From: a virus
Lineage: Duplodnaviria > Caudoviricetes
DNA length: 52,383 bases
Strand: one strand, 5' to 3'
Virus record (IMG/VR): IMGVR_UViG_3300033145_003438
Span: 1 to 52,383 of that record
Shown here: in pieces, positions 1 through 52,383 of the stretch
How the letters are laid out: every line of letters begins with the position of its first letter
How positions within the stretch are numbered: position 1 is the first letter of the stretch
Notes under the pieces: generated by a model
Databases searched by the model: none
Seen by the model: the letters and a program-made list of their open reading frames with translations, nothing else
Told to the model about the DNA's origin: nothing
Program-made: the position numbers and the translations under genes

Positions 1-438
1 ATGACGCCAGAATTGATCATACTCCACCATTCTCGAACCAAAGACAGCAAAACCCTCTCCATGGGGGCCATTCGTCGTTTCCATATCGAGGTCAACGGGT
101 GGGATGATATCGGGTATCACTTCGTTATCGAACAGATCAGAGATAGCTATGAAATCCTATTAGGCAGGATGCCCGACAGAATGGGTGCACACTGCCAAGG
201 GCAGAACAGCAGATCCATAGGAATATGTTTTGTCGGCAACTTTGACTATTCCCCTCCTCCTCCAGATCAATGGTCCCGCGGGCTGGAACTGATTTCATTT
301 CTTTTGAGACAATACAACCTCACACATGAAGACGTAAAGCCCCATAGCGACTTTAACACAACCAAAACTTGTCCCGGTCGGATGTTCGACATGGGGCTTT
401 TTTGTGCCGAACTGAGGAGGCTCATAGAAAGCACATGA
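1..438 (+). CDS. N-acetylmuramoyl-L-alanine amidase endolysin (Amidase_2/PGRP-like)
   Basis: IILHHS, GWDDIGYHFVI, GAHCQGQNSRSIGICFVGNF and H..KTCPG zinc-amidase motifs. Confidence 0.92.
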   Translation: MTPELIILHHSRTKDSKTLSMGAIRRFHIEVNGWDDIGYHFVIEQIRDSYEILLGRMPDRMGAHCQGQNSRSIGICFVGNFDYSPPPPDQWSRGLELISFLLRQYNLTHEDVKPHSDFNTTKTCPGRMFDMGLFCAELRRLIEST

Positions 439-692
439 ACGGCGAATACGAAATTGACAAAGATACATTCATGGGCCTGGACACATCAAAACAAAATTGG
501 ATGATGTATCAAACATTCAACAAATACCGCGTGGATTGCAATGAACGATTCAGCGAAAGCGAAAACCGGCTTGAAAAACTCGAAAACCGGAAAAGGTTTG
601 ATACCGCCGTTTCCGGTTCAGCAGGAGTTGTAGGCGGTTTTATAGCTATGGGCAGCATGTTGGTTGCCCGTGCTGTGGGATGGTTTAAATGA
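435..692 (+). CDS. Small membrane protein, putative holin
   Basis: GAGGAGG RBS, ATGA overlap with the endolysin stop, coiled coil then a C-terminal hydrophobic helix, position in the lysis cassette. Confidence 0.5.
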   Translation: MNGEYEIDKDTFMGLDTSKQNWMMYQTFNKYRVDCNERFSESENRLEKLENRKRFDTAVSGSAGVVGGFIAMGSMLVARAVGWFK

Positions 693-1075
693 GTAACAGG
701 CCAGAACGAATACGATATCGACACCTAACACCCGACGAGCGGTCTGTGGTCTGTAATGGGTGTGGACCCAAAGGCGGTTTTTTCCCAGTGCCTGAGTTTG
801 TCTTCACTTCAGCGTGTGACCAGCACGATTTCAATTATTTTCTTGGAAGTACCCGAGCGCAACGGAAGAAAGCCGATCTACAGTTTTTAGCCGAAATGAT
901 AGCCGAGGCCGCAGGGGTGAAGAAATATATTTGGCTGGCAAGAATTTATTACCGGGCGGTCCGATGGTTTGGCGTATTTTGTTTTCACTGGTCGCGCCGG
1001 CAGAGGACAAAAAGAGACCTGAAGGCATACCTAAAAAAGCACGAACATATTTTAGAGGGGAGGCTTCCAAAATGA
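689..1075 (+). CDS. Phospholipase A2-like protein
   Basis: CNGCGP ... ACDQHDFNY ... RKKADLQFL matches the PLA2 CxxHDxxY catalytic motif and downstream Asp. Confidence 0.6.
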   Translation: MSNRPERIRYRHLTPDERSVVCNGCGPKGGFFPVPEFVFTSACDQHDFNYFLGSTRAQRKKADLQFLAEMIAEAAGVKKYIWLARIYYRAVRWFGVFCFHWSRRQRTKRDLKAYLKKHEHILEGRLPK

Positions 1076-1533
1076 ACACTTTTGTTAAGTTTTTACTGGT
1101 TCCTATCGTTTTGACTGCATTGACCGCCGTCATGTTCATTATTCCGTCATGTCAACACGTGGGTACGGCACCGCCGTCAGTGTGCGATCAGCCAGGGAGT
1201 GAAAAGTCCGTCATTTGCCAGGTGTGCTCGGAGATAGGAGTACAGGCCGAGGATATTGACCTACTCCTGCAGATAGCAGCTGTCCGGGCGCTTGATGAAC
1301 ACGGAAAGAAAGAGGCCCTGAAATTTTACGACGATGTCGAATTTTATCTCAAGACCACGGCCACATATCGAGGCCTGATTCGGTACGTTCAAGAACAGGT
1401 AGATATCACGGGCCCAGAACTCCTGATCATATCCCGGTATTTTCCCATGTTCGACTCGACGCGGTTTATTTCAACCTTCGACCGGAACTTGATCTTGACC
1501 CACATCGAACGGATAAAGGCGCTTTTGGATTAG
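1072..1533 (+). CDS. Putative lipoprotein (lysis accessory?)
   Basis: ATGA overlap at 1072 with GGGAGG RBS; hydrophobic signal followed by lipobox-like IPS-C. Confidence 0.55.
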   Translation: MNTFVKFLLVPIVLTALTAVMFIIPSCQHVGTAPPSVCDQPGSEKSVICQVCSEIGVQAEDIDLLLQIAAVRALDEHGKKEALKFYDDVEFYLKTTATYRGLIRYVQEQVDITGPELLIISRYFPMFDSTRFISTFDRNLILTHIERIKALLD

Positions 1534-1560
1534 TGCAACAAAAAGCAGCAATTTCAGCAA

Positions 1561-2103
1561 ATGAAAAAGCTAAGCGAACAAAAGAAAAGATTTATGGATA
1601 ACCTCCTGAATGGAATGGGAAAACAGGAGGCTTATGAAAAGGCAGGGTATAAGGCAAGGGGTAGGGCGGCGGCTTCTTGTGCAACAAAAGTGCTTAAAAT
1701 TGCTGAGTTTGCAGCAATTTATAAGCAACGCAGAGAGGAGATCAGGGAAAAGGCCAGTGAAAAGGCACAGATAACCACAGAACGACTGATGGAAGAAGAA
1801 GCCAGGCTTGCATATTCTGACATTGGGGAACTTTACGGCGGGAAGTCTTTCATCCCACCAAACGAACTTCCTGAAGATGTCCGAAGGGCTGTTGCAGGTG
1901 TTAAAATTACAACACGCACATTTACCCCAAAGGGTAAGAAAAAACCAGTGACCGAAACAACCTATGAATACAAATTTTGGGATAAGGGAAAGGCCTTGGA
2001 TCGTCTCCATAAAATAAAAGGGGATTACGAGCAAGACAACGCCCAAAAGGCGGATAAAATTGTCATCAACCCTGATCATAAGGTTAAGAAAGGCAAAAAG
2101 TGA
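1561..2103 (+). CDS. terS: Terminase small subunit
   Basis: LSEQKKRF..AYEKAGY HTH, LAYSDI and YKFWDKGKALDRL motifs; directly upstream of terL. Confidence 0.85.
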   Translation: MKKLSEQKKRFMDNLLNGMGKQEAYEKAGYKARGRAAASCATKVLKIAEFAAIYKQRREEIREKASEKAQITTERLMEEEARLAYSDIGELYGGKSFIPPNELPEDVRRAVAGVKITTRTFTPKGKKKPVTETTYEYKFWDKGKALDRLHKIKGDYEQDNAQKADKIVINPDHKVKKGKK

Positions 2104-3602
2104 ACGAATCGGCAGGAAATGTTGAGGAGATACACTACGAAGCTCTTCCTACGATCCTAAAGTTCCACAATTCAAGCGCCAGGATTCGCGCCATGGTGGG
2201 GCCGGTCGGTAGTGGGAAGACAGTCGGCGCTGCGTGGGATATCTGTTATTACCTGCCATGGTTTTTGTATAACGAGTACAAAATACCCCACACGCGATGG
2301 GTGACAGTTAGAAACACCTACAAAGAACTCATTGATACAACCCAATCCAGCTACTTTGAATGGTTCTCCTGGGGCGATTATTACGGGAAACGGGAAATGT
2401 ATACCCTCGAATATCCCAACGGACCCAAGTTGGAGATTCTTTTCCGCGCCTGCGACCAAAAAAAGCACGTTCGGCAGTTTAAATCCCTCGAAGTTACCGG
2501 CTATCATATCGATGAGTCTATTGAGGTTTCCAAAGATGTAAAGCTGATGCTTCGCAATCGTATAGGGCGATATCCGCGTATTAAGTGCCTGAAGTGTCAG
2601 ACATTCATGAAGACCATTGAGGGCAGAGACGAGAATGGCGAAGTGACCGCTTTTTATCAATGCCCAAACTGTGATTATGTCCTTGACCCGGATATGCCTT
2701 TTAAATTCGGAATCGAGACAACCAACCCGCCGGACGTTGAGCACCCGACCTATTCAGAGTTCGATTGGGGCGATCAACCCCCTCCTGGACCCGTTACTGA
2801 GATAAAGCCCAAGAAAGGCTATGCCGGATTCTGGCAGCCACCCTATGAGAATAAAGCCAACCTGCCATTGCATTATTACCAGGATCTTATCGAGGACTAT
2901 AAAGATCAGCAGGATTGGGCTGAAATGTATGTCCAGGGCAAGCCCGGGATCATCGTCAAGGGCAAGCTGGTTTACAACAATTTCAGGCGTAAGATTCACG
3001 TTTCCAATGATCCGCTCGTTTGGAATGGCGGTCATCTTTACAGGGGTTGGGATGATTCCGGCAACACACCGGCCTGTATTGTCGTTTCGGTTCCTTCTCC
3101 CATGCGCGAGCATGTTTTAAAGGAGTTTGTGCACGACAAGATGAATATCGTGGACTTTGCAAAATGGGTGGTTTCCGAGTGCAACCAGATATTTCCTAAT
3201 GCCGATTGGACCGACTGGGACGATCCGGCAGGGTGGAATAAGTTTTCAAAGAAAGAAGGCGGTTTCACATCCAATGCTGAAATGATTCAGGAGGCAACAG
3301 GCATTGAAATGAACGCATCCGAGCAGAATCTGGATACGCGGATCAATTCAGTTGATGGCCAGTTGAATCTGATGGACGGAGTTCTTATAGACCCCAGTTG
3401 TGTGCGTCTTATCAACGGGTTCATGGGCGGGTATCACTATCCGGAGATCGGAACGACCGGGGAATATCACGACAAAATATCCAAAAACCGTTTTTCGCAC
3501 GTTCAGGACGCCTTTCAGTATGTCAACGTCCGACTATTTAAGCAGAAACTGAAAACCAAGAAACACAGAAGAAGAAAAAAGAGGAGCGCAATGGCGGCGT
3601 AA
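2100..3602 (+). CDS. terL: Terminase large subunit
   Basis: Walker A GPVGSGKT, Walker B YHIDE, TTNPP motif III, nuclease RGWDDSG and HVQDAFQY. Confidence 0.92.
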   Translation: MNESAGNVEEIHYEALPTILKFHNSSARIRAMVGPVGSGKTVGAAWDICYYLPWFLYNEYKIPHTRWVTVRNTYKELIDTTQSSYFEWFSWGDYYGKREMYTLEYPNGPKLEILFRACDQKKHVRQFKSLEVTGYHIDESIEVSKDVKLMLRNRIGRYPRIKCLKCQTFMKTIEGRDENGEVTAFYQCPNCDYVLDPDMPFKFGIETTNPPDVEHPTYSEFDWGDQPPPGPVTEIKPKKGYAGFWQPPYENKANLPLHYYQDLIEDYKDQQDWAEMYVQGKPGIIVKGKLVYNNFRRKIHVSNDPLVWNGGHLYRGWDDSGNTPACIVVSVPSPMREHVLKEFVHDKMNIVDFAKWVVSECNQIFPNADWTDWDDPAGWNKFSKKEGGFTSNAEMIQEATGIEMNASEQNLDTRINSVDGQLNLMDGVLIDPSCVRLINGFMGGYHYPEIGTTGEYHDKISKNRFSHVQDAFQYVNVRLFKQKLKTKKHRRRKKRSAMAA

Positions 3603-3662
3603 AGAGTTTTAACAATTTGGGCTAACTTTGGGAGTCGCGACCCGGAGGACAGCAAAAGAATT

Positions 3663-3706
3663 AAGGGGGCAGTTCGGTGCCGAACCATCGAATTGCCCCC
3701 TTTTTT
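3663..3706 (+). terminator. Long-stem terminator-like hairpin after terL
   Basis: 17-bp stem AAGGGGGCAGTTCGGTG/CATCGAATTGCCCCCTT (two G-U pairs), 6-nt loop, T tract. Confidence 0.55.
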
Positions 3707-3730
3707 GTTGCCCGTAAGGACAAAGGATAA

Positions 3731-4246
3731 ATGGCAGAACTTCAACGAGCACTTTCATACGATCAAGACGGGCAGCCGGTCATGGTGATTTTCAAGAAGA
3801 AAGCACCGGTTTTAACGTTTTCCGTCGAGAAAAAGACCATCGAGTCCTACATCATCGAGCAGAAAGACGCCTGGATGTACTCAAGGGATCACTATCCGGC
3901 CAAGATTCCAATCTTTCACGGTTGGAAGAAAAGGGGTCTTTTGGATGTGAACGGTAATCAACAAACTGTTCCGGATGTCACAGAACGGGTGGTCAGCTTC
4001 GATTATGCCATGAGGCTGAAAGCGAATGAACTTTGCTATCAGTTCGAACTGGGAGAGGCAACAACCCAGAGGTTCGCGCAGATCATATCCCTCATCGAGG
4101 ACGGACTGGGCGATCTCATAGCCATGCCCCCGCAGAAAACGGAAGATAAAGTTTTTGGGGAGATCAAGCTATCGTCTCAAGGACAAGATTTCTATAACGA
4201 CGCCACAGAGGAAGTGCCGATCACCGATAATGTAGTGAGTGGGTAA
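3731..4246 (+). CDS. Hypothetical protein between terL and portal
   Basis: AAGGA RBS, 171-aa ORF in operon context. Confidence 0.65.
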   Translation: MAELQRALSYDQDGQPVMVIFKKKAPVLTFSVEKKTIESYIIEQKDAWMYSRDHYPAKIPIFHGWKKRGLLDVNGNQQTVPDVTERVVSFDYAMRLKANELCYQFELGEATTQRFAQIISLIEDGLGDLIAMPPQKTEDKVFGEIKLSSQGQDFYNDATEEVPITDNVVSG

Positions 4247-4249
4247 AAA

Positions 4250-6394
4250 ATGGGCGCAGAAGAGTTTTACGACAACATAAGCAGGCATGACGGGGACGGA
4301 CTCACACCAGAGCAACAAGTAGAGGATATTCCCCACAACACGGGTACTATCGGATCTCATTTCCTCGATAAAGATCCGCAAACCCAGAAGTATTTCCGCA
4401 TGATCCGGTCCTGGCACAATTACGAACGGACCAAGCAGGCCGCGAATCGTGAAGAACGGATGAAGGACCATGATGTCCGTGATGGCGACCAATGGGATGA
4501 GGACGATAAGGAAGAGGTCGAGGCCAGGGGGCAGAAAGCGTCTGTGTTTAACCTGGTCAAGGGTACTTGCGATTGGATTACAGGCACGGAAAAGCGCACC
4601 AAGGTCGATTACGCCGTTCTTCCCAGGCGAAAAGAGGAAGCAAAAGAGGCCGAATCCAAGACCAAGATGTTCAAGTACACTTCCGATGTTTCGAAATTGA
4701 CCTTTGCGCGGTCAGCAGCGTTTGCCGATGGGGTTATTTCCGGTCTGGGTTGGATTGATACCGGCATCAGGTCGGATGAAAGCGACGATCCGATCTATGT
4801 TCGATATGAGGACTGGCGAAACGTCTGGTACGACTCCCACGCGAAAGAGCGTGATTTGTCTGACGGTCGTTACCAATTCCGTACAAAGGCTGTGGATCTT
4901 GATGTAGCAGTGGCCATGTTTCCCGATAGAGCGGATGCGATCATGGCCTCCTTTCATCAAAATGAGCTCAGCGATGATGAATACGCAGAAACGGGTATCA
5001 ATCCGGAAGAGGATGCTATTGCCGATCAGGGCGATGCTCTTGACGCCGGCGTGAAACGAGACAGGGTGAAGCTGATCTCCTGTGAATATCGCGTGCCTGC
5101 CAAGGTCAAGATCATTCGTGGAAAAGAACTGGGGTCGATAAATGGGTCTTTTTATGATGAGAAAAATGAAGGCATGGCCGGTCTCGTCGAATCAGGACAC
5201 GCTTCTCTCTACGATGCGATCAAGATGGTTATGTGGAAGATGATCTTTGTGGGTAACTTCGTGCTGCAGAACAGAAAACGAGTTTACAACCACAATCATT
5301 TTTCCCTGGTTCCATTCTGGGGATTCCGGAAAAAAAGAGACAATTCGCCTTATGGTGCGGTCCGGAACATGCGCGACCCCCAGGACGATTTGAATAAGCG
5401 CCGATCAAAAGCCCTTTACATCCTATCCACGAAACAGGTCATCCATGAAGAAGATACGATTGAGGATGTTGATGACTTTGCAGAGGAGATTGCACGTCCT
5501 GATGGGATCGCAGAGGTAAAAAAAGGGGCTCTTTCAGGTAACAAGATCCAAATCAACGAGGAAAGAGGTCTGGCCATAGAGCATGTCAGGCTTATGGAGC
5601 AGGACCAACAATTTATTGAGGCCACCGGAGGCGTGACGGACGAAAATAAGGGGCAAGAGACCAATGCGACATCTGGCAAGGCGATTCTGGCCCGGCAGGA
5701 ACAAGGACATGTCACAACCGCAGACCTGTTCGACAATTACCGGTACGCTTTTAAAACCCTTGGAGAAATTGTTCTTTCCCTGATGGAGCAGTTTTACTCA
5801 GAAGAAAAGACCATCCGGATTACCGGCAATGATGGACAGCCAGAATACGTCGAGATCAACAAACCTGGACAGGACGGGGAGAAGATCAATGATATTACAT
5901 CCACCCAGGCTGACTTTATCATCGATGCGCAGGAATACAACGCCACTGTTCAGCTATCCATGGCCGAACGACTGGGCGACATGATTTCTAAGTTACCGCA
6001 GGAAGTATCGGTCTATCTCGTAGACCTTTGGATCGCTATGGCGCCAGGGCTGCCGGAAAAAGAAAGAGAGGTCGCACTTGAGAGGATCAGAGGCAAGCTA
6101 AATCTTACCGACCCTGATGAAGATCCGGATGATCCCAAGGTAAAGGCACGAAAAGAGGCACAGGCAGCTGAGATGGAGAAGCAGAAAGCCATTGAGGACC
6201 GTCTCATCGCTCTGGAAATGGCTTTGAAAGAAGCTGAGATCAAAGAGAAGGAAGCTGAAGCGGAAAAGGATTTCGCAGACGCCGATGCAAAACGGGCCGC
6301 AATCGGAAACAAAAATGAGGAGATGCGAATCAAGCGGGCAGAGGTCTTGGATAAAATCGAAACGCGGGAACAACAGTCAGCAGCGGAAGGCTAA
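4250..6394 (+). CDS. Portal protein (P22-like)
   Basis: DGDQW, PYGAVRNMRDPQDDLNKRRS and NATSGKAILARQEQG motifs, C-terminal helical barrel. Confidence 0.92.
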   Translation: MGAEEFYDNISRHDGDGLTPEQQVEDIPHNTGTIGSHFLDKDPQTQKYFRMIRSWHNYERTKQAANREERMKDHDVRDGDQWDEDDKEEVEARGQKASVFNLVKGTCDWITGTEKRTKVDYAVLPRRKEEAKEAESKTKMFKYTSDVSKLTFARSAAFADGVISGLGWIDTGIRSDESDDPIYVRYEDWRNVWYDSHAKERDLSDGRYQFRTKAVDLDVAVAMFPDRADAIMASFHQNELSDDEYAETGINPEEDAIADQGDALDAGVKRDRVKLISCEYRVPAKVKIIRGKELGSINGSFYDEKNEGMAGLVESGHASLYDAIKMVMWKMIFVGNFVLQNRKRVYNHNHFSLVPFWGFRKKRDNSPYGAVRNMRDPQDDLNKRRSKALYILSTKQVIHEEDTIEDVDDFAEEIARPDGIAEVKKGALSGNKIQINEERGLAIEHVRLMEQDQQFIEATGGVTDENKGQETNATSGKAILARQEQGHVTTADLFDNYRYAFKTLGEIVLSLMEQFYSEEKTIRITGNDGQPEYVEINKPGQDGEKINDITSTQADFIIDAQEYNATVQLSMAERLGDMISKLPQEVSVYLVDLWIAMAPGLPEKEREVALERIRGKLNLTDPDEDPDDPKVKARKEAQAAEMEKQKAIEDRLIALEMALKEAEIKEKEAEAEKDFADADAKRAAIGNKNEEMRIKRAEVLDKIETREQQSAAEG

Positions 6395-6585
6395 ACAGCC
6401 TGTGCTCTCCTTGGGCGTCCTCCCCGGTGGCCGAACAAGGTTCAGTCGACGCGGCAAACAAAGCCTGTTCGAAATGCACAGGCCAGAAGATTAAAGGGGA
6501 AGCGGCGCCCCTGATCTGAGAGTCTTTCAGAAGGCAAACAGGTAAAGGCCGGGGAAACACATAATAATCATAAAGGAGAGATCAA

Positions 6586-7026
6586 ATGAAAACATTAGGC
6601 AACAGTGACGGAAATGGCGCGATGGAAAACGTATCAGACATTCAATTTTTTGGAAATCCGGACGCTTTCAAACTGATCTGCAAGGCATGGTCAGGTATTG
6701 AGGGGTGGATGAAGTCCACAAAGGCAATGGAGATCCCGGGAGCCGGTTGTTTGGTTCAAGTCACCACTCAACAGAAGAATCCCGATGGCAGTTATTCTAT
6801 TGCTGAGGCTCTTACAGCCATTCCTGGTGTGAGGATTGTTGAAGATACCGGTCCCGATGGAACGGTTATATCAAGGCGGCTGGCCAGCGGGCATCCAATT
6901 TCACCACCTGTTATTGGCGGTTTACCAGAAGGTCAAGACAAAGGATTTGCCGAAACAAGTGACGATAAACCGGAGTCTAAAAAGAAGGCCGTGAAAAAAC
7001 CCGCAAAGAAGACAGTGAAAAAATAA
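6586..7026 (+). CDS. Phage hypothetical protein
   Basis: AAGGAG RBS; globular EGWMKSTKAMEI..GCLVQVTTQQ domain plus Lys-rich tail. Confidence 0.65.
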   Translation: MKTLGNSDGNGAMENVSDIQFFGNPDAFKLICKAWSGIEGWMKSTKAMEIPGAGCLVQVTTQQKNPDGSYSIAEALTAIPGVRIVEDTGPDGTVISRRLASGHPISPPVIGGLPEGQDKGFAETSDDKPESKKKAVKKPAKKTVKK

Positions 7027-7054
7027 TCATTCATTAAACCAAGGAGAAAGGGAA

Positions 7055-8077
7055 ATGGGAACAAATGACGAACAACATGAAGGACTCAGTGAAGAGGAAA
7101 TCGCTGCGCTTGAGGACGATGAATCAGAAGTCGAAGGGTCTGGGGGTGATGACGACAAGGATTTATCAGAATCCGATAAAGACGCTGATACAAAGAGCGA
7201 TCAGGACGTCAAGGACAAGGATGCAGACGGAAAGGATGAGGCGGGAGATAAGAAAACTGGAACAGATGATGTCTCTTCCACCACAGATGATGGGGCTGAT
7301 ACCGCCAAAAAAAGCGATGACGGATCCGGCGATAAAACAACGGATGGAGCAGATGCAGGGACAGGCGATGAAAAGGAAAAGACCGCACCGGAACAAAAAC
7401 CGTTTGTTCCAAAATTCACTGGACCCGATAAGGCCGTTGTAGACGATCTGGAAACAAAAGTAAAAGACGCCAAAGCAAAGTTTGACGACGCCGAGGCAAA
7501 GTTTGACGAAGGGGAAATCGACTACCAAGCCTTGGATAAAATGAAAGATGAATGGCGTGATGTCAAGGATGAATGGCGTGAGGCTAAGATCAAGTTCGAC
7601 GTTGCTCATAGCATGGGCGAAGACACCGACCGTTCAAAGTGGGAATGGGAACAGGACCGGTTTTATGAAGATTTTTCGGACTTTGATGCAAAGAACAACG
7701 CCACTCTTCACAGTGCGTTTATCGCTACAGTGAATAGGGTAATTCATACTCCAGAAGCCAGCAAAATGACCGATCGACAAGTTCTATTGAAGGCCAAAGA
7801 ACAGGTTGAGAAGGATCTGGGTATCGCGTCGTCTGCGAATTCAGACAAATCGAATTCAGAGAAGCAAGCGGCTCTCGACAAAGCCAAAAAGGGAAATGCC
7901 GACCGATCCAAACTCGGTGCAGACATCGGCGGTCTTCCTGCAGCTGAAGACGAAGGCACAGACGGTACAGATGAATTTGCATATCTTGACAAGCTGGAAG
8001 GAGAGAAATTTGAACTGGCTGTAGCCAAACTCTCCGAAGAGCAGCTTGAGAAATATATGGACCGCAAAGAAAAATAA
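7055..8077 (+). CDS. Capsid scaffolding protein
   Basis: Acidic disordered N-terminus, helical core, position just upstream of MCP. Confidence 0.65.
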   Translation: MGTNDEQHEGLSEEEIAALEDDESEVEGSGGDDDKDLSESDKDADTKSDQDVKDKDADGKDEAGDKKTGTDDVSSTTDDGADTAKKSDDGSGDKTTDGADAGTGDEKEKTAPEQKPFVPKFTGPDKAVVDDLETKVKDAKAKFDDAEAKFDEGEIDYQALDKMKDEWRDVKDEWREAKIKFDVAHSMGEDTDRSKWEWEQDRFYEDFSDFDAKNNATLHSAFIATVNRVIHTPEASKMTDRQVLLKAKEQVEKDLGIASSANSDKSNSEKQAALDKAKKGNADRSKLGADIGGLPAAEDEGTDGTDEFAYLDKLEGEKFELAVAKLSEEQLEKYMDRKEK

Positions 8078-8126
8078 GCGGTCAAAAGTTCTTTTACATA
8101 GTGTTTTGAAGGCGTCCAAGTAGGCC

Positions 8127-8162
8127 CCGGTTCCAATATAGCCGACCGGTTCCAACATAGCC
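8127..8162 (+). repeat. Tandem 17-bp direct repeat upstream of MCP
   Basis: CCGGTTCCAATATAGCC (8127-8143) and CCGGTTCCAACATAGCC (8146-8162). Confidence 0.75.
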
Positions 8163-8241
8163 AGGTGAGCGGATGAACGGACAGTAAGTGAAATGTACGG
8201 GATTTCTATAACCTAACTATTTGGAAACGGGAGGAATTAAA

Positions 8242-8459
8242 ATGGGACAAACAGTAGTGGGTACCGGTGATGCGAAAGCGATCAAGAAGTTTTCTGCTTT
8301 TCTCGCACTCGATGTACCGAAAAAAGCGTATTGGACTCGGAAGTTCATGGGGTACGGCGAAACGGCCTCCATGCCTATCCAGATGCTGAAGGAACTGGAA
8401 AGTGATGCTGGTGAGCAGGTTACGTTTGACCTGACCATGCAGATGACGATGCAGCCGGT
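8242..8459 (+). CDS. Major capsid protein exon 1 (N4-gp56/DUF4043 family); spliced CDS join(8242..8459,9234..10140), 374 aa
   Basis: GGAGG RBS; MGQTVVGTGDAKAIKK..ELESDAGEQVTFDL..QPV continues in frame into EGDDVLENREEDLKFY after intron removal. Confidence 0.9.
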
Positions 8460-8615
8460 TAACCTTAGCCGCCTTGCCGCGTAAGTGGCATTGCAAAGTG
8501 GGTGAAATGCTGGAAACCCCTAAGAGCCCGAAACACCACAACGCAGCTGGCAACGGCAAACGTGATGGTTTGAAAAGGATCGGGATTGGGCAATCAGCAG
8601 CGAAGGTTCATGAGA

Positions 8616-9032
8616 TTAAAGAGAGTTGAGGATATGGAGTTGTTGTTTAAGAGAATGCCTGAGTTCCAAAATGTTTTTGTCAAGTCCTTGACGGGCTGGT
8701 CTGGAGCCAAAGGTTTTTCTGAATTTTATAGCTACTTCCGCCTGCTCTCTTTTTATAACAAGATATGGCAATACGTCGTAAAGCAACTTAAGAGCTGTTT
8801 TCGGAGATGCACGCCATTCGTGCTTTGGTTTCCAATTTGGTTTATGCGAAGGGCTTTTTCGGTGATATACCTGACCTCCAAATTTATCATACAGCCATTC
8901 AATAAGATCGGCTTTTGTATTGGTTACTCCGAGAATAAGGAAATGGCGGTTTTTCTTTTTGTAAAAAACAATAGAAAAATGTCCCTCTCCATCAAGAATG
9001 CCAGCAAGATACGCAAGGTTGGTTTTATTCAT
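8616..9032 (-). CDS. Single-motif LAGLIDADG homing endonuclease, antisense within the intron
   Basis: LAYLAGILDGEGHF motif, ..VLPYLVIKREQA tail; ATG 9032 preferred, ORF open to 9053. Confidence 0.88.
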   Translation of the reverse strand: MNKTNLAYLAGILDGEGHFSIVFYKKKNRHFLILGVTNTKADLIEWLYDKFGGQVYHRKSPSHKPNWKPKHEWRASPKTALKLLYDVLPYLVIKREQAEVAIKFRKTFGSRPARQGLDKNILELRHSLKQQLHILNSL

Positions 9033-9038
9033 AAGTTG

Positions 9039-9067
9039 TTTATGCACTTTCAAGAGATGTTTGTCAA
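9039..9067 (-). promoter_or_regulatory. Putative sigma70 promoter for the antisense endonuclease
   Basis: TTGACA (9067-9062), 17-nt spacer, CATAAA (9044-9039), then 6 nt to ATG 9032 with no SD. Confidence 0.5.
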
Positions 9068-9233
9068 CAATCTCGTGATCAACGTTCAGAGACTATCTCT
9101 TCGGAGAGTACGGCCAAGCGGCCGGAAGTGCCCACCACCCCAACGGGGTGATGATATAGTCCCAACTGTATGGAAACATGCAGCAGCCAATAGTTTGGCG
9201 GGGTAGGGTTAGCGATCCTACTTGAAGGTGCTG

Positions 9234-10140
9234 TGAGGGCGATGATGTACTCGAAAACCGGGAAGAAGATCTGAAGTTCTACACGGATTCTCTTTATATC
9301 GATCAGCTTCGTGGTGGCGTCAACTCCGGTGGCAAGATGACCCGCAAACGGACCAAGCATAAACTGCGGAAGATTGCCCGTAGGCGTCAGTCCGACTGGT
9401 GGGGCAGGGTGTTTGACGAGCTCTTTTTCATGTACGGCAGTGGAGCAAGGGGCGTCAATCCGAAGTTCTTGTTCCCCACAGGTTACACGGGTTTTGCCGG
9501 AAACTCCTTTTCTGCTCCGGATACCGATCATATCCAGTATGGCGGCGGGAAGGTTAAGGCCACCGTCACGACATCGGAAACGATGAACCTGACCGAGATC
9601 GACAAGTTCCGGACCAAGGCCGTGATGATGGATGAAGTTACTGGAACAGCCGGCACGGACGGGGGTACCAAAAACCCGGCTATTCAGCCGATCATGGTTG
9701 ACGGGGAAGAGCACCATGTTTGTGTTATGAGTCCTTATCAGGCCTATAACGTGCGAGTTTCGACCACTGGCGGCCAGTGGCTTGATCTTCAGAAGTCTCT
9801 GGCGGCTGCCATCGGCACCAAGTCCAAGATCTTCAAGGGCGGTATGGGTATGCACAACAACGTGGTTCTTCATGAGCACAAATCGGTGATTCGATTTTCC
9901 GATTACGGTTCCGGTACGAATTTGCCGGCTGCCAGGGCTCTTTTCCTTGGAGAACAGGCCATGGTTTGTGCCTTCGGTTCTCCTGGCACCGGACTCCGGT
10001 TCGGGTGGCATGAGGAAACCAGGGACAATGGTAACCAGTTGATCATCACATCCAGTACCATCGTGGGGGTCGAGAAGGTTACTTTCAACGGCAAGGACTA
10101 CGGTGTCGGCGCGATCGATACCTACGCGACTCAGGCGTAA
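9234..10140 (+). CDS. Major capsid protein exon 2
   Basis: IDQLRGGV..GKMTRKRT..LRKIAR, GGMGMHNNVVLHEH, RALFLGEQA, WHEETRDNGN and DYGVGAID motifs. Confidence 0.92.
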
Positions 10141-10146
10141 TTAAAC

Positions 10147-10168
10147 GGGGGCTGAAAGGCCCCCTTCA
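10147..10168 (+). terminator. Hairpin after MCP
   Basis: GGGGGCT-GAAA-GGCCCCC with a weak U tail. Confidence 0.45.
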
Positions 10169-10221
10169 TAAATACTTTCATAGAATTTCAACGATAACTT
10201 TCAACATAGAGAGGTGAAAAA

Positions 10222-10716
10222 ATGGCAACCTTTACATCTACTCAGGTCACGAACAAAGACCTTAACCCTGCGGCAACTCCTCATTCGTCAAGAGAGGTTA
10301 TGTGTGTTCGCGGAACCGTGGCCTTGACCGACGCCCTGGCCGCAGGAGATTTCGCCAAATTGGTGGTTCTGCCTCCGAAAACCATTGCGGTCGAGTGTAC
10401 GCTTATCAGTACCGACTTGGACACTGGAACTCCGGCCATCATCATCGATGTCGGTGTTTTGAACACGGCAGAAGACGGTCTTGTGGCCGGATCCCTTTTG
10501 ATCGACGGATCCGCTGTCTGTCAGGCCGGTGGTGTGGCCCGAATGGACGATCACGAACACACCCATCTTGCATCAACGTGGTTGGCTGTTTCCACCGGTC
10601 CTGGTGATGATGATGAAAAGATCATTGCAGTCGAAGTTATGACCGTAGCAGCAACCGAGGCAGCGGGAACGATTTATTTTGAGTGTTTCTACCGGTCAAG
10701 CGAGGGTGGAACTTAA
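10222..10716 (+). CDS. Capsid decoration/cement-like protein
   Basis: LAAGD..LVVLP..DLDTG..IDVG beta-sandwich pattern, immediately after MCP. Confidence 0.65.
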   Translation: MATFTSTQVTNKDLNPAATPHSSREVMCVRGTVALTDALAAGDFAKLVVLPPKTIAVECTLISTDLDTGTPAIIIDVGVLNTAEDGLVAGSLLIDGSAVCQAGGVARMDDHEHTHLASTWLAVSTGPGDDDEKIIAVEVMTVAATEAAGTIYFECFYRSSEGGT

Positions 10717-10809
10717 TTAATAACCCATAGGGCAATATGCCCGTTTAATGATTACGGCAGGGCAGGGTCTCGTTCTGCCTTGCCGTGAATAAACCAAGGA
10801 GAGAAGACT

Positions 10810-11883
10810 ATGAAGCGAGTATTTCTCGGAGGAACATGCAACGAATCCACATGGAGGGATGAATTGATTCCCATGCTCAAGATCGATCATTTTAACCCAG
10901 TCGTTCCGGATTGGACGCCGGCGTGCCAGGAGGAGGAGATCCGGCAACGGCTTTCCTGCGATTTCTGTCTCTATGTTATCACGCCTCTTATGGCAGGCGT
11001 CTACTCTATTGCTGAAGTGGTGCAGGATTCGTGTAGAAAGCCAGTCAGTACCATCTTTTGTGTTCTGAATTCTGATAAGAACATCGATGGCAATGCTTTT
11101 TCTTTTGAAGGGTCCGGTCGAAAATCTCTCGAAGCCGTTATGAGAATGGTCCATGACAACGGATCAAAAGTGTTTGAAACCCTTGAAGATGTTGCAGAAG
11201 AACTGAATCAGCATTACGAGGAAGTTCCCCTGAATGAAAACCTGATCGAATGCCTTATCGAACGTGACGGCCCCACAGAGATACGTCTGCAGAAGTTCGT
11301 CTATCGTTTTGAGCAGAATATAAACGGAGACTATGTTTGTGAGGTCCTGAATATGGCACACCGGAAACACCTTCTTTCACTCGATGATTTCCGTATCTAC
11401 CAGGAACACCTTTTCCCCAAACCCGACTTCGACGAGAAAGAAGCGAAGGTTGTCGAGATGGTTAGCCGCTTTAGCGATGATCGTCTTAGGGCGTATGTCA
11501 ACGGCCATATTTCAGAGCTTATGGGGCTTTCTCAAAAGGTTAAGGCCCTCATAGTTGAGAAATGGAACCGGATATGCGGTCCGCAGAAATGCCCCATCGA
11601 TGACACGCCAGATTTCCAGATACCGGCAGAGCCCGAAAAGACCTCCACCACCAAAAACGACGATAAGGACCTTACCGCTGGAAATGACGAGGCCGTTGAA
11701 CCCGTCGATTACGCATCTTTATGGAACAGCATCAAACGTCTTTCCGGAGAAAACTTTAAAAACTGGGTGGAGAATAACGATCCTATCATTATGGATTCAC
11801 CTGATGAATTCGAGGATAAAGCCATGGCCAAATGGAACCGGATCGTTAAAGACGAACCCTGGCCGTATGAGGATGACGAATGA
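10810..11883 (+). CDS. Nucleoside 2-deoxyribosyltransferase-like domain fused to a head-region phage domain and two C-terminal repeats
   Basis: VFLGGTCNESTWR..FNPVVPDW..SIAE (Nuc_deoxyri_tr2-like); LIECLIERDG..YVCEV..AH..LL; two KWNRI repeats. Confidence 0.7.
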   Translation: MKRVFLGGTCNESTWRDELIPMLKIDHFNPVVPDWTPACQEEEIRQRLSCDFCLYVITPLMAGVYSIAEVVQDSCRKPVSTIFCVLNSDKNIDGNAFSFEGSGRKSLEAVMRMVHDNGSKVFETLEDVAEELNQHYEEVPLNENLIECLIERDGPTEIRLQKFVYRFEQNINGDYVCEVLNMAHRKHLLSLDDFRIYQEHLFPKPDFDEKEAKVVEMVSRFSDDRLRAYVNGHISELMGLSQKVKALIVEKWNRICGPQKCPIDDTPDFQIPAEPEKTSTTKNDDKDLTAGNDEAVEPVDYASLWNSIKRLSGENFKNWVENNDPIIMDSPDEFEDKAMAKWNRIVKDEPWPYEDDE

Positions 11884-12521
11884 CACAGGCCGAGCTTATA
11901 GCAAAGATCAAGGCGACCTTGACGGAATTTCCCGCAGTTGACTCCATTTTCCTGGAAGACCTCAACAAGGGGTTACAGAAACTGGCCCGGGAATTCTTCA
12001 TGCCTGACCTGATGGATTCGGACACGGTTACGGTCACTGGTGGAGATACCGGCATCGAGGCTTTGCCGGCAGATTTCAGCCACAGTGTTTACGAGGCCAC
12101 AAGCACAACCAACGACGAAGAACCGGTTTTGATTTACCGGAGCATCAAGTCTCTGCATAAGGATTACACCACAACCGAGGCCAAAGTTGGGCGCATTGAG
12201 GGTGTAGCTGAGGCCGGATCTAATCTTTATGCCCTTCCTGTTCCGGAAGACGATGAGGCTTTATTGATCCGGTTTTATCGTGTTCCGGCAACTCTGGCCG
12301 GCGACAGCGATGAACCCGAGGGGATACCGGATCATCTTCAAGAAGACCTCCTGGTGGGGTGGGTCGTGAGGAACCGGTATCCCCAGGTATCCGAAAAAGG
12401 CCAGTTGAAACTGAAGTTTGTTCTTGAAGACTATGATCGTGCGAGAAATGACCTGAAAGCGATCTGTAAAAATTCACCAAGGCCAAAGTATCATATCCGG
12501 AGAAATCCGGTTTTCTTTTAA
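11880..12521 (+). CDS. Head-tail adaptor-like protein
   Basis: MTQAELI..LNKG..LPADF..LYALPVP..EPEGIPDH pattern; synteny. Confidence 0.65.
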   Translation: MTQAELIAKIKATLTEFPAVDSIFLEDLNKGLQKLAREFFMPDLMDSDTVTVTGGDTGIEALPADFSHSVYEATSTTNDEEPVLIYRSIKSLHKDYTTTEAKVGRIEGVAEAGSNLYALPVPEDDEALLIRFYRVPATLAGDSDEPEGIPDHLQEDLLVGWVVRNRYPQVSEKGQLKLKFVLEDYDRARNDLKAICKNSPRPKYHIRRNPVFF

Positions 12522-12530
12522 GGGGGAATC

Positions 12531-13163
12531 ATGACAACAGCGGTAAATGACATTGTTGATCGGGCAGAAACGATCCTTCAGGACACCACAAACGTCCGGT
12601 GGCCATCAGCGGAACTGGTAGACTGGCTTAATGCTGGTCAAGTCGAGGTAGTGCTTTTAAAGCCCAATTCCCATGTGACGCATGCGGCAGTTGTTTTAGT
12701 AATTTCTGAAACAAAACAGTCTATTCCGTCTGCTGGAATTCAGCTTATTGACGTTGTCAGGAACATGGGAACAGGTGGTTCAACACCAGGGGACGCCATA
12801 CGTCTTATAGACAGAAAACTTTTAGATGAGCAAGTTCCGGATTGGCATTCCGCGACAGGATCTGCAGTGGTCAAGCACTTCATGTTCGATCCAAGAAACC
12901 CGAGAAACTTTTTTGTATACCCTCCGCAGCCTGGGTCAAGTCCTGGATATGTCGATATTGTATATTCGGCCACACCCGCCGCTGCTTCGGCGGGTGGCAA
13001 TATAACCCTGGGCGATGAATACGCAAATGTTCTTTTAGACTACATCCTTTACAGGGCGTACCAGAAAGACGCTGATTATGCTGAAAACAGCCAAAGAGCG
13101 GCGTTGTATTATCAAGCATTTATCGGAGCATTGGGGAAAAAGGAATCTAACGAAGGTAATTAA
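12531..13163 (+). CDS. Head-tail adaptor (DUF6682-like)
   Basis: LQD..VRWP..ELVDWLNAGQ, LIDVVRN, FFVYPP, LLDYILYRAY.KD motifs. Confidence 0.75.
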   Translation: MTTAVNDIVDRAETILQDTTNVRWPSAELVDWLNAGQVEVVLLKPNSHVTHAAVVLVISETKQSIPSAGIQLIDVVRNMGTGGSTPGDAIRLIDRKLLDEQVPDWHSATGSAVVKHFMFDPRNPRNFFVYPPQPGSSPGYVDIVYSATPAAASAGGNITLGDEYANVLLDYILYRAYQKDADYAENSQRAALYYQAFIGALGKKESNEGN

Positions 13164-14986
13164 TGAACGGTATCCGATTCGACATATTCAAGGGCATGAT
13201 CCCCAGGCTACATGACGCCAAACTGCCTGAAGGCTACGCGGCCTTGGCCGAAAATTGCGATATTCGGGAAGGAACGCTTAAATCAATATTGGACACTACG
13301 GGTGTGCAAAGTTGGGCATCTACGTCAGCTTATAAAACGCTTTATAAATACGGCTCTCAATATCTGATTTCAACAAACATTCTTGATATCATTAAACCGT
13401 CCATTATTCCCACTTCTGAAAAGAATCGACGGATTTTTACTGGAAACGGTGAGTACCCGAGTCAGTTTGATGACGATCAATGGACTGAAAGCAGGGGAGA
13501 ACCCGCAACTCAAAGCACAACCGAGGCAAATTCTGAGTACTGTAAATTAGGTGTTCCTGATTTCTCAAAGGATGACCACGGAATCGAGAACCAACTAAAT
13601 GAACAACTCGAAGTTGGGGTTGTAAATGGTTCAGGTGGTGATACGGGGTATTTTTTTGGATTCACAGTTGTCGTTGAGCACGCTGATGGAACCCAGGAAG
13701 AATCCGCTATGATTGGAACAACTAATTCTGTACTTGAACCCGCCACAGGTTCCTACGTCTATTGGAGTACGTTTGTTGATGGTGATTGGGCTTGGCCCAC
13801 ATTCGCATCAGAGGGGTACGAAATAAAGTATCTGAGATTCTATCGGCTTGAGGAAAGTTCTGCGGGTGCTGTGTGGAGACTGACCAAGGTTTATACCATG
13901 CCTGACAGTGATGATCCTTATATCAATGCAGACGCTGATCGCGCAGGGCCAATGTGGGATGTACCCATAGCCAGCGTGAATACCTCAACAGCCCGTGTCC
14001 TTGATTGGAATGGTGAGGACACAACTGATCCCGAGTGTGGCTTGAGCGATATCCTTGGTGAAGCTATCGCAACAGATGACTTTGATGTGCCTCCGGCAGA
14101 TATGGAAGGCATCATGCATTATAAAAACGGCATGGTGGTAGGGTTTGCTGGCTCCGAGCTTTGCCCATCCGAACCGAATATCAATTATGCATTTCCGGAT
14201 AAATACCGCCAACCCGTATCTGGAGATATTGTTTCTATGGGCGTTCATGCCGGATCTCTGATTATTACGACCGGTTCACAGGTCTGGATTGGGGATGGTG
14301 TGGATCCTAGCTCAATAATTCTCGACAAACTCCCTCATGAGCAAGGTAATGTGGCTAAAGAGGGTACGGTCAACACTAAATACGGTGTACTATTCCCCTC
14401 TCCGGACGGGCTTTTTCTGGTCAATGCGGCTGAAGGCAAACTTCTTACGGAACATCTATACCAAAAGGAACAGTGGGAAGACCTGGGCCCAGAAGACTTA
14501 ATTGCTGAATACTTTGACGGCAAATATTTTGCCTTTTTCCGAGGATCCACGGACGGCATTATTTTGGATTTCGAGGAAGACATTTCTCATGTAATGCCCA
14601 TCGCTCACGATAAGAACGTCCTGGCCATGCACGTTGATCATGAGAATGACGTTCTCTATCTCTTAACTCAATCAGGAGCAACATCATACATTGAAACCTG
14701 GGCGACCGGTAGTGGCAAACTTACGAAGGTCTACACCACCAGAACCGCCGAAGTTCCGGTTTCGATGAACTTTCCTTGGATTCGTATCATGGGCAATCAA
14801 TCAGTTGGTTCCGCGATTACCTATTATGTGTATGGGGATGGATCCCAAGTCGCAACTGGTAGTTGTACAAGTACAAGTCCGATACGTTTGCCAGGAGGGT
14901 TCAGGGCAAAACAATGGGCGGTTAAGGTAACGGGTGATCCGGATATTGAATTCATCGAACTATTGACGTCATTGAAGAGGCCTTAA
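13163..14986 (+). CDS. Tail nozzle / tail tubular protein B-like
   Basis: FKGMIPRL..LP..A.NC start, PSEP..YAFP, FPSPDGL, IRLPGG end; podovirus synteny. Confidence 0.75.
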   Translation: MNGIRFDIFKGMIPRLHDAKLPEGYAALAENCDIREGTLKSILDTTGVQSWASTSAYKTLYKYGSQYLISTNILDIIKPSIIPTSEKNRRIFTGNGEYPSQFDDDQWTESRGEPATQSTTEANSEYCKLGVPDFSKDDHGIENQLNEQLEVGVVNGSGGDTGYFFGFTVVVEHADGTQEESAMIGTTNSVLEPATGSYVYWSTFVDGDWAWPTFASEGYEIKYLRFYRLEESSAGAVWRLTKVYTMPDSDDPYINADADRAGPMWDVPIASVNTSTARVLDWNGEDTTDPECGLSDILGEAIATDDFDVPPADMEGIMHYKNGMVVGFAGSELCPSEPNINYAFPDKYRQPVSGDIVSMGVHAGSLIITTGSQVWIGDGVDPSSIILDKLPHEQGNVAKEGTVNTKYGVLFPSPDGLFLVNAAEGKLLTEHLYQKEQWEDLGPEDLIAEYFDGKYFAFFRGSTDGIILDFEEDISHVMPIAHDKNVLAMHVDHENDVLYLLTQSGATSYIETWATGSGKLTKVYTTRTAEVPVSMNFPWIRIMGNQSVGSAITYYVYGDGSQVATGSCTSTSPIRLPGGFRAKQWAVKVTGDPDIEFIELLTSLKRP

Positions 14987-14987
14987 G

Positions 14988-16052
14988 ATGGGTCGTATTC
15001 CCAAACCAGCCATTCCAAGTGTTCCTGGTGGACTTGATCCTACCATGTTCAAGCTCCTTCAGGCCATTAAAGAAACCCTTGAAATTGGTGACGGCGTTCG
15101 AAAAGACGCCCAGGATATCAGCAGGTGGGTAACTGTTACCGATCTGATTGATGGTAATTTCATTGACAGTCTTAGCTTGCTTGGTGGTTCTACATTTATT
15201 GATAAAACCATACAAGAAATCGACTCTGCCCTCGATACAGACGAACATCTTTATTTTGGAGATGACCAAGAGGGGCATATCGTTTTTGATGGAAATGAAC
15301 TGCTGTTCGAAACAATCAACACTGGAGGATCTCCATACTATGGAATTCGGTGGGTAGCTGGTGGAGACAATTCTGATTTAGTGTTTAATAATCTCGGTGT
15401 GTTGAGCATACCAGACGATGCTACTTATAGTAAAAACATGTTCAGGTGTGGGATCCATAACGGTCACTCTGCACGCATGTTTGTTTTACCAGACAATTCA
15501 GCAAATTTCGCAGCCGTAGGAACTACAGTTGATCATGGAGACTTGTGTTTACGAACTGGGAATGGAGCAGTTTCTCCTTACTACGGTATAGTGGGGTTAA
15601 GAATTGCCTGGGTCTCAGGGGCTCAGCCTGGAAAGACAACTATCTATGGTAATGCAGAAATTCAAAATACAACAACAATCAAAGGCTGGCTTGCCAATGA
15701 CGTAAAGGATACTCTTTGCTTATATAACGGACACACCGGCGTGGGTGCTGGAACCGCAATGACATTCACCGGGAACGGCTATAGCGCCCAGATCAATGCA
15801 CGTATCGCAGGTGTAAAAACTGCGTCTGATGATACAGGTGATATATACTTTGATGTTTATGACGGTGTTGCTACGGCATTTATTGAGGCACTACGACTCA
15901 AAGGCTCTACTGGAGCAATGGAACTAAATGCTTTGGCAACAGAAAATCTTGACATTGTTGATGCCGGGTCTACAGGTGCAACCGAACAGGATTGGATCGA
16001 AGTGGCCGTTGGCGGTAACCAAGGATACATAAGGGTATTCGCAGCTAAATAG
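14988..16052 (+). CDS. Tail fibre/spike-like protein
   Basis: N-terminal helical anchor followed by a Gly/beta-rich body; follows the nozzle. Confidence 0.55.
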   Translation: MGRIPKPAIPSVPGGLDPTMFKLLQAIKETLEIGDGVRKDAQDISRWVTVTDLIDGNFIDSLSLLGGSTFIDKTIQEIDSALDTDEHLYFGDDQEGHIVFDGNELLFETINTGGSPYYGIRWVAGGDNSDLVFNNLGVLSIPDDATYSKNMFRCGIHNGHSARMFVLPDNSANFAAVGTTVDHGDLCLRTGNGAVSPYYGIVGLRIAWVSGAQPGKTTIYGNAEIQNTTTIKGWLANDVKDTLCLYNGHTGVGAGTAMTFTGNGYSAQINARIAGVKTASDDTGDIYFDVYDGVATAFIEALRLKGSTGAMELNALATENLDIVDAGSTGATEQDWIEVAVGGNQGYIRVFAAK

Positions 16053-16060
16053 GAGAATTT

Positions 16061-16234
16061 ATGCCGAAAACTAAAAAGGAAACAACCCAAAAAGGAATGC
16101 CGTTTAACGAAATTTTGGAGTTTGTTGGAGCCCAATCGTTAGAACTCGAATACACAAGGAGGCAGAACCATAAACTGAGAGCACTCCTGGTGGACATAAG
16201 AAAAACTCTTATCAAGAAACAGGCACCGAAATGA
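16061..16234 (+). CDS. Small coiled-coil protein (57 aa), not in the ORF track
   Basis: AGGAG RBS; MPKTKKETTQKGMPFNEILEFVG..; ATGA overlap with the next gene. Confidence 0.6.
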   Translation: MPKTKKETTQKGMPFNEILEFVGAQSLELEYTRRQNHKLRALLVDIRKTLIKKQAPK

Positions 16235-16731
16235 CCGTTGTTAAACTAAAACCCTATATCGATGCTTCCATGTCAGATGATGAGCTTTACGAGCTCGTCC
16301 TCAGGGCCAAGCAGGAGGGCACGCTCAAAACGATATATTATGGAAAGAAAACCATCAACATCACCAATATGATCCACCGGATTAAATACGATTCGTCCTG
16401 TATTTTCATGGCCGGTTATGTGGATGGGAAGGTCGCAGGGTTCGGGCTTCTGGATCAAATCAGATACAACACGGCCCATGCTCATATGTGCTTATTCAAG
16501 GAGTTCTGGGGAAAATCGGTCGAGATCATGACCGAGGCCACAGAACAGCTTTTGACCAATCGATTTTCAACTTTGATTTTTATATTCCCCAAAAAACTGG
16601 GGCTTGTGAACAACTTAATGAAGCAGATCGACGGGGTGAAGTATCAATGTCGAATCCCTAAGTATGTGTGCAACGAACTTACGGGGGCTTATGAAGACGC
16701 CCTGATGTATACGATCTCAACGGAGGATTAA
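16231..16731 (+). CDS. GNAT-fold protein (P22 gp14/T7 gp13-like position)
   Basis: DGKVAGFG..AHAHMCLFKEFWGK pattern preceding the ejection genes. Confidence 0.6.
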   Translation: MTVVKLKPYIDASMSDDELYELVLRAKQEGTLKTIYYGKKTINITNMIHRIKYDSSCIFMAGYVDGKVAGFGLLDQIRYNTAHAHMCLFKEFWGKSVEIMTEATEQLLTNRFSTLIFIFPKKLGLVNNLMKQIDGVKYQCRIPKYVCNELTGAYEDALMYTISTED

Positions 16732-16734
16732 GCC

Positions 16735-17553
16735 ATGAATATGGGCGGAGGTAGTGGTGGAGGGGTAGACGAAGACTATAACGCTCGAATGGCGTCCATC
16801 TTCGAAGAACAGCAGGGATGGGCCAGGGGGCTTATGAACTTCTGGGAGCACGGTGTCAATTATGATCCCAATGAAAAGGTCATGGTGGACGCGCAGGGAA
16901 ATATTATCGTTCCGGAAGCAGAAACTCCTGCTTCAAATACTTCCGGCCAAGATAATCAAACCAGCCCAGGATATAATCCAAATCGTGGTGATTCCGGTAT
17001 TGATTCTGGTGATGATGGTGCCCCCTCTGGTGACGGAGCTCCCAGTGCTGATGCCGGTGGCACTGCCGATGCTGATGGTGATGGTATAGGGATAAGATCT
17101 GTCGGTAATGGAGTTACTCTAAATCCGACAGTAAACAAATCGAGAAACGGCAATGTTTCTATAATGGGCGATACGCCCGAGGGTGGAGCATTGACTCCGG
17201 CAGATCAAAACGGCCCCCGCGAAATGACCCTGGGAGAATTCCACGGGTACAATCCTGATGATTATGTCTCTGAAATGGATCTCATGCAGGAGTACAATCG
17301 TCATGCCATGGATGCTTCGGATTACGCCAAGAATACCAAGCAAATACGAACCGATGTTATGGCAGACAACCAGATCGCCACGGACGCGACCAGAAGGTCT
17401 CTGGCAAGAATGGGCATCAGCCCGACATCCGGGCGCGGTGCGGAAATGCTCCGAACAGACCAGTCGGATTTGGCGAAACAACTTATAACCGCGAGATCCA
17501 AGGCCAGAGATAGAAGCCTTTCAATTCTAAGCGGCGGCGGTACGGAGATGTAA
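16735..17553 (+). CDS. Internal virion/ejection protein
   Basis: MGGGSGGG start and RSLARMGISPTSGR motif; synteny. Confidence 0.6.
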   Translation: MNMGGGSGGGVDEDYNARMASIFEEQQGWARGLMNFWEHGVNYDPNEKVMVDAQGNIIVPEAETPASNTSGQDNQTSPGYNPNRGDSGIDSGDDGAPSGDGAPSADAGGTADADGDGIGIRSVGNGVTLNPTVNKSRNGNVSIMGDTPEGGALTPADQNGPREMTLGEFHGYNPDDYVSEMDLMQEYNRHAMDASDYAKNTKQIRTDVMADNQIATDATRRSLARMGISPTSGRGAEMLRTDQSDLAKQLITARSKARDRSLSILSGGGTEM

Positions 17554-17557
17554 TAAA

Positions 17558-17785
17558 ATGGCAAGGTATAGCGCATTAGACAGGGCAATGGATATGTCAA
17601 GCAGGGCGGCGGGAACCGCTCAAGGCATGGACAGGAAACAACGGGAACCGATCAAACCCGAAAAAACAGCCGGTGGCGCGATGAGTGCGGCTGGTGGTGG
17701 AGCTGTGGCCGGGACCGCCGTTTCACCTGGCTATGGCACGGCAGCAGGGGCGGCTATCGGGTTCATGGGGTACTATCTGTCTTAA
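17558..17785 (+). CDS. Small glycine-zipper ejection protein
   Basis: GGAVAGTAVSPGYGTAAGAAIG glycine zipper. Confidence 0.6.
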   Translation: MARYSALDRAMDMSSRAAGTAQGMDRKQREPIKPEKTAGGAMSAAGGGAVAGTAVSPGYGTAAGAAIGFMGYYLS

Positions 17786-18090
17786 TAGACATTAATTGAG
17801 ATGGATGATCCGGTCATGCCTCTGTTGGGGCTGAACCAAGCAAGTTTGTCGTTACTATCGTGAAAGTAAAGAAAGTAGGTTTCAGTTGTTCCATTTTTCG
17901 GGTCAAAAACAGAGTACCATAATGAAGTATAACCGGAATGATACGCGATTTCATCCGGAGTTCCCCACATCTGAACAACTTCGGCTTTTGTGGTTTCATC
18001 GATTTTTAGATCAGTAAACAGCTGTTTTTTAGTCACACTGGCGCAACCGAGCAATGAGAGCAGGACGATGAGACAGAGCAGCTTTTTCAT
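17782..18090 (-). CDS. BamE/SmpA-like lipoprotein moron (candidate superinfection exclusion)
   Basis: Lipobox LLG-C; LKIDETTKAEVVQMWGTP pattern; AAGGAG RBS; opposite strand. Confidence 0.72.
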   Translation of the reverse strand: MKKLLCLIVLLSLLGCASVTKKQLFTDLKIDETTKAEVVQMWGTPDEIAYHSGYTSLWYSVFDPKNGTTETYFLYFHDSNDKLAWFSPNRGMTGSSISINVY

Positions 18091-18171
18091 AGTTTATGCT
18101 CCTTAAAATGTGAGTTTGGAAGATTACCAAAAACATAACAACGATTTTTATAAATTCAATAGGTGGACATA

Positions 18172-19701
18172 ATGCCAGATCAATACGGTAGAACCACAAT
18201 ACAAGACGGTTTGAATTTTGCCAGGGGTTGGACGGGTGTTCAAAATACGATCGAAGCGAGAAAGGACCGCAAAACAGCGCGGGATCGTACGAAATTAGTT
18301 GAGGATACCAGAATGAATTCATTCACCATCGCCGATCAACTCAGGCAGAACCCAAATCTTGAGAAGGGCAATTATAAAGACGAGGACTGGTACACCGGCA
18401 ATCAGCTTTATATGAAGGGTGAATTCGACCGGATATCGAAAGAAACAGGTGATCTTCAGCTTTCCAATGCCGGACGTCAGGCCAAATTGGGCGAGATCCA
18501 GCTGAACGAAAAAAAAGGCGAACACCTACGGCAACTGTTCCATGCGGAAAGAGACCCCAAGAAAAAACTCGAACTTGCCTCCCAGTGGAATAACACGGTC
18601 CTCTATAATGGGATTTTCACCGAAACCGACGATAAAGGAATCAAGATCACCAATTCGCAGGGCCAGGAGTCTTATGAGGACCTATCCACCCCAGAGGCGA
18701 TTCAGAACGCCCTAACTACCGCAGAAACCCAGATCAACACTTATTATGCTAAAACACCGAAGGAACGTTTAAACGCATCTCTTACGGGTGAAATGTTACG
18801 AATAGAGGGCAATAAAGCAGCCCTGAAGGAAACTATTGAAAACCAGACCTATCATTACAGGGATAGCAAGGGGAATATTTATTATCTTTTCGGCGCGGCC
18901 CCAGGTAAGCCGATCCGCGACAAAAAGGACGGCAGGCCGCTCAAACCATTCTTTGCCAGGGATCCAAACGCAAAAGAAGGGATAGACCCCGATTCTGAAG
19001 AGGCCAAGAAATTGGGACTTACTCCAATAAAAACGTCAGACACGAACCTTCAGAGGGAAAACCTGGAGGAATCCGTGACCTCGAAGAAACAGGCCAATAA
19101 AGAGGCCGCAGCCACCGAGAGCACACGGACAGAGATTTTTGAAACCAACCTTGATACTAAAAAGCAGTATCTCAAGGAAGTCCAGGATACCGAGAGCACC
19201 CGGAAGGCCCAAGGAGAGGCTAATCTCGAATTGATCCAGGAAAAAATCAAGTCCTTGAAAAAGGAAACCACGACCAAAGTGAATGAAAAAATTAACAAAC
19301 TGGATGAGCAGAAGCGTAAGAAATACAAGGAAGATCTGGCCCTGATGCTTCAGCCTTTTGCCGGGAGCAAAGTCGCATTCGATGAAGCGGGGAACCTATC
19401 CATTACGGGCAAAACTGCCTTGGAAGACGCTATGATGCTGGTCGACAAGTATCAAGGAAACCAAAAAGCCCACGATGATCTAAAACAAAAACGAGATGCC
19501 GGTGTAGACGAAAAGGAACTTCTAAGGTTAGAAAAAAAGGTTGAATCAACCAAATTGACCACGGCAGAGCTTAAAAAAATCAAACACGCATTTAAAGCGT
19601 GGGAAATGTACAATGGTATATCGAAAAATATTACTGACCAATACCTGAAAGAAGAACAAACGTCCGGAACAGCAAATGTTAGTTGGAAGGATTATAAATA
19701 A
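18172..19701 (+). CDS. Internal virion/DNA transfer protein
   Basis: Helical 500-aa ORF between ejection genes; AGGTGG RBS before ATG 18172. Confidence 0.6.
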   Translation: MPDQYGRTTIQDGLNFARGWTGVQNTIEARKDRKTARDRTKLVEDTRMNSFTIADQLRQNPNLEKGNYKDEDWYTGNQLYMKGEFDRISKETGDLQLSNAGRQAKLGEIQLNEKKGEHLRQLFHAERDPKKKLELASQWNNTVLYNGIFTETDDKGIKITNSQGQESYEDLSTPEAIQNALTTAETQINTYYAKTPKERLNASLTGEMLRIEGNKAALKETIENQTYHYRDSKGNIYYLFGAAPGKPIRDKKDGRPLKPFFARDPNAKEGIDPDSEEAKKLGLTPIKTSDTNLQRENLEESVTSKKQANKEAAATESTRTEIFETNLDTKKQYLKEVQDTESTRKAQGEANLELIQEKIKSLKKETTTKVNEKINKLDEQKRKKYKEDLALMLQPFAGSKVAFDEAGNLSITGKTALEDAMMLVDKYQGNQKAHDDLKQKRDAGVDEKELLRLEKKVESTKLTTAELKKIKHAFKAWEMYNGISKNITDQYLKEEQTSGTANVSWKDYK

Positions 19702-19703
19702 TA

Positions 19704-22700
19704 ATGCCTCTTTCTACCATAGAACAGTGGAATCAGGATCCAGAGTTTTCCCAACTTCCCTATCAACAAAAACGGCAAGTTATCGATAATTATTTCGACT
19801 CCCGGCTTGCTGATGATGAATACTTTTCCCTTTCCTATGATGACCAGGACAAGATTAAACACAATTTCTATGAAAAGGAAGTCGGTCCTGTTCCCATTGA
19901 GAGAACACCCCTGGTTCCAACGGTCCAAGAAGAAGAAAAGGGATTCTTTGGTCGGATCGGTGAAAAATGGAAGACCGGAGAGGCCCAGACCGAACTTGGC
20001 ATCCTGAGATCCCGTCAGTTAATGGGTGAAGACACGCCGGAGATCCGCGAGAGAATCGCCAAGGTTAAGAAGGATATGCCCCAAGGCGAAGAGGAAAAGC
20101 GGAACCTGTTTGAAAGAGCGATCGGTGCAGCGGCTGAAATGCTTCCCATCCAGGTAGAGGGCATGAAACAGGGCGCAAAACGTGGCATTGCCCTTGGTAC
20201 CGGCTTTGGGACTATTGCGGGTATTGCCGGTCAAGCCGGTCCACAAGTTGCTACACCTGAAGAAATCATCACCGTCCCTGCGGCATTTGCCGGTGGGTTT
20301 GGCGTGGGAATGGTTTCCGGGACCCTTGAGAACATCGGGAAGATTGAAGCCGGTCTTGCCTATGATGAATTGCTGGACCTGAAGGACGAAAACGGGAATA
20401 AAATCGATCCCAAGATTGCCAAGGCCGCGGCCGCTTCTGTAGGTGTTGTCAATGGTCTTATCGAAATGTCACAGATCGGGCTCCTCTTAAAAACCATTCC
20501 AGGCGGGAAGGCAATATTAACAGGTGCGATCAGAAAAACGATTACCGAAGCCGTTAAAAAGGGAACTCTAAAACAGGTAGCTTTAAGGGCCGGTATAAAA
20601 TACGGAGTATTTGTTACGGCTGAAACCGGGCAGGAGGTCTTACAGGAATCTACCAATATCCTGATGGCCGAGGTTGCAAAAAAGGTTGATCGTAATTTGG
20701 GGAATTCGAACATAGCGCCTGCCACCCGCCAGGAAATCATAAGCCGATTGGTGGAAACAGCCGAACAATCCGCATTAGCCTTCATGGCCATGGGTGCGCC
20801 GGGGACTGTAGTAACCACTGGCATGGATGTCCGGGCCGCCAGAAAGGACGCACGAAACGAACTTCTGGATCCTGGTGAAGAAGGCGCGGACGCCAGGGAG
20901 ATTTTAACCGGGGAAAAGCCGGTATCACCCGATATTGAGGCTGTTGATACCCTGGACGCTGAAGAACAAGCAAGGCAGTTCGATGAAGATGAGCTCGACC
21001 GAGTTCAATCCCAAGAGACACAGACTAAAAAACCGAAAATCGAAAAGCCCAAAGCCCCGTGGATTGCGCGATTGACCGATGCGCAACTTACCCAACGTAT
21101 TGAAAATCTTGAAAACAACAAACGAGTTGGCAGGTTAAATGATACCCAGGCCAGTGTTCTTGAACGCCTTCACACCGAAACTGAAAACCGCGGCATCAAG
21201 TCTGCTTCTGACTCTGCAGGCGTTTTCTTTAAAGAAGAGATCGAAGAAGAAAAGAAAGAAAACTCTGCGAAAGCAAAGGAAATATTTGAACAACCAACCG
21301 AGTTGTCCGGTAAATCGGCCCAGGAATCAGCGCAGGCCATTCTTGTAGAAGAGGAAATTTCCAAAAATCAGACCGCAAGGGATGAAGCCAAAAAAGATAA
21401 CAATCTAAAATATATCGCCAAAACTCTGAAAATTGACAATATCGATAACGCCTCCAACGAGGAACTATTACGAGCTAAAATGCAGTTGAAACACCAGGGC
21501 CGTGATGACCTTGTTCGGTCCATCGACAACGAATTCGATTCGCGGCGGTCCGCGAAAACAGAGGAGAGAGAAAAAAAACAGGCTGAATCTGAAAAGCAAT
21601 CACCACCGGAAATAGATATCAAAACTCCAAAAAAGGAAGAGCAAAAATACACGACCCTTGGCGGTGCGATCCGGAACATGGGTGGTATTAAAACCGGTGG
21701 GTTGAAAACGGACATCCTCTATCAGAATGATGCTGCTCAGAAAGGCAAGCTGATCAACGAAAAATCCGGTCTTGAGATCGAGAAAATGCAGAGTCAGCTT
21801 GTCGACGCTGGTTGGATGCTTCCCAGTGAAGACCTTACCCAGATTCTTTCTGAGAATCCGGACAGACTCCGAGAGGGTATGCTTGACGGAGAGGCCAAAA
21901 CCAAATGGCAGAAAGAACGCTCAGCAGAAAAACAAGCCCAGGAAGATGAAATTCCAGAACCAACAAAAGATGAGATGGAAGCCGATCCTTCACTGGCAGC
22001 GGCTTTCCCGGAATTAGCGCAACAATATGGAATAAAGACAAGCCCGGCAGAAAAACCCGAGGATCTTGATATCAGTTTTGATTTTGGGGCGAATACGGAC
22101 TCCGGTACCACATCGGCAGATATGGCGGGGGTGGCCACCACCGATACAAAAGACGATGACGGTGCTCATGAATATTCATCCACCCAGGTAAACATTCCTG
22201 AATCAGAGGCAAAAGAGATCAAGGAGTTTTCATCCCAGATACCGGATTCTGAACTGGCAGATGACGGGCGCGAAGATACTCCGCACATTACCGTAAAATA
22301 CGGGCTCCATACCAATGATTTGCGAAAAGCTCAGCCCCTTATAAAAGGGGTGGGACCGATCAAGGCGAAACTGGGAAAGGTTTCCATCTTTGAAAATGAT
22401 GATGAAGATGTTGTTATGGTGGAGATCGACAGCCCTGAACTGCATGCTCTCAATAAAAAGATTGCCGATGGTCTGGAACATACGGACACACATCCGGATT
22501 ACAAGCCCCATGCCACCATAGCGTATGTAAAAAAAGGTGAAGGGAAGAAGTATGGCGGGGATGATCGATTCGAAGGTAAAGAGATCACCCTGAACTCTTT
22601 GGTGTTTTCCGGAAAGGATGGAAGGGAAACAAAATATAACTTTAAAAAAAAGCCGAAATCTGCTAAGAAACCTACCGTGACCTCCGAAAAGGGGCCGGGC

Positions 22701-25700
22701 AAAACACCCACCACAAAAACCTCTCAAAGCCCGAAGGGTGGGGACAATCTTGAAGTGTTATATCAGCACGATACAAAGCTGTTTATTGACGACGATGGTA
22801 AAGAGTATCGTGCCGATGATGCTTCTGATTCTCTTTCCTTATTATCAGACAAAGAATTTGTTGAGATAACGGGTTATTCAAAAAATGATTTTAGGAGGAT
22901 GGGGGGGGCAATATATTTCATTCCAAAAGATAAGCCAGGCATAAACTCCATTCATCATATCTCTGGTGAGATTATATTAAGTGATGATTTAAAGAATAAT
23001 AAGAGCACTCTACAAAAAACATTAATTCACGAATTAACACATTGGGGGCAAATCCAAAAAAATGAGGCACCAGAAGCCTATTATGTTAATCCAGAAGAAA
23101 GTATCTCTGGTTTTATGGATTATTTTTCTGACCCCGCTGAAGTTAAGGCAAGATTTAATGCGGATGGGCGATCTGATGAAGAATACAACGCATTTATAAA
23201 AGATTTGAATTGGGCCAAAAGTACAGATTCCGGCAAGATTAAAGCTCCAGACATCGGTGAAATTCGAATTGAAACAAGAAAAAAATGGCGCATGCCATTG
23301 TCGTATATTAAACAGGAAATTAAGGCAGCTCAAAGAAAAAACGATTATAGAAATATCGCTCCCCGGAAGCTACAAAACGACATTGATGAAATAGAGGGAA
23401 TTGTCGGACATGAAACAAGCGACGCATTAACAAAGAAGGATGATTTACACGAACAGCTTGAAACGATTTACAACAGAGATCCAATATCCGATAGTGATAT
23501 ATCCAATATTAATGAGTTTTACTTCGAAACAAAACGTAAGTGGAACCTAAGAAGGCTTGGCTCCGCAGATAGAAAACTCCGCAACGATGAAATTGAATAT
23601 TATGAAATACCTGTAATGCGGGTTGAGGTTTTGGGTAAGAAAAATCCTCAAACCGGGAAAAGAGGAAGAATAAATCCAATAATCACTGAAGGTATCCTAA
23701 GGGACAAAACAGGTATCAAGGGAATTGCCGTAGGGCCAAATGAAATTAATATTGATTTAAACGCATCTAATGTAAAAAACATATATAAGCTTAACAAGAA
23801 AACCAAAAAGTTTTTTCTCCCTAACCCCACAATCTCACCGGAAAAGGTGAGCAAAGATGCTACCCCTGCATCAAAACCCACCGTAAAAACCAAAGAATTA
23901 TCCCCCTCTGTTGTTTCGATACAGGGCGCCACACAACCCAAACCATCCAGAAAGAAAAAAGAAGACACCCTAAAATTTGGCGAAACCATCGGAGGCTCTA
24001 AATACGACAAAGCCCAAGAGCGCCTTTCTCTTTCTTCGATCACGGATATGAACGAGCGGGAGAGACATAAAAACATCGTAAAGAGAAATATCTGGCCAAA
24101 GCCTGATTATGTAAAGATGGTTGAAAGTGGTCATTCTCCTGAAAACATGTACTTGATCAAGAAAGTAATCGATTCAATACCGGTTCGACCGGAAAAGGTT
24201 GAAGATCAGGAACTGTTCATACAGGAAGTGGGCAGGATTCGAGATATCGTTGAACAGATCAAACCCGGTAATGATATTCAGGGCCTTTTCGGTAAAATAT
24301 TCACGGAGGAATACCATTCTCGGTCTGGTTATTCAAAAGGCTGGACGGAAAAGGGCGGGCCTGTTGCCCACATGCTTAAACCCAAATTTCTGAAAGCCGT
24401 TCAAATCAGCAATTACGATATGTTGACCGCCAAACGAAAAGTTGAAAAGACCGGTTTCCCGGCAAAACAGGAGGCATGGAAGCAGGGCATTGAGATTGTA
24501 GAGCGTGGTTTTGGCGATAATGCCACATGGTCTATTTTTCGGCGCAAGGGTGGCAGAATGGTCGAAGTCCTTGGCAAGGGCTTTAAAACCAAAGAAGAGG
24601 CCCAGAATCACCTCACAGACGTTCTGCAACCGAAATTGAAAGCATCGATGAAGGGAAAGGGCCGGTTTAAGAAGCCCATGCTTGACCACATCACGCGAAC
24701 AGGGACCGACTATCGGGATGGGAAGGATATTACCACTGACGATATCCTTGAAACATTCGGTTTCCGGGGTGGTGAATTCGGTAAATGGTTGAACGAAAAG
24801 AATCAGCAGGAATCCCTGAATCATGCCTATGACGCTTTCATGGATCTTGCAAACATTCTGGACATCCCTCCCATGGCCATAAGCCTGAATGGTACGCTTG
24901 GTATCGCCTTCGGTGCCAGGGGATCGGGGGGGGCGGCTGCGCATTATGAAGGCGATAAGGTCGTTATCAACCTTACGAAACTATCCGGCGCTGGATCGCT
25001 GGCCCATGAGTGGGGGCATGCTTTTGATGATTATTTCGGAAAAATGGCAAAATCGCCACAATCCGGAAAGTATATGATCACTCCCCTGTCTGCAGGAAAA
25101 ACAGGGAAAGAATCAACCGTCCGGCCGGAAATGCTCAATGCATGGCTGAACGTCAGAGGCCGGATTGCAAAACGTGATGAAACCAAAAAAGAGGCCATTG
25201 CTCGGGTTGAAAAGGAAATAAAGAAAAGCAAGCGATATACCAAGTCCTGGCTGGACGGGATCAGGACCGAGTTAGAAAGAGATGATACCGCATACAGTAA
25301 GAAGAAAAGGGCTGCAACCGAAAGTGAGTTAAAGTCCTGGGATAAATTGACGGAGGAAATCCTTGCCGGAAAGCATAAACCCGTTCTTGATGAAAATGTC
25401 CGGTCAAAATACACCATGCCGGCAGTCAATGACTTTTATAAGGGCGTCAAAGGCGTTCTTCCTGCCTCTGATACGAGAACAAGCCTATCGGCCAACATCA
25501 ACAGCCTTCAGCGCAACGTAGAGCACCTGGCAGAGATTAAATCGGATAAAGCAAAACCACGTCAGATCACAACCAATTTCAAGGGCAAGGCAAAAGAGCT
25601 CGGGAATGTTGAATACTGGGGCAATCCCCATGAACTGTTCGCCCGGGCGCTTGAATCCTATGTTGATGATCAGATAAGAGAACAACCCAACAAAAGCCAG

Positions 25701-28700
25701 TACCTCGTTCACAGCACTCAGAACAGCCTGTACGGTGAAGACATCTCTCCATATCCCATGGGTGTAGAACGTGTTGCCATCAACAAGGCGTTTGACGGGC
25801 TTTTTGATGTTCTTGAATCAAAAGAGACCGATAGGGGCGTTGCTCTCTTTTACAAGCGTCGCAATCCTCAAAAGTATAGTGTTCTCAGCAAGAAAAAACT
25901 TGAAGCTGCTATCACCGGCATATCTGGTGCATGGGAAAACGCCCCTGATATCGTCGTTCTGCAAAAGCAAAACGAGTTGCCAGAAAAAATACAGAAAATG
26001 GCCGATGGTGATATCGTTGACGGTGCACACTATCAGGGAAAGATTTTCTTGGTAGCCGAAAATATGAAGGACACCAACTATGTTGTTGAGGTTCTTCTCC
26101 ATGAGGCATTTGGCCACTACGGTATTCGTGGCGTCCTTGGGAAGAACTTAGCTCCCGTTTTAAGAGACGTTTATATCGCCAAACGAAAAGAGGTTCAAGA
26201 GATAGCCCAGGAATACGGCTTTGATCTCAGTGAAGAATCCGGAAGAGCACTGGCCGCCGACGAGTGGCTTGCCAGGGAAGCCCAGAAGAACCCCGAATCA
26301 AAATGGATTGACCGCGTTATCTCAGCGATCCGCGCCTTCGTCCGGAAATTCTACCCCAAGTTCAAGATGACCGACAAGGATATCCGGAAGATACTGGCCG
26401 ATGCAAAATCTTATGTGACTAAAGGAAAGCGAAAATCACATAAAAGCCGCATACCTTCATTCTCCAAAGACAAAAAGGCCGATAAGTGGCACTCCCAGAT
26501 GGCCAACTTCCTGAACATGAAGCTGACCAACGGACCCGCAAAACAGATCAAGTCTAATCTTCAGGCGTGGGCGAAGAAAGGTTTGATCAAACAAGAAGAA
26601 TTGGAATGGTCCGGATTGCTTGACTGGTTGGATTCCAAGAGCAAGGTCAACACATGGAATGCCGTTGCGGACAAAGATCGTTTTACCATCGAATTAAGGG
26701 AAGATGGCCGGTATTACCTTTATGATACCGATCTTGGACCTGATAATACGGCGGCAATGCCGGATTATGAAAAGTTTGAAGACGCCATTGCAAGCGCGGA
26801 GGATGTTGTTGATACCCGTAGGAACAAGACAATAAAACTTAATTTCAAGCCCAATAAACCAGGGAAGGTCAAAAAGATCGATACCCTGAATTACCTGAAA
26901 GATAACAATGTCACGTTGCAGGAGGTTCTGAAAGACAGTGAACTGTGGGTGGTGTGGGATGGTGAAGAAGAAACGTATTTTGAAACACACCAAGAGGCGC
27001 TTGATTACGGGCAAGAAATAGGCGCACCGCCAGAAGACATTTTTTATAAAGAAAGTAAGATGTCTGATGCGACCAAGTTTTCCCAATACACACTTCCCGG
27101 TGGAAAAAATTACAAAGAACTGCTTTTGACATTGCCGGCGAATTCCAAACCACAAACAAATGCGCTTAATGATTTTATTCGTCGGATGGAAAATAAGTAT
27201 GTTGGTACAGAACGACATTGGCGAGTTGCCATGAACGATCAAGAAGCAGATGAGTTTGAATCATTGGCAGAAGCCGAACGTTTAGGTTTTTCGACAGACA
27301 GCCAAGAATATAAGTCCTCCCACTGGCAAGAACCCAACGTATTAGCACACGTCCGATTCAACGAACGTACCGATGCAGACGGAAACAAGGTGTTGTTTAT
27401 TGAGGAGATACAGAGCGATTGGGCGTCCGAAGGTCGGAAGAAGGGGTTCCGTGGAAAGTTTAGGGGCCAAGGTTTTACTAAAAGCAAGGCTGTTTCTGAT
27501 GCTTTAAAACGTTCAAATATGGTTCCAAACGCTCCGTTTGTCGGGAGCACACAGAAATATGTGATGCTTGCGGTAAAGCGAATGGTAAGGCACGCCGCTG
27601 AAAACGGTTTCGACAAGATAGCCTGGACAACGGGACAGATACAATCAGATCGATACGATCTAAGCAAACAACTTGAGTCTATCACATATGCTCCCGATTC
27701 GAAGAAGGGGTTTCCGGGAATACTTCGAGCATATCCATTATCTCCAAATGAAGCGCCTATCATAAAACGAATTTCCGATGAAAATGAACTGGCTGTTGTT
27801 ATCGGAAAGGGTCTGGCAGAAAAAATCATTGATGGCGATAGAGATATCAGAGGTAAGGATCTCAAGGTAGACAGCCCCGGTATGCGCGGATTTTATGACA
27901 AGATTATCCCTGCTGCGGTTAATAAATTTTTCAACAAGGCCGCTTGGGGCAAGGCGAAGGTTGAGACAATAAAAATACAGACTGAAATAGGATCTGAGGG
28001 GTTTGAGATTCCCCAACGGGTTGAAGATGTCTGGTCTCTCCCACTCACCCCAAAAATGAAACAGAAAGCCCTCCGTGAGGGCATGCCCCTTTTTAAAAAG
28101 CGGGACCGCACCACCAAAAAGAGCGATACAGGATCCGGCATCCTTCCAGCGGAAGTCGAACAGCGCATGGAAGCATCCAGAGGCGTTCCGAAAACGACCC
28201 TGAAAGAAAAGGTCAAAGAGCAGATCGTAGAGATCCGCAGGCAGAGGCAGCATTTCCCCAAACTAAAGACTATCGAGGATAAAAACCTACGCCACCGTCT
28301 TGCCGATATCCTCCGGAGACATCAGGAAGTACCTGAATCGGTCAAGCAGCAGACAATAAAATTCTTGAGCTCATTTACCCAGGATCTATCCAAGCAGGAC
28401 TATGAAGCCTTTCGGATGCACATCATTCTGGCCGATATGAAACGGGATATCGACAAAGGCCTTTTGGATGAAAAATCAAAGCTGCCGTTCGGTTTTTCAT
28501 CCATAGACGATGTTGAAAAAGCCTTTAAGGGTTATCAGGAACTGGCAAACAACAATCCGAAGATCAAAAAAGCCCTGAAAAAAAGAAATGATAAGGTCAA
28601 TGAGATCAAGCAGAAACTGGTTGATGCCAAACTTCTGAAAAAAGAAGTGATGGAGGATGAAGACTATTTCCATCATCAAGTATTGATGTTCTGGGATGAT

Positions 28701-31217
28701 AAATACGGTCTTGCTACAGGTTCGAGCGATGTTAGAACCCACTGGCGCGGATGGATGGCAGCAAGGAAGGGATCTGCCCTTGATTACAACACCGAGTACA
28801 TTGAAGCCGAATTTATGGCCATATCTCAGCAGATGGCCCAGTTGGAGGCCGTTGCCACCCTGAAACGGATCAAGGACGAAGCGGATGTTTATTCTCAGAT
28901 AAAGTCCCATGCCAAGGCCGCGAACTTCAATAATTTTTACAAGAAACTTAAAGATGCTTTCGGGCATGATGTTAAAGACACCGACGATGATCCTTTAAAG
29001 CCATTCAGGGCCAAGATCGCCATGTCCAACATGAAGCTGGCAGAGATGGCCGCGAATGGGAAATTACATTACGATAGCGAATGGCAAGAGATTGTAGATG
29101 CTTTGAACAATTCTTATTCGTTCTGGAAAGAGAATAAAGACGACATCCCCGATATACCAACTCCGGGTGTAGATGATCCGCGTTGGTTTCACTTTTTGTC
29201 TCATCTACTCAATACACAAGCACCGGGGGCAAACTGGGCCGCTACCATATTCAAAAGTATCAAAGGCCGAGATACGACCATTCAGAGCACCCTTGGCGGT
29301 GATTTCCTGACCTACCGCAATTTAATCCCCAAGGGATACAAACAGTGGAAACCAGACCCCGGCAAAGGATGGTTCTGGGCCAATACGGTTGCCGATAACG
29401 CCCTTCAAAGAATGATCGACGGTGAACTGAACCCGAAAGATGTTGAATTCCGGAAGATCATCGCAAAGGGCAGGGATCTAATATGGATCATCCCCGAGGG
29501 GCTTGCCGACACTCTGGATAAATTCATTGATTATGGGGATCCTTCACATATCGGGAAAGTGGCGGATAAAGCTCTTTCTATGTGGAAACAGTGGATCCTG
29601 TTAAATCCCTTCTCCGTGGTTCGATACAACCTTAATAATATGTCTGGTGACCTCGATGCGGTTCTGGCCTATGCACCCGGAATAGCCGGGAAGAAATACG
29701 CACATCAGGCCATGAAGGACCTCTGGAAGTGGCACAGAAGAAAGAATCTGCCGGCCAACGTGCAGAAAGAAATTGATGAAGCCCGGAAACTGGGAGTGAT
29801 CGGATCCGGCTTTTCCGTACAGGAAGTGGACGATGCCCTGAAAATTCTTTCCATGGATAAGATCGTTCGGGATGTCATTCTCGACGAAAAGCCCAACTGG
29901 TTTAACCCGAAGACCTACGGAGAAAAATACTGGAAATATGTTCAAATGTTTACGGCCCTGAGAGAGAACGTCCTCCGGTTGGCAGCCTACAGGTGGTTCC
30001 TCGAAAATAACAATAAACAGCTTTATGGTGCATCCAAACCGGAAGAGATCGATGCAATAACAGATCCCCACGAAAAGGCCGCGAAACTGGCCCGAGAACT
30101 CTTGGGGGATTACGGCAACCTTTCAAAGACCGGCGAGTGGGTCCGGAAGAGACTCATACCTTTCTATTCCTGGCTTGAAATCAATACCCCCCGATATGTC
30201 TATCTGATGCGAAACTCGAAATATGAGAACAGAAAAGCGGCATCTGCTACCGGTAAAATGGCAATGGTGGGTGGTAAAAAGGTTATCATGTCCTCTGCAA
30301 GTTTGGCTTTAAGGGCATCGATGCTCTATGGCGCCGTAATGCTTTGGAACATGACCATGTTTCCAGACGAAGAAAGGGAATTGGGCGAAACCGGCAGAAA
30401 TCAGCTTCACATCATTTTGGGAAGACGGGAGGACGGCTCAATCATTTCCATACGATTTCAAGGCGCTCTTTCGGATGCGCTTTCATGGTTCGGCATGGAA
30501 GATTGGCCTTATGATGTCAAAGACCTGATTGAAGGCAAAAAGACTATTCTTGATAAGTTGAAAGAAGCCGGCAAGGGCGTGTTTAATCGTACAATTCATG
30601 GACTCAGGCCAGAAATTAAAATGTTTGCCGAGCAGATCAGCGGGAAGAGTTACTATCCAGATGCTACCAGAGGGCTTCCGATCCGTGATCGCCTCGAACA
30701 CGCCATGAAGACTTTCAAGCTGGACCAGCTTACCGGATATAGGGCGGTGATCGGACGTCCGGGACGGGGAAAGAATCCCGATGCTCCAAGAGCGGTACAG
30801 GTCATGCAACACCTTGTCAACGATCTGCAGAGAATACTTGTCTATTATGCGGATCCCGGGATGCTGGCCTATTATGACACACGCGGGATGGTTTTCGATT
30901 GGTTGGCCAAAGAGGGTGACGAAAAGCGGTACGGTGGCAGACCCACGAGCAAGGCCAATTCATTTTATTGGTATAAACAAGCCATGAAATTTGGGGACCT
31001 TGAAGCAGCCCATCGATATTTAACAAAATACTACGAAAAGGGTGGAACGGAAAGATCAAAAATTACTTCAATCCGAAACGCACACCCCTTATCCAGTATT
31101 CCGAAGATGAGAAGAAAGGCCTTCCGGGATTCCCTGAAGCCGGACCAGGATGAAGTCTTAAAAAGAGCCCTTAAATGGTACAAAAAAACATATTTAGAAA
31201 AGGAAGGTGAGAAATGA
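19704..31217 (+). CDS. Giant polyvalent internal virion protein (2H phosphoesterase, zincin HExxH domains, LPD5/LPD1-like, EEIQSDW domain)
   Basis: HITV/HATI 2H motifs; HELTH, HEWGH and HEAFGH; FGETIGG and FGFRGGEFG..AFGARG; SHW..AHVRF..FIEEIQSDW. Confidence 0.85.
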   Translation: MPLSTIEQWNQDPEFSQLPYQQKRQVIDNYFDSRLADDEYFSLSYDDQDKIKHNFYEKEVGPVPIERTPLVPTVQEEEKGFFGRIGEKWKTGEAQTELGILRSRQLMGEDTPEIRERIAKVKKDMPQGEEEKRNLFERAIGAAAEMLPIQVEGMKQGAKRGIALGTGFGTIAGIAGQAGPQVATPEEIITVPAAFAGGFGVGMVSGTLENIGKIEAGLAYDELLDLKDENGNKIDPKIAKAAAASVGVVNGLIEMSQIGLLLKTIPGGKAILTGAIRKTITEAVKKGTLKQVALRAGIKYGVFVTAETGQEVLQESTNILMAEVAKKVDRNLGNSNIAPATRQEIISRLVETAEQSALAFMAMGAPGTVVTTGMDVRAARKDARNELLDPGEEGADAREILTGEKPVSPDIEAVDTLDAEEQARQFDEDELDRVQSQETQTKKPKIEKPKAPWIARLTDAQLTQRIENLENNKRVGRLNDTQASVLERLHTETENRGIKSASDSAGVFFKEEIEEEKKENSAKAKEIFEQPTELSGKSAQESAQAILVEEEISKNQTARDEAKKDNNLKYIAKTLKIDNIDNASNEELLRAKMQLKHQGRDDLVRSIDNEFDSRRSAKTEEREKKQAESEKQSPPEIDIKTPKKEEQKYTTLGGAIRNMGGIKTGGLKTDILYQNDAAQKGKLINEKSGLEIEKMQSQLVDAGWMLPSEDLTQILSENPDRLREGMLDGEAKTKWQKERSAEKQAQEDEIPEPTKDEMEADPSLAAAFPELAQQYGIKTSPAEKPEDLDISFDFGANTDSGTTSADMAGVATTDTKDDDGAHEYSSTQVNIPESEAKEIKEFSSQIPDSELADDGREDTPHITVKYGLHTNDLRKAQPLIKGVGPIKAKLGKVSIFENDDEDVVMVEIDSPELHALNKKIADGLEHTDTHPDYKPHATIAYVKKGEGKKYGGDDRFEGKEITLNSLVFSGKDGRETKYNFKKKPKSAKKPTVTSEKGPGKTPTTKTSQSPKGGDNLEVLYQHDTKLFIDDDGKEYRADDASDSLSLLSDKEFVEITGYSKNDFRRMGGAIYFIPKDKPGINSIHHISGEIILSDDLKNNKSTLQKTLIHELTHWGQIQKNEAPEAYYVNPEESISGFMDYFSDPAEVKARFNADGRSDEEYNAFIKDLNWAKSTDSGKIKAPDIGEIRIETRKKWRMPLSYIKQEIKAAQRKNDYRNIAPRKLQNDIDEIEGIVGHETSDALTKKDDLHEQLETIYNRDPISDSDISNINEFYFETKRKWNLRRLGSADRKLRNDEIEYYEIPVMRVEVLGKKNPQTGKRGRINPIITEGILRDKTGIKGIAVGPNEINIDLNASNVKNIYKLNKKTKKFFLPNPTISPEKVSKDATPASKPTVKTKELSPSVVSIQGATQPKPSRKKKEDTLKFGETIGGSKYDKAQERLSLSSITDMNERERHKNIVKRNIWPKPDYVKMVESGHSPENMYLIKKVIDSIPVRPEKVEDQELFIQEVGRIRDIVEQIKPGNDIQGLFGKIFTEEYHSRSGYSKGWTEKGGPVAHMLKPKFLKAVQISNYDMLTAKRKVEKTGFPAKQEAWKQGIEIVERGFGDNATWSIFRRKGGRMVEVLGKGFKTKEEAQNHLTDVLQPKLKASMKGKGRFKKPMLDHITRTGTDYRDGKDITTDDILETFGFRGGEFGKWLNEKNQQESLNHAYDAFMDLANILDIPPMAISLNGTLGIAFGARGSGGAAAHYEGDKVVINLTKLSGAGSLAHEWGHAFDDYFGKMAKSPQSGKYMITPLSAGKTGKESTVRPEMLNAWLNVRGRIAKRDETKKEAIARVEKEIKKSKRYTKSWLDGIRTELERDDTAYSKKKRAATESELKSWDKLTEEILAGKHKPVLDENVRSKYTMPAVNDFYKGVKGVLPASDTRTSLSANINSLQRNVEHLAEIKSDKAKPRQITTNFKGKAKELGNVEYWGNPHELFARALESYVDDQIREQPNKSQYLVHSTQNSLYGEDISPYPMGVERVAINKAFDGLFDVLESKETDRGVALFYKRRNPQKYSVLSKKKLEAAITGISGAWENAPDIVVLQKQNELPEKIQKMADGDIVDGAHYQGKIFLVAENMKDTNYVVEVLLHEAFGHYGIRGVLGKNLAPVLRDVYIAKRKEVQEIAQEYGFDLSEESGRALAADEWLAREAQKNPESKWIDRVISAIRAFVRKFYPKFKMTDKDIRKILADAKSYVTKGKRKSHKSRIPSFSKDKKADKWHSQMANFLNMKLTNGPAKQIKSNLQAWAKKGLIKQEELEWSGLLDWLDSKSKVNTWNAVADKDRFTIELREDGRYYLYDTDLGPDNTAAMPDYEKFEDAIASAEDVVDTRRNKTIKLNFKPNKPGKVKKIDTLNYLKDNNVTLQEVLKDSELWVVWDGEEETYFETHQEALDYGQEIGAPPEDIFYKESKMSDATKFSQYTLPGGKNYKELLLTLPANSKPQTNALNDFIRRMENKYVGTERHWRVAMNDQEADEFESLAEAERLGFSTDSQEYKSSHWQEPNVLAHVRFNERTDADGNKVLFIEEIQSDWASEGRKKGFRGKFRGQGFTKSKAVSDALKRSNMVPNAPFVGSTQKYVMLAVKRMVRHAAENGFDKIAWTTGQIQSDRYDLSKQLESITYAPDSKKGFPGILRAYPLSPNEAPIIKRISDENELAVVIGKGLAEKIIDGDRDIRGKDLKVDSPGMRGFYDKIIPAAVNKFFNKAAWGKAKVETIKIQTEIGSEGFEIPQRVEDVWSLPLTPKMKQKALREGMPLFKKRDRTTKKSDTGSGILPAEVEQRMEASRGVPKTTLKEKVKEQIVEIRRQRQHFPKLKTIEDKNLRHRLADILRRHQEVPESVKQQTIKFLSSFTQDLSKQDYEAFRMHIILADMKRDIDKGLLDEKSKLPFGFSSIDDVEKAFKGYQELANNNPKIKKALKKRNDKVNEIKQKLVDAKLLKKEVMEDEDYFHHQVLMFWDDKYGLATGSSDVRTHWRGWMAARKGSALDYNTEYIEAEFMAISQQMAQLEAVATLKRIKDEADVYSQIKSHAKAANFNNFYKKLKDAFGHDVKDTDDDPLKPFRAKIAMSNMKLAEMAANGKLHYDSEWQEIVDALNNSYSFWKENKDDIPDIPTPGVDDPRWFHFLSHLLNTQAPGANWAATIFKSIKGRDTTIQSTLGGDFLTYRNLIPKGYKQWKPDPGKGWFWANTVADNALQRMIDGELNPKDVEFRKIIAKGRDLIWIIPEGLADTLDKFIDYGDPSHIGKVADKALSMWKQWILLNPFSVVRYNLNNMSGDLDAVLAYAPGIAGKKYAHQAMKDLWKWHRRKNLPANVQKEIDEARKLGVIGSGFSVQEVDDALKILSMDKIVRDVILDEKPNWFNPKTYGEKYWKYVQMFTALRENVLRLAAYRWFLENNNKQLYGASKPEEIDAITDPHEKAAKLARELLGDYGNLSKTGEWVRKRLIPFYSWLEINTPRYVYLMRNSKYENRKAASATGKMAMVGGKKVIMSSASLALRASMLYGAVMLWNMTMFPDEERELGETGRNQLHIILGRREDGSIISIRFQGALSDALSWFGMEDWPYDVKDLIEGKKTILDKLKEAGKGVFNRTIHGLRPEIKMFAEQISGKSYYPDATRGLPIRDRLEHAMKTFKLDQLTGYRAVIGRPGRGKNPDAPRAVQVMQHLVNDLQRILVYYADPGMLAYYDTRGMVFDWLAKEGDEKRYGGRPTSKANSFYWYKQAMKFGDLEAAHRYLTKYYEKGGTERSKITSIRNAHPLSSIPKMRRKAFRDSLKPDQDEVLKRALKWYKKTYLEKEGEK

Positions 31218-31621
31218 AGAATGCATTAATCTTATTAGCGTTGTTTCTTGTGGTCCTGGTGACCATCGGAGCGGTGTCCACGAACCTTGAAGTGACTTGG
31301 GATAAAAGAGGCCAGAATTACGCCATTCAGCAGAGTACACACATTGATGCGCGGGTACTTGCAGCTGGTGTGGCCGAGTCTCATACCGTGCCTGCCAATG
31401 CTATCTATGTTGTCTTTTCAGCCCAGGACGGCGGGGGGGATGCTTGCAGCTTTTATGCAAATTTCTCAGGAACGGCGGCTGAACCCTCAGCGGATATTAC
31501 GGACGGATCCGGAAGCGAATTGAATCCAGCTGTCCGGGCTCTCGAAGGGGCAACGGCTATATCTCTTCTCGCCCCGGAAGCGTGTATCCTAACATTGGCA
31601 TTCTATAAAAGTGGTGTTTAA
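31214..31621 (+). CDS. Signal-peptide protein, beta-sandwich
   Basis: MKNALILLALFLVVLVTIGA N-terminus; ATGA overlap with the giant gene. Confidence 0.7.
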   Translation: MKNALILLALFLVVLVTIGAVSTNLEVTWDKRGQNYAIQQSTHIDARVLAAGVAESHTVPANAIYVVFSAQDGGGDACSFYANFSGTAAEPSADITDGSGSELNPAVRALEGATAISLLAPEACILTLAFYKSGV

Positions 31622-31641
31622 CGGCAGGAGGAAACCAGATC

Positions 31642-33081
31642 ATGAAAAAAATATTACTTTTAACAATCTTGATTTTGAGTTTTGCGGGCTTTGCAGAGGC
31701 ACAAAATCCGTTTACATTGCCTGCCGGGAGTGGAGGCGGGACAGCCACTGGTGTTGATGCAACCGAGACCATCCAGGGAGACAAAGGAATCGAGCTGATC
31801 CCGAGCGGACCGACTCTGTTTACTGCAAAGGCATTGACCGGCGGTGCGGCCGGTGCCTTGGACTCAATGTCGGTAAGCGATCTTTCTGACAACGATGTTG
31901 CCATCGTTCCGGTTCTCAGCGGGACTACCGTACTTGTCTACCGTTATATCTTCGATGCCGATGGAACGACCGCTGAAAGCTCTCCTACGGTCATTCGACC
32001 GGACGATTATTCATCCGCTGGTGTATGGAGGATAGATATTTTGCCGCCTTCAATGGGTGGATTGGGTATCGATACCTCCGGCCTTACGGGACTGGGCTGG
32101 GTAGGAAATCCTGCGGGTGATTGGAATGTGTTCGGTACGGCTTGGCGGTCAATCTACCTTGACGCCTCATCTAATATTCAGGGAATAACCCTTGGTGCAG
32201 CAAACACATTCCTTGGGTCCGATGGAGCCAGCACAGCACCAAGCTATCAGGCACTTGCGGATGCGGATATCCCTGATACCATAACGATTGCCGGCGGTGC
32301 GGATATTGCTGTCGCCGATGGTGGATCTGGATCGAGTACGGCAGCAGGTGCGAGGTCAAACTTGGGTGCAGGGCAGGAATGGATAGAAGACCCTGAAACA
32401 ACCGATGCTGACCCGGACACTATAACGATAGTCGATGGTGAAAAGATACTGTTACTCTTGACTGCACACCAGGCCGATGTGGACATAACCTTTGCAGAGA
32501 CTAATGCTACGCACATGGATGAAGTTCTGGTCTGTAATGTTAGTTCTGATTCATTGGCGTTTGCAGATAGTGCAGCGGTTTTTGAAACCTCTACTCCTAT
32601 CACGCTTGCACAGGATGAGTGCTTTAGAATGGTGTATAGGACGGATAGGTATGTTGTGACTTCGAGAGATACCAAGGCGGCCTCTTTTGCATCTCTTGAC
32701 ATTTCAGGTGGTCCATTCACCTCTGACATGCAGATGATCGTGCCAGATTCCAAAACCTATACGGGTGTGGATGAGAATCAGACCGTAGGCATAGGTGATG
32801 ATATTGAGAGCTCTGTTGTCCTCGTAACCGCTGTCGATGACAATGGGGATGAATCAATCGACTTACAGGACGGGACTGAAACTGGTATTATGGTAACCTT
32901 TATTGTGATAGCAAATGTAGATGTCACTGACGATGCTTTTATCATAGATGCTGAAACCGATTCAACTTGCACGGGATGTCCTGATGCTGGAATATTCACA
33001 CTTGAAACTGAGGGCAGTTCTGTGACGCTTTATTGGACAGGATCATTTTGGCATTACTGTGGCTCAACGGTAGGTGAATAA
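31642..33081 (+). CDS. Tail-fibre-like protein with Sec signal peptide
   Basis: MKKILLLTILILSFAGFAEA; fibre-type motif VADGGSGSSTAAGARSNLG. Confidence 0.65.
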   Translation: MKKILLLTILILSFAGFAEAQNPFTLPAGSGGGTATGVDATETIQGDKGIELIPSGPTLFTAKALTGGAAGALDSMSVSDLSDNDVAIVPVLSGTTVLVYRYIFDADGTTAESSPTVIRPDDYSSAGVWRIDILPPSMGGLGIDTSGLTGLGWVGNPAGDWNVFGTAWRSIYLDASSNIQGITLGAANTFLGSDGASTAPSYQALADADIPDTITIAGGADIAVADGGSGSSTAAGARSNLGAGQEWIEDPETTDADPDTITIVDGEKILLLLTAHQADVDITFAETNATHMDEVLVCNVSSDSLAFADSAAVFETSTPITLAQDECFRMVYRTDRYVVTSRDTKAASFASLDISGGPFTSDMQMIVPDSKTYTGVDENQTVGIGDDIESSVVLVTAVDDNGDESIDLQDGTETGIMVTFIVIANVDVTDDAFIIDAETDSTCTGCPDAGIFTLETEGSSVTLYWTGSFWHYCGSTVGE

Positions 33082-33884
33082 TGAAAAAACATAACAATCC
33101 TAACAAGTGGTTATCTTTATGGATTCTTGGGGTGATGCTGCTTACCTTTGCCTTGGGTTTGTTGACAGGTATAGCTCACGCAGAAGACGATTTACTCCTT
33201 GCCAATATGATGATGGGGGCGAATCAGCCGGCAGCGGGTGCAGATCCCTGCGCTGCAACTGCCTGTTCTGCATGTGATGGGCAAGAGCGTTTTGAGTGTG
33301 GGTCAACCGCAGGAGATGATGATTCAGATCAAGAGAATACAGTTACGTATACAAATGGTGGCGCTGCTGTGAATGATGCCTATACCGCAGATGCTCTTGA
33401 AGGCTCTGAGTCGCTACTACTTGATACTGACGATGATGCTAAGATAGGCGGTCTTACCGCAACCGATGGCGATCTGTATGTTGCGTGGATTGCTAAGTGT
33501 GGAACCGTTACTGAAGCGGTATCGTTAGTCAGGTTAGAAGAAACTGACGGAACTGACATCGTAAGGGGTTATATTGGCGAAGCATCCGGTGATTGGGGAA
33601 ACTCAAGGTTTTATTATGATGCTACCAACGATTATTCAGCGGTTCCTATGGATGGGGATGCTCCTGTCTATATGAAGTTGAAATATAACAATAGTTCCGG
33701 TGCATCAGACGGAGTGATTCAGTTTTGGTTTTCAAGCAACGGTGCAAATGGCAACTGGACATTGCAGCATGACATATCTGGTGTAGCTAATACAAACCAA
33801 GCCGGGCAAATATCGCTTGAAAGTGACGGTGACGATATAATTTTCGATGATGTTCGATGGGATACTTCTGACATAGACTACTAA
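33081..33884 (+). CDS. Exported acidic Cys-containing protein (lectin/ConA-like fold?)
   Basis: Signal ending IAHA, Cys cluster, DGVIQFW..IFDDV pattern. Confidence 0.6.
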   Translation: MKKHNNPNKWLSLWILGVMLLTFALGLLTGIAHAEDDLLLANMMMGANQPAAGADPCAATACSACDGQERFECGSTAGDDDSDQENTVTYTNGGAAVNDAYTADALEGSESLLLDTDDDAKIGGLTATDGDLYVAWIAKCGTVTEAVSLVRLEETDGTDIVRGYIGEASGDWGNSRFYYDATNDYSAVPMDGDAPVYMKLKYNNSSGASDGVIQFWFSSNGANGNWTLQHDISGVANTNQAGQISLESDGDDIIFDDVRWDTSDIDY

Positions 33885-33892
33885 AAGCTAAA

Positions 33893-35857
33893 ATGAAAAA
33901 ACTTATATTAACGATTTTTATAGTCGTTCTATTTACGAGCCAAGGATTTTCTGCAACTTATTTTATCGACTATGGTGCCGCAAATAATGACGCAAACGGA
34001 ACAACTTCAAGTACGCCCTGGAAGCATTGCCCAGGTGATCCGAGAGCAGACAGTAATGCTGATATTACTTTATCTGCTGCTGATGTAGTTGTATTCAAGG
34101 GCGGGATAACTTATGAGTTTGCTGATGGGGATGCAGATAGCCATATACCTGTGAATGCTTCGGGGTCAGAAGGGAATATAATTTATTTGCGGTCTGGTCA
34201 CTTACATGCTCCGGTATATGGTTCGGGCAGGGCGATCATAGACGGAACAAATGCGAATCTAAACTATGCGAGTAATCGAACAGGTGTAATTTATATGGGA
34301 ACTCGCAGTTATGTCACAATTGAAGGTTTGCAAATACAGCATGCCCCGTGGGTAGCTTATACGGGCTTGATCGGCTGGTTTGGCTCAAGTGGGAGTAATA
34401 TAGTCATTGATGATGTTGTTTTGCTATCCGACATTTCGCCCCCAAACGACTTGACAAGTGCATGGGCGGGAATAGTAATTCAGGGTGAATGGACAGGCGT
34501 GACACCTGCAACATTTACAATATCGGATAGTGAAATTTACGACATCGGTGGACACGGTATTTTTCTCAGGGCAGGCATGACAGGGGTTACAATATCTAAT
34601 AATGTTATTCATGATTGTGGCCCAAATCCAAGTCCATATCAAGGAGATGGTTTTTTTACTGAAAATGGAGGAGCCGGGGGCGATCCTACCAATATCACTA
34701 TTACTGGAAACGATTTTTATGACTTTGCCGAAAAGGGGTGTGGTTTAGTGGGTGGTGGCACCACAATCTTAATCGAGAAAAACTATTGCTATGACGATGA
34801 TGGAACGAATGGGTTTGGGTTTACGATTAGAAATGGCGACAACATCACGATGCGTAACAACTTGATTGTATTTGATAACGAAGGCAAATGGGAGGGGTTA
34901 TTTAGAATAAAATTGCAGAACTCTTTTGGTACAACTACCAATGTTTATTACTACAACAACACGTTGATAGGCTTATCGGCAGACTACGGATTTTACTTGA
35001 CCAAGGGAGATTCGACCCTAACTAATGTTTATCTATCCAACAACGTCCACGACTTTAATTCTGTCGGTACGCCAAAAGATTATATTTTAGTAGACACAAT
35101 ATCAGGTACGTTTGAGTCTAATTATAATATATTCTACGGTGGTGACGCTTTGCCTTATTCACACAATGGCACATCCAAAAATTTAGCGGATTGGCGTACT
35201 GCGATAAGTGATGAAGCGAACTCATCAGAAGAAGATCCTGGCCTTGATGGGAGCTACAAACCGGATAATATCAGCGATGCTGTTGTGGGTGCCGGGGAGA
35301 ACAATGGCGTGGTGGATGATAAAGATGGAAACAGTAGGCCACAAGGCATTGGTTTTGACGTTGGAGCTTACGAGTTTTTAATAACAGAATCAATCGCAAT
35401 CACAGGTACAATGGTTGACGGAGGGGTTGACGAGGGTGATTTAACGGGCGAGAAATTTGTTCTGACAGCCTCCGGCGATGAGTTTGTAGAAACTCTCTGT
35501 GACGATAACCAGATAACCACAGACTTTTTAGCAGGTATTGATGCAGAAGCATCATGGGATTTCAACGAAGCGGCTGGATTTGTAGCGGAGGTTACGCTTG
35601 TTCACGGAAATTGCACAAGAGACAGTGCAGCACAAGTTACCGTAGAAATTGCTGCTGGAGTCGTAAATATTACTCAAACCCAAACAGGCACTTGGACCGT
35701 CCCTGCATCAAGTATGGTAAGCGCAACACAGATCGTGGCAACCCCTACAATACCCATATCCGTGGTCGTGGCAGACACGACAACAGGGCAGGTGGGAACG
35801 TATAGTGCTGATGGTGCCGTGGGAACATATAGCTCGGATGGGCATGTGGGACAGTAG
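33893..35857 (+). CDS. Exported right-handed beta-helix protein (tailspike/depolymerase-like)
   Basis: Signal peptide; ATYFID..D.NGT..PWK, VTISNNVIHD/ITITGNDFYD repeats, DKDGNSRPQG..DVGAYE. Confidence 0.78.
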   Translation: MKKLILTIFIVVLFTSQGFSATYFIDYGAANNDANGTTSSTPWKHCPGDPRADSNADITLSAADVVVFKGGITYEFADGDADSHIPVNASGSEGNIIYLRSGHLHAPVYGSGRAIIDGTNANLNYASNRTGVIYMGTRSYVTIEGLQIQHAPWVAYTGLIGWFGSSGSNIVIDDVVLLSDISPPNDLTSAWAGIVIQGEWTGVTPATFTISDSEIYDIGGHGIFLRAGMTGVTISNNVIHDCGPNPSPYQGDGFFTENGGAGGDPTNITITGNDFYDFAEKGCGLVGGGTTILIEKNYCYDDDGTNGFGFTIRNGDNITMRNNLIVFDNEGKWEGLFRIKLQNSFGTTTNVYYYNNTLIGLSADYGFYLTKGDSTLTNVYLSNNVHDFNSVGTPKDYILVDTISGTFESNYNIFYGGDALPYSHNGTSKNLADWRTAISDEANSSEEDPGLDGSYKPDNISDAVVGAGENNGVVDDKDGNSRPQGIGFDVGAYEFLITESIAITGTMVDGGVDEGDLTGEKFVLTASGDEFVETLCDDNQITTDFLAGIDAEASWDFNEAAGFVAEVTLVHGNCTRDSAAQVTVEIAAGVVNITQTQTGTWTVPASSMVSATQIVATPTIPISVVVADTTTGQVGTYSADGAVGTYSSDGHVGQ

Positions 35858-35886
35858 CCTCTCACGGAAGGCCCTAATACAATGTG

Positions 35887-36189
35887 TCACTTAAACAGAT
35901 TTTCAGTATTGTCATTCTCGATACCATAGTCGATCTGAGCGGTTATGCAATCAAGCAGGGCCAATAAAGCCTTTTCTTTTGTATCGCCCTGGGAAACTAT
36001 GTCAAGCGTCGTATATTCAGCAATATAGCAACCCGGTTTTGATTGATAGACCCTCACTGTATTATCCATGGTTTTCACTTTCTCATCCTCTTCGCAAACC
36101 CAACAGCCAAATACATCCATGTCGAGTCCCCAATTTGTTCCACACTTACAACATTCATAGGTTTCTTCCTCGATTAGCCAGACCCGCAA
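35887..36189 (-). CDS. HicB-like partial RNase H fold protein (start may be ATG 36069)
   Basis: YIAEYTTLDIVSQGDTKEKAL motif. Confidence 0.55.
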   Translation of the reverse strand: MRVWLIEEETYECCKCGTNWGLDMDVFGCWVCEEDEKVKTMDNTVRVYQSKPGCYIAEYTTLDIVSQGDTKEKALLALLDCITAQIDYGIENDNTENLFK

Positions 36190-36204
36190 AACATTTGTTA
36201 GTTT

Positions 36205-36384
36205 TTAATCTTCTTCCTTAAACGATATGAGAGAGATTTCCCAGTTTCCGACCTGTAATGATTCCCCCCATTTGGCAACCTGTTTAAGCGTTGTTCCCGG
36301 TGCGTAAACCTTTGTGTGGTTCCGACCGACTCGTTTTACGGCATTTACCAGCTTACAATCTACGATCATCCATTTTTCATCCAT
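36205..36384 (-). CDS. Hypothetical protein (59 aa), not in the ORF track
   Basis: AAGGAG RBS; MDEKWMIVDCKLVNAVKR..FKEED. Confidence 0.55.
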   Translation of the reverse strand: MDEKWMIVDCKLVNAVKRVGRNHTKVYAPGTTLKQVAKWGESLQVGNWEISLISFKEED

Positions 36385-36403
36385 TTTTCATCTCCTTTGT
36401 TGT

Positions 36404-36485
36404 AGGGGCGGGGTGGAATCGAACCACCGATATAGGTTCCCTGAGTTTAAGCATGCCCTATGCGTTACCCCTACGCAACCGCCCC
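36404..36485 (-). tRNA. tRNA-like element with enlarged anticodon loop (identity undetermined)
   Basis: Acceptor GGGGCGG/CCGCCCC, D stem GCGT/ACGC, T arm GGTGG-TTCGATT-CCACC, anticodon stem TAGG/CCTA enclosing 20 nt. Confidence 0.7.
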
Positions 36486-36568
36486 ATATTTTCAAAATCT
36501 CTGTAAACGTACTGTTTTCAATGGTACCCTAATTTTCCGCGAGTCAATTGGTGCGGGCCAGTCCCGTA

Positions 36569-36904
36569 TTAACCCCTATTTATAAAATCCGGTGGAGGAT
36601 CTTTAATGAAGCGTTTTGCTGTCAGCTTCAATCCCTCGGCTTTTGCTTTTATGATTCTATGCCAGCCATCCATAGGATATCCATCTGATCTGAGAATGAT
36701 CGGAATACCACAGTCAGCTTCCTTGACCCGTCTATAATGTGCAACATAATCTCTCAGGTTTGAAATTTTCCATCGGATTATTTCATCAAGTGAAATATCT
36801 GTTGTCTCAAATGGTCTTGCCGTGAGTTCCATGGCTGCACGAATTAATGTTGAATCCCTCCAAATATTTCCCTTAGCATCTATAAAACAATGTTTTAATT
36901 TCAT
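36569..36904 (-). CDS. ParB/Srx-like N-terminal domain protein, copy 1
   Basis: PIILRSDGYPMDGWHRIIKA motif. Confidence 0.7.
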   Translation of the reverse strand: MKLKHCFIDAKGNIWRDSTLIRAAMELTARPFETTDISLDEIIRWKISNLRDYVAHYRRVKEADCGIPIILRSDGYPMDGWHRIIKAKAEGLKLTAKRFIKDPPPDFINRG

Positions 36905-37610
36905 TTTTTTTATCCCTTACCAAATATTTTTTAAATCGCTGAAATTCCTCATCCGTATCAAATTCAACCGGAAAATTTACCCCTACAACACCTATTCGTA
37001 TTTTATGAGCTTTCCAACGTTTATATATAAAATAACCAGCGGAACGCTGAAAATTATCGCCTATAACATCCTGTAAAATATCATGATTAATGATATATGG
37101 GTTTCTTACATAAGTATGGTCCTGTGAGATGTTGTCAGCATTCAAATCTACTGCTATATATTTATTATTGGGAGCACGCACTATTCTTCTTTTGTTACTT
37201 GTCTCATTATTTATATTGCGATAGGCCGATACTACCACATCAAACTTTTCTGCTTTTTCGATCAATTTTTTAAACTGTGTTGGGGATATATAGTCATGAC
37301 CACAAACAACCAAAAATCTTTTAGATAAATTATTTTTAAATATAGTAGGAACAGACGCAAAATTAGGGCCAGTTTGTTTAAGTTTGTAGAATACATGAAA
37401 TGGTTCGATAATGCTTTTGATTGTTTGGTAATTTTTTTTGTTTATAGATATAAAAAATTTTTTCAGCCCTGCTGATTTAGCAGAGTTAATTAATAATTTA
37501 ATCAGGGCTTCCCCGTTATATTCAATCAATGGTTTGCTGTGGTGTGGATTTAGGGCAGAGCTCATTCGTGACCCAATCCCGCCGGCTGCAATAACAATAT
37601 CGGTAATCAT
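36873..37610 (-). CDS. Sugar-phosphate nucleotidyltransferase family protein
   Basis: IVIAAGGIGSRM..KPLIE, LVVCGHD and EFDT.EE motifs; visibly AT-rich. Confidence 0.82.
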   Translation of the reverse strand: MITDIVIAAGGIGSRMSSALNPHHSKPLIEYNGEALIKLLINSAKSAGLKKFFISINKKNYQTIKSIIEPFHVFYKLKQTGPNFASVPTIFKNNLSKRFLVVCGHDYISPTQFKKLIEKAEKFDVVVSAYRNINNETSNKRRIVRAPNNKYIAVDLNADNISQDHTYVRNPYIINHDILQDVIGDNFQRSAGYFIYKRWKAHKIRIGVVGVNFPVEFDTDEEFQRFKKYLVRDKKNEIKTLFYRC

Positions 37611-37753
37611 TACCTACACCCGTGACACGAAGAGCATTGGCGACAGCCAATCTTCGTGCCCCTCTTTTTAATGTTATCGAACATGAAAGTCATAGTCTTC
37701 TCGATTCGATATTTCGGCTTCTGGTATTGCCTCTTTACTTTGTTAGATTTCAT
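37610..37753 (-). CDS. 47-aa Cys-rich peptide, RiPP-precursor-like
   Basis: AAAGGA RBS; YQKP leader motif; C-terminal CRQCSSCHGCR; TAATG coupling to the nucleotidyltransferase. Confidence 0.65.
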   Translation of the reverse strand: MKSNKVKRQYQKPKYRIEKTMTFMFDNIKKRGTKIGCRQCSSCHGCR

Positions 37754-37781
37754 AGTAATCCTTTTTTGAGAGTTTAGCCTA

Positions 37782-38084
37782 TCAAGATGCTGGCGTACAT
37801 TCCCTGCAAATAGCATATCCGTCTGGAGCTGGTATCTGGCCAGAACCGTCACAGGTTTTACAGTTTTTTCTTTTAATTGCTTTAAGTTCTTTCTCACCCT
37901 CGGACCTCCAACTATTGCCATGGTTTTCATGTAAACAAAGCATCCAGTGTATGACAGCGGCCTGTTCTTCTTCAGCTTTTTCCGGAATGTCATGTCCGTC
38001 ACTTCGGAGTATCTGAGCGATTCCGATACAGGTAAAATTGGGGCGGCCTAAAATCCATTTAGTTTCATCGTTTAGTTCGAACAT
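37782..38084 (-). CDS. Phage early hypothetical protein with C-terminal DnaJ-like zinc finger
   Basis: AGGAG RBS; ILGRPNF..KAEEEQAAVIHW domain; CKTCDGSG..CREC. Confidence 0.65.
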   Translation of the reverse strand: MFELNDETKWILGRPNFTCIGIAQILRSDGHDIPEKAEEEQAAVIHWMLCLHENHGNSWRSEGEKELKAIKRKNCKTCDGSGQIPAPDGYAICRECTPAS

Positions 38085-38136
38085 GTTTTCTCCTTTGCGC
38101 TCATCTTTTCCTCCGACAGCCCCCGCAGATCGCCCC

Positions 38137-38382
38137 TCACACTTCGACCCCATCAATTAATTTATCAACGAGTTTCATCAATTCAGGGTCCGGAGATGTG
38201 ACTGATCCGGGCTTGTGTTTTATTTCCCATTGAATATCCTTGAGACACGAATCACACACTCCGATGCGATACATGGCGTACGGTCGGCCACACTTTAAAC
38301 AAAACGCTGATTCAATCATCTCAGCAATATAGCCCCGAACCTTGCATATTTTACCAGCTTCAATAGCATTTATTATGTCCAC
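38137..38382 (-). CDS. Small zinc-finger protein (start uncertain)
   Basis: CLKCG..VCDSC. Confidence 0.5.
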   Translation of the reverse strand: MDIINAIEAGKICKVRGYIAEMIESAFCLKCGRPYAMYRIGVCDSCLKDIQWEIKHKPGSVTSPDPELMKLVDKLIDGVEV

Positions 38383-38585
38383 CTCCTGATCATTCGATGC
38401 TGTTTGACCCCAAGGTTTATTCCCATGTTTTCACGGAGATAATCGCCATGGATTTCAAAGCGAGAGTTTTTCTTTTTCCGCTTTTTAATGTCGTCAAAAT
38501 CAGCATCCACATAATTTGTTGTAACAGCCATCCCATCCCAAAACTCTACTATTTCTATCATTTTTTATTCCTCTGGTTGTGGCCG
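38285..38585. repeat. 301-bp direct repeat, copy 1
   Basis: Near-identical to 39379-39679 (offset 1094). Confidence 0.92.
38373..38561 (-). CDS. Hypothetical protein, paralog A1
   Basis: GAGGA RBS; near-identical to 39467-39655. Confidence 0.65.
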   Translation of the reverse strand: MIEIVEFWDGMAVTTNYVDADFDDIKKRKKKNSRFEIHGDYLRENMGINLGVKQHRMIRRWT

Positions 38586-38986
38586 CAGTCCCGTAGTTCG
38601 GTTTCAAACCAAAAAACCACCGGCTTTTCGACAGCCTCAATTAACCCAAATCGTTCAGCCGTTCTAAAGTTCACCGAAGTTTTTCTTGCACGTTTTACCT
38701 GTTCCGATATTTCAGCCCGAAACACTTCAACGCTCAGTACAGTTTTAAAGAGATTACACGGAGCGCATGACGGGACTATATTTTCAAAATTATCATTTTC
38801 TGGCCGTAATGCCCCCCCCTGTTTCGTGACATAGCGCCCATTGTCCCTAAAACTGTCAGTTTGCCTAAAGATTGGCTTTATGTGGTCGGCGTGCCAACCT
38901 TTTTTAGGGAGATCACATCCACACCACCAGCATCTACCATTCGTTTTATTCCATACTTCCTGTCGCTGTTTTTTTGTGAGCGCCAT
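38558..38986 (-). CDS. HNH endonuclease
   Basis: CWWCG..HADHIKP..NIVPSCAPCNLFK. Confidence 0.85.
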   Translation of the reverse strand: MALTKKQRQEVWNKTNGRCWWCGCDLPKKGWHADHIKPIFRQTDSFRDNGRYVTKQGGALRPENDNFENIVPSCAPCNLFKTVLSVEVFRAEISEQVKRARKTSVNFRTAERFGLIEAVEKPVVFWFETELRDCGHNQRNKK

Positions 38987-39021
38987 ATTTATCCTTGTGG
39001 CCTATTAAGATTGGCCCGTAC

Positions 39022-39357
39022 TTAACCCTCGTTTATAAAATCCGGAGCGGGGTCTTTCTCAAATCTTCGAGCTGTCAACTCTAAACCTTCTGATTTTGCT
39101 TTGATAATTCTATGCCATCCGTCCATCGGATAGCCGTCTGATCTCAGTATGATCGGTACAGAACAATCTGCATTTCGGACACGCCTGTAATGTGCGACAT
39201 AATCTCTCAGATTTGCAATTTTCCATCGGATTACTTCTTCAAGAGACACATCCGAAACTTTAAAAGGGCTGACCGGAAGATACTTTGCGGCTTTTATGAG
39301 AGTTGAGTCTCTCCAAATATTTCCATTGTGGTCGATAAAACAGTGTTTAAGTTTCAT
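39022..39357 (-). CDS. ParB/Srx-like N-terminal domain protein, copy 2
   Basis: Paralog of 36569-36904, roughly three-quarters identical by manual alignment. Confidence 0.7.
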   Translation of the reverse strand: MKLKHCFIDHNGNIWRDSTLIKAAKYLPVSPFKVSDVSLEEVIRWKIANLRDYVAHYRRVRNADCSVPIILRSDGYPMDGWHRIIKAKSEGLELTARRFEKDPAPDFINEG

Positions 39358-39378
39358 TGTAATTCCTTTCTATGGTTG

Positions 39379-39679
39379 CGGCCACACCTTAAACAAAACG
39401 CTGATTCAATCATCTCAGCAATATAGCCCCGAACCTTGCATATTTTACCAGCTTCAATAGCATTTATTATGTCCACCTACTGATCATTCGATGCTGTTTG
39501 ACCCCAAGGTTTATTCCCATGTTTTCACGGATATAATCATCGTGGATTTCAAACCGAGGGTTTTTCCGCTTTCGTTTTTTAATGTCGTCAAAATCAGCAT
39601 CCACATAATTTGTTGTAACAGCCATCCCATCCCAAAACTCTACTATTTCTATCATTTTTTATTCCTCTGGTTGTGGCCG
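39379..39679. repeat. 301-bp direct repeat, copy 2
   Basis: Near-identical to 38285-38585. Confidence 0.92.
39467..39655 (-). CDS. Hypothetical protein, paralog A2
   Basis: Lies within the duplication. Confidence 0.65.
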   Translation of the reverse strand: MIEIVEFWDGMAVTTNYVDADFDDIKKRKRKNPRFEIHDDYIRENMGINLGVKQHRMISRWT

Positions 39680-39877
39680 AAGGTCAGTTCCGTATCCCCG
39701 TTTCAAAAGTTTCAAAATTAGTTTATCGGGCTTGATAGATTTTACACGGAACAAACTTCCCTTGACTTCAACCTGTTCGCCTACACGAAAAGCCCCTGAG
39801 TTTAACGGGTATTCCCCTTCCGCTTGATCAAAAACATGTTCCGGTATTTCCTCAAACTTTCCATTTCCTGAATCCAT
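39659..39877 (-). CDS. Hypothetical protein (SH3-like barrel?)
   Basis: AGGAGGAG RBS; FRVGEQVEVKGSLFRVKSI. Confidence 0.65.
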   Translation of the reverse strand: MDSGNGKFEEIPEHVFDQAEGEYPLNSGAFRVGEQVEVKGSLFRVKSIKPDKLILKLLKRGYGTDLRPQPEE

Positions 39878-39878
39878 T

Positions 39879-40121
39879 TTACTCCTCCTTTGATTTTATA
39901 ATGCAGTACGAATGAATGCCGTAAACCCTGCCTAAATCCTCTTTGATGTAATCCTGGTGGATTTCCATCCGTGGGTGGTTTTTATGTCGTTTTTTCAGAT
40001 CGTTCAGGTCGGCCTCAATATATATTTCGCTCTGCACCTCATAACCCGGCAATACCCTGGTACCGAATGGTGCGTCCGGGTCGTCTTGCACTTTGTTCCA
40101 AAATTTCGTTACTGTTATCAT
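39879..40121 (-). CDS. Hypothetical protein, divergent paralog A3
   Basis: YIEADLNDLKKR..RMEIHQDYIKEDLG aligns with YVDADFDDIKKR..RFEIHDDYIRENMG. Confidence 0.65.
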   Translation of the reverse strand: MITVTKFWNKVQDDPDAPFGTRVLPGYEVQSEIYIEADLNDLKKRHKNHPRMEIHQDYIKEDLGRVYGIHSYCIIKSKEE

Positions 40122-40159
40122 GCTATCACCCTTCCCGTGAGAGGCAGGCCCGTATCATC

Positions 40160-40444
40160 CTAATCTTGTCCCGCATGTTTCTTTAAAAGCCCCTGTTTTA
40201 TTTTATCGATTAAACGAGATCCACATTTCATAGAGTCACCGTTGACCATCTTATCAAGGCTATGAGATTTAGATTTAATCCTTGACCTAAACTTACCGGC
40301 CTTCAGGTTCGCTAATTCCTCTACAGATTTAAGGGACAATACTTGTCTTTCTCTATTGTCGATCTGCGCATTAATATAGCCTGCATAATAGCCATTCTCG
40401 TATGCTAATTCGCAAACTCTAAGATCATCTTTTGTCATTTTCAT
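40160..40444 (-). CDS. Hypothetical protein
   Basis: GGGGAG RBS, 94-aa ORF. Confidence 0.6.
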   Translation of the reverse strand: MKMTKDDLRVCELAYENGYYAGYINAQIDNRERQVLSLKSVEELANLKAGKFRSRIKSKSHSLDKMVNGDSMKCGSRLIDKIKQGLLKKHAGQD

Positions 40445-40524
40445 TTGTGCTCCCCCATTAAATACCTATAAATTACTGTTTTACCTGCATATTCCATGCG
40501 CAAGCGTTGCAATCGGCCAGGCCC

Positions 40525-41574
40525 CTATGCCGGGTATTGATCCCAGGTTTCACCGCTCAACATTCTACCAGCTTTCTTTTTGCCAACCTTTTTCATTCTG
40601 TAATTTTGATCAAAGCGGTAAGACCCATCAGGCAACAAACCAAAAGTATTTGATTGCTCATACTTTGGGTTCTTGCATTGTTCCCATTCTCCCCATTGTT
40701 TGAAAAAAAAAGGCACGTTGGCCTTTATACATTGCCACGCCAAAGATGCCGCCCATTCCGGGTGCATCGGTCGTGCCCCTGGTCCCGATTCGCCGCCGCA
40801 GATAACCCAATCAATAGACGGAAGTTTTGTTGATTCTATTCTTCCGAGTGACCAATCAATATCAACCGGCCCAAGCATCGGCTCAACAGAAACAAACCTG
40901 GCAGCAGCCGGGATCTGCAACAGAATAGGGATTCGCTCATCGGCTCTTTTCTGGTTTTCGGCGGTGGTACCTATCAATATATTGGGAATAGGCCATGTAT
41001 CACACCAATCCTGTCTCTGTAAATGATACCCAAGATCACCGTTTAGTAATTGTTCTGCTCGTTCAGGACGCTTTGTTAAAAATAAAAATTGGTGCCGGGG
41101 CAACATTCCAGCGATTTGAAATATTGAAAATAACCAATTCCATTCAACATCATCGTGAAAAATATCGCTCATCGAACAGACAAATATTCTCTTTGGTTTT
41201 TTCCAATCCCCGGGTTGATGTAATCGGTCTGGTTGGTTTGTAACCTTGAACGGCTCATCTTTAGGATACCCATACCGACCGGCCAGGCGTTTTGACATGC
41301 GTTCGGCATAGCAATTTTGGCACCCTTCAGATATTTTGGTGCATCCTGTTACCGGATTCCATGAAGCTGTTGCCCACTCTATGCTTGTTTCTGCCATTTC
41401 AAATACCTCCTCCTTATTATGCCGATTCCCATACTTCTCAAACCATTCCGAAGATACAGGATTGCCCCGGTACCCACACTCAGGACATTCTTTCATGTTG
41501 ATAAAGTTTTTCCGTGGTTGCATTTCCACCCCGCAATTCGGGCAATGTGTTTTCTCTGATTCAATTATTTTCAT
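40525..41574 (-). CDS. DUF5131 (phage gp37/gp68) radical-SAM-like protein with N-terminal zinc ribbon
   Basis: TSIEW..WNPVTGCTKISEGCQNCYA, FVCSMSDIFH, LTKRP, WVICGGESG, FFFKQWG; internal start at 41397. Confidence 0.88.
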   Translation of the reverse strand: MKIIESEKTHCPNCGVEMQPRKNFINMKECPECGYRGNPVSSEWFEKYGNRHNKEEVFEMAETSIEWATASWNPVTGCTKISEGCQNCYAERMSKRLAGRYGYPKDEPFKVTNQPDRLHQPGDWKKPKRIFVCSMSDIFHDDVEWNWLFSIFQIAGMLPRHQFLFLTKRPERAEQLLNGDLGYHLQRQDWCDTWPIPNILIGTTAENQKRADERIPILLQIPAAARFVSVEPMLGPVDIDWSLGRIESTKLPSIDWVICGGESGPGARPMHPEWAASLAWQCIKANVPFFFKQWGEWEQCKNPKYEQSNTFGLLPDGSYRFDQNYRMKKVGKKKAGRMLSGETWDQYPA

Positions 41575-42178
41575 TGCTCTCCACCCTTTTAAATTCCACA
41601 ACCCAAACCCAAGGATTCGATTTCCACGAATGCTTTTTTTTGTTGATCAAGTCCCATAAGTACATAAAAGATGTGTGCGCATTAGGTGCGTAGGTGTTGT
41701 AGTCATCAATCGTAACCCCGTAAAAATCTTGGCTACTGTATTTATCTCGTTCAATGAATTGTATACCCTCTTTTATTGCATCCTCGTTTGAAATATCCTG
41801 CACCCGTTCAACCCGGACGTTGGTGATTTCGAGATTGATACGTGAGGCCCACCGGGGCATGAAGATTGACGGTTTCCACTTGCACAGCTCATCTTCCAGG
41901 TGCGATGGAAAGTCACCATCGGCTCTATAAAAAAGACCATCATCTTCAATGCTGCTGTTGGTTATAAAGGCAAATGTTTCCTTCACATAAAGACGATCAC
42001 CGGGAACACCGTAGGGGCACTTGGCATAGTTTTTTATATAATAATTGCGCCATTCGCTTTCAGTGAGAGTTTCATCAAGTGTTTTTGATAGTTTAACAAC
42101 CCTCCGAGTTACAGATTTTCGATTGTCTAATATAGCCCTCACCATAGGGGCGGAAAAAAGTATCGGTTTTTCCTTCAT
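41561..42178 (-). CDS. ASCH/PUA-like phage protein
   Basis: PILFSAPMVRAIL..K..TRR, WKPSIFMPRWASRI and NPWVWVVEF motifs. Confidence 0.8.
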   Translation of the reverse strand: MKEKPILFSAPMVRAILDNRKSVTRRVVKLSKTLDETLTESEWRNYYIKNYAKCPYGVPGDRLYVKETFAFITNSSIEDDGLFYRADGDFPSHLEDELCKWKPSIFMPRWASRINLEITNVRVERVQDISNEDAIKEGIQFIERDKYSSQDFYGVTIDDYNTYAPNAHTSFMYLWDLINKKKHSWKSNPWVWVVEFKRVESNENN

Positions 42179-42263
42179 GGTTTTTATCCTCCATATAATA
42201 CTTATAATCTACTGAAATGTTTAAGTAAACTCTGCGATATTATTTATTTGTGCCAGGCCCGTA

Positions 42264-42509
42264 CTACACCCTTTTCCCAATTATACCTAATAATTCCCCC
42301 ATGGCTTTATCACGATCACTTTTAATCCTGTTCAACAGTTCGTTAGTTTCAATGGCAATCGTTATGCAAACGATACATACGGTTGTCCACTTTCCCGTTT
42401 CTGTGTAAACACCATAAATGAGGATAGATGTAAGAATCCATCGGAGTATATCAGTGCGTTTAGTTTTGCTTAACAGATACATCAAAGCCTCTTTGGTTGT
42501 GACTTTCAT
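42264..42509 (-). CDS. Small membrane protein
   Basis: Two short hydrophobic segments; AAGGA RBS. Confidence 0.55.
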   Translation of the reverse strand: MKVTTKEALMYLLSKTKRTDILRWILTSILIYGVYTETGKWTTVCIVCITIAIETNELLNRIKSDRDKAMGELLGIIGKRV

Positions 42510-42558
42510 CGTTATTTTTTCCTTTTATATTCCACAAGAAACGGCCTCGGGCTCCGGA

Positions 42559-42738
42559 TCAGTCCGGGAACGTTATGCCGTGGTTATTTTTGATCCGTTG
42601 GCCGGGCTCCGGTTTCGGTGGGTATAAAACACCCTCTATTTCTTTTATCTGCTCAATAGTGCAATTCTCTGACATGTCGATTTGATTAGATAGAATCTGA
42701 TGAAGTGCCGATAATATTAATTCTGTTTCTTGTTTCAT
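42559..42738 (-). CDS. Hypothetical protein
   Basis: GGAG RBS before ATG 42738. Confidence 0.5.
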   Translation of the reverse strand: MKQETELILSALHQILSNQIDMSENCTIEQIKEIEGVLYPPKPEPGQRIKNNHGITFPD

Positions 42739-42855
42739 GATTGCTCCATAAAATTGTTCACAAATTGACCGCGTTTTTGGTTTAATTTGGAGAGATTTGG
42801 AGAGAAAACAAAAAAAGGCTTTCAAGCCTAATCGCCTGAAAACCCTTGGTGTTAT

Positions 42856-42901
42856 TGGTGGGCCGTCCGAGAATCGAACTCGGAACCTACTGATTAAGAG
42901 T
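42856..42901 (-). other. attP: attP core: 3' half of tRNA-Lys(CTT)
   Basis: Reverse complement ACTCTTAATCAGTAGGTTCCGAGTTCGATTCTCGGACGGCCCACCA = anticodon loop to CCA; 5' half absent; about 70 nt downstream of the integrase. Confidence 0.85.
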
Positions 42902-42970
42902 TATCCGGCGATTTCAATTATTTCAAATACTTAAAATCCATTGTTCGCATTTTGTCCGCATAACGTGCGT

Positions 42971-43951
42971 TCAATATGAGAACTTTCTCCCCTCCCTCTT
43001 GAGCGTCTCCTGTAAAATCTTTGCGTAAATTTCGGTTGTTTTTATATCAACATGCCCGAGCCATTCCTTGACGACCTCAAGGGCAATCCCGCTTTTTAAC
43101 ATCTGCGTGCCGAATGTATGCCGGGTGTGGTGAAGGTGAACATCCTCAATACCGCATGCCCTGGCGATCACCTTAAACGCTTTGGTATACTTTGACAGGT
43201 CGTTCCAATGGGTGAAAACATATCCGATGTCTTTTTCCTGGCCCATAGCCTCTTTTGTTCCGGACAGGATAGGTATGGTTCTTTCTTTATCGCCTTTTCC
43301 GATCAGCCGCAGGGTATCACCGTGGACATCCTGCCATTTCAGCCGGGCTATTTCTTCTCTACGAGCTCCGGTCCAAAGAGCAAATTTAATTACCCGGTAC
43401 ATTTCATAATTATTTTTCGTGGCATATTTGAGCATATTTTCGCGTTCTTTGTCGGTCAATATTCTCGGATGCCGTTCCGGGAGCTTGAACTCGACAACCG
43501 GCACTTTCTTTTTAATGTCACCCCAAGCATGGGCCTTATTCAAAATGCCCCTGATATGCCGGAGGTATGTATTGACAGATACTTTTTTAACCCTTCTGGT
43601 CAAGCAGATAGCCTTAAATTCGTCTATTTTATGTTCATTGATACGTGAGAGTAGGGTAGAGGCTCCAAACGCCTCAGAGAGCAGCTTGAAGGCCAGTTCA
43701 TAGGCTTCAATGGTCTTGTCTGATATGTCGGTGTGTTTCAGGAAAAAGCGATCCTTGAATTGTTTAATGGTAATCCGTTTTTTATCGTCAAGTTCTTCAA
43801 GTTTGCCCTTTAAATATTTGCGCTTCATTATATTATAAAGCGCCGTGGCCTCTCGTTTGTTTTTGGTTTTGAGAGCACGCGGTTTATCGCGCTCAAACTC
43901 GTAATAGTAATATCCGTTTTTTCTTTTAAATAGTCGCATGGATATTTTCAT
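42971..43951 (-). CDS. int: Tyrosine integrase
   Basis: TGARREE, GKGDKER, HHTRHTF, LGHVDIKTTEIY catalytic residues. Confidence 0.95.
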   Translation of the reverse strand: MKISMRLFKRKNGYYYYEFERDKPRALKTKNKREATALYNIMKRKYLKGKLEELDDKKRITIKQFKDRFFLKHTDISDKTIEAYELAFKLLSEAFGASTLLSRINEHKIDEFKAICLTRRVKKVSVNTYLRHIRGILNKAHAWGDIKKKVPVVEFKLPERHPRILTDKERENMLKYATKNNYEMYRVIKFALWTGARREEIARLKWQDVHGDTLRLIGKGDKERTIPILSGTKEAMGQEKDIGYVFTHWNDLSKYTKAFKVIARACGIEDVHLHHTRHTFGTQMLKSGIALEVVKEWLGHVDIKTTEIYAKILQETLKREGRKFSY

Positions 43952-43952
43952 A

Positions 43953-44198
43953 TTATCCTGTCCTCAACAATGCAAGTGCTTTATCTTCCAGGTATCCGGC
44001 TTGGTTGTTTCGATACTCATCGATGGAATATCTATCGAATATCCAATCACCGCGCTTTGAATCGGGATCTTGGAAGCCTTTAATGTGGCCCTCTTCGGCC
44101 AGTTGTTTGAGGCGCTCCTTGCCGATGGACGCCCATGCAGCGGCTTGTTTCAGCTTTAACCACCTGGGCCATTCTTTATATGTGGAGGGATTATTCAA
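43953..44198 (-). CDS. xis: Excisionase-like winged HTH
   Basis: WLKLKQAA..L..LA..G.I..GDWIF pattern, directly upstream of int. Confidence 0.7.
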   Translation of the reverse strand: MNNPSTYKEWPRWLKLKQAAAWASIGKERLKQLAEEGHIKGFQDPDSKRGDWIFDRYSIDEYRNNQAGYLEDKALALLRTG

Positions 44199-44199
44199 C

Positions 44200-44427
44200 T
44201 TAATTCAACCATTCAACAGCTTCGTCGTATGCCTCTTCATATCCATTGCCTATGCGTTGATAGAGGGCCTTTTGCATGTCTCCCGGGAGTTGCTTGTAAC
44301 AAGGAAAACAAAAGGATCTCATTTTCTGTTTTGACCTTCCGCATTGACATTCTCCGCTTTTGAGCTCGTTCGAGTAGAATTTAAAATCTTTCACAATATC
44401 TCCAATTGTGGTGGTAAAAGCCTTCAC
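44200..44427 (-). CDS. Small zinc-finger protein
   Basis: CQCG..FCFPCY..LP. Confidence 0.55.
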   Translation of the reverse strand: MKAFTTTIGDIVKDFKFYSNELKSGECQCGRSKQKMRSFCFPCYKQLPGDMQKALYQRIGNGYEEAYDEAVEWLN

Positions 44428-45184
44428 CGCCGTTATTGCCGTTGCCAGCTGTATTAACGGCTTCGAGCAGGGCTTTTCTTTCCAGAACCGGCAAAGACAT
44501 CAATCTTTTGGCCCAACGGTCTTTTCGCCTCTTGATCCGTTCCCTATCCCTGTAATCCCTTCCCAGATACTTGTAATCATGCAGTTCGGTCGGTTTCGGA
44601 TAATTCATCCAGACCCATTCCCGGGCTTTGCCCTGGCGTGTGCTGGCCTCAAAAGTCATTGATCGCCAATTCCAGAGGGTTGTGTGGTAGAGCTCAGAAA
44701 AATATCCGGAGATCATCACCATGCAGGGAAGAGAGATCAGGGCATTCAACAGGCCGATATGATCGTCCCGGGTCATTTCAAAGTTATACCTGGTGTCAGA
44801 TTTTCTGGTGTTGTGAAGATAGGGGGGATCCGCGTAAACGAATGTACGATTATTGATTAACAGTTCATCGCCCCACTTTTTATTCAACCACCTGGTTGCA
44901 TCGCTATTTACGATGGTAAGCGATCGCGTACTTTTCCATTGGTCGACAACCTCCGGATCCACATCAATACCAATATTCTTATGTGCTGGTTTTTTATATC
45001 TCATGACCGCACCGGCCCCTAAATGAGATTCAATATAAATGTCATGCGAGGGGATCTGGTTTATCAGCGTTTGATAGACTCCTGCACCGGCTTTGCCCCC
45101 GAAATAGCTTCCAGATCCCGTACCGCTATTTATGGCGGTTAGGTCCTCATCGTTGTATGTGGTGGTGGCTGCCGGTATCATCAT
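44381..45184 (-). CDS. DNA adenine methyltransferase (D12/Dam-like), orphan
   Basis: YFGGK, ESHLGAGAV and YADPPY motifs. Confidence 0.85.
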   Translation of the reverse strand: MMIPAATTTYNDEDLTAINSGTGSGSYFGGKAGAGVYQTLINQIPSHDIYIESHLGAGAVMRYKKPAHKNIGIDVDPEVVDQWKSTRSLTIVNSDATRWLNKKWGDELLINNRTFVYADPPYLHNTRKSDTRYNFEMTRDDHIGLLNALISLPCMVMISGYFSELYHTTLWNWRSMTFEASTRQGKAREWVWMNYPKPTELHDYKYLGRDYRDRERIKRRKDRWAKRLMSLPVLERKALLEAVNTAGNGNNGGEGFYHHNWRYCERF

Positions 45185-45263
45185 TTTTTATTGAGACCCC
45201 TGTTCAGACATCGGCCTGCCCGATGCTTACTTGACCCGTCAGGGGAGCCGGGTGGAGGTATGC

Positions 45264-47921
45264 CTATGCCTCAATATTAGCGCGTTGAGGCTCGCGCGAC
45301 TGAATATCCATTTCTTTGATAAATCGTGATATCGGGTTATGATAAATCTTGCCCGATTTGCTTTCCTTGGTTTCCGGTCGGGCTGTGAGGATCAAGTGAT
45401 CTTCGGCCCTGGTGACCGCTACGTAGCAAAGGCGGCGTTCATCCTCTATATTATCAGAGGATATCGCCTGTTTTGAGGGGAGAAGGCCCTCGTTCATGCC
45501 GGCTATGATGACAATCGGGAACTCAAGGCCTTTCGCGCCATGGATCGTCATCAGTTGGATCCCTTCAGTTTCTTCGGTGATTTCATCCTGCAGGTCATAG
45601 GTGGCCAACCAGTCAAGATATAGAATGATTGGGCCTACTTCGCTCGGAATGTCTTTCATTTTCGGGTGATCATTTTCCCATTTCAGAATAAAATCACAGA
45701 TATCCTTGGTGTTAAATAGCACGCCTAAAGATTCCCCCATAATGCGAACCAGTCCACCAAGGTCGTGTGACCGGGAGGCAATTTCAATATCACGCCACCA
45801 CGACTCTCTGTAGTTATCTTTCCATGCCTGAAAATGGCTTTTTCCTTCCATAATTGACCGAAATCGAACCTTGCTATATTCCCCATCGCTTAAATTAATG
45901 AAGTCCTTAATCAACAGAAATGCAAAGTTGTCATAGGGATTGACGATCAATTTCAAAACAGCGTGGAATCGTCTGAACTCTTCTGACCTGGTGAGCTCAG
46001 TTTTGCGGCCCACATAGGTATGCGGAACATTTTCTTCCTTTAGTATGGAAGAAAGTTTCTTTAATAGGATGTGGTTTCTCGACAAGATCGCCATGTCCTT
46101 TAGGTCAAAGGCTTCCAGTTCAACAATTCCCTTCAGGTATCCGGCCAGGAAGTTACTATCGAAGTTTCGTTTTACGGTGACCACATCCTTGTTGGAATTC
46201 CTGGTGGCAATCATGGTCTTTTCAAGGCGTGATGAATTGTTGACGATCAGTTGATTTGCTGAATAAACAATGTCCAAGTCAGACCGGTAATTTAGTTCAA
46301 GACGATAAATGTCGAATTCGTCTTGGTGTTCCAGAAGATATTCCGGTACGGCACCGCGAAAGGAATAGATGCTATTGCAAGTACAAAGGCCGTCGGCAAC
46401 GTAGGTGTGATATTTTTCAACATCTAAGCTATAAACAGACAATTTTTCTACATTCTCAAACGATATGTCTTTTATCGGGGACCATTTTATAAAACGGGTG
46501 CCTTCTTTTTGCGGAAGACAAAAGAATCCTGCCCTCAAATTATGGGTAGATATCTGAAAAATTGTTTTCCCCCCCTGCTTTTTATGGTCGCCGTTATTAT
46601 TAAAAAATGGGTGTGCCATACTAAGTTTATGATCGGAAAGAATTTTCTTTGCGTTTGTTTCCAGGTGCCACAAAGAATTAAAAACATAATCGATTCCTTC
46701 TTGGTCATAGTATTTGGCATTATTGGTGGCTTTAAATGTGATGGTGGGTATTCCATACTGCGCAGCCAAGATGCTTTCCAATAGAGATGCTTGTTTTTTT
46801 GTATCGCAAAATCTTAATATCCAAGCACAATCTGCGCCTTCAAGGCGAACGCGAGTATAAAAATGAATGCCCGGGTGTCCGTTCCTGAATAGTTGGCACC
46901 ATCCTATTCTAAATCGATTTCCTTTTTTCATTAAATAGACAACATTCCACTTGTGGTCCCTTGCCCAATCTGACCATTTCACATACCATTTATGATTATC
47001 GGTACACGATGTTGCCTTACCTCCTTTAACCCTGATCGTCCTAAGAATTCCTGTAAATTTTCTTTTTTTGATTGAAAATTTATATCCTTTGTTATGGCCG
47101 CCATAAATCATGGCGTCATGTTTGCAATATACCTTCAATTCGTCCTTTTCAGGATCAAGTGATTCAATTGGCTTCGCTCCATTGGTAGTAATAACCATCG
47201 TCCCTTCAGGTTGGCATTGATCGATGTCACCCACCACAAAGAGGGATGCACCGAACGCCTCAACCATTTTGTTGATGATTCTCCACTGAAGGGGATCGAT
47301 GTCCTGAACTTCGTCGACAAGGATATGTTTGTAATGAAGATGCTTTGCCATGGTATCGATGAGCATTTCCAGGCCGATCAGGAGGCCGCCGTAGGTCAAT
47401 GAGTTGTTTTCGCGGCAACGAGCCATAAAAGCTTTGAACAGAGGATAGGTTTTATCCAACTCATTCGGAACAATTCCTTTTTGATAATAATTATTTAAAG
47501 TAAGATCGATGTCCGCCTTCTTGGGATTCCAACCCTTTTTAAAGACTCCCATTTCTTTGGCGATTTCTTTTAGGAGAAAGGCCTCTTCCCATGCCCCATA
47601 TACTGTAATAGAGTTCGGCCGCATGCCGATGATCTCCCCGAACCGATGGAGCATGCTCAATGCCAGTGAGTGCATGGTTCCCATGGTGACGTTATGGGCG
47701 GTCGACCCCAGGCGGTCTTCAAGACGGGTTTTCATCTCCTGGGCGGCTTTTCTGGTGAAGGTGAACGAAAGAATTTCATAGGGCGAAACTTTTTCATCTT
47801 CAACCAGGTGCGCTATTCGTTCGGTCAGAACTCGAGTCTTTCCTGATCCGGCCCCGGCCAAAACGAGCACACTTTTTCCTTTGGCGAATACGGCTTTTTC
47901 TTGGTTTTTGTCTAATTGCAT
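45264..47921 (-). CDS. uvrD: UvrD/PcrA SF1 helicase containing an intein
   Basis: AGAGSGKT, TFTRKAA, VDEVQD, VGDIDQ-[intein]-SIYSFRGA, TIHGAKGLEF, ERRLCYVAVTRA. Confidence 0.92.
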   Translation of the reverse strand: MQLDKNQEKAVFAKGKSVLVLAGAGSGKTRVLTERIAHLVEDEKVSPYEILSFTFTRKAAQEMKTRLEDRLGSTAHNVTMGTMHSLALSMLHRFGEIIGMRPNSITVYGAWEEAFLLKEIAKEMGVFKKGWNPKKADIDLTLNNYYQKGIVPNELDKTYPLFKAFMARCRENNSLTYGGLLIGLEMLIDTMAKHLHYKHILVDEVQDIDPLQWRIINKMVEAFGASLFVVGDIDQCQPEGTMVITTNGAKPIESLDPEKDELKVYCKHDAMIYGGHNKGYKFSIKKRKFTGILRTIRVKGGKATSCTDNHKWYVKWSDWARDHKWNVVYLMKKGNRFRIGWCQLFRNGHPGIHFYTRVRLEGADCAWILRFCDTKKQASLLESILAAQYGIPTITFKATNNAKYYDQEGIDYVFNSLWHLETNAKKILSDHKLSMAHPFFNNNGDHKKQGGKTIFQISTHNLRAGFFCLPQKEGTRFIKWSPIKDISFENVEKLSVYSLDVEKYHTYVADGLCTCNSIYSFRGAVPEYLLEHQDEFDIYRLELNYRSDLDIVYSANQLIVNNSSRLEKTMIATRNSNKDVVTVKRNFDSNFLAGYLKGIVELEAFDLKDMAILSRNHILLKKLSSILKEENVPHTYVGRKTELTRSEEFRRFHAVLKLIVNPYDNFAFLLIKDFINLSDGEYSKVRFRSIMEGKSHFQAWKDNYRESWWRDIEIASRSHDLGGLVRIMGESLGVLFNTKDICDFILKWENDHPKMKDIPSEVGPIILYLDWLATYDLQDEITEETEGIQLMTIHGAKGLEFPIVIIAGMNEGLLPSKQAISSDNIEDERRLCYVAVTRAEDHLILTARPETKESKSGKIYHNPISRFIKEMDIQSREPQRANIEA
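46374..47216 (-). mobile_element. Intein (281 aa) in UvrD motif III
   Basis: Begins CQPEGTMV; block B CTDNHKW; ends VYSLDVEKYHTYVADGLCTCN followed by Ser+1; removal restores GDIDQSIYSFRGA. Confidence 0.92.
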
Positions 47922-48253
47922 AGTTCCCCCTTTTCATAGTACCTCCGAGTTTTTGAATCATAGTTGAGTAGGTCTTTTTTCATATGGCAGGGCAGGCACA
48001 GTAAATTGCAGTTTTCAAATGTGTCCAACCGAAGGATGCTTCGTTTAATGACATGATCAATGGTGAGCTGTCTGGGCTTGAATTTTTTAAGACAGGCACG
48101 ACAAGTATAATTTTGAAGCAGCATTACTTGTTTCTTGAATTTGCTATATGCGTGACCCTTACCCAGGTTGACGGCCTGTTTTGGAACGGCAAACCCCGTC
48201 CAGTCCACCGGCAGTTTCCTTCTGGGTTTTATTTTGGGATCAGGAATTATCAT
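47912..48253 (-). CDS. HNH endonuclease (NinG-like position)
   Basis: CRAC..TIDHVIKRS..N..LLCLPCH. Confidence 0.8.
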   Translation of the reverse strand: MIIPDPKIKPRRKLPVDWTGFAVPKQAVNLGKGHAYSKFKKQVMLLQNYTCRACLKKFKPRQLTIDHVIKRSILRLDTFENCNLLCLPCHMKKDLLNYDSKTRRYYEKGELCN

Positions 48254-48927
48254 TTTGTTGGATTTAAATATGCTGTTTCGCCATGATAAGTTTTGGCGGC
48301 TTCATTATATGCCTTGGCAGCTTCTTTTCGGTTTTTATAAAGACCAAGGTGAATTTGTTTGTGGTTAACCGTGATATAGGCTCTCCATTTATTAGTTGGC
48401 TTGTGCATGGACACACCTTTATATTTGCCAATCGGTGGTTTTTGAATCATAGCGAGTCGTGAATTTTCTTTATTTGATAGCCAGCGACAATTTTTGGGTT
48501 CGTAGCTTCGACTAGAATCAATACGATCTATCGTAAGGATATCATTATATCCGTTGCTGTCAGCCCAGTCTTTAAACGCCAAGAAGTCCTTTTTCCACTC
48601 ATCACAGACGATAACGCCTTTCCCACCGTAGTTTTTGTATTGATGGTCATTGGGGTTGCTGCATCGGTAGTTCATTTGTCCCCAAATTCGGTAAAGTCGG
48701 GTTTTAGTCATCCCATGTTTAAACGTTCGTTTCGCCGTTGCTTCGCTAAGCAGACACCCGCAACTTCTGGTATTTCCAGAAACCAAGCTTCTGGCAAGGA
48801 CTACGCTTGTGTTGCCACAATCGCATTGGCACTTCCATAATATCTCACGGAATCTGGTTATGCCTTTTTTGCGGACGACCAACAGCCTTCCAAATTTTTT
48901 TCCAATAAGATTTAATTTTTTACCCAT
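48250..48927 (-). CDS. HNH-AP2 homing-endonuclease-like protein
   Basis: GKKFGRL..CQCDCG..SCGC, YGGKG..VCDEW, TIDRID..Y..NCRW, and AP2 domain YKGVS..KWRAYI..HLG..AAKAYN. Confidence 0.85.
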   Translation of the reverse strand: MGKKLNLIGKKFGRLLVVRKKGITRFREILWKCQCDCGNTSVVLARSLVSGNTRSCGCLLSEATAKRTFKHGMTKTRLYRIWGQMNYRCSNPNDHQYKNYGGKGVIVCDEWKKDFLAFKDWADSNGYNDILTIDRIDSSRSYEPKNCRWLSNKENSRLAMIQKPPIGKYKGVSMHKPTNKWRAYITVNHKQIHLGLYKNRKEAAKAYNEAAKTYHGETAYLNPTK

Positions 48928-49318
48928 TGTTCAAACCTTCGTTTGGATCAGGTAAATAGACACCATGTTCGATGCTCGCCCATCGCTGAATGCGTTCTAT
49001 ATAATCAACAAATTCTTTGGTGTTGAGCCTTGTCGTGCTTTTGACTGTTGGCAGGGGTGATTCGTGCTTTCTGAGAAAATGCCACTTTAAGGCTTCGTGC
49101 ATTTCTTCCTTTTCGTACCCAAAATGATCTCCCAGGGTTTTGATAATAACACCCCAGTAATAAGCGTTTTGTTCCAAAGAACGGTCCTTCTTGGGCGTCC
49201 GAATCTCAACTTCAAGGTCATCCCCGTTCCGGAACCTTTTTAGGAATTTCCGGAGCTCGGGTTTGTCCTCGATAATGAGTTTCAGATTAAAAACGGTGCT
49301 TTTGAAGGTTTGTTTCAT
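48920..49318 (-). CDS. NinB/Orf-like recombination protein
   Basis: RSLEQNAYYWG..STTRLNTKEFVDYIE motifs. Confidence 0.78.
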   Translation of the reverse strand: MKQTFKSTVFNLKLIIEDKPELRKFLKRFRNGDDLEVEIRTPKKDRSLEQNAYYWGVIIKTLGDHFGYEKEEMHEALKWHFLRKHESPLPTVKSTTRLNTKEFVDYIERIQRWASIEHGVYLPDPNEGLNNG

Positions 49319-49863
49319 AATTCGGTTACTGTAAATCCTTCTGGAATTGCACCGCTTGATGAATGACAGGTATTTACAATCACCTGAGGACCATCGATGT
49401 TCGAAAGCTGCTCAAGTAAACCGGCGAGTCGGTCTTCGTCTGTTTCCGCAGCTTCATAAATCAGAACATCGGCCTGCAGCGCATGAGACAAAGCACCATC
49501 GAAAACGATCCTTTCGCCACCGGATAAGCCGTTATATGGTTTAATCTGTCCATCGATCTCCCACCCGAAAAAGACTTTGCCGTTTATCGTAAAAACGGCG
49601 ACCCCTTCCGGAAGAACCTCGTTCATCTTTTTTGTGAGTGCCGCCGCGGTCGACGCAACAGCTTCCGCTTTCTGGCCTTTCAATTCGGCCAGTTCATCTT
49701 TCATTGCGGAAACGTCGTCCTCCAGGGGTGTGATCTCTACACGGTTTTTCTCGATCTGTTCGTCCAATCCCTGGGCTTTGAGAAACAGGGCTTCCTTTGC
49801 TCGGAGATTCTTTCCCTTTGTTTCCAGGCCTTTTAATTTGTCTTGCATTAATTGAATATCCAT
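49315..49863 (-). CDS. SMC/Rad50-like ABC ATPase, C-terminal half
   Basis: Coiled coil, LSGGE signature, degenerate Walker B VLIYEAAETD, QVIVNTCH H-loop. Confidence 0.75.
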   Translation of the reverse strand: MDIQLMQDKLKGLETKGKNLRAKEALFLKAQGLDEQIEKNRVEITPLEDDVSAMKDELAELKGQKAEAVASTAAALTKKMNEVLPEGVAVFTINGKVFFGWEIDGQIKPYNGLSGGERIVFDGALSHALQADVLIYEAAETDEDRLAGLLEQLSNIDGPQVIVNTCHSSSGAIPEGFTVTEL

Positions 49864-50891
49864 TAGGCGGCCTCCTTTCTCAGAAAGAGCATGGACTCTT
49901 TTTTGCACTGAAGAACTACGGCCATAGCGTCTACCTTTTCAGCCACGGCCATAATGCGGTTGATGGAATCCAGAGGGTCCGGGGTTGTTGGAATGTTCGC
50001 TGTTTTCCTTTTAAGGGACGATTCAGCGTTTTGTCGGTTTCTTTCATCCGGATCCAACCGGCTCGAAGCAGACCCAATGCCCGGTGACTCGGTTTTTTTT
50101 TCCGGCTTCTCGGTGTCCCGGACATTCGCAGGGCCTCTATCGATCAACTTGGCTTTTCGTGCCTTCTCTTCCAGATCCCGTTTCTCTTCAGCCTCTTTTT
50201 CTGCCTTTTTTGTGGCTTCCAGGGCTGCAAGATCTTCCCGAGCCTTGGAAAGCTCGGCATTGCAAGCCTTGTATTCATCTTTAGTTTTACCTATTTCATC
50301 CCGAATCTCTGCCAGGGACCCGGAGGGAAGTTCGATTTCGGCCTTGGCCTTCATCAACTCAGAAACCACGCTTTCCTTGCCCTTGATGCTTTTTTGTTTG
50401 GATAAGAGGTCATAGGTTAGCTCCTCTATTTTGACATCCAGCTTAGATACATCGTCACCAGGCGGGAAAAGGTCGAACAGGTAATCGATCTTCTTTTGAT
50501 CGGAGAGGTCAAGAAATGCTTCCCCCAGATCAAGGATGGATGGAGCTCCGGCCTTGGCCATCTTTTCAATAAAGTCGGATTTGTTGGCCTTTCTCCTGTT
50601 GATGAGAAAGTCTTGCTTGACGGTTCCTTTTTTATCGCGGGAAAATCGTCTCAGGTAATGAGTCTTTTTGATCTCTCCCGACACAAACAGTTTTTCCCCG
50701 GCCCCGAAGTTGTCCAGGATCGCTGCGTTCTGCTTGGCTGTACCCGGAACATACCCCAAACAAAGAAGCATGAGCGCAATGGACCTGGCGCTTTTACCGG
50801 ACCCATTGCGGCCTATGATGAGATTCTTTTCAGAAAGATCCTGGGTGAAGTCCATACCCTTGAACCCTTCTGCTTTTATTTCTGTTATCAT
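49863..50891 (-). CDS. SMC/Rad50-like ABC ATPase, N-terminal half
   Basis: MITEIKAEGFKG..NLIIGRNGSGKS Walker A followed by coiled coil. Confidence 0.8.
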   Translation of the reverse strand: MITEIKAEGFKGMDFTQDLSEKNLIIGRNGSGKSARSIALMLLCLGYVPGTAKQNAAILDNFGAGEKLFVSGEIKKTHYLRRFSRDKKGTVKQDFLINRRKANKSDFIEKMAKAGAPSILDLGEAFLDLSDQKKIDYLFDLFPPGDDVSKLDVKIEELTYDLLSKQKSIKGKESVVSELMKAKAEIELPSGSLAEIRDEIGKTKDEYKACNAELSKAREDLAALEATKKAEKEAEEKRDLEEKARKAKLIDRGPANVRDTEKPEKKTESPGIGSASSRLDPDERNRQNAESSLKRKTANIPTTPDPLDSINRIMAVAEKVDAMAVVLQCKKESMLFLRKEAA

Positions 50892-50903
50892 GGTTACCCC
50901 CTG

Positions 50904-52148
50904 TTATTCGGCTATTTGCAAATCAACGATCTCTTCCACCTTTTTCATGACCGCATCGGCGTGTTCGAATGTCGGATTCTTTTCATTGAACTGGTCAAGC
51001 TGCAGCTCTTTGACGGCTTGCCTGTATTCACTCGGAAAGTTGTCTTTGGTGGCGTGATAGTTTGCGAACAGCTTTTTTGCTTTGTCGGTCAGAGATTCTA
51101 CATTTTCCTCTTTCTCTGCAGGCGCTTTGGTCTCTGACACCGTTTCATGTGGTACATCGATCGGTTGTTGGTCTTCCGGGTCCGTTTCAGATTCGATGGT
51201 TTCAAACCCGGCTTCATCAGATACGCGCTCGTTTCCGGTTTTTGATTCAATTTGAGGAGTATCAGACCGGAATTCGTTCCCGTTGTCGGTGATCAGGCCG
51301 CCGACCTTGCTCTGCAGCTGTGAGTAAACCGTTGAGTCCCACTTGATGATGTTTCCGGATACCGGTCTCCAGCAGAGGACCGACATATCCCATACAGGCC
51401 CAGGGGCTTTCTGAAGGGCTGAGAGATGTTTCAGCGCGTTCCTTTTGGCAAAGGTTTGGGCGAAGTCCATTGATTTCTTTTCCCGGTTCAGGATTTGGGA
51501 ATACCACTTCAACGCTTCTTCATGAGATGTGTCCACCCAGAGCTTTGTGGATTCGTCAAAAGGGTAGCAAGTCCATGTCCCTTCTTCTTCCGGCTTTTCC
51601 ATGTCGGATGGAAGCAACCTGAAAGCCTGGGGGAATTTTTTTGCTTTTGCCAGAAGATCGATCAGGCGGTAAGATGGTGTATCGAAAATGGTGGTCCAGT
51701 CCGATACCTGGGGTATTCCCTTGGATGAAAACCGAAAGGCAACTGCTCGTGCATGTACGGCCAGGATTCTTCTGTTTTTCGTGTCCCTCTCCGCAAATGG
51801 GTTAAGGCACAACTGGTGATTGACCAGTACCTCTTTTGGAAAAATCACACATGCGCCGGCGCTTTCAGCCCACTTTTCGTATCCCTGAGCAGAAATAACA
51901 AAGGGTCCTTGGGGGGTGGGTTTAATTAATGTGCCTTCGTTCTCCGAGAGGGTAAGCCTTTGCCGAAATGCCTTGATTTCTCCATCGGCGTCTTTCAGTG
52001 CAAACGCTTCGTCGACACCCAAGCTGATTATGTCCCCTTTCAGGGCTCCTTGTATAACCTGAAATTCGGGACGTTCCTTAATCCCGTCTATGGCCTCAAG
52101 GTTTGCCATAGCCTCTTCGATAGTAAGTTGTTTCGCGGGTAAATTCAT
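50904..52148 (-). CDS. Hypothetical protein, possible ssDNA-annealing recombinase
   Basis: AGGAGG RBS; FAQTFAKRNALK helix followed by an acidic linker, as in RecT/Beta; recombination-gene context. Confidence 0.45.
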   Translation of the reverse strand: MNLPAKQLTIEEAMANLEAIDGIKERPEFQVIQGALKGDIISLGVDEAFALKDADGEIKAFRQRLTLSENEGTLIKPTPQGPFVISAQGYEKWAESAGACVIFPKEVLVNHQLCLNPFAERDTKNRRILAVHARAVAFRFSSKGIPQVSDWTTIFDTPSYRLIDLLAKAKKFPQAFRLLPSDMEKPEEEGTWTCYPFDESTKLWVDTSHEEALKWYSQILNREKKSMDFAQTFAKRNALKHLSALQKAPGPVWDMSVLCWRPVSGNIIKWDSTVYSQLQSKVGGLITDNGNEFRSDTPQIESKTGNERVSDEAGFETIESETDPEDQQPIDVPHETVSETKAPAEKEENVESLTDKAKKLFANYHATKDNFPSEYRQAVKELQLDQFNEKNPTFEHADAVMKKVEEIVDLQIAE

Positions 52149-52194
52149 TAGTTACCTCCTTCTGGTTTTCTGTTTATGCTGCGATATCGATAAA

Positions 52195-52383
52195 TTAATC
52201 ATGCTTGTGAATCATCTGTTCATAATCCAGCTGCATCTTATTGAGCATTTTGACCATTTCGTTTCGTTCATCCCAAACGGCCGGATTCCACACATCGGTA
52301 GGAAGAGACTGAAAACGGTCTAATTGTTCCTGCATCTGTAAAATGTTTTGGTAGGTCTCTTCGATGAGGTCTTTTAGTATCAT
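52195..52383 (-). CDS. Hypothetical helical protein
   Basis: 62-aa ORF at the window edge. Confidence 0.5.
   Translation of the reverse strand: MILKDLIEETYQNILQMQEQLDRFQSLPTDVWNPAVWDERNEMVKMLNKMQLDYEQMIHKHD

Follow-up and report, generated by a model that had tools for sequence, protein, structure and literature searches.

In the 52,383-nt stretch of viral DNA analysed here (the window), the major capsid gene is very probably interrupted, within codon 73, by a mobile phage group I intron of the IA type, which carries an intact, I-CreI-like LAGLIDADG endonuclease gene in antisense orientation within P6 and whose removal would join the two exons into a 374-aa protein. We infer splicing, as well as the cleavage specificity, the promoter and the dimerization of the endonuclease, from the features described below and listed in Table 1.

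The list of open reading frames presents the capsid gene in two pieces, ORF 8221-8484 and ORF 9337-10140. When 8242-8459 and 9234-10140 were joined by script, they gave a frame of 1125 nt with 374 codons and a single terminal stop, reading ...MQPV/EGDDVLE... across the junction (slash) and with codon V73 divided as GT/T, which confirms the intron coordinates (8460-9233) and the frame proposed in an initial annotation of this DNA. Neither exon contains a frameshift or a stop. Exon 1 matches the profiles PF13252 (E 6.5e-5) and phrog_334 (E 9.6e-11), exon 2 matches the same two (E 1.9e-42 and E 4e-76, respectively), and the matches are colinear, covering profile positions 2-63 and 68-375 of 376 in PF13252 and 1-69 and 72-380 of 381 in phrog_334. 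The joined protein is 51-53% identical to the uninterrupted capsid proteins of Pavtok, Itty13 and Gervaise, with a gap-free alignment over more than 25 residues on each side of the junction; capsid proteins of cultured phages are about 50% identical to the exon 2 product. That homologous capsid proteins should run colinearly across PV/EG, as the initial annotation implied, is what was found, with no indel at the junction. At the sequence level, the predicted product of the joined exons is thus confirmed as a 374-aa major capsid protein of the PF13252/phrog_334 family, and the predicted spliced-exon junction is CCGGTTGAGGGC. Reads from a single DNA run, X1, yielded a contig of 251 nt over 8129-8379 plus 36 nt of another intron; none of this spanned the intron of the window, and there were no joints.

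Table 1. Features of the interrupted capsid gene in the window, and introns of related loci in the same capsid family.
Feature	Position	Strand	Details
Major capsid gene, exon 1	8242-8459	+	72 codons and first two bases of codon V73
P1	8456-8471	+	exon CGGU (8456-8459) with internal guide GCCG (8468-8471); U8459-G8468 wobble
Group I intron, IA type	8460-9233	+	774 nt; begins after U8459, terminal G9233
P10		+	P1 loop CCUUA (8463-8467) can pair with exon 2 UGAGG (9234-9238)
P2 hairpin	8476-8489	+	GCCGC-GUAA-GUGGC
5' core half	8498-8599	+	P3 5' strand 8498-8504; P4 8508-8513/8594-8599; P5; GNRA-capped hairpin 8546-8557
Open frame	8586-9206	+	206 codons; codon-aligned with antisense endonuclease gene
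P6, P6a, P6b 5' strands	8600-8617	+	pair with 9069-9085; close a 451-nt loop
LAGLIDADG homing endonuclease gene, single-motif, intact	8616-9053	-	145 codons from TTG 9053; 138 from ATG 9032
Possible endonuclease promoter	9039-9067	-	TTGACA (9067-9062), 17 nt, CATAAA (9044-9039); by eye
3' core half	9069-9233	+	P6 3' strands; P7 9091-9096/9156-9161; P3 3' strand 9129-9135
3' core half, extra helices		+	P7.1 9097-9108; P7.2 9112-9123
3' core half, P8-P9		+	P8 9136-9150; P9 9166-9183; P9.1 9186-9199; P9.2 9201-9223
Major capsid gene, exon 2	9234-10140	+	third base of V73, 301 codons, stop
Intron of L071	codon 8		no gene inside; a free-standing GIY-YIG-like gene adjoins
Introns at codon 73	codon 73		window: backward LAGLIDADG gene; L017: forward HNH gene
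Intron of L081	after codon 91		forward HNH gene

The ends of the intron agree with this junction. The splice sites had been placed from the U8459-G8468 wobble in P1, a CCUUA/UGAGG pairing in P10 and the terminal G9233, and all three were borne out. P1 has only four pairs, and in L017, a related locus with an intron at this very site, the C at position -4 is changed to U with the pair kept as a wobble. Support for P10 comes from the sequence of the window and not from comparison: no equivalent pairing was found by eye in L017, the sole related intron at this site. Within the P2 loop, a UAA at 8482-8484 ends the exon-1 frame eight codons into the intron (ORF 8221-8484, ...RLAA and stop), and the read-through frames of L017 and of L081, another related locus, have a like ending (...LAA and stop).

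The catalytic core was checked base by base, and every core helix pairs, including P3, P4, P7, P7.1 and P7.2, as had been claimed. P3 covaries between introns (GUGGG/CCCAC in the window, CGACG/CGUCG in L017, CGGCG/CGCCG in L081 and CUCUUUC/GGAAGAG in Twort). RNAalifold recovered P4, P5 and the GNRA-capped hairpin from six introns and predicted the 3' core helices from eight, with compensatory change in 21 of the 34 consensus pairs. A covariance model (R1), constructed solely from seven phage introns other than that of the window, matched 9081-9229 with 134.1 bits (E 2.3e-40) over the full model length and without a flagged non-standard pair, and this was its sole match on either strand of the 52-kb window. 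Sequence similarity points the same way, in that blastn found 8495-8640 and 9075-9226 similar to introns of many phages, one of them in the nrdE record of Staphylococcus phage Twort. Taken together, these comparisons show a ribozyme core that is intact and covarying.

The general group I model of Rfam gave a more divided answer than R1 to the covariance-model check put forward with the initial annotation: RF00028 matched 8889-9183 with 39.4 bits (E 2.5e-8, in a 1.1-kb search) and 8508-8610 with 19.5 bits, both below the gathering score of 50, which is the curators' cut-off for one general model and not a defining biological feature. The shortfall is likely due to the 451-nt P6 loop, which splits the model. 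A search of the window at gathering thresholds returned 0 matches, and a whole-window Rfam search at E up to 0.01 gave one group I match only and hence no second intron. P7.1 and P7.2 are among the helices that serve the classification of group I introns, according to passages of an earlier paper (PMC3984707). Their position between P7 and the P3 3' strand places the intron in subgroup IA. We take the related phage introns to be IA2, the subgroup proposed for this one in the initial annotation.

One close comparison is with the Twort intron. The nrdE record (AF485080.1) lists the coding sequence as three pieces to be joined and has the I-TwoI gene within it. The ribozyme is homologous to that of the window, with 76% identity over the 5' core (blastn) and a 3' core that aligns helix for helix with compensatory changes, and in both introns the endonuclease gene starts just past the 5' core. 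The Twort intron differs in interrupting a ribonucleotide reductase gene and in encoding an HNH endonuclease on the intron's own strand. The introns of Twort nrdE are reportedly the subject of a 2002 paper by Landthaler et al.

While the initial annotation was right about the capsid gene, the splice sites and the core, it was incomplete in that it overlooked the gene inside the intron. This gene, antisense to the intron, fills the P6 loop; the intron owes most of its length to it, and its presence identifies a mobile element. Its product matches phrog_5046 (E 2.6e-27), a PHROG labelled 'HNH endonuclease', and Pfam LAGLIDADG_1 (PF00961) weakly (E 0.0012, 20.1 bits, below the cut-off of 23.1). 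The motif reads LAGILDGEG, and all of 22 family members share its D21, G22, E23 and G24. The AlphaFold model (pLDDT 92.1) has the elements H-E-E-H-E-E-H, that is, an alpha-beta-beta-alpha-beta-beta-alpha fold, and its best Foldseek matches are to I-CreI over the whole length (TM 0.75). I-CreI and I-MsoI (PDB 1bp7, 2i3p and 1m5x; TM 0.72-0.76, E ~4e-8 for the whole-length fold) are homodimeric single-motif endonucleases of algal rRNA introns; they are 21-26% identical to the window's enzyme and, like it, carry a single LAGLIDADG motif whose catalytic position is acidic (E23 in the window). The predicted structure and the motif mark the product as an I-CreI-like single-motif LAGLIDADG endonuclease with fold and motif intact. 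Unlike I-CreI and I-MsoI, it is encoded antisense, within a phage protein-coding gene, and the target has no obvious palindrome. Symmetry at the homing site does not exceed background, with at most 5 of 11 pairs, a level common across the gene; a preference for a palindromic target might be expected of a homodimeric enzyme.

Lying on the opposite strand, the endonuclease gene needs a promoter of its own. The boxes at 9039-9067 are a tentative candidate, and ATG 9032, six bases past CATAAA, would then be a leaderless start. A sigma-70 promoter scan passed no minus-strand site upstream of the gene; this candidate escaped it, as the final T of the second hexamer is missing. Relatives have clearer promoter-like boxes at the same place.

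These observations bear on whether the insertion still functions. It might be decayed and no longer splice, leaving either a dead capsid gene in a defective provirus or two polypeptides that assemble. The record is indeed classed as a provirus and about 74% complete, so that the viability of the genome is uncertain, and there is a precedent for the second variant in the split nrdA of Aeromonas phage Aeh1, described in a section of PMC7344957 as an endonuclease insertion that does not splice and leaves two peptides that associate. Yet every helix of the core is intact, the core agrees with a model derived from other introns with no non-standard pair flagged, both exons lack frameshifts and stops, and the endonuclease gene is intact; for the two-polypeptide variant, exon 2 lacks an early start codon, its first ATG being at 9337, 34 codons in. 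We therefore regard decay as very unlikely.

Under the preferred reading of a functional mobile intron, late transcription would run through the entire capsid gene and ribosomes entering the intron would halt at the UAA in the P2 loop. The ribozyme would then fold and, by analogy with the group I mechanism, free guanosine would attack after U8459, exon 1 would attack after G9233, and the exons would be joined as ...CCGGU-UGAGGGC..., restoring the 374-aa capsid protein. In co-infecting relatives whose capsid gene lacks the intron, a homodimer of the endonuclease would cleave that gene at the conserved site of insertion, and the intron would be copied in during repair of the cut allele (homing).

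The distribution of relatives suits such an element. Among 83 related capsid loci, 77 have their exon-1 and exon-2 matches at a distance of exactly one codon, and in these 77 intron-less alleles the insertion site is conserved, with the consensus GATGCAGCCGGT before and CGAAGGCGATGA after the point of insertion. Out of the 24 central bases, 15-23 are common with the window in 73 of the 77 alleles and 12 or 13 in the other 4. L071 is among the 77 without an intron at codon 73, yet it has one at codon 8. Related ribozymes thus occupy three sites in the PF13252/phrog_334 capsid family, at codon 8, at codon 73 and after codon 91. Another capsid gene with a related intron core, that of Vibrio phage 1.232.O, was set aside, its capsid protein being dissimilar to that of the window (tblastn).

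The initial annotation suggested that the intron may gate or time virion assembly. Nothing in the sequence points there, and a selfish mobile intron suffices. In its broader form, this reading holds that the intron is a regulatory device for capsid production, acting, for example, through condition-dependent splicing or antisense transcription. RNA from the antisense gene would be complementary to the capsid pre-mRNA, and environmental cues affect the efficiency of group I splicing according to earlier studies cited in a portion of PMC10914365. Against this, the lack of an insert at the codon-73 site in 77 of the 83 loci means that the intron is dispensable for this type of phage, and three sites with three endonuclease arrangements in one capsid family are the pattern of a mobile element and not of a conserved regulator. 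We give regulation little chance of being the explanation. An assembly artefact, an intein or a group II intron has no point in its favour and deserves practically no credence, since the boundaries are base-exact and restore the reading frame, the exon-1 frame stops after eight intron codons, which makes an intein impossible, and the Rfam matches at E up to 0.01 are to group I only; the intein and split-gene readings were accordingly rejected, on the early in-intron stop and on the intact core and exons. A selfish mobile intron, placed in a conserved stretch of DNA and splicing efficiently, explains the data.

Searches with the endonuclease extended the comparison to 80 viral loci with relatives of this gene, 25 of them in the backward layout and 8 in the forward one; R1 detects no core in 33 of the 80. 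In the 25 backward loci, the strand opposite the endonuclease gene carries a group I 3' core, 22-127 nt upstream of where that gene starts. Of 21 backward-layout loci whose flanks were tested, 17 gave a match to a major head protein family. The relatives examined lie mostly in capsid genes of phrog_1357, a family other than the PF13252/phrog_334 of the window. Capsid-gene introns with backward LAGLIDADG genes are common in uncultured phages.

The backward genes share a peculiarity of codon usage. None of the 21 Leu and 7 Ser codons in the endonuclease gene of the window is TTA, CTA or TCA (P ~0.003, given the codon usage of the window itself), and 17 of the 25 backward copies are free of these codons, versus 0 of the 8 forward copies. 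The signal itself is real. By avoiding these codons, the backward copies keep the capsid-sense frame open. In the window this frame (8586-9206) begins at a UUG preceded by AAGGA (by eye), and the AUG of the forward HNH gene of L017 is at the equivalent place. As a gene the plus-strand frame was rejected: no PHROG family match was found for it, and we treat it as non-coding, at most a translated spacer. The backward orientation could be an adaptation to very highly expressed late genes, in which the endonuclease is made from its own promoter, uncoupled from late capsid transcripts, while selection also keeps the capsid-sense frame free of stops; we consider this rather unlikely. One possible reason for a stop-free frame is that ribosomes translating the pre-mRNA would shield the loop, which is long and unstructured, from decay or from termination that depends on Rho.

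Capsid-gene group I introns are already in the published record, in LittleE, Tuc2009 and crAss-like phages as far as the portions cited here report them, and with three sites in the same capsid family the view of such an intron as exceptional, taken in the initial annotation, is out of date. For mycobacteriophage LittleE, splicing was shown by RT-PCR and N-terminal protein sequencing, in the relevant passages of Pope et al. 2013 (PMC3706429). There the intron, 'most likely a group I' in the authors' words, is like that of the window in its size (~0.8 kb), its place in the major capsid gene, its endonuclease gene in the opposite direction, and an exon 1 ending in U and an intron ending in G; it is unlike it in its HNH endonuclease, capsid family and host group, and the likeness is one of description. 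The same passages cite a capsid-gene intron in the lactococcal phage Tuc2009. In crAss-like phages, also metagenomic, group I introns interrupt major capsid genes according to Yutin et al. 2021 (PMC7886860); these phages belong to another order and have another capsid family, and are again likened by description. No passage of the group I intron database paper (PMC11835236) contains 'phage', 'capsid' or 'antisense'.

Altogether, a widespread lineage of capsid introns with I-CreI-like genes, mostly backward, gains a second capsid family, PF13252/phrog_334, through the window. At codon 73, the window and L017 offer a compact natural case of turnover among endonucleases while the homing site stays fixed. 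In this phage, as in many of its uncultured relatives, the capsid gene is called as fragments when the intron goes unrecognised, and the family labels of the endonucleases often wrongly read 'HNH'.

The ORFs at 8221-8484 and 9337-10140 are both parts of a single major capsid gene. In Pfam, residues 6-70 of the first match positions 2-63 of the PF13252 profile and residues 2-299 of the second match positions 68-375 of 376; in PHROG the two ORFs cover 1-69 and 72-380 of the 381 positions of phrog_334 (major head protein), and both pairs of matches are colinear. Joining 8242-8459 to 9234-10140 by script gives a frame of 1125 nt, 374 codons and a single terminal stop, in which the intron splits codon V73 (GT/T) and the product reads ...TMQPV/EGDDVLE... 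(slash, junction). Three uninterrupted capsid proteins, from Erwinia phage Pavtok, Pseudomonas phage Itty13 and Ralstonia phage Gervaise, share 51-53% identity with the joined window protein and align with it without gaps over more than 25 residues on each side of the junction. In 77 of 83 related capsid loci (the 80 best matches in IMG/VR plus three cultured phages), the match to exon 2 lies exactly one codon from that to exon 1; long insertions separate the two matches in two loci (L017 and L081), and four (L007, L049, L050 and L083) begin too late to show exon 1. The restored frame, the gap-free alignment and the one-codon spacing establish that the initial annotation, which had the capsid gene split by a group I intron, placed the coordinates and the junction correctly to the base.

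At Rfam's curated thresholds no match was found in the window. With reporting by E-value, RF00028 matched 8889-9183 (39.4 bits; E 2.5e-8 in a 1.1-kb search and 1.2e-6 over the whole window) and 8508-8610 (19.5 bits), both below its gathering score of 50, and a 451-nt loop interrupts the match. By blastn, 8495-8640 and 9075-9226 are similar to short stretches of 98 phage records, including Twort nrdE (AF485080.1, where the annotated CDS joins three pieces and has the I-TwoI gene inside), the split RNA polymerase genes of two phages, one split primase/helicase gene and a tail gene annotated as possibly intron-bearing. From the aligned 3' halves of eight introns, RNAalifold predicted unaided P7, P7.1, P7.2, part of P8, P9, P9.1 and P9.2, and 21 of the 34 pairs vary in a compensatory way in one or more sequences. 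A covariance model of the 3' core, R1, was built from the seven other introns only, the window being excluded to prevent circularity. It has a single match in the window, at 9081-9229, over the full model length (134.1 bits, E 2.3e-40) and with no non-standard pair flagged. Checked by script, P1, P10, P2, P3, P4, P6/6a/6b, P7, P7.1, P7.2, P8, P9, P9.1 and P9.2 all pair in the window; P3 spans the loop to link the two halves of the core, and it covaries from one intron to another, as read from the sequence and the alignment. The exon-1 frame continues for eight codons into the intron and stops at a UAA within P2's GUAA loop, and exon-1 read-through ends alike (...LAA, then stop) in L017 and L081; many group I introns have an in-frame stop past the upstream exon, according to a review (PMC3984707). 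Judged from its sequence, the insert 8460-9233 is a group I intron, and the presence of P7.1 and P7.2 assigns it to subgroup IA, within which it may be IA1, IA2 or IA3. The paired helices and the R1 score uphold, at the level of IA, the earlier proposal of an IA2 core with P7.1 and P7.2.

Related group I introns: insertion sites, associated genes and P3 pairings
Locus	Intron site	Gene in or near the intron	Position	Strand	Product	P3 pairing
Window	codon 73	backward LAGLIDADG endonuclease gene within intron	8616-9053	-	145 aa, one LAGILDGEG motif	GUGGG/CCCAC
L017 (relative locus)	window's site and phase (QLV/EGDAVLE)	forward HNH-type gene, AUG in P5'/P4' strand				CGACG/CGUCG
L081 (relative locus)	after codon 91	forward HNH-type gene				CGGCG/CGCCG
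L071 (relative locus)	codon 8	no gene within intron (~290 nt); GIY-YIG-like ORF just upstream of capsid gene	1298-2262 (ORF 1298-1915)			
Twort						CUCUUUC/GGAAGAG

That structural interpretation stood for the intron and its junction and was incomplete in overlooking the intact LAGLIDADG gene inside. The gene product matches phrog_5046 (E 2.6e-27), a family labelled 'HNH endonuclease', Pfam LAGLIDADG_1 weakly (E 0.0012, under the cut-off), and chains of I-MsoI and I-CreI (E 1.2e-5 to 0.06); aligned with 21 homologues, it shows no variation at D21, G22, E23 or G24. The AlphaFold model (pLDDT 92.1) has the order alpha-beta-beta-alpha-beta-beta-alpha, and Foldseek matches it best to I-CreI, along its full length (TM 0.75, E 3.7e-8). 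The product is an intact single-motif LAGLIDADG enzyme, which by analogy with I-CreI should act as a homodimer. Many actinophage and Caulobacter phage records also call members of this LAGLIDADG family 'HNH endonuclease', and in GenBank records the genes often adjoin DNA methyltransferase genes.

P6b (8609-8617 with 9069-9077) closes the terminal loop, and the endonuclease gene takes up 438 of the loop's 451 nt. No other minus-strand gene was recognised in the plus-strand structural block, which extends from the window start to about 35.9 kb. By eye, TTGACA, 17 nt, CATAAA and 6 nt precede the ATG at 9032, a candidate promoter that would give a leaderless endonuclease message; the site is absent from those listed by a promoter scan, and clearer promoter-like boxes occur at the equivalent position in several relatives. 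The same block contains a giant ORF of 3837 aa (19704-31217) with an LPD1 'large polyvalent protein' domain (residues 1968-2040) and a 2H-phosphoesterase/Acb1-like (anti-CBASS) domain (residues 834-944). At 45264-47921 on the minus strand lies an 884-aa UvrD-type helicase matched over residues 2-235 and 778-846; the ~540 residues between, with no listed match, may represent an insertion or intein.

The intron is inserted in a conserved DNA stretch, whose consensus in 77 intron-less alleles is GATGCAGCCGGT before and CGAAGGCGATGA after the insertion point. Over the 24 central bases, 73 of these alleles have 15-23 identical to the window's flanks and the other four 12 or 13. Such conservation is typical of a homing site; palindromic symmetry there did not rise above the level common across the capsid gene. 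Related introns occupy three sites in the phrog_334/PF13252 capsid family. The L071 intron was detected with R1 only and its GIY-YIG motif was recognised by eye; this layout is reminiscent of 'collaborative homing', in which an ORF-less intron is paired with a free-standing endonuclease.

A family-alignment search of IMG/VR retrieved at least 448 relatives of the endonuclease, and 80 loci were retained. R1, with matches accepted at E up to 0.1, had 61 in 47 of these loci and none in the other 33; the scores are low (13-33 bits) because R1 derives from another intron lineage. In 25 loci the layout is backward, the R1 match lying on the opposite strand and ending 22-127 nt upstream of the endonuclease start (28 nt in the window); in eight it is forward, a same-strand match whose start falls between 12 nt before and 44 nt after the point where the endonuclease match ends; in the remaining 14 the matches lie elsewhere. 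Of 12 layouts re-checked at E up to 0.01, Rfam's own model backs three (L091 and L114, backward; L149, forward), and it also matches elsewhere in L154 and L091. The flanking exons match phrog_1357 (major head protein) in 17 of the 21 backward loci tested and have no family match in L116, L118, L122 and L157; L099, L119, L124 and L133, likely duplicates, were outside this test. Seven of the eight forward loci are likewise flanked by major head protein (six phrog_1357, one phrog_267), and L150 has flanks without a family match. Several phrog_1357-type capsid genes (L091, L095, L116, L122, L161 and others) have two or three same-strand group I core matches, which implies multiple introns within one capsid gene, and L154, L150 and L134 have two LAGLIDADG genes each. 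Cultured Vibrio phage 1.232.O (MG592596.1; L087, 296-2329) probably has a capsid gene that an intron interrupts near the 3' end: after the 289 aa annotated as 'major capsid protein' (phrog_1357, profile 36-260 of 356) come a group I core that the record leaves unannotated, a gene for an HNH nuclease, and a 'hypothetical protein' of 72 aa with no family match.

Across the endonuclease gene, the plus strand has an open frame of 206 codons (8586-9206) with no PHROG family match. Its codons are in register with those of the backward gene, and any TTA, CTA or TCA in that gene would close it. None occurs among the gene's 21 Leu and 7 Ser codons despite its AT-richness (38.6% G+C), an absence with a chance of about 0.003 given the window's own codon usage. 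The three codons are absent from 17 of the 25 backward copies and used at 32 of 530 Leu and Ser codons (6%), whereas none of the eight forward copies is wholly free of them and usage is 47 of 177 (27%). Fisher's exact P is 0.0009, or 0.002 without four likely duplicates, values that are not true probabilities since the loci are related.

Capsid-gene introns are already in print. In LittleE, an 819-bp capsid intron has an HNH gene transcribed leftwards and its splicing was shown, and the same paper cites a capsid intron of Tuc2009 (PMC3706429); group I introns are described as typical of the MCP genes of some crAss-like phages (PMC7886860). The suggestion in the initial annotation that the intron gates or times virion assembly found no support. 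The review lists phage intron endonucleases as mostly GIY-YIG, HNH, PD-(D/E)xK or EDxHD (PMC3984707), which makes LAGLIDADG the less common passenger. No paper reporting a backward LAGLIDADG gene in the capsid intron of a phage was found in the part of the literature covered. The window's capsid family is phrog_334, whereas that of most endonuclease relatives is phrog_1357. As the recurrent backward layout and the major head protein flanks indicate, the window's element is one of a widespread kind, and its endonuclease family is, on this comparative evidence, a capsid-intron family, mostly backward.

Follow-up and report, generated by a model that had tools for sequence, protein, structure and literature searches.

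The introns of the T4 genes td, nrdB and sunY, with the endonucleases I-TevI to I-TevIII, are of the IA2 type; their ORFs lie in loops outside the ribozyme core, with expression separate from that of the host gene. These ORFs encode GIY-YIG or HNH enzymes in sense orientation within metabolic genes of a lytic phage and in this differ from the ORF described here. I-DirII is a His-Cys box enzyme. Its gene lies antisense in a group I intron of Didymium iridis rDNA and has its own promoter (Johansen 2006, according to the available text of Edgell 2011, PMC3073962). In the temperate mycobacteriophage LittleE, the major capsid protein (MCP) gene 13 contains a group I intron, the splicing of which was confirmed by RT-PCR (Pope 2013, available text of PMC3706429). 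Finally, in the ShiLan-type endonuclease insertions in phage methylases, the endonuclease gene overlaps a stop-free frame of its host gene (Arsenault 2025, available text of PMC11855218).

The window analysed here is the full 52,383-nt stretch of record IMGVR_UViG_3300033145_003438 (Caudoviricetes, positions 1-52,383). Its MCP gene (8242-10140, plus strand) is interrupted by a group I intron, and a LAGLIDADG homing endonuclease gene lies inside this intron on the opposite strand. In the reading that we prefer, with a probability of about 0.6, the locus is a mobile IA2-like intron in the MCP gene of a temperate phage, equipped with a minus-strand promoter-endonuclease cassette, capable of homing and stop-free on the mirror strand. 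The features of the locus are as follows.

8242-8459, plus strand: MCP exon 1 (PF13252, 24.3 bits; phrog_334, 2.3e-11), last base U8459
8460-9233, plus strand: group I intron, IA2-like, 774 nt, omega-G at 9233 (RF00028, constrained MFE fold, blastn, intron alignment)
9234-10140, plus strand: MCP exon 2 (PF13252, 115.4 bits; phrog_334, 2.4e-62), first base U9234
8457-8461 and 8466-8470, plus strand: P1, GGUUA with UAGCC in the constrained fold, U8459.G8468 pair at the 5' splice site
8475-8490, plus strand: intron helix P2
8498-8503 and 9130-9135, plus strand: intron helix P3
8508-8513 and 8594-8599, plus strand: intron helix P4
8518-8590, plus strand: intron helix P5 with its extension
8608-8617 and 9069-9078, plus strand: P6, TCATGAGATT with AATCTCGTGA, 10 bp including one G.U, stem recovered by the constrained MFE fold
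9091-9095 and 9157-9161, plus strand: P7, read from the sequence
9096-9107, plus strand: P7.1, UCUC with GAGA, constrained fold
9111-9124, plus strand: P7.2, CGGCC with GGCCG, constrained fold
9136-9150, plus strand: intron helix P8
9166-9183, plus strand: intron helix P9
9186-9199, plus strand: intron helix P9.1
9201-9223, plus strand: intron helix P9.2
9234-9238 and 8463-8467, plus strand: P10, UGAGG of the 3' exon with CCUUA, read from the sequence
8616-9032, minus strand: LAGLIDADG homing endonuclease gene, single-motif I-CreI/I-MsoI type, 138 aa (phrog_5046, 2.6e-27)
9039-9067, minus strand: sigma-70-like promoter candidate, -35 TTGACA at 9067-9062, 17-nt spacer, -10 CATAAA at 9044-9039
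8610-9206, plus strand: mirror open frame, codon-antisense to the endonuclease gene, 198 codons from ATG 8610 or 206 from TTG 8586

Two stretches of the intron matched RF00028, at 8889-9183 (39.4 bits, E 3.9e-8, model positions 1-253) and at 8508-8610 (19.5 bits). Neither reaches the gathering score of 50, which is expected because P6 holds a 451-nt insert. All core helices were recovered in the constrained MFE fold, and the ends follow the rules for group I introns, with a U.G pair in P1, G9233 as the final intron base and a P10 pairing with the 3' exon. By blastn, both halves of the core matched phage introns, e.g., those of Twort nrdE and Aeromonas phage D3. P7.1 and P7.2 are both present between P7 and P3', a pair of hairpins which we take to be the mark of subgroup IA2. 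In the related capsid intron of Vibrio phage 1.232.O, a 5-bp P6 hairpin aligned with the place where the window carries the endonuclease ORF. The endonuclease ORF is placed in the P6 loop of the capsid intron. The cassette of promoter candidate and gene leaves no spare bases there: at one end the -35 hexamer touches the 3' strand of P6, while at the other the stop codon (8618-8616) lies within its 5' strand.

The predicted joined exons read ...MQPVEGDDVLEN..., encoding MQPV|EGDDVLEN in an intact frame; the junction falls inside the Val codon (GT|T). Among 78 related capsid genes, 76 were intron-less and continuous exactly at the predicted junction 8459|9234, and for this reason the intron is regarded as a sporadic and probably mobile element. 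Together, its structure and the intron-less relatives suggest that the exons are ligated at this junction. The insertion site codes for a conserved motif, MQP(V/I)EGD. A pseudo-palindrome of about 22 bp was sought within 10 nt on either side of the exon junction, and the best symmetry was 5/11, with a background mode of 5-6. A pseudo-palindromic site is the expectation for a homodimer of the I-CreI type; the target could lie elsewhere or be very asymmetric.

The minus-strand ORF ends at 8616 and could start at TTG 9053 or ATG 9032; its homologues start at the residue equivalent to ATG 9032. The ORF is intact and contains the LAGLIDADG-type motif LAYLAGILDGEG with its terminal acidic residue. 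Eight residues (Y8, A10, G11, D14, G15, E16, G17, and K94) are invariant across 55 family sequences, and the window protein has all of them. Comparison of the family profile with PDB entries matched I-MsoI (1.9e-21) and I-CreI (about 6e-10), the values for I-MsoI, I-CreI and I-CvuI ranging from 1.9e-21 to about 1e-9. PF00961 was matched at E <= 0.01 by 37 of the 55 family members; the window protein itself scored 20.1-20.3 bits, below the cut-off of 23.1. The AF2 model of the 138-aa protein (pLDDT 94.6) showed an alpha-beta-beta-alpha-beta-beta-alpha fold (H3-16, E17-24, E29-38, H41-51, E54-58, E70-74, and H77-90), which Foldseek matched to I-CreI (E 1.3e-7, TM 0.80). The homodimer model gave an ipSAE of 0.77 against 0.00 for the best control. 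Proteins solved as pairs reach this mark in 20 of 30 cases, and those solved as single chains in 1 of 23. In this model the interface was formed by residues 3-16 (the motif helices), the contacts were 100% alike between runs, and the partner pLDDT was at least 87. The solved I-CreI dimers may be remembered by the model, and its pass for the homodimer may come from there. The GC content of the gene (0.39, against 0.46 for the window) suggests a foreign origin. A reversed assignment, in which the plus-strand ORF is the true gene and the LAGLIDADG frame is spurious, was ruled out by homology, fold and conservation. A single-protein scan found no close relatives of the endonuclease in metagenome contigs; the nearest proteins (P0001-P0006) are 42-52% identical and were compared as protein only.

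The sequence-only reading had named the stem, the ORF and the promoter strings with their coordinates, and all of these are present in the sequence. Its assignment of an antisense LAGLIDADG gene to the P6 loop of a capsid group I intron was borne out by RF00028, the fold, phrog_5046 and the Vibrio phage 1.232.O alignment. It had also contrasted the antisense layout with the sense orientation of most intron endonucleases; the layout is not without precedent. LittleE is a precedent (PMC3706429, available text), and the antisense layout is common in this endonuclease family. The family has roughly 840 members in the sequences scanned, 395 of them viral and 441 from metagenomes. A core search with nhmmer revealed at least 38 distinct antisense relatives in viral and metagenome contigs, and an RF00028 search of 77 viral records gave 13 antisense and 20 sense loci. 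Seven of the nine antisense loci tested interrupt major head genes. Searching the antisense relatives by tblastn with the capsid exons of the window gave no matches, and a capsid family common to them and the window was ruled out, their heads belonging to phrog_1357 and that of the window to phrog_334. The antisense layout thus occurs widely among uncultured phages, chiefly in their capsid genes, and has already been published once, in LittleE.

Of the 19 codons for Leu and the 7 for Ser in the endonuclease gene, none is TTA, CTA or TCA (P about 0.005 or 0.023). Because these codons are avoided, the capsid-sense strand is stop-free in the mirror frame, which continues across P6', P7, P3', P8 and P9 and ends with the stop codon 9204-9206. 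In 31 "open" antisense genes, CTA, TTA and TCA made up 1, 6 and 2% of their codon families, whereas the three codons stood at 29-53% in 12 sense-oriented genes. The other A-ending codons of the same 31 genes stood at 17-84%, which rules out a general loss of A-ending codons. The mirror frame was also rejected as a continuation of the exons, the frame of exon 1 stopping at 8482-8484 and the mirror phase differing from that of both exons; among 22 zero-stop relatives, only four had a mirror frame reaching further than 350 nt into the exon downstream. Shielding from Rho was discarded as well, the capsid-sense RNA being neither C-rich nor G-poor (C/G of 1.01 in the 31 "open" antisense genes and of 0.81 in the window). 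The avoidance of TTA, CTA and TCA was the unexpected and most interesting result.

It is rather unlikely, although it deserves to be taken seriously, that the mirror ORF 8610-9206 represents a further genuine gene, or that it is at least translated, so that the two strands would hold an overlapping pair. Such a reading would account for an avoidance that is specific to the antisense orientation and to just these three codons. It would also fit the distribution over clusters formed at 60% identity, in 15 of 20 of which all members had at most two such codons (one more cluster was mixed, with 0 and 9), and the finding that in 22 of 22 zero-stop genes the frame has an ATG in phase between -24 and +39 nt from its 5' end. 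On the other hand, eight mirror ORFs gave no Pfam or PHROG match, so that a known protein was ruled out, and SD-like motifs before the mirror ATGs were inconsistent, those of the window lying just 1-3 nt from the ATGs. Moreover, the frame enters the 3' core of the ribozyme, where ribosomes would impede folding, and 7 of 38 antisense genes had 7-10 mirror-frame stops.

We propose tentatively, and with some doubt, that the antisense endonuclease genes of phage capsid introns, including that of the window, are under selection for a stop-free mirror frame. The capsid-sense RNA would then be read by ribosomes across the inserted cassette, or would encode a second protein. Such a constraint on two strands would be undescribed for mobile introns. 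In the full-text literature searched, that outside subscription journals, the antisense cases that came up were LittleE and, by way of a review, I-DirII, and no account of an antisense endonuclease gene with a stop-free sense strand was found. Combined with a private promoter, possibly active in the lysogen, the arrangement might let a prophage attack the intron-less capsid genes of incoming relatives. Should the avoidance hold in a larger, phylogeny-aware survey, it would point to translation of, or to another frame-dependent constraint on, a supposedly non-coding intron RNA.

Expression of the endonuclease has to be considered against the organization of the window. In the structural block (1-35857), the long ORFs taken as genes are all on the plus strand, and the next ORFs on the minus strand begin past 36569. 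Shorter minus-strand ORFs within the block overlap plus-strand genes. Transcription of the endonuclease gene separate from the late plus-strand operon, as the sequence-only reading had proposed, is required by the minus-strand placement. The promoter string that this reading had pointed out, TTGACA-17-CATAAA, is present 6 nt before ATG 9032-9030, and no SD of the AGGA or GGAG type lies between the candidate promoter and this ATG; an SD is present at 15 of 23 long ORFs of the window. Scored against the sigma-70 consensus, from which that of the host may differ, hexamers matching at 10 or more of 12 positions, with the -10 ending 4-9 nt upstream, were found at only two of the 1924 ATGs on both strands of the window. 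With the -10 ending 5-7 nt upstream, the endonuclease ATG was the only such match among the 1924. From this spacing, the transcription start is predicted at A9032 of the ATG itself. The layout of a leaderless gene, with a -10 placed for a start at the A of the AUG and no SD, is found at ATG 9032 by sequence.

The further claim of a leaderless promoter of its own was thus upheld in part. The geometry is that of the textbook and is rare by chance; the -10 is weak, the start is deduced from spacing, and the relatives are mostly SD-led. Specifically, CATAAA matches the consensus at 4/6 positions and has no conserved T at positions 1 and 6. A consensus promoter scan of 8000-9700 listed no minus-strand promoter, the candidate being passed over because the scan demands a T at position 6 of the -10. 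The leaderless layout is not conserved either. An SD together with a leader of 20-35 nt is the usual state among the antisense relatives, the combination of SD and leader being found in 43 of 61 of their loci, and a similar spacing of -10 and ATG was seen only in a few distant relatives (L134 and L186). Two-hexamer promoters upstream of antisense relatives numbered 9 of 38, against 5.6 expected, a weak and non-significant enrichment.

These weaknesses of the -10 and of the enrichment, together with the post hoc choice of the match and the fact that the nearest relatives (at most 52% protein identity) are known as protein only, would suit another explanation, in which the promoter-like string is due to chance or non-functional and the gene, a recent or decaying passenger, is silent or reached by rare read-through from a distance. 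We consider this improbable. A decaying gene would hardly be expected to keep an intact ORF with all family-invariant residues and a confident fold, so good a match is rare among the ATGs of the window, and the cassette fits the P6 loop exactly from the -35 to the stop. Furthermore, antisense genes of this kind are intact in at least 20 sequence clusters and must therefore be expressed somehow.

Expression without a leaderless start, from a promoter further upstream and with the SD-less ATG reached via an A/U-rich leader, appears still more doubtful. In the relatives, which have the 20-35-nt leaders, a TTGACG or TTTACG overlaps the conserved J6/7 core, read as its reverse complement, and the corresponding stretch of the window contains TGAACG and TTGATC. 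However, there is no usable -10 lying 16-18 nt behind either of these two, no other upstream hexamer pair in the window scores above 7/12, and the leaders of the relatives contain the SD that is missing from that of the window. It is very unlikely that the minus-strand transcript is mainly regulatory, as an antisense RNA lowering splicing or capsid synthesis, the second idea of the sequence-only reading: any such transcript would pair fully with some 420 nt of the intron and, with no terminator-like site downstream of the gene on the minus strand, could reach the 5' half of the intron and exon 1, but the late operon is off in the lysogen, leaving nothing there to repress, and the ORF is under a clear protein-level constraint that an RNA role does not need.

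In the preferred reading, the P6 loop would carry a compact and self-contained cassette on the opposite strand, composed of a host-type promoter and the 138-aa I-CreI-like gene behind it. The ribozyme would excise itself from the late capsid pre-mRNA and restore ...MQPV-EGDD.... The late transcript could not yield the endonuclease, which would most likely be transcribed from TTGACA-17-CATAAA starting with the A of the ATG or right beside it, and the leaderless or near-leaderless mRNA would presumably be translated at a low level. Judging by the family, the homodimer would cut close to the site coding for MQP(V/I)EGD in those capsid alleles of related phages that lack the intron, and repair of the break from the intron-bearing copy would spread the intron, i.e., lead to homing. 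The antisense placement would uncouple endonuclease expression from late transcription and would also spare the ribozyme RNA from the ribosomes of the endonuclease. This raises the question of whether the endonuclease is expressed constitutively from the prophage to convert or exclude related superinfecting phages.

Among the known systems, LittleE resembles the window in having a bottom-strand gene of an I-CreI-like LAGLIDADG protein, gp14, inside the capsid intron, according to the annotation (PMC3706429, available text). The gp14 protein is a detectable, if distant, homologue of the window protein, 30.5% identical across 85% of the query (E 7e-4), but it comprises 177 aa with an extra C-terminal part, in comparison to the 138 aa in the window, and the capsid family is different and the host belongs to the Actinobacteria. 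The available text of the LittleE account (PMC3706429) describes no promoter, leaderless start or stop-free sense strand; the mirror frame of LittleE contains two stops at 58% GC and is uninformative. I-CreI, I-MsoI and I-CvuI share with the window protein the single motif, the size of about 140-170 aa, the fold, the conserved acid that closes the motif and the conserved Lys equivalent to K98, as well as dimerization via the motif helices, which is predicted for the window protein. The catalytic acid is a predicted Glu in the window protein and an Asp in these three enzymes. Their genes are sense-oriented in group I introns of organelle (chloroplast 23S) rRNA, whereas that of the window is antisense, at a protein-coding site with no visible palindrome. 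As for I-DirII, its setting is nuclear rDNA of a eukaryote, with a pol II promoter, a spliceosomal intron and poly(A) (PMC3073962, available text), unlike that of the window. The ShiLan-type genes lie on the same strand as the host gene in another frame, with no intron and with the host frame translated into the host protein (PMC11855218, available text), whereas in the window the stop-free frame lies on the strand opposite the endonuclease gene, inside an intron that would be removed. The window intron is a new example of the LittleE layout and provides a case for how an endonuclease is expressed without the transcript of its host gene.

The 52,383-bp window, a provirus record, carries its structural genes (for terminase, portal, head and internal virion proteins) in a + strand block that also contains a 3837-codon ORF at 19704-31217 (+), and its integrase gene on the minus strand. 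The major capsid gene of the window was found in two pieces, both matching PF13252 and phrog_334, and the predicted spliced product reads ...MQPV|EGDDVLEN... across the junction. Between the pieces, a search with RF00028 (group I intron) revealed two hits on the + strand, at 8889-9183 (39.4 bits, E 3.9e-8) and at 8508-8610 (19.5 bits), both under the gathering score of 50, as expected for a core interrupted by a 451-nt insert. Folding of the region 8440-9260 with the insert held unpaired gave the canonical helices P1, P2, P3, P4, P5 with an extension, P6, P7.1, P7.2, P8, P9, P9.1 and P9.2. These helices, together with P7 and P10 in the sequence, place the intron at 8460-9233, with G as its last base.

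8242-8481, + strand: capsid piece 1, first 67 positions of PF13252 and phrog_334
ORF from 9337, + strand: capsid piece 2, positions 101-375 of PF13252 and phrog_334
U8459 paired with G8468, + strand: P1, constrained fold
8608-8617/9069-9078, + strand: P6, constrained fold
9091-9095/9157-9161, + strand: P7, read from sequence
9234-9238/8463-8467, + strand: P10, read from sequence

Both halves of the core (8495-8639 and 9075-9226) were similar by blastn to known phage group I introns, with matches in Aeromonas phage D3 (83% over 101 nt, E 6e-20) and in the Twort nrdE region (76%, E 9e-12); blastn with the stretch between the halves gave no match. A similar intron lies 3' of a truncated capsid CDS in Vibrio phage 1.232.O and has a 5-bp hairpin as its P6, so the insert of the window sits in the P6 loop. 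The sequence-only reading had placed an ORF looped out at P6, and both the constrained fold and this short hairpin agree with it. At the Vibrio phage locus (L276, MG592596.1 7184-8205), an unannotated group I intron core closely resembling that of the window comes after the early end of the annotated major capsid CDS, and an HNH nuclease gene on the sense strand comes next. In the window, an imperfect direct repeat (9/12) at 8605-8616 and 9047-9058, GGTTCATGAGAT / CTTTCAAGAGAT, brackets the endonuclease ORF and its -10 hexamer. The copy at 9047-9058 is able to form a small local hairpin with the P6 3' strand (GAGAU 9054-9058 / AUCUC 9070-9074), and the repeat may be what remains of an originally short P6 and of the insertion of the cassette.

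The distribution of the intron was assessed in 80 fetched loci encoding exon 2 relatives at 55-70% identity. Exon 1 was also present in 78 of them, and in 76 of these 78 the exons were contiguous exactly at the predicted junction, inside the conserved motif MQP(V/I)EGD. Judged from these comparisons, the intron occurs sporadically in its capsid family, as expected of a mobile element. In each of the remaining two loci a group I intron lies 12-18 codons 3' of the site used in the window, indicating that the same conserved capsid stretch was invaded more than once.

L245:2094-2427: capsid intron, RF00028 46.7 bits
L266:2109-2451: capsid intron, RF00028 38.2 bits

None of the 80 capsid loci, L245 and L266 included, held a relative of the window endonuclease, and no pseudo-palindrome was found around the exon junction. 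In the loci of several endonuclease relatives (L020, L021, L064, L071 and others) a 2-3 kb stretch of one strand gave three or four matches to the group I core, which suggests capsid genes with multiple introns.

The minus-strand ORF in the insert has 145 codons from TTG 9053 and 138 from ATG 9032, and 10/10 homologues in the protein collection begin at the position of ATG 9032. The protein matched phrog_5046 (2.6e-27), a family labelled 'HNH endonuclease' but actually LAGLIDADG-like. Searched against the PDB, the single sequence gave a weak match to I-MsoI and I-CreI (1.2e-5) and a 55-sequence profile a strong one (1.9e-21; about 6e-10 over the full length). With PF00961 the window protein scored slightly under the cut-off, and 37 of the 55 family members matched at E <= 0.01. 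Residues Y8, A10, G11, D14, G15, E16, G17 and K94 are invariant in the family; E16 aligned to the metal-binding Asp of I-CreI and K94 to I-CreI Lys98. These matches point to a LAGLIDADG enzyme of the I-CreI/I-MsoI type. The family profile and the RF00028 hits on the opposite strand confirm the earlier claim of an antisense LAGLIDADG gene within the intron. The AlphaFold model (pLDDT 94.6) has the order alpha-beta-beta-alpha-beta-beta-alpha, and its top Foldseek match was I-CreI (TM 0.80). The ipSAE of a two-copy model was 0.77 (best of three controls, 0.00), with 100% contact agreement between runs, partner pLDDT of at least 87 and an interface at residues 3-16. The ipSAE mark it passed was reached by 20/30 proteins solved as pairs and 1/23 solved as single chains; the pass may reflect memory of solved I-CreI dimers.

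Since, up to 35857, every long ORF of the structural block accepted as a gene lies on the + strand, the endonuclease gene needs its own promoter. The promoter proposed from sequence alone was recovered on the minus strand as TTGACA (9067-9062), 17 nt, CATAAA (9044-9039) and, after 6 nt, an ATG without SD; SD was present in 15/23 long window ORFs. This spacing puts the predicted transcription start at the A of the ATG. The cassette fills the P6 loop exactly, the -35 adjoining the P6 3' strand and the stop codon lying within the P6 5' strand. Only 2 of 1924 window ATGs had a hexamer match of at least 10/12 ending 4-9 nt upstream, and at 5-7 nt the endonuclease ATG was the sole one. In the -10, neither the first nor the last base is the T of the sigma-70-type consensus, which may not be that of the host, and a consensus promoter scan did not list the site. 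No relatives closer than 52% protein identity were found. Taken as sequence features, these observations make a private promoter likely and a leaderless endonuclease mRNA plausible; the suggested antisense regulation of splicing has no support. Leaderless-like spacing was also seen in LittleE (L194, 1382-1473), with GATAAT 7 nt before the annotated TTG start of gene 14.

Scans for the endonuclease family returned 395 relatives in viral contigs, 34 in genomes and 441 in metagenome contigs. RF00028 was searched in 77 viral records with such relatives: in 13 loci the intron 3' core lay on the opposite strand, just upstream of or overlapping the endonuclease start, and in 20 the intron had the same sense as the endonuclease gene. 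An nhmmer 3'-core profile, made from antisense members and hence biased towards them, found antisense cores at most 250 nt upstream in 38 distinct genes, that of the window included. Major head exons of phrog_1357 flanked 7/9 antisense loci tested on one or both sides, so the capsid family differs from the phrog_334 of the window. In most antisense relatives the ATG is preceded by an SD at 7-9 nt and by a -10-like hexamer at 19-36 nt, and in some a -35 overlaps the reverse complement of the conserved J6/7. Two-hexamer promoters were weakly enriched in antisense relatives (9/38 vs 5.6 expected from shuffles) and strongly in sense-oriented ones (8/12 vs 1.4, at a match of at least 9/12). An 'own promoter' is therefore a habit of the family; the leaderless spacing is particular to the window and perhaps a few distant members (L134, L186). 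Five sense-oriented relatives (L053, L061, L065, L070, L155) carry sigma-70-like promoters (10-11/12) within the intron, 28-35 nt before the ATG.

On the + strand, an ORF (8586/8610-9206) runs antisense to the endonuclease gene in exact codon register. This mirror frame is open because none of the 19 Leu and 7 Ser endonuclease codons is TTA, CTA or TCA, which has a probability of about 0.005 from window codon usage (23 long ORFs) and 0.023 with a cruder flank-based background. Among the 38 antisense genes, 22 had no mirror-frame stop and 31 at most two; the genes have a mean GC of 0.37, and the mean number of stops was 2.0 in the mirror frame and 9.1 and 13.5 in the other two antisense frames. 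Sense-oriented genes (n = 12) had 4-11 stops in the equivalent frame (mean 8.8; zero-stop 0/12), and the flanking genes predict 3-13 such codons per gene. When the 38 genes were grouped at 60% identity, 15 of 20 clusters had at most two TTA/CTA/TCA codons in all members, one was mixed (0 and 9) and four had 7-10. In the open antisense genes CTA, TTA and TCA made up 1%, 6% and 2% of their codon families and ACA, CCA, GGA, AAA and other A-ending codons 17-84%, so the avoidance is specific. All 22 zero-stop mirror frames have an ATG near the 5' end; SD-like motifs before these ATGs are inconsistent, the frame ends are scattered over the ribozyme 3' core, and eight mirror ORFs matched no Pfam or PHROG family. 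Shielding from Rho as the cause gains no support from composition, since across the cassette the RNA of the sense strand is not rich in C. The avoidance is regarded as real, without an explanation.

Relatives with a stop-free capsid-sense strand, list 1: L007, L010, L011, L014, L018, L020, L021, L031, L032, L036, L037
Relatives with a stop-free capsid-sense strand, list 2: L038, L055, L121, L127, L130, L131, L135, L137, L141, L144

Some relatives of the window endonuclease (about 30-32% identity, E 1e-12 to 1e-10) are covered by annotated DNA methyltransferase CDSs, in Mycobacterium phage DotProduct (gene 64) and in Gordonia phages Hans, Ailee, Bibwit and others. They recall the 'hidden endonuclease' insertions in phage methylases, where the enzyme is called HNH (PMC11855218). 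Phage intron enzymes are mostly GIY-YIG, HNH, PD-(D/E)xK or EDxHD according to a review of bacterial group I introns (PMC3984707), in which a word search found none of the terms antisense, opposite and orientation. A eukaryotic case is I-DirII of Didymium (PMC3073962), encoded antisense within an intron and provided with a promoter of its own. The element of the window, a probably mobile group I intron in the capsid gene, carries an I-CreI-like endonuclease cassette in antisense and is a new case of a layout already published once: the capsid intron of mycobacteriophage LittleE was described by Pope et al. 2013 (PMC3706429), its gene 14 is opposite in strand to the two-exon gene 13 in GenBank, and gp14 is a distant homologue of the window endonuclease (E 7e-4).

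Follow-up and report, generated by a model that had tools for sequence, protein, structure and literature searches.

The question raised by this locus is why the last four genes of the particle-building (late) operon of a tailed phage should each begin with a bacterial secretion signal. The genes lie in a 52,383-nt stretch (the window), IMG/VR record IMGVR_UViG_3300033145_003438, which is classed as a provirus and encodes a P22-type portal and SU10-type adaptors. An ordinary signal of this kind heads each of the four proteins, here called p1 to p4, so that their maturation probably takes place outside the cytoplasm, the compartment in which the rest of the particle is built. No description of fibre maturation outside the cytoplasm for tailed phages was found in the literature searched. 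The features concerned are as follows.

19704..31217, plus strand: giant polyvalent virion-type protein, 3837 aa (Pfam LPD1, 2_5_RNA_ligase2, Acb1)
31214..31621, plus strand: p1, 135 aa, Sec leader and a beta-sandwich of ~100 aa
31214-31273: p1 leader, residues 1-20 (..TIGA/VSTN)
31445-31447: p1 Cys78, candidate disulfide with Cys124
31583-31585: p1 Cys124, candidate disulfide with Cys78
31642..33081, plus strand: p2, 479 aa, mosaic fibre
31642-31701: p2 leader, residues 1-20 (..AEA/QNPF)
31828-32046: p2 conserved N-domain, residues 63-135
p2 residues 116-122: TVIRPDD
p2 residues 127-130: GVWR
32311-32367: p2 fibre motif VADGGSGSSTAAGARSNLG, residues 224-242
32692-33078: p2 C-terminal domain of beta-sandwich type, residues 351-479
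33081..33884, plus strand: p3, 267 aa
33081-33182: p3 leader, residues 1-34 (..AHA/EDDL)
33249-33299: p3 Cys cluster, residues 57-73
p3 residues about 63-267: ConA-like jelly roll resembling polysaccharide lyases
33893..35857, plus strand: p4, 654 aa, right-handed beta-helix
33893-33952: p4 leader, residues 1-20 (..GFS/ATYF)
34469-35044: p4 Pfam Beta_helix (PF13229), residues 193-384 (E 3e-13; 50.1 bits, cut-off 25.9)
p4 residues 488-495: ..FDVGAYEF motif at the end of the helix
35357-35842: p4 extra C-terminal module, residues 489-650

The claim of an earlier note that these are four consecutive signal-peptide genes was borne out by the ORF list and the translations: all four have the n-h-c layout of Sec/signal peptidase I leaders at ATG starts. 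Leaders were called from the translations by eye and with a heuristic that asks for positive charge in the n-region, at least 10 uncharged hydrophobic residues in a row, and small residues at -3/-1. Among the 47 window ORFs of at least 85 aa, five were flagged by the heuristic at their own start codon, namely p1 to p4 and a lipoprotein gene on the minus strand (17782-18090). In a small control it flagged 3 of the 12 virion proteins of Cellulophaga phage phi18:3 annotated by mass spectrometry (MS) and left the portal unflagged. The simulated probability of a run of at least four leader genes in 54 was 0.0065 at a background of 10.7%, which is the leader-bearing share of genes in all fetched viral loci and is inflated. 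The leaders of p1 to p4 are strongly hydrophobic and not SAR-like. Those of homologues are unrelated in sequence and keep the layout (p2, 13/17; p3, 2/2); for p4 the heuristic recognises 8 of the 12 closest homologues, and the other four have, by eye, a long n-region or a truncated start.

It is very improbable that these hydrophobic N-termini are uncleaved inner-face anchors, infection plugs or start-codon artefacts. With some 17-18 residues, the h-region of p1 is long and might serve as an anchor, and calling by heuristic leaves room for such a reading; it is opposed by the complete layout at all four starts, three of which are preceded by SD-like sites (none lies upstream of p4), by the layout kept among dissimilar homologue leaders, and by the lipobox variants and the leader-linked Cys pair described below. 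Together these features support real Sec export of tail-fibre/tailspike-type proteins made with the late operon, as far as it can be read from sequence.

The p1 family comprises 749 representatives at E<=1e-3, is 83-100% viral in its Atlas clusters, and its genes sit among tail-fibre, tailspike or terminase genes. Leaders occur in 49 of 144 members; the cores align from the same point with or without a leader, and leaderless relatives start where mature p1 would. A Cys at position 78 is present in 23/49 leader-bearing versus 2/95 leaderless members (47% versus 2%), exactly two Cys in 32/49 versus 24/95, and even to odd Cys counts are 33:13 versus 24:43 (Fisher p=2.5e-4). Since the second Cys accompanies the leader, export in this family looks real, and the pattern argues for leaders that direct it. 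Across ten loci, Cys density and parity were alike in 53 leader-bearing and 66 other proteins (p=0.50 and 0.69); the Cys count is five in both p2 and p3.

The named motifs of p2, the Cys cluster of p3 and the beta-helix of p4 are present as the earlier note described, and so is the acidic composition (D+E versus K+R: p2 70/16, p3 44/12, p4 80/26). The fibre motif of p2 is near-identical in P0047, which carries PF03906; its C-domain also occurs in the leaderless fibre P0036, and leaderless P0046 has the p2 N-domain at residue 11. Among p2-like proteins with a leader, the N-domain mostly begins ~8-10 residues past the predicted cleavage site and the C-terminal parts are mosaic, which is the layout of a modular receptor-binding protein. 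Among tail-fibre Pfam families only Phage_depo_C was hit, at 19 bits and below its cut-off of 25, and no PHROG matched at E<=1. The N-domain is common to phages with podo-, myo- and sipho-type tails, a breadth that is odd for a docking domain. Two contigs (L156, L158) encode p2-like lipoproteins (..LFG/C), each followed by another lipoprotein, and such variants would stay on a membrane.

For p3, Atlas structure comparison gave a match (TM 0.62) to a heparin-lyase-I/PF14099 cluster, with further matches to PL14 and to CBM_4_9/T9SS proteins; both of its homologues carry a leader. In p4, alignment with homologues places the beta-helix cap at the mature N-terminus (ATYFIDY..) and reveals no recognisable N-terminal particle-binding domain. 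Choice_anch_Q reached 24.4 bits, just under its cut-off of 25, and the C-terminal module is 36% shared with a leader-bearing 697-aa protein in L154. Leaderless p4-like proteins in phage contigs L003 and L005 begin MAQYYIDF, MSFYYIDY and MPTYYIDY, exactly at the cut point of their leader-bearing relatives. As leaderless phage counterparts thus exist for p1, p4 and both p2 domains, the leaders appear to be an addition to phage proteins.

The p4 N-terminal module is also common across PVC, FCB, Patescibacteria and Desulfobacterota genomes, where most copies have leaders (57 of 80 p4-like genes in GTDB loci), and one close homologue carries a dockerin. The genes could have been taken up from bacterial genomes and encode secreted carbohydrate-active enzymes and adhesins, placed at the late operon's end and expressed in the lysogen to remodel its surface or help it feed on polysaccharide. 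This is consistent with the provirus classification and with ORF 42971-43951, which resembles a gene in viral locus L140 and is read from its sequence as a putative integrase. Codon usage likewise departs from that of the core late genes: RSCU correlations with them are 0.30 (p1), 0.36 (p2), 0.18 (p3) and -0.15 (p4, the gene with no SD-like site) against a comparison range of 0.53-0.96. Signal peptides are reported on 5% of prophage CAZymes (PMC13507307), and adhesion has been discussed as a role for viral NosD-like beta-helix proteins, of which one has a leader and a dockerin (PMC13452462). We nevertheless consider such host-benefit cargo unlikely. The p1 family is almost purely viral, and apart from p4 itself no relative of a window protein adjoins the 80 genomic p4-like genes. 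The recent capture of host secreted proteins that the earlier note had allowed for is borne out only in part, by p4 with its secreted bacterial relatives and foreign codons, and not by p1 or the leaderless phage counterparts of p1, p2 and p4.

The coupling to the particle genes also speaks against cargo. The stop of the giant gene overlaps the p1 start codon (ATGA), and the gaps after p1, p2 and p3 are 20 nt, -1 nt and 8 nt; similarly tight packing after tail genes is seen in L132, L134, L135, L136 and L139. Around p1 to p4 there is no excess of promoter-like sites (9 versus 11.8 expected, in a scan for the sigma-70-type consensus only) or terminator-like sites (4 versus 5.3 expected). On these grounds, with promoters of the sigma-70 type considered, the independent transcription expected of a moron or lysogenic-conversion gene (lambda lom/bor type) was not supported. 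Other genes of the window that bear on the role of p1 to p4 are listed here.

1-438: amidase, without leader
12531-13163: adaptor gene, abutting the nozzle-like gene
13163-14986: nozzle-like gene, with no fibre gene between it and the adaptor
14988-16052: 354-aa gene after the nozzle-like gene

In the cultured relatives Ralstonia phage Gervaise and Vibrio phage 1F273_PE002, tail-fibre genes lie between the adaptor and the nozzle-like protein, and nothing structural follows the giant gene, whose Gervaise counterpart is annotated as DarB-like and is the last structural gene there. In the window, p1 to p4 are the only fibre-like genes found, although the 354-aa gene could be an unrecognised receptor binder.

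Our preferred reading, to which we give a probability of roughly 0.45, is that p1 to p4 are a receptor-binding set that is exported and joins the particle at lysis. In this host-recognition set, p2 would be a modular fibre, p3 and p4 would act on polysaccharide, and p1 would be a small accessory beta-sandwich. The four would be transcribed and translated together with the particle genes and, because each would carry a working Sec/SPase-I signal, are proposed to be threaded into the periplasm late in infection. They would fold in that compartment, where p1 at least would acquire a disulfide, and the head and the short tail would be put together in the cytoplasm. The two pools would meet at lysis, once holin and endolysin have opened the inner membrane, and assembly would end with the docking of mature p1 to p4 on particles complete except for their fibres; some of the proteins may also act on envelope polysaccharide in free form. 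We infer export, periplasmic folding and attachment to the particle, the last with the least certainty. Joining the particle is favoured by the late coupling, the lack of another receptor-binding gene among those recognised, the layout of p2, and the recurrence and phi18:3 precedent given below. Counting against it are p4 without a docking domain, the breadth of the p2 N-domain, the lipoprotein variants, runs that look accessory in other phages, the p4 module in secreted bacterial proteins, the deviant codon usage, the equal Cys content over ten loci, the 354-aa gene, and the dissimilarity and possible MS co-purification of the phi18:3 proteins.

In at least nine unrelated contigs of uncultured phages, the tail genes are followed by a run of 3-6 genes with leaders. 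The longest uninterrupted runs comprise 3-5 genes in L002, L004, L132, L134, L135, L136, L139 and L149, as they do in L137 and L138, which are near-copies of L136, and six genes in L154. The run follows Baseplate_J/DUF2612 in L135, GpJ in L134 and Phage-tail_3 in L139; the lambda-like L134 and sipho-type L139 tails already have a central fibre, and there the run looks accessory. Enzyme-type folds occur within the runs (Beta_helix, NosD, Polysacc_lyase and Laminin_G_3, with Polysacc_lyase_14 sub-threshold), and L136 has a Tat-like neighbour gene. It is tentatively suggested that many uncultured podo-, myo- and sipho-tailed phages route a whole receptor-binding/depolymerase set through Sec and complete the virion when the inner membrane is breached. 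If so, fibres would fold in the oxidising periplasm, particle assembly would be split between two compartments, and the window would represent a member of this group with a P22-type portal and SU10-type adaptors.

The main rival, which we regard as somewhat less probable than the preferred reading, is that p1 to p4 are exported and never enter the virion, as a late envelope- and matrix-acting module built from fibre and tailspike parts. Here p3 and p4 would act on capsule, EPS or O-antigen, cutting or modifying it both from the periplasm and once released, with p2 and p1 binding, so that receptors on the dying cell and debris are destroyed or masked and progeny escape more easily, an effect also proposed for T5 Llp; host recognition by the particle would fall to needle or nozzle proteins. 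The Sec leaders, the lipobox variants and Tat-like neighbour, the enzyme-type folds and lyase-like p3, the lack of a particle-binding domain in p4, and the accessory look of the runs beside GpJ or Phage-tail_3 fibres are all compatible with this, as is the sole PDB sequence match of the p4 family, the periplasmic AlgG C5-epimerase (E 0.004). The exported phage proteins named in the literature searched are, in the parts available, all non-virion (PMC6116005, PMC10367356). Such a module would, however, leave the phage without a recognised receptor-binding protein, in contrast to its cultured relatives with their dedicated fibre genes; p2 is laid out as a modular tail fibre and carries the corresponding motifs, its domains occur leaderless in fibre-type proteins, and enzymes released by lysis reach the outside without any leader. 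Of the two alternatives in the earlier note, fibres added at or after lysis and a surface/adhesin apparatus, the evidence supports the part they share and does not separate the two.

Leader-bearing proteins annotated as found in virions also weigh against a purely non-virion role. In the cultured phage phi18:3 (NC_021794), gp085-087 are consecutive, have classical Sec-type leaders and are annotated in GenBank as virion, structural and tail proteins by experimental MS/MS proteomics, and none of the nine other MS-annotated proteins has a leader. The premise of the earlier note that tailed-phage fibres lack signal peptides was accordingly too absolute. These proteins resemble p1 to p4 as consecutive leader-bearing products, have no sequence similarity to them, and could have been detected in co-purifying material; no comment on their leaders was found in the literature searched. 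The phi18:3 host belongs to Bacteroidota, and by reading, Q follows each of the three leaders, unlike here, where Gln occupies +1 of the predicted cut in p2 only. D-[ST]-[AILVMT] sequons are not enriched over shuffled sequences (observed/shuffled: p1 0/0.4, p2 6/4.4, p3 0/1.9, p4 4/3.8), and the Q-rule, sequon-rich exported-fibre type of Bacteroidota phages was rejected for p1 to p4.

Podovirus tailspikes and fibres that join the particle last (P22 gp9 type) are comparable: p1 to p4 sit distally in the late operon of a phage with a P22-type portal, with p4 as a beta-helix body and p2 as a modular fibre. Addition of such tailspikes needs no energy and works in vitro, so joining after lysis is feasible. 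P22-type spikes lack a leader and have an N-terminal particle-binding domain, unlike p4, and for p2 the Pfam and PHROG searches gave no significant match to a tail-fibre family.

Lambda Lom and Bor and T5 Llp are exported phage accessory proteins. Phage endolysins, both the Sec-exported Lys44 and those of the SAR type, also make use of the host Sec system (PMC6116005). All of these use Sec, as p1 to p4 are predicted to, and some are encoded beside tail genes; they differ in being single outer-membrane proteins, lipoproteins or muralytic enzymes, not fibre or tailspike parts in runs of four to six. An identity as SAR or Sec-exported endolysins was rejected, as Pfam, PHROG and profile searches gave no lytic domain behind the leaders of p1 to p4. 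The NosD-like proteins (PMC13452462) and the proteins of P. gingivalis phages with Q-rule signal peptides, to which the authors of PMC10367356 assign a host-modifying role, are likewise beta-helix or unknown proteins with signal peptides on phage contigs. The available parts of these two papers propose attachment, lysis aid, adhesion and host-surface modification, and describe single genes of unknown place in the particle rather than whole leader-bearing fibre modules, leaderless counterparts or a Cys link. Exported endolysins, for their part, accumulate in the envelope before lysis.

The + strand of the window carries a single late block (1–35857) that ends in the four genes p1–p4; the next gene lies on the opposite strand and converges on them. 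The block contains the following genes.

1–438, + strand, amidase without a leader (predicted Sec/SPase-I signal peptide), first gene of the block
After the amidase, + strand, small and large terminase
4250–6394, + strand, P22-type portal (Pfam P22_portal, E 7.5e-144)
9337–10140, + strand, capsid protein
11880–12521 and 12531–13163, + strand, two SU10-type adaptor paralogues
13163–14986, + strand, nozzle-like protein, matching the PHROG 'internal virion protein'
Between the nozzle-like and giant genes, + strand, four proteins without known family
19704–31217, + strand, giant polyvalent protein of 3837 aa with LPD1 and a 2'-5' RNA ligase/Acb1-like domain
31214–31621, + strand, p1
31642–33081, + strand, p2
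33081–33884, + strand, p3
33893–35857, + strand, p4

The earlier note saw four consecutive signal-peptide genes here, and this reading stands: each of the four has an ATG start and opens with MK(K/N), then an uncharged hydrophobic stretch, with small residues at −3/−1. The fibre and tailspike motifs, acidic composition, Cys cluster and beta-helix it listed were all found in p1–p4. Cuts are predicted after residues 20, 20, 34 and 20 of p1, p2, p3 and p4, respectively (heuristic and reading of the translations). Beyond p1–p4, one of the 47 window ORFs of at least 85 aa was flagged at its own start codon, a lipoprotein gene at 17782–18090 on the − strand. This 102-aa ORF, with the lipoprotein signal ..LLG↓C, lies antisense within the late operon between 17558–17785 and 18163–19701, and its lipoprotein matches in NCBIfam are weak and all sub-threshold. 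By simulation, a run of four leaders has a chance probability of p = 0.0065 at a leader background of 10.7%, which is an inflated value. In the cultured Cellulophaga phage phi18:3, the heuristic flags 3 of 12 MS-annotated virion proteins, none of them portal or capsid-type.

The survey of leader conservation proposed in the earlier note revealed unrelated leader sequences in the same layout among homologues of p2 (13/17) and p3 (2/2). Leaders were called in 8 of the 12 closest p4 homologues; the other four, inspected by eye, are either extended in the n-region or truncated at the start, and a hydrophobic stretch precedes their ATYY start. Some p2-like proteins have a lipobox in place of the SPase-I-type cut. 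Leaderless p4-like proteins in two phage contigs (L003, L005) start at the cut point of the leader-bearing ones, and in the p1 family, where 49 of 144 members have a leader, leader-bearing and leaderless cores align from the same point. Read from these alignments, the leader is a clean add-on to the protein core.

The p1 family is large (749 representatives at E<=1e-3, 153 at E<=1e-10), and its ESM Atlas clusters are 83–100% viral. PHROGs gave nothing useful for it (3 of 40 members matched, E>=1.4e-3), nor did PDB sequences. The Atlas model (pTM 0.67) predicts a small beta-sandwich similar to PPC and cupin-like domains. A Cys at position 78 of the window p1 is found in 23/49 leader-bearing vs 2/95 leaderless members, exactly two Cys occur in 32/49 vs 24/95, and even to odd Cys counts are 33:13 vs 24:43 (Fisher p = 2.5e-4), in tests that are not independent since the sequences are related. 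The pattern is as expected for a disulfide that forms exclusively in the periplasm. Mapped on the p1 tree, leader state takes 29 changes vs 41.3 +/- 2.5 with shuffled labels, and branches with good support require just 2 or more. Across ten loci, Cys density and parity did not differ between 53 leader-bearing and 66 other proteins, and the Bacteroidota-phage sequon signature, sought in p1–p4, was absent. The conserved layout, the add-on pattern and the p1 cysteine association lead us to regard the leaders as real export signals. Export of p1–p4 is thus well supported and highly probable, and a role for the N-terminal stretches other than export is very improbable.

The stop of the giant gene overlaps the p1 start, and the later junctions measure 20 nt, −1 nt and 8 nt. 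Upstream of p1, p2 and p3, though not of p4, there is an SD-like site; around the four genes, promoter- and terminator-like sites are no more frequent than expected. Their codon usage diverges (RSCU r 0.30, 0.36, 0.18 and −0.15 for p1 to p4 vs 0.53–0.96 for core late genes), as does that of ORF 14988–16052 (r 0.28), which is compatible both with horizontally exchanged receptor-binding genes and with captured genes. That p1–p4 are lysogenic-conversion cargo is unlikely. The record is of the provirus class in IMG/VR (CheckV completeness 74%, 52,383 bp), and the portal was detected in 0 of 5 chosen genomes and, in two phylum samples, in 1/401 (27% identity) and 0/401 genomes.

Among cultured phages, Ralstonia, Vibrio and Stx-converting podoviruses come closest (portal at most 44% identity, 502 records), and the nozzle-like protein is matched in 362 records of cultured phages. 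Ralstonia phage Gervaise and Vibrio phage 1F273_PE002 share the window's order of portal, capsid, adaptors, nozzle-like gene and giant protein. However, their tail-fibre genes sit between the adaptor and the nozzle-like gene, which abut in the window, and nothing structural lies 3' of their giant gene, where the window has p1–p4, its only fibre-like genes. In P22, the tailspike gene lies at the distal end of the late region. The giant-protein counterparts in the cultured relatives are annotated as DarB-like (4511 aa in Gervaise), and the structural operon ends there. In the 1F273_PE002 record (16040–19224), genes annotated Avd and reverse transcriptase come after a tail protein gene; by this annotation, a diversity-generating retroelement adjoins the receptor-binding gene of that phage.

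Our main reading is that p1–p4 are receptor-binding proteins which mature in the periplasm and complete the particle at lysis, to which we assign a probability of roughly 0.45. In its favor, no other receptor-binding gene was found in the window and p1–p4 are coupled to the late operon. The 354-aa ORF 14988–16052, which follows the nozzle-like gene and occupies the position of the P22 needle, could be an unrecognised receptor binder; it has no detectable relatives, none among cultured phages (tblastn, 50,697 records) and no match among PDB sequences.

p2 is, by its sequence, a mosaic protein. Its N-domain (63–135) is conserved and common to many proteins with differing C-termini, its middle part contains the fibre motif, near-identical in the PF03906-bearing protein P0047, and its C-terminal domain (351–479) reaches 69% identity with other proteins and has a Phage_depo_C match below threshold. 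This layout is that of a modular fibre with a conserved domain at the mature N-terminus, which argues for joining to the particle, as does the occurrence of leaderless counterparts in fibre contexts. The leaderless fibre P0036 has the p2 C-domain, the leaderless protein P0046 has the N-domain at residue 11, and other phages (L140–L148, L150–L152) have the N-domain within leaderless proteins of 413–1322 aa. On the other hand, the N-domain spans different tail types, and lipoprotein variants of p2-like proteins exist. p2 alone retrieved no viral contig, the last 600 aa of the giant protein likewise retrieved none, and the p2 family had no match among PDB sequences. No homologue of p1, p2 or p4 was found in cultured phages (tblastn, 50,697 records); the same search gave one short match for a leaderless p2-N-domain protein and one weak match (E 9e-3) for a leaderless p1 relative.

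By the Pfam Beta_helix profile, p4 is a right-handed beta-helix. A DIGAYE-type motif closes the proteins of its near family, choice_anch_Q falls slightly below the cut-off, and AlgG C5-epimerase was the only PDB sequence match for p4 (E 0.004). An extra C-terminal module (489–650) is common to another leader-bearing protein, from metagenome locus L154. The N-terminal module recurs widely in genomes of bacteria and archaea, mainly those of PVC, FCB, Patescibacteria and Desulfobacterota, with a leader in 57 of 80 such genes and no relatives of other window proteins nearby. p3 has two homologues (41–42% identity), and its fold is predicted from Atlas models to be a ConA-like jelly roll, nearest to secreted proteins of heparin-lyase-I, PL14 and CBM type and also to viral clusters. 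That p4 is without a docking domain and related to ordinary secreted proteins weighs against joining to the particle. The exported module may instead act on the envelope or matrix and never be virion-bound, a tentative alternative that we consider possible if somewhat doubtful.

Comparison loci from viruses and metagenomes, found by searching with p4 and with the N- and C-domains of p2, contain runs of leader-bearing genes directly 3' of tail genes.

Leader-bearing genes in comparison loci
L132: five consecutive
L134: run of four, downstream of NlpC/P60 and GpJ
L135: a pair followed by a run of five, downstream of Baseplate_J and DUF2612
L136 (near-copies L137, L138): seven flagged overall, four of them in an unbroken run; a Tat-like protein is among the later ones
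L139: eight flagged overall, four of them in an unbroken run, downstream of Phage-tail_3
L149: six flagged overall, three of them in an unbroken run, downstream of the tape-measure gene
L002: five flagged overall, three of them in an unbroken run (by script)
L004: run of four
L154: run of six

Domains in these runs are Beta_helix, NosD, Polysacc_lyase, Laminin_G_3, fn3 and a sub-threshold Polysacc_lyase_14. Where the phage already has a central fibre, the runs look accessory, which again disfavors the main reading. p1-like genes in IMG/VR loci neighbor tailspike, tail-fibre, J-like or baseplate genes, or terminase genes following the tail module; 5 of 26 have a leader (two near-copies), and this state is unmatched by the neighbors, which are mostly leaderless. 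Amid the Sec-leader genes of L136 (10209–10778; also in L137 and L138) is a 189-aa protein with the twin-arginine-like leader MNRRDFLRRAF.., which suggests Tat export of a folded phage protein.

In the textbook view, assembly of tailed phages is wholly cytoplasmic. In GenBank, phi18:3 gp085, gp086 and gp087 bear the annotations virion, structural and tail protein, 'based on experimental MS/MS proteomics analysis'. Each of them has a classical leader, vs 0/9 of the other MS-annotated proteins. They have no sequence similarity to p1–p4; their annotation raises the odds that leader-bearing proteins can reach virions and favors joining to the particle.

In the literature searched, no report of tail fibres or tailspikes with signal peptides came up; PMC5026251 and bioRxiv 10.1101/2020.04.01.020958 did not bear on the question. 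In the nearest reports, endolysins exported via Sec and SAR endolysins are described (PMC6116005), as are five Q-rule signal-peptide proteins of P. gingivalis phages, of unknown function and read by the authors as host-surface modifiers (PMC10367356). Viral NosD-like beta-helix proteins include one with a leader and dockerin, with three hypotheses put forward (PMC13452462), and 5% of prophage CAZymes have signal peptides (PMC13507307).

Should host-recognition proteins be exported and join the particle at lysis, disulfides and periplasmic chaperones would be usable for fibre folding, host range would depend on the host Sec and Dsb machinery, lysates would hold fibreless particles alongside free fibres, and cytoplasmic expression of such binders or depolymerases for biotechnology would often fail. 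If they never join the particle, they would be late exported modules of a new class, made from fibre parts and serving to destroy receptors or degrade matrix. On either reading, pipelines that drop leader genes as non-structural or label them host cargo would misread these phages.

Elsewhere in the late block, the capsid ORF covers only positions 101–375 of the Pfam capsid profile and aligns with the Gervaise major head protein from residue ~105. A minus-strand ORF with a LAGLIDADG-like motif (8616–9053) lies within the ~1.1 kb upstream (window 8206–10140), and a mobile insert may split the capsid gene. A lysis-type region (1–1533) precedes the terminase genes and holds the leaderless amidase plus a second ORF, which from an internal start at ~1072 has a strongly hydrophobic N-terminus and is a candidate spanin or holin-type protein. 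Beyond p4, a tRNA gene on the − strand (36404–36485; Rfam 46.2 bits) is given a four-base anticodon by ARAGORN; its fold reads as Leu-type, with UAA as the anticodon in the loop CUUAAAC and an extended variable arm. Direct repeats of 300 nt occur at 36569–36868 and 39022–39321 (73%) and at 38285–38584 and 39379–39678 (96% identity), the former pair spanning a 111-aa early-region ORF present in two copies.

Follow-up and report, generated by a model that had tools for sequence, protein, structure and literature searches.

Distribution and setting of the motif

Intergenic linkers of one family, with the 12-nt word TACGGGNCTGNC as their conserved core, punctuate the accessory arm of an uncultured temperate Desulfobacterota phage, analysed here over the whole of a 52,383-nt stretch (hereafter the window). 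The best explanation, which is favoured tentatively, is that the core is recognised, in a strand-specific manner, by a trans-acting factor and provides regulatory punctuation at gene boundaries, while the repeats, together with a GGCCRCAA box, act as short-homology points in duplications.

Allowing up to one mismatch, the word is matched nine times, compared with 1.53 +/- 1.21 matches expected, and none of 100 shuffles reached nine, so the motif is enriched over background. Seven of the nine matches fall at gene ends within 6.1 kb (36177-42263), all on the coding strand of that interval, and all nine are on the locally coding strand. The word is non-palindromic, and its three exact matches are all on the minus strand, versus none for the reversed control pattern. 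Gaps between genes carry a copy (up to one mismatch) in 4 of 7 cases in the array versus 0 of 17 elsewhere in the window (Fisher p=0.003, with heuristic gene calls). The motif is not enriched in three Desulfobacterota genomes of the related host lineage (2.7-4.9 Mb), where exact matches number 4-6 per genome and fall below the control pattern, and it is absent from all phage relatives compared, the nearest of which has 55-56% portal identity.

A sequence-only reading of this DNA had described seven copies of a 12-nt motif at gene ends, and all seven are in place on the minus (coding) strand. The list below follows the direction of transcription and adds two copies, s0 and a decayed copy, to those seven.

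42252-42263, minus strand: s7, TACGGGCCTGGC, abutting the TAG of an 81-aa ORF; 73 nt to the ATG of a 205-aa phrog_874 gene
40516-40527, minus strand: s6, TAGGGGCCTGGC, whose first three bases (TAG) are the stop of a DUF5131 gene; 71 nt to the ATG of a 94-aa ORF
40143-40154, minus strand: s5, TACGGGCCTGCC, 5 nt past the TAG of the 94-aa ORF; 21 nt to the ATG of o80, a B-family paralogue
39683-39694, minus strand: s4, TACGGAACTGAC, within the last 12 codons (3' tail) of a 72-aa ORF; 27 nt to the ATG of B'
39013-39020, minus strand: s3, a half copy, TACGGGCC, 1 nt past the TAA of gene A'
38584-38595, minus strand: s2, TACGGGACTGCG, within the last codons (3' tail) of the HNH gene; 22 nt to the ATG of B
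38115-38127, minus strand: decayed copy, TGCGGGGGCTGTC, carrying an additional G, between gene B2 and the next RBS; read from the sequence without statistical scoring
36557-36568, minus strand: s1, TACGGGACTGGC, abutting the TAA of gene A (111 aa); 71 nt to a tRNA-like gene
36177-36188, minus strand: s0, a variant, TGCGGGTCTGGC, 16 nt past the TAA of a 59-aa ORF; about 18 nt to the likely ATG of a 100-aa ORF

One point of the earlier reading is corrected: at the copy ending at 40154 the adjacent TGA is out of frame, and the real stop is the TAG 5 nt upstream. Distances from a copy to the next gene start fall into a short class of 18-27 nt and a long class of 71-73 nt. Five of eight copies lie 0-5 nt past a stop codon, and all three long gaps (80-85 nt) have the core flush with the upstream stop. 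The copies s2 and s4 are located in ORF tails, each read in a different frame.

Architecture of the linkers

The core has sharp edges. In the 21 pairs that can be formed from the seven full copies, the core is identical at 8-11 of 12 positions (mean 9.5; 79%), whereas the 20-nt flanks on each side are identical at 1-10 of 20 positions (means 5.6 and 5.0), which is the chance level. The core is also retained beside diverged paralogues: the products of B and o80 are only 39-40% identical (125 of 243 nt), and the cores upstream of these genes match at 10 of 12 positions while their spacers differ. The core is G+C-rich and does not contain AGGAG. No hairpin is common to the sites (none in eight of eight), with fold z scores ranging from -0.93 to +2.15 and exceeding zero in seven of the eight, and no inverted partner of the motif was found. 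Neither a terminator nor a sigma-70 promoter pattern coincides with the copies, and the only match to Rfam 15 is a tRNA model at 36404-36485, away from the motif.

Further conserved parts lie between the core and the next gene.

38577-38584, minus strand: GGCCACAA box, the second half of a short-type linker, ahead of the RBS of B
38995-39002, 39376-39383 (GGCCGCAA) and 39671-39678, minus strand: further GGCC(A/G)CAA boxes
42187-42214, minus strand: 28-nt block of the long-type spacer, CAGTA..TTATA.GTATT..ATGG.GGA, present also at 40451-40478 after s6 at an equal offset

The earlier observation that several copies are followed by GGCC(A/G)CAA ahead of the next RBS is borne out at these four boxes. 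Downstream of s3, AATCTTAATA comes first and is followed by a GGCCACAA box and by the RBS of the HNH gene. The two 28-nt spacer blocks are identical at 22 of 28 positions (p=0.0015 against 2000 shuffles) and contain TATAAG or TATAGG at a constant distance of 45 nt from the core.

Gene duplications and the recombination alternative

The linkers occur among duplicated genes, and several of the duplication junctions are at or next to the motif.

36569-36904, minus strand: gene A (111 aa, phrog_17560), with its paralogue A' at 39022-39357 (73% nucleotide identity); a motif copy follows each
38373-38561, 39467-39655 and 39879-40121, minus strand: the B family (B, B' and o80, respectively), each member 21-27 nt downstream of a motif copy
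38285-38584, minus strand: copy 1 of a 300-nt direct repeat, which covers gene B together with the 5' portion of B2; the second copy occupies 39379-39678
38558-38986, minus strand: free-standing HNH endonuclease gene (phrog_2118; E=3.2e-50), bracketed by s3 and s2

The homology between A and A' begins at the ATG and ends within the motif core. The two copies of the 300-nt repeat are 96% identical, with all differences within about 45 nt of B, and the repeat begins at a GGCCACAACC box located 1 nt past s2 and 5 nt past s4. This repeat had been reported as a 301-bp duplication that ended at two motifs, which for each copy is accurate at a single end; GGCCG marks the opposite end, either within gene B2 or ahead of A', and the length is 300 nt. 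The far junction is a 5-8 nt microhomology inside a gene and thus points to ordinary illegitimate recombination. Neighbouring genes also change across the motif, as A is followed by the tRNA but A' by the HNH gene, and the HNH gene is followed by B but o72 by B'. Together with the HNH gene, the region contains three paralogue families and a range of GC3 from 0.27 to 0.54.

These features bear on the chief rival explanation, a possible though doubtful one, in which the main role of the motif is that of a recombination linker. Exchange would occur by homologous or microhomology recombination with no need for a sequence-specific factor, and would be carried out by phage functions (genes for NinB/Orf and an SbcC-like ATPase are present in the genome) or by host functions; repeated linkers would exist because modules have been gained, lost and duplicated between them. 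The model for such elements is the promoter-early stem-loop (PeSL) of T4-type phages which, in the parts of the source drawn on here, mediates insertions, deletions and the formation of mini-circles by recombination (PMC2839356). As described there, PeSLs are repeated intergenic elements that reach from the upstream stop codon to the downstream Shine-Dalgarno sequence in hyperplastic regions of optional genes, and the linkers described here resemble them in these respects and in their restriction to plastic DNA, where PeSLs are mostly found too (PMC2839356). A PeSL, however, is built of a sigma-70 promoter and a stable stem-loop, and the elements in this phage have neither. Most pairs of linkers, moreover, have only 12 nt in common between random flanks, which is short for homologous exchange, and the junctions of the recent repeat are the GGCCRCAACC box and GGCCG in B2 rather than the 12-mer. 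The junctions of A and A' and of the 300-nt repeat fit a recombination role as well as they fit a regulatory one, which counts against the regulatory reading. Since nearly every gap has a copy, though, gene-scale duplications must end near one, and the coincidence of junction and motif is weak evidence. The copies can also be grouped by paralogous set (s1/s3, s2/s4/s5 and s6/s7/s1), and every copy fits one; descent with gene conversion could therefore mimic constraint on the core.

Signals in the transcript or at promoters

Alternatively, the word could act at the RNA level on a polycistronic transcript, positioned just behind the stop codons, as a site for endonuclease processing, for a translational regulator or for loading of an antitermination factor; processing and antitermination had been the second option of the sequence-only reading. 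Such a role is unlikely, even though the copies are on the transcribed sense strand only and mostly follow closely upon a stop codon, the unstructured context would leave them accessible, and one of them precedes a tRNA-like gene that would need excision from a longer RNA. No RNase or RNA-binding protein was recognised among the scanned ORFs, no Rfam family is found at the sites, and the two copies in ORF tails are read in different frames. The G+C-rich word, moreover, is not known to resemble a processing site.

When intergenic repeats of a phage share an orientation, they are most often promoter elements, and the motif might belong to a phage-specific promoter for one temporal class of genes, recognised by a phage sigma-like factor or RNA polymerase, or might bind an activator, with a -10-like hexamer of the long spacers following some 45-51 nt downstream. 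A gene begins 18-73 nt past every copy, and the long spacers have the block with TATAAG or TATAGG in common. In the short class, however, the 18-27 nt between core and ATG must include the RBS, and the G+C-rich core is not consistently followed by an A+T-rich stretch that could melt. Sites of sigma-70 type number 21 versus 21.7 expected, with none built on the motif or located at the copies. The scanned ORFs yielded neither a phage RNA polymerase nor a sigma factor, and in the 3837-aa protein only LPD1 and 2H-phosphoesterase domains were recognised. A promoter function is given slightly less credence than a signal in the RNA.

The attachment site, the integrase and cassette capture

The sequence-only reading placed the motif among duplicated accessory genes next to attP and the integrase gene, and the analysis agrees. 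The region is a plastic accessory arm between attP with its Xer-like integrase and the late genes, and the array begins about 700 nt from int and attP.

42856-42901, minus strand: attP identity block, equivalent to the 3'-terminal 46 nt of the host tRNA-Lys(CTT) gene, which run from the anticodon loop through CCA; int (42971-43951) lies immediately upstream

Comparison of attP with attB indicates that in the prophage the accessory genes would be directly downstream of the host tRNA-Lys gene and co-oriented with it, which counts in favour of the regulatory reading. The array also invites comparison with integrons, as attC arrays likewise have co-oriented accessory genes, a repeated site that ends each unit and an adjoining tyrosine recombinase gene, and it could be imagined that the neighbouring integrase or another recombinase acts at the 12-nt sites of a cassette platform. 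Such a platform is very unlikely. Compared with the attP/attB core (the tRNA-Lys anticodon stem-loop) and with the arm repeats, the motif shows no significant similarity at any of eight sites; the best local score is 20, for s1 (99th percentile of 3000 random windows), and the other seven sites are at or below the 95th percentile. Each integron cassette ends, on its 3' side, in an attC site, an imperfect inverted repeat that spans about 55-140 nt and forms a hairpin, whereas the sites in this phage have neither inverted repeats nor hairpins, and the units that they delimit contain from one to six genes. The integrase scores 66.8 bits against the model for integron integrases (NCBIfam TIGR02249), for which the cut-off is 265; its best matches are Xer-like, all under their cut-offs. 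Unlike an IntI-type integrase, it is encoded in the direction of the array and comes with a tRNA attP of its own. Finally, the motif does not follow the stop codon in any of three homologues of gene A from other phage contigs (76%, 57% and 57% identity) and so, unlike the site of an integron cassette, it does not travel with the gene. The suggestion that the motif marks boundary sites of a dedicated system for cassette capture and exchange is not supported; what stands of the earlier interpretation is a real, strand-specific motif tied to gene boundaries, with the A/A' homology ending inside it and the 300-nt repeat beginning just past a copy.

The least credible explanation is that the copies have no function and are passive leftovers of serial segmental duplications, since membership of each copy in a paralogous pair or trio does not account for a core conserved at 79% between bases at chance level even beside paralogues that are 39-40% identical.

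Relation to other phage repeats and a possible mechanism

The reading of the motif as a recognition site for a trans-acting factor could take several forms, and the most likely of these, by analogy, is an operator resembling the stoperators, although taken alone it is a doubtful proposition. Stoperators sit at or near gene boundaries and are present in 20 or more copies per genome. In the parts of the literature source drawn on here, they are asymmetric sites with a phage-specific consensus and, for the most part, one orientation relative to transcription (PMC6550527). The motif is like the stoperators of Cluster A mycobacteriophages (sites for L5 gp71-type repressors) in being short (12-13 bp in that class), asymmetric, repeated and in one orientation, as far as that source describes them (PMC6550527). 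Stoperators, however, are found genome-wide, with one overlapping the early lytic promoter, whereas the 8-9 copies in this phage are confined to one 6-kb accessory arm and are sites predicted from sequence. No member of a repressor-like family, and hence no gp71-like repressor, was found among the scanned ORFs (Pfam, PHROGs, NCBIfam) of a record that is about 74% complete (CheckV). The flush position of the core against the stop codon in the long gaps is also not required of a DNA operator.

A second likeness is to the start-associated sequences (SAS/ESAS) of Cluster K mycobacteriophages which, in the portion of the source consulted, belong to the non-structural half of the genome, are absent from the host genome and are of unknown function (PMC3203893). 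The motif resembles these 13-bp-class asymmetric repeats in its single orientation, its restriction to the non-structural half and its absence from the host genome, as given in that portion (PMC3203893). SAS are located 3-7 bp upstream of start codons and have a Shine-Dalgarno core, whereas the motif in this phage hugs the upstream stop and is 18-73 nt from the next start.

If the operator form of the recognition-site reading is correct, a phage regulator would bind the asymmetric site on the DNA, and the bound regulator would control how transcription proceeds across the accessory genes. The direct repeats and the adjoining GGCCRCAA box may, as a secondary effect, have acted as short-homology points for the duplication and insertion of genes.

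Occurrence of the motif

A 12-nt word, hereafter the motif or core, recurs at gene ends along the accessory array. Its copies and the repeated features next to them are listed here.

Motif copies and neighbouring repeated features
36177-36188, minus strand: s0, TGCGGGTCTGGC
36557-36568, minus strand: s1
38584-38595, minus strand: s2
39013-39020, minus strand: s3, a half copy
39683-39694, minus strand: s4
40143-40154, minus strand: s5
40516-40527, minus strand: s6
42252-42263, minus strand: s7
36569-36904 and 39022-39357: paralogous genes A and A'
38373-38561, 39467-39655 and 39879-40121, minus strand: B, B' and o80, the B family
38285-38584 and 39379-39678: copies of a 300-nt repeat

The copies listed in the sequence-only reading all lie where it placed them, on the coding strand, and s0 is an eighth boundary copy absent from its list. 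For the copy at 40154 the place stands but the stop position does not, the real stop being a TAG 5 nt upstream. The enrichment over background that it proposed to check is borne out: with at most one mismatch to TACGGGNCTGNC, nine matches are present where 1.53 are expected, and none of 100 shuffles reaches nine. Eight of the nine are on the minus strand and seven fall within 36177-42263; the remaining two are intragenic, one on the plus strand at 32085 and one on the minus strand at 46278. The first of these, TACGGGACTGGG at 32085-32096, is a strong match on the coding strand of a 479-aa late gene, off the gene boundary, and is probably a chance occurrence. Exact matches number three on the minus strand, none on the plus strand and none for the reversed control, and three host-lineage genomes (2.7-4.9 Mb) contain four to six each, below the count for the control word. 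Of the array gaps, 4 of 7 hold a copy with at most one mismatch, versus 0 of 17 gaps elsewhere (p=0.003), in a count based on simple gene calls that omits s0, s2 and s4 (ORF tails or ORF extension) and the half copy s3. The gap after gene B2 (38115-38127) contains a decayed copy.

Structure of the core and its linkers

The edges of the core are sharp. When the seven full copies are compared in all 21 pairs, 8-11 of the 12 positions are identical, and the 20 nt on each side, compared ungapped, are identical at 1-10 positions, which is about chance level. Two types of linker surround the core. In short linkers (s0, s2, s3, s4 and s5) the next ATG follows the core by 18-27 nt, and in three of these the RBS is preceded by a GGCCACAA box, in agreement with the earlier observation that several copies are followed by GGCC(A/G)CAA; a fourth box, GGCCGCAA, stands alone ahead of gene A'. 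In long linkers (s1, s6 and s7) the core is flush with the stop codon and the next gene is 71-73 nt away. A 28-nt block is common to s6 and s7 at equal offset (p=0.0015), and s6 and s1 have a related block in common (p=0.006). Two copies, s2 and s4, fall within the tails of ORFs, each in a different reading frame, so the motif follows no coding or frame rule. No shared hairpin was found at any site, with folding z scores of -0.93 to +2.15 that are above zero in 7 of 8 cases. Terminator-like and sigma-70-like patterns show no association with the copies, Rfam reports only a tRNA at 36404-36485 and nothing at the motif copies, and we know of no contiguous match by which the motif would pair with 16S rRNA.

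Genes between the copies

The units between motif copies contain one to six genes, whose GC3 ranges from 0.27 to 0.54.

Gene content of the units
phrog_874 and DUF5131
94-aa orphan ORF
o80 and a 72-aa ORF
B', truncated B2' and A'
free-standing HNH endonuclease, phrog_2118
B, B2, a 124-aa ORF, a MobA-like nucleotidyltransferase and A
tRNA-like gene, then a 59-aa ORF and a 100-aa ORF

The phrog_874 and DUF5131 genes co-occur in only some other phages, in variable order, and neither gene A nor phrog_874 matches any PDB sequence. A and A' share 73% DNA identity, and the motif follows each of them. It also stands 21-27 nt ahead of each member of the B family, a small family in which B and o80 are 39-40% identical. 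The three B paralogues are uncharacterised proteins of 62-80 aa with the conserved motifs MIxIxE(Y/F)W, LDDLKxR and YGIHSY, and about ten distant members occur in 1.84 billion representatives. Their AlphaFold model is beta-rich (pLDDT 92.3) and a Foldseek search against the PDB returned nothing at E <=0.001, on which ground a role as a DNA-binding regulator was dropped.

The tRNA-like gene (36404-36485, minus strand) scores 46.2 bits on the Rfam tRNA model in sensitive mode and is unlisted in the gathering-mode run. Its anticodon-loop region has 20 nt versus the 9 expected by the model, and ARAGORN assigns an anticodon of four bases (taaa). The gene may encode a tRNA that is interrupted, of the frameshift type or decayed. 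A separate word, GGCTATATT, is found five times in coding regions of the array (36029, 38333, 39427, 40380 and 42136, minus strand). It encodes G/C-Y-I in o100, in B2/B2' and in the 94-aa ORF, which thus share a peptide motif, and o100 appears HicB-like in this stretch.

Duplication junctions

Homology between A and A' runs from the ATG to inside the core, ending at TACGGG. The more recent duplication (300 nt, 96%) had been described as ending at two motifs, which is correct for one end only: the repeat starts at CGGCCACAACC, 1 nt past s2 and 5 nt past s4, and its other end is GTGTGGCCG, which lies inside B2 in one copy; in the other it is joined directly to the GGCCGCAACC box of A'. Since these junctions are at the box and inside B2, the recent event used the box and 5-8 nt of microhomology and not the 12-mer itself. 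An older and weaker similarity extends upstream of s2 and s4, consisting of TTTGAAAC, 5 nt and then the core. Repeats of the motif, and more clearly the GGCCRCAA box, appear to have served also as short-homology junctions.

The 11-12 differences between the copies of the 300-nt repeat all fall in about 45 nt inside gene B, and the rest is identical. Such clustering suggests a patch of conversion or a mosaic more than clock-like divergence. B' agrees with o80 at two residues.

Genome layout and attachment site

The record is a 52,383-bp IMG/VR provirus that is about 74% complete, and the roughly one quarter of the phage genome outside it is where a regulator might lie. A protein database places o80 on a 64.7-kb contig, which leaves roughly 12 kb of the source contig beyond the record. 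The plus strand up to 35857 encodes late genes (terminase, portal, major head protein and a 3837-aa polyvalent protein). The minus-strand arm, from 52148 down to 35887, encodes an SbcC-like ATPase, NinB/Orf, two HNH genes, a D12 methyltransferase, a UvrD-like helicase with a weak intein signal, an HTH_17 Xis-like gene and a tyrosine integrase (42971-43951). Directly after int is a tRNA-Lys(CTT) gene fragment comprising its 3' 46 nt, the first 45 nt of which match tRNA genes at 100% identity in several genomes from the class to which a Desulfosarcina MAG belongs. All four host loci fetched have the full tRNA-Lys gene, with identity starting at the anticodon loop, and the fragment is attP. The motif array occupies the stretch between attP and the end of the late operon, which converges on it; this is where optional genes are kept in lambda-like phages.

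Other features of the genome and of a related prophage
42788-42860, minus strand: P' side of attP, with a terminator hairpin (42814-42847) and two direct repeats of TCTCTCCAAA (42788-42805), likely arm-type sites
50-80 nt past the tRNA end at attP: resembles the sequence after tRNA-Lys in many host-class genomes (~78-84% over 96 nt)
19704-31217, plus strand: the 3837-aa virion-module protein, with an LPD1 domain and, at residues 834-944, a 2H-phosphoesterase/Acb1-like (anti-CBASS) domain; shares 54% identity over 1438 aa with a protein of the Desulfosarcina prophage
45264-47921, minus strand: the UvrD-like helicase, 885 aa, with a ~230-aa insertion at residues 284-513 whose intein-splicing match is weak (E=7.7e-4, below cut-off)
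47912-48253 and 48250-48927: HNH genes adjoining the helicase, the second also with an AP2 domain
50340-50385 of a related Desulfosarcina prophage (G001:C126): four to five tandem 10-nt repeats ATCCACACGA, iteron-like, in the non-structural arm

Search for relatives

In collections that may lack records very near the window, the closest portal proteins belong to prophages of Desulfosarcina (55-56%), of Syntrophus (45%) and of another deltaproteobacterial MAG (43%), and the portal search of GTDB genomes gave three loci, at most about 55%. In INPHARED, blastn found 28 records, each covering no more than 4% of the query. IMG/VR searches gave no relatives with the integrase, 15 loci with the phrog_874 protein (<=46% identity), 80 with DUF5131 (<=53%), 7 with the terminase (<=56%), 3 with gene A, none with the 94-aa ORF or the B-family profile, and 0 matches to the long-element DNA pattern. 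Integrase searches of metagenome contigs gave a 1-kb contig from anoxic sediment with an integrase fragment at 92% identity, which shows that relatives exist, and two further contigs at 53%; none of the three reached the array. Among 401 host-class genomes, array DNA matched tRNA-Lys and DUF5131 only, and the B family was found in 0 of 401. None of the related loci fetched carries a copy of the motif; the 4-5 matches to an 8-nt half motif in two of them were attributed to chance in coding DNA of 55-65% GC. A crude k-mer scan of the Desulfosarcina prophage revealed no analogous gene-end repeat.

Interpretation of the motif

The pattern to be explained is a sharp, oriented and unstructured 12-mer that occupies nearly every gap of the array, presumably one co-transcribed region, and is kept beside paralogues that have diverged to 39-40% identity. 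Because it is sharp, oriented, unstructured and retained next to diverged paralogues, we tentatively favour the motif as a candidate recognition site that acts as regulatory punctuation. The argument from constraint draws on one genome, in which gene conversion could mimic retention. If the motif is a recognition site, it is more likely to be an operator on DNA than a site on RNA or part of a promoter. As a working model the stoperator comes closest, described as an asymmetric 13-bp repressor site with one orientation relative to transcription and a phage-specific sequence (PMC6550527). From the geometry of attP, integration would place the accessory arm directly behind the host tRNA-Lys gene and in the same direction, a position in which elements controlling through-transcription would fit.

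The main rival is that homology-driven shuffling is the primary reason the linkers exist. It has a precedent in PeSLs, for which linker shuffling is described (PMC2839356), and short homology does appear at the repeat junctions; there, the recent event made use of the box and not the 12-mer. We consider this rival less likely than a recognition site. Less probable still, and quite doubtful, is a new hairpin-less, stop-codon-hugging boundary site through which a phage factor insulates and times the accessory modules separately, or moves them site-specifically. The factor reading such a site might be encoded in the quarter of the genome that was not sequenced, or might be the Xer-like integrase acting on single half-sites. 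Were it to move modules, the array would amount to an integron-like capture platform carried by a phage and based on a simple linear site. Other identities were rejected: an attC site, as the motif has no palindrome, the neighbouring integrase scores 66.8 bits versus the 265 cut-off for integron integrases, and the site is missing from all three gene-A homologues in other phages; a secondary att site or a copy of attP or of the tRNA 3' end, similarity being no better than for random windows when eight tests are allowed for; a PeSL, as there is neither promoter nor stem-loop; an SAS, as the motif is located at the wrong end of the gap; and a sigma-54, ECF or sigma-28 promoter, as the spacing and second elements are missing on inspection by eye.

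Significance

Accessory regions of phages carry anti-defence and host-takeover genes and turn over very fast. To our knowledge, little is known about their organisation beyond the T4-like and actinobacterial phages. The weight of the present finding is limited because it comes from one genome without relatives. An oriented 12-nt word at nearly every array boundary, carried by a phage of sulfate-reducing or syntrophic Deltaproteobacteria, would add a third independent case of genome punctuation to stoperators/SAS and PeSLs. Should exchange take place at the sites, module boundaries would become predictable, and if a binding factor exists, the motif would offer a handle on the silencing or timing of optional genes.
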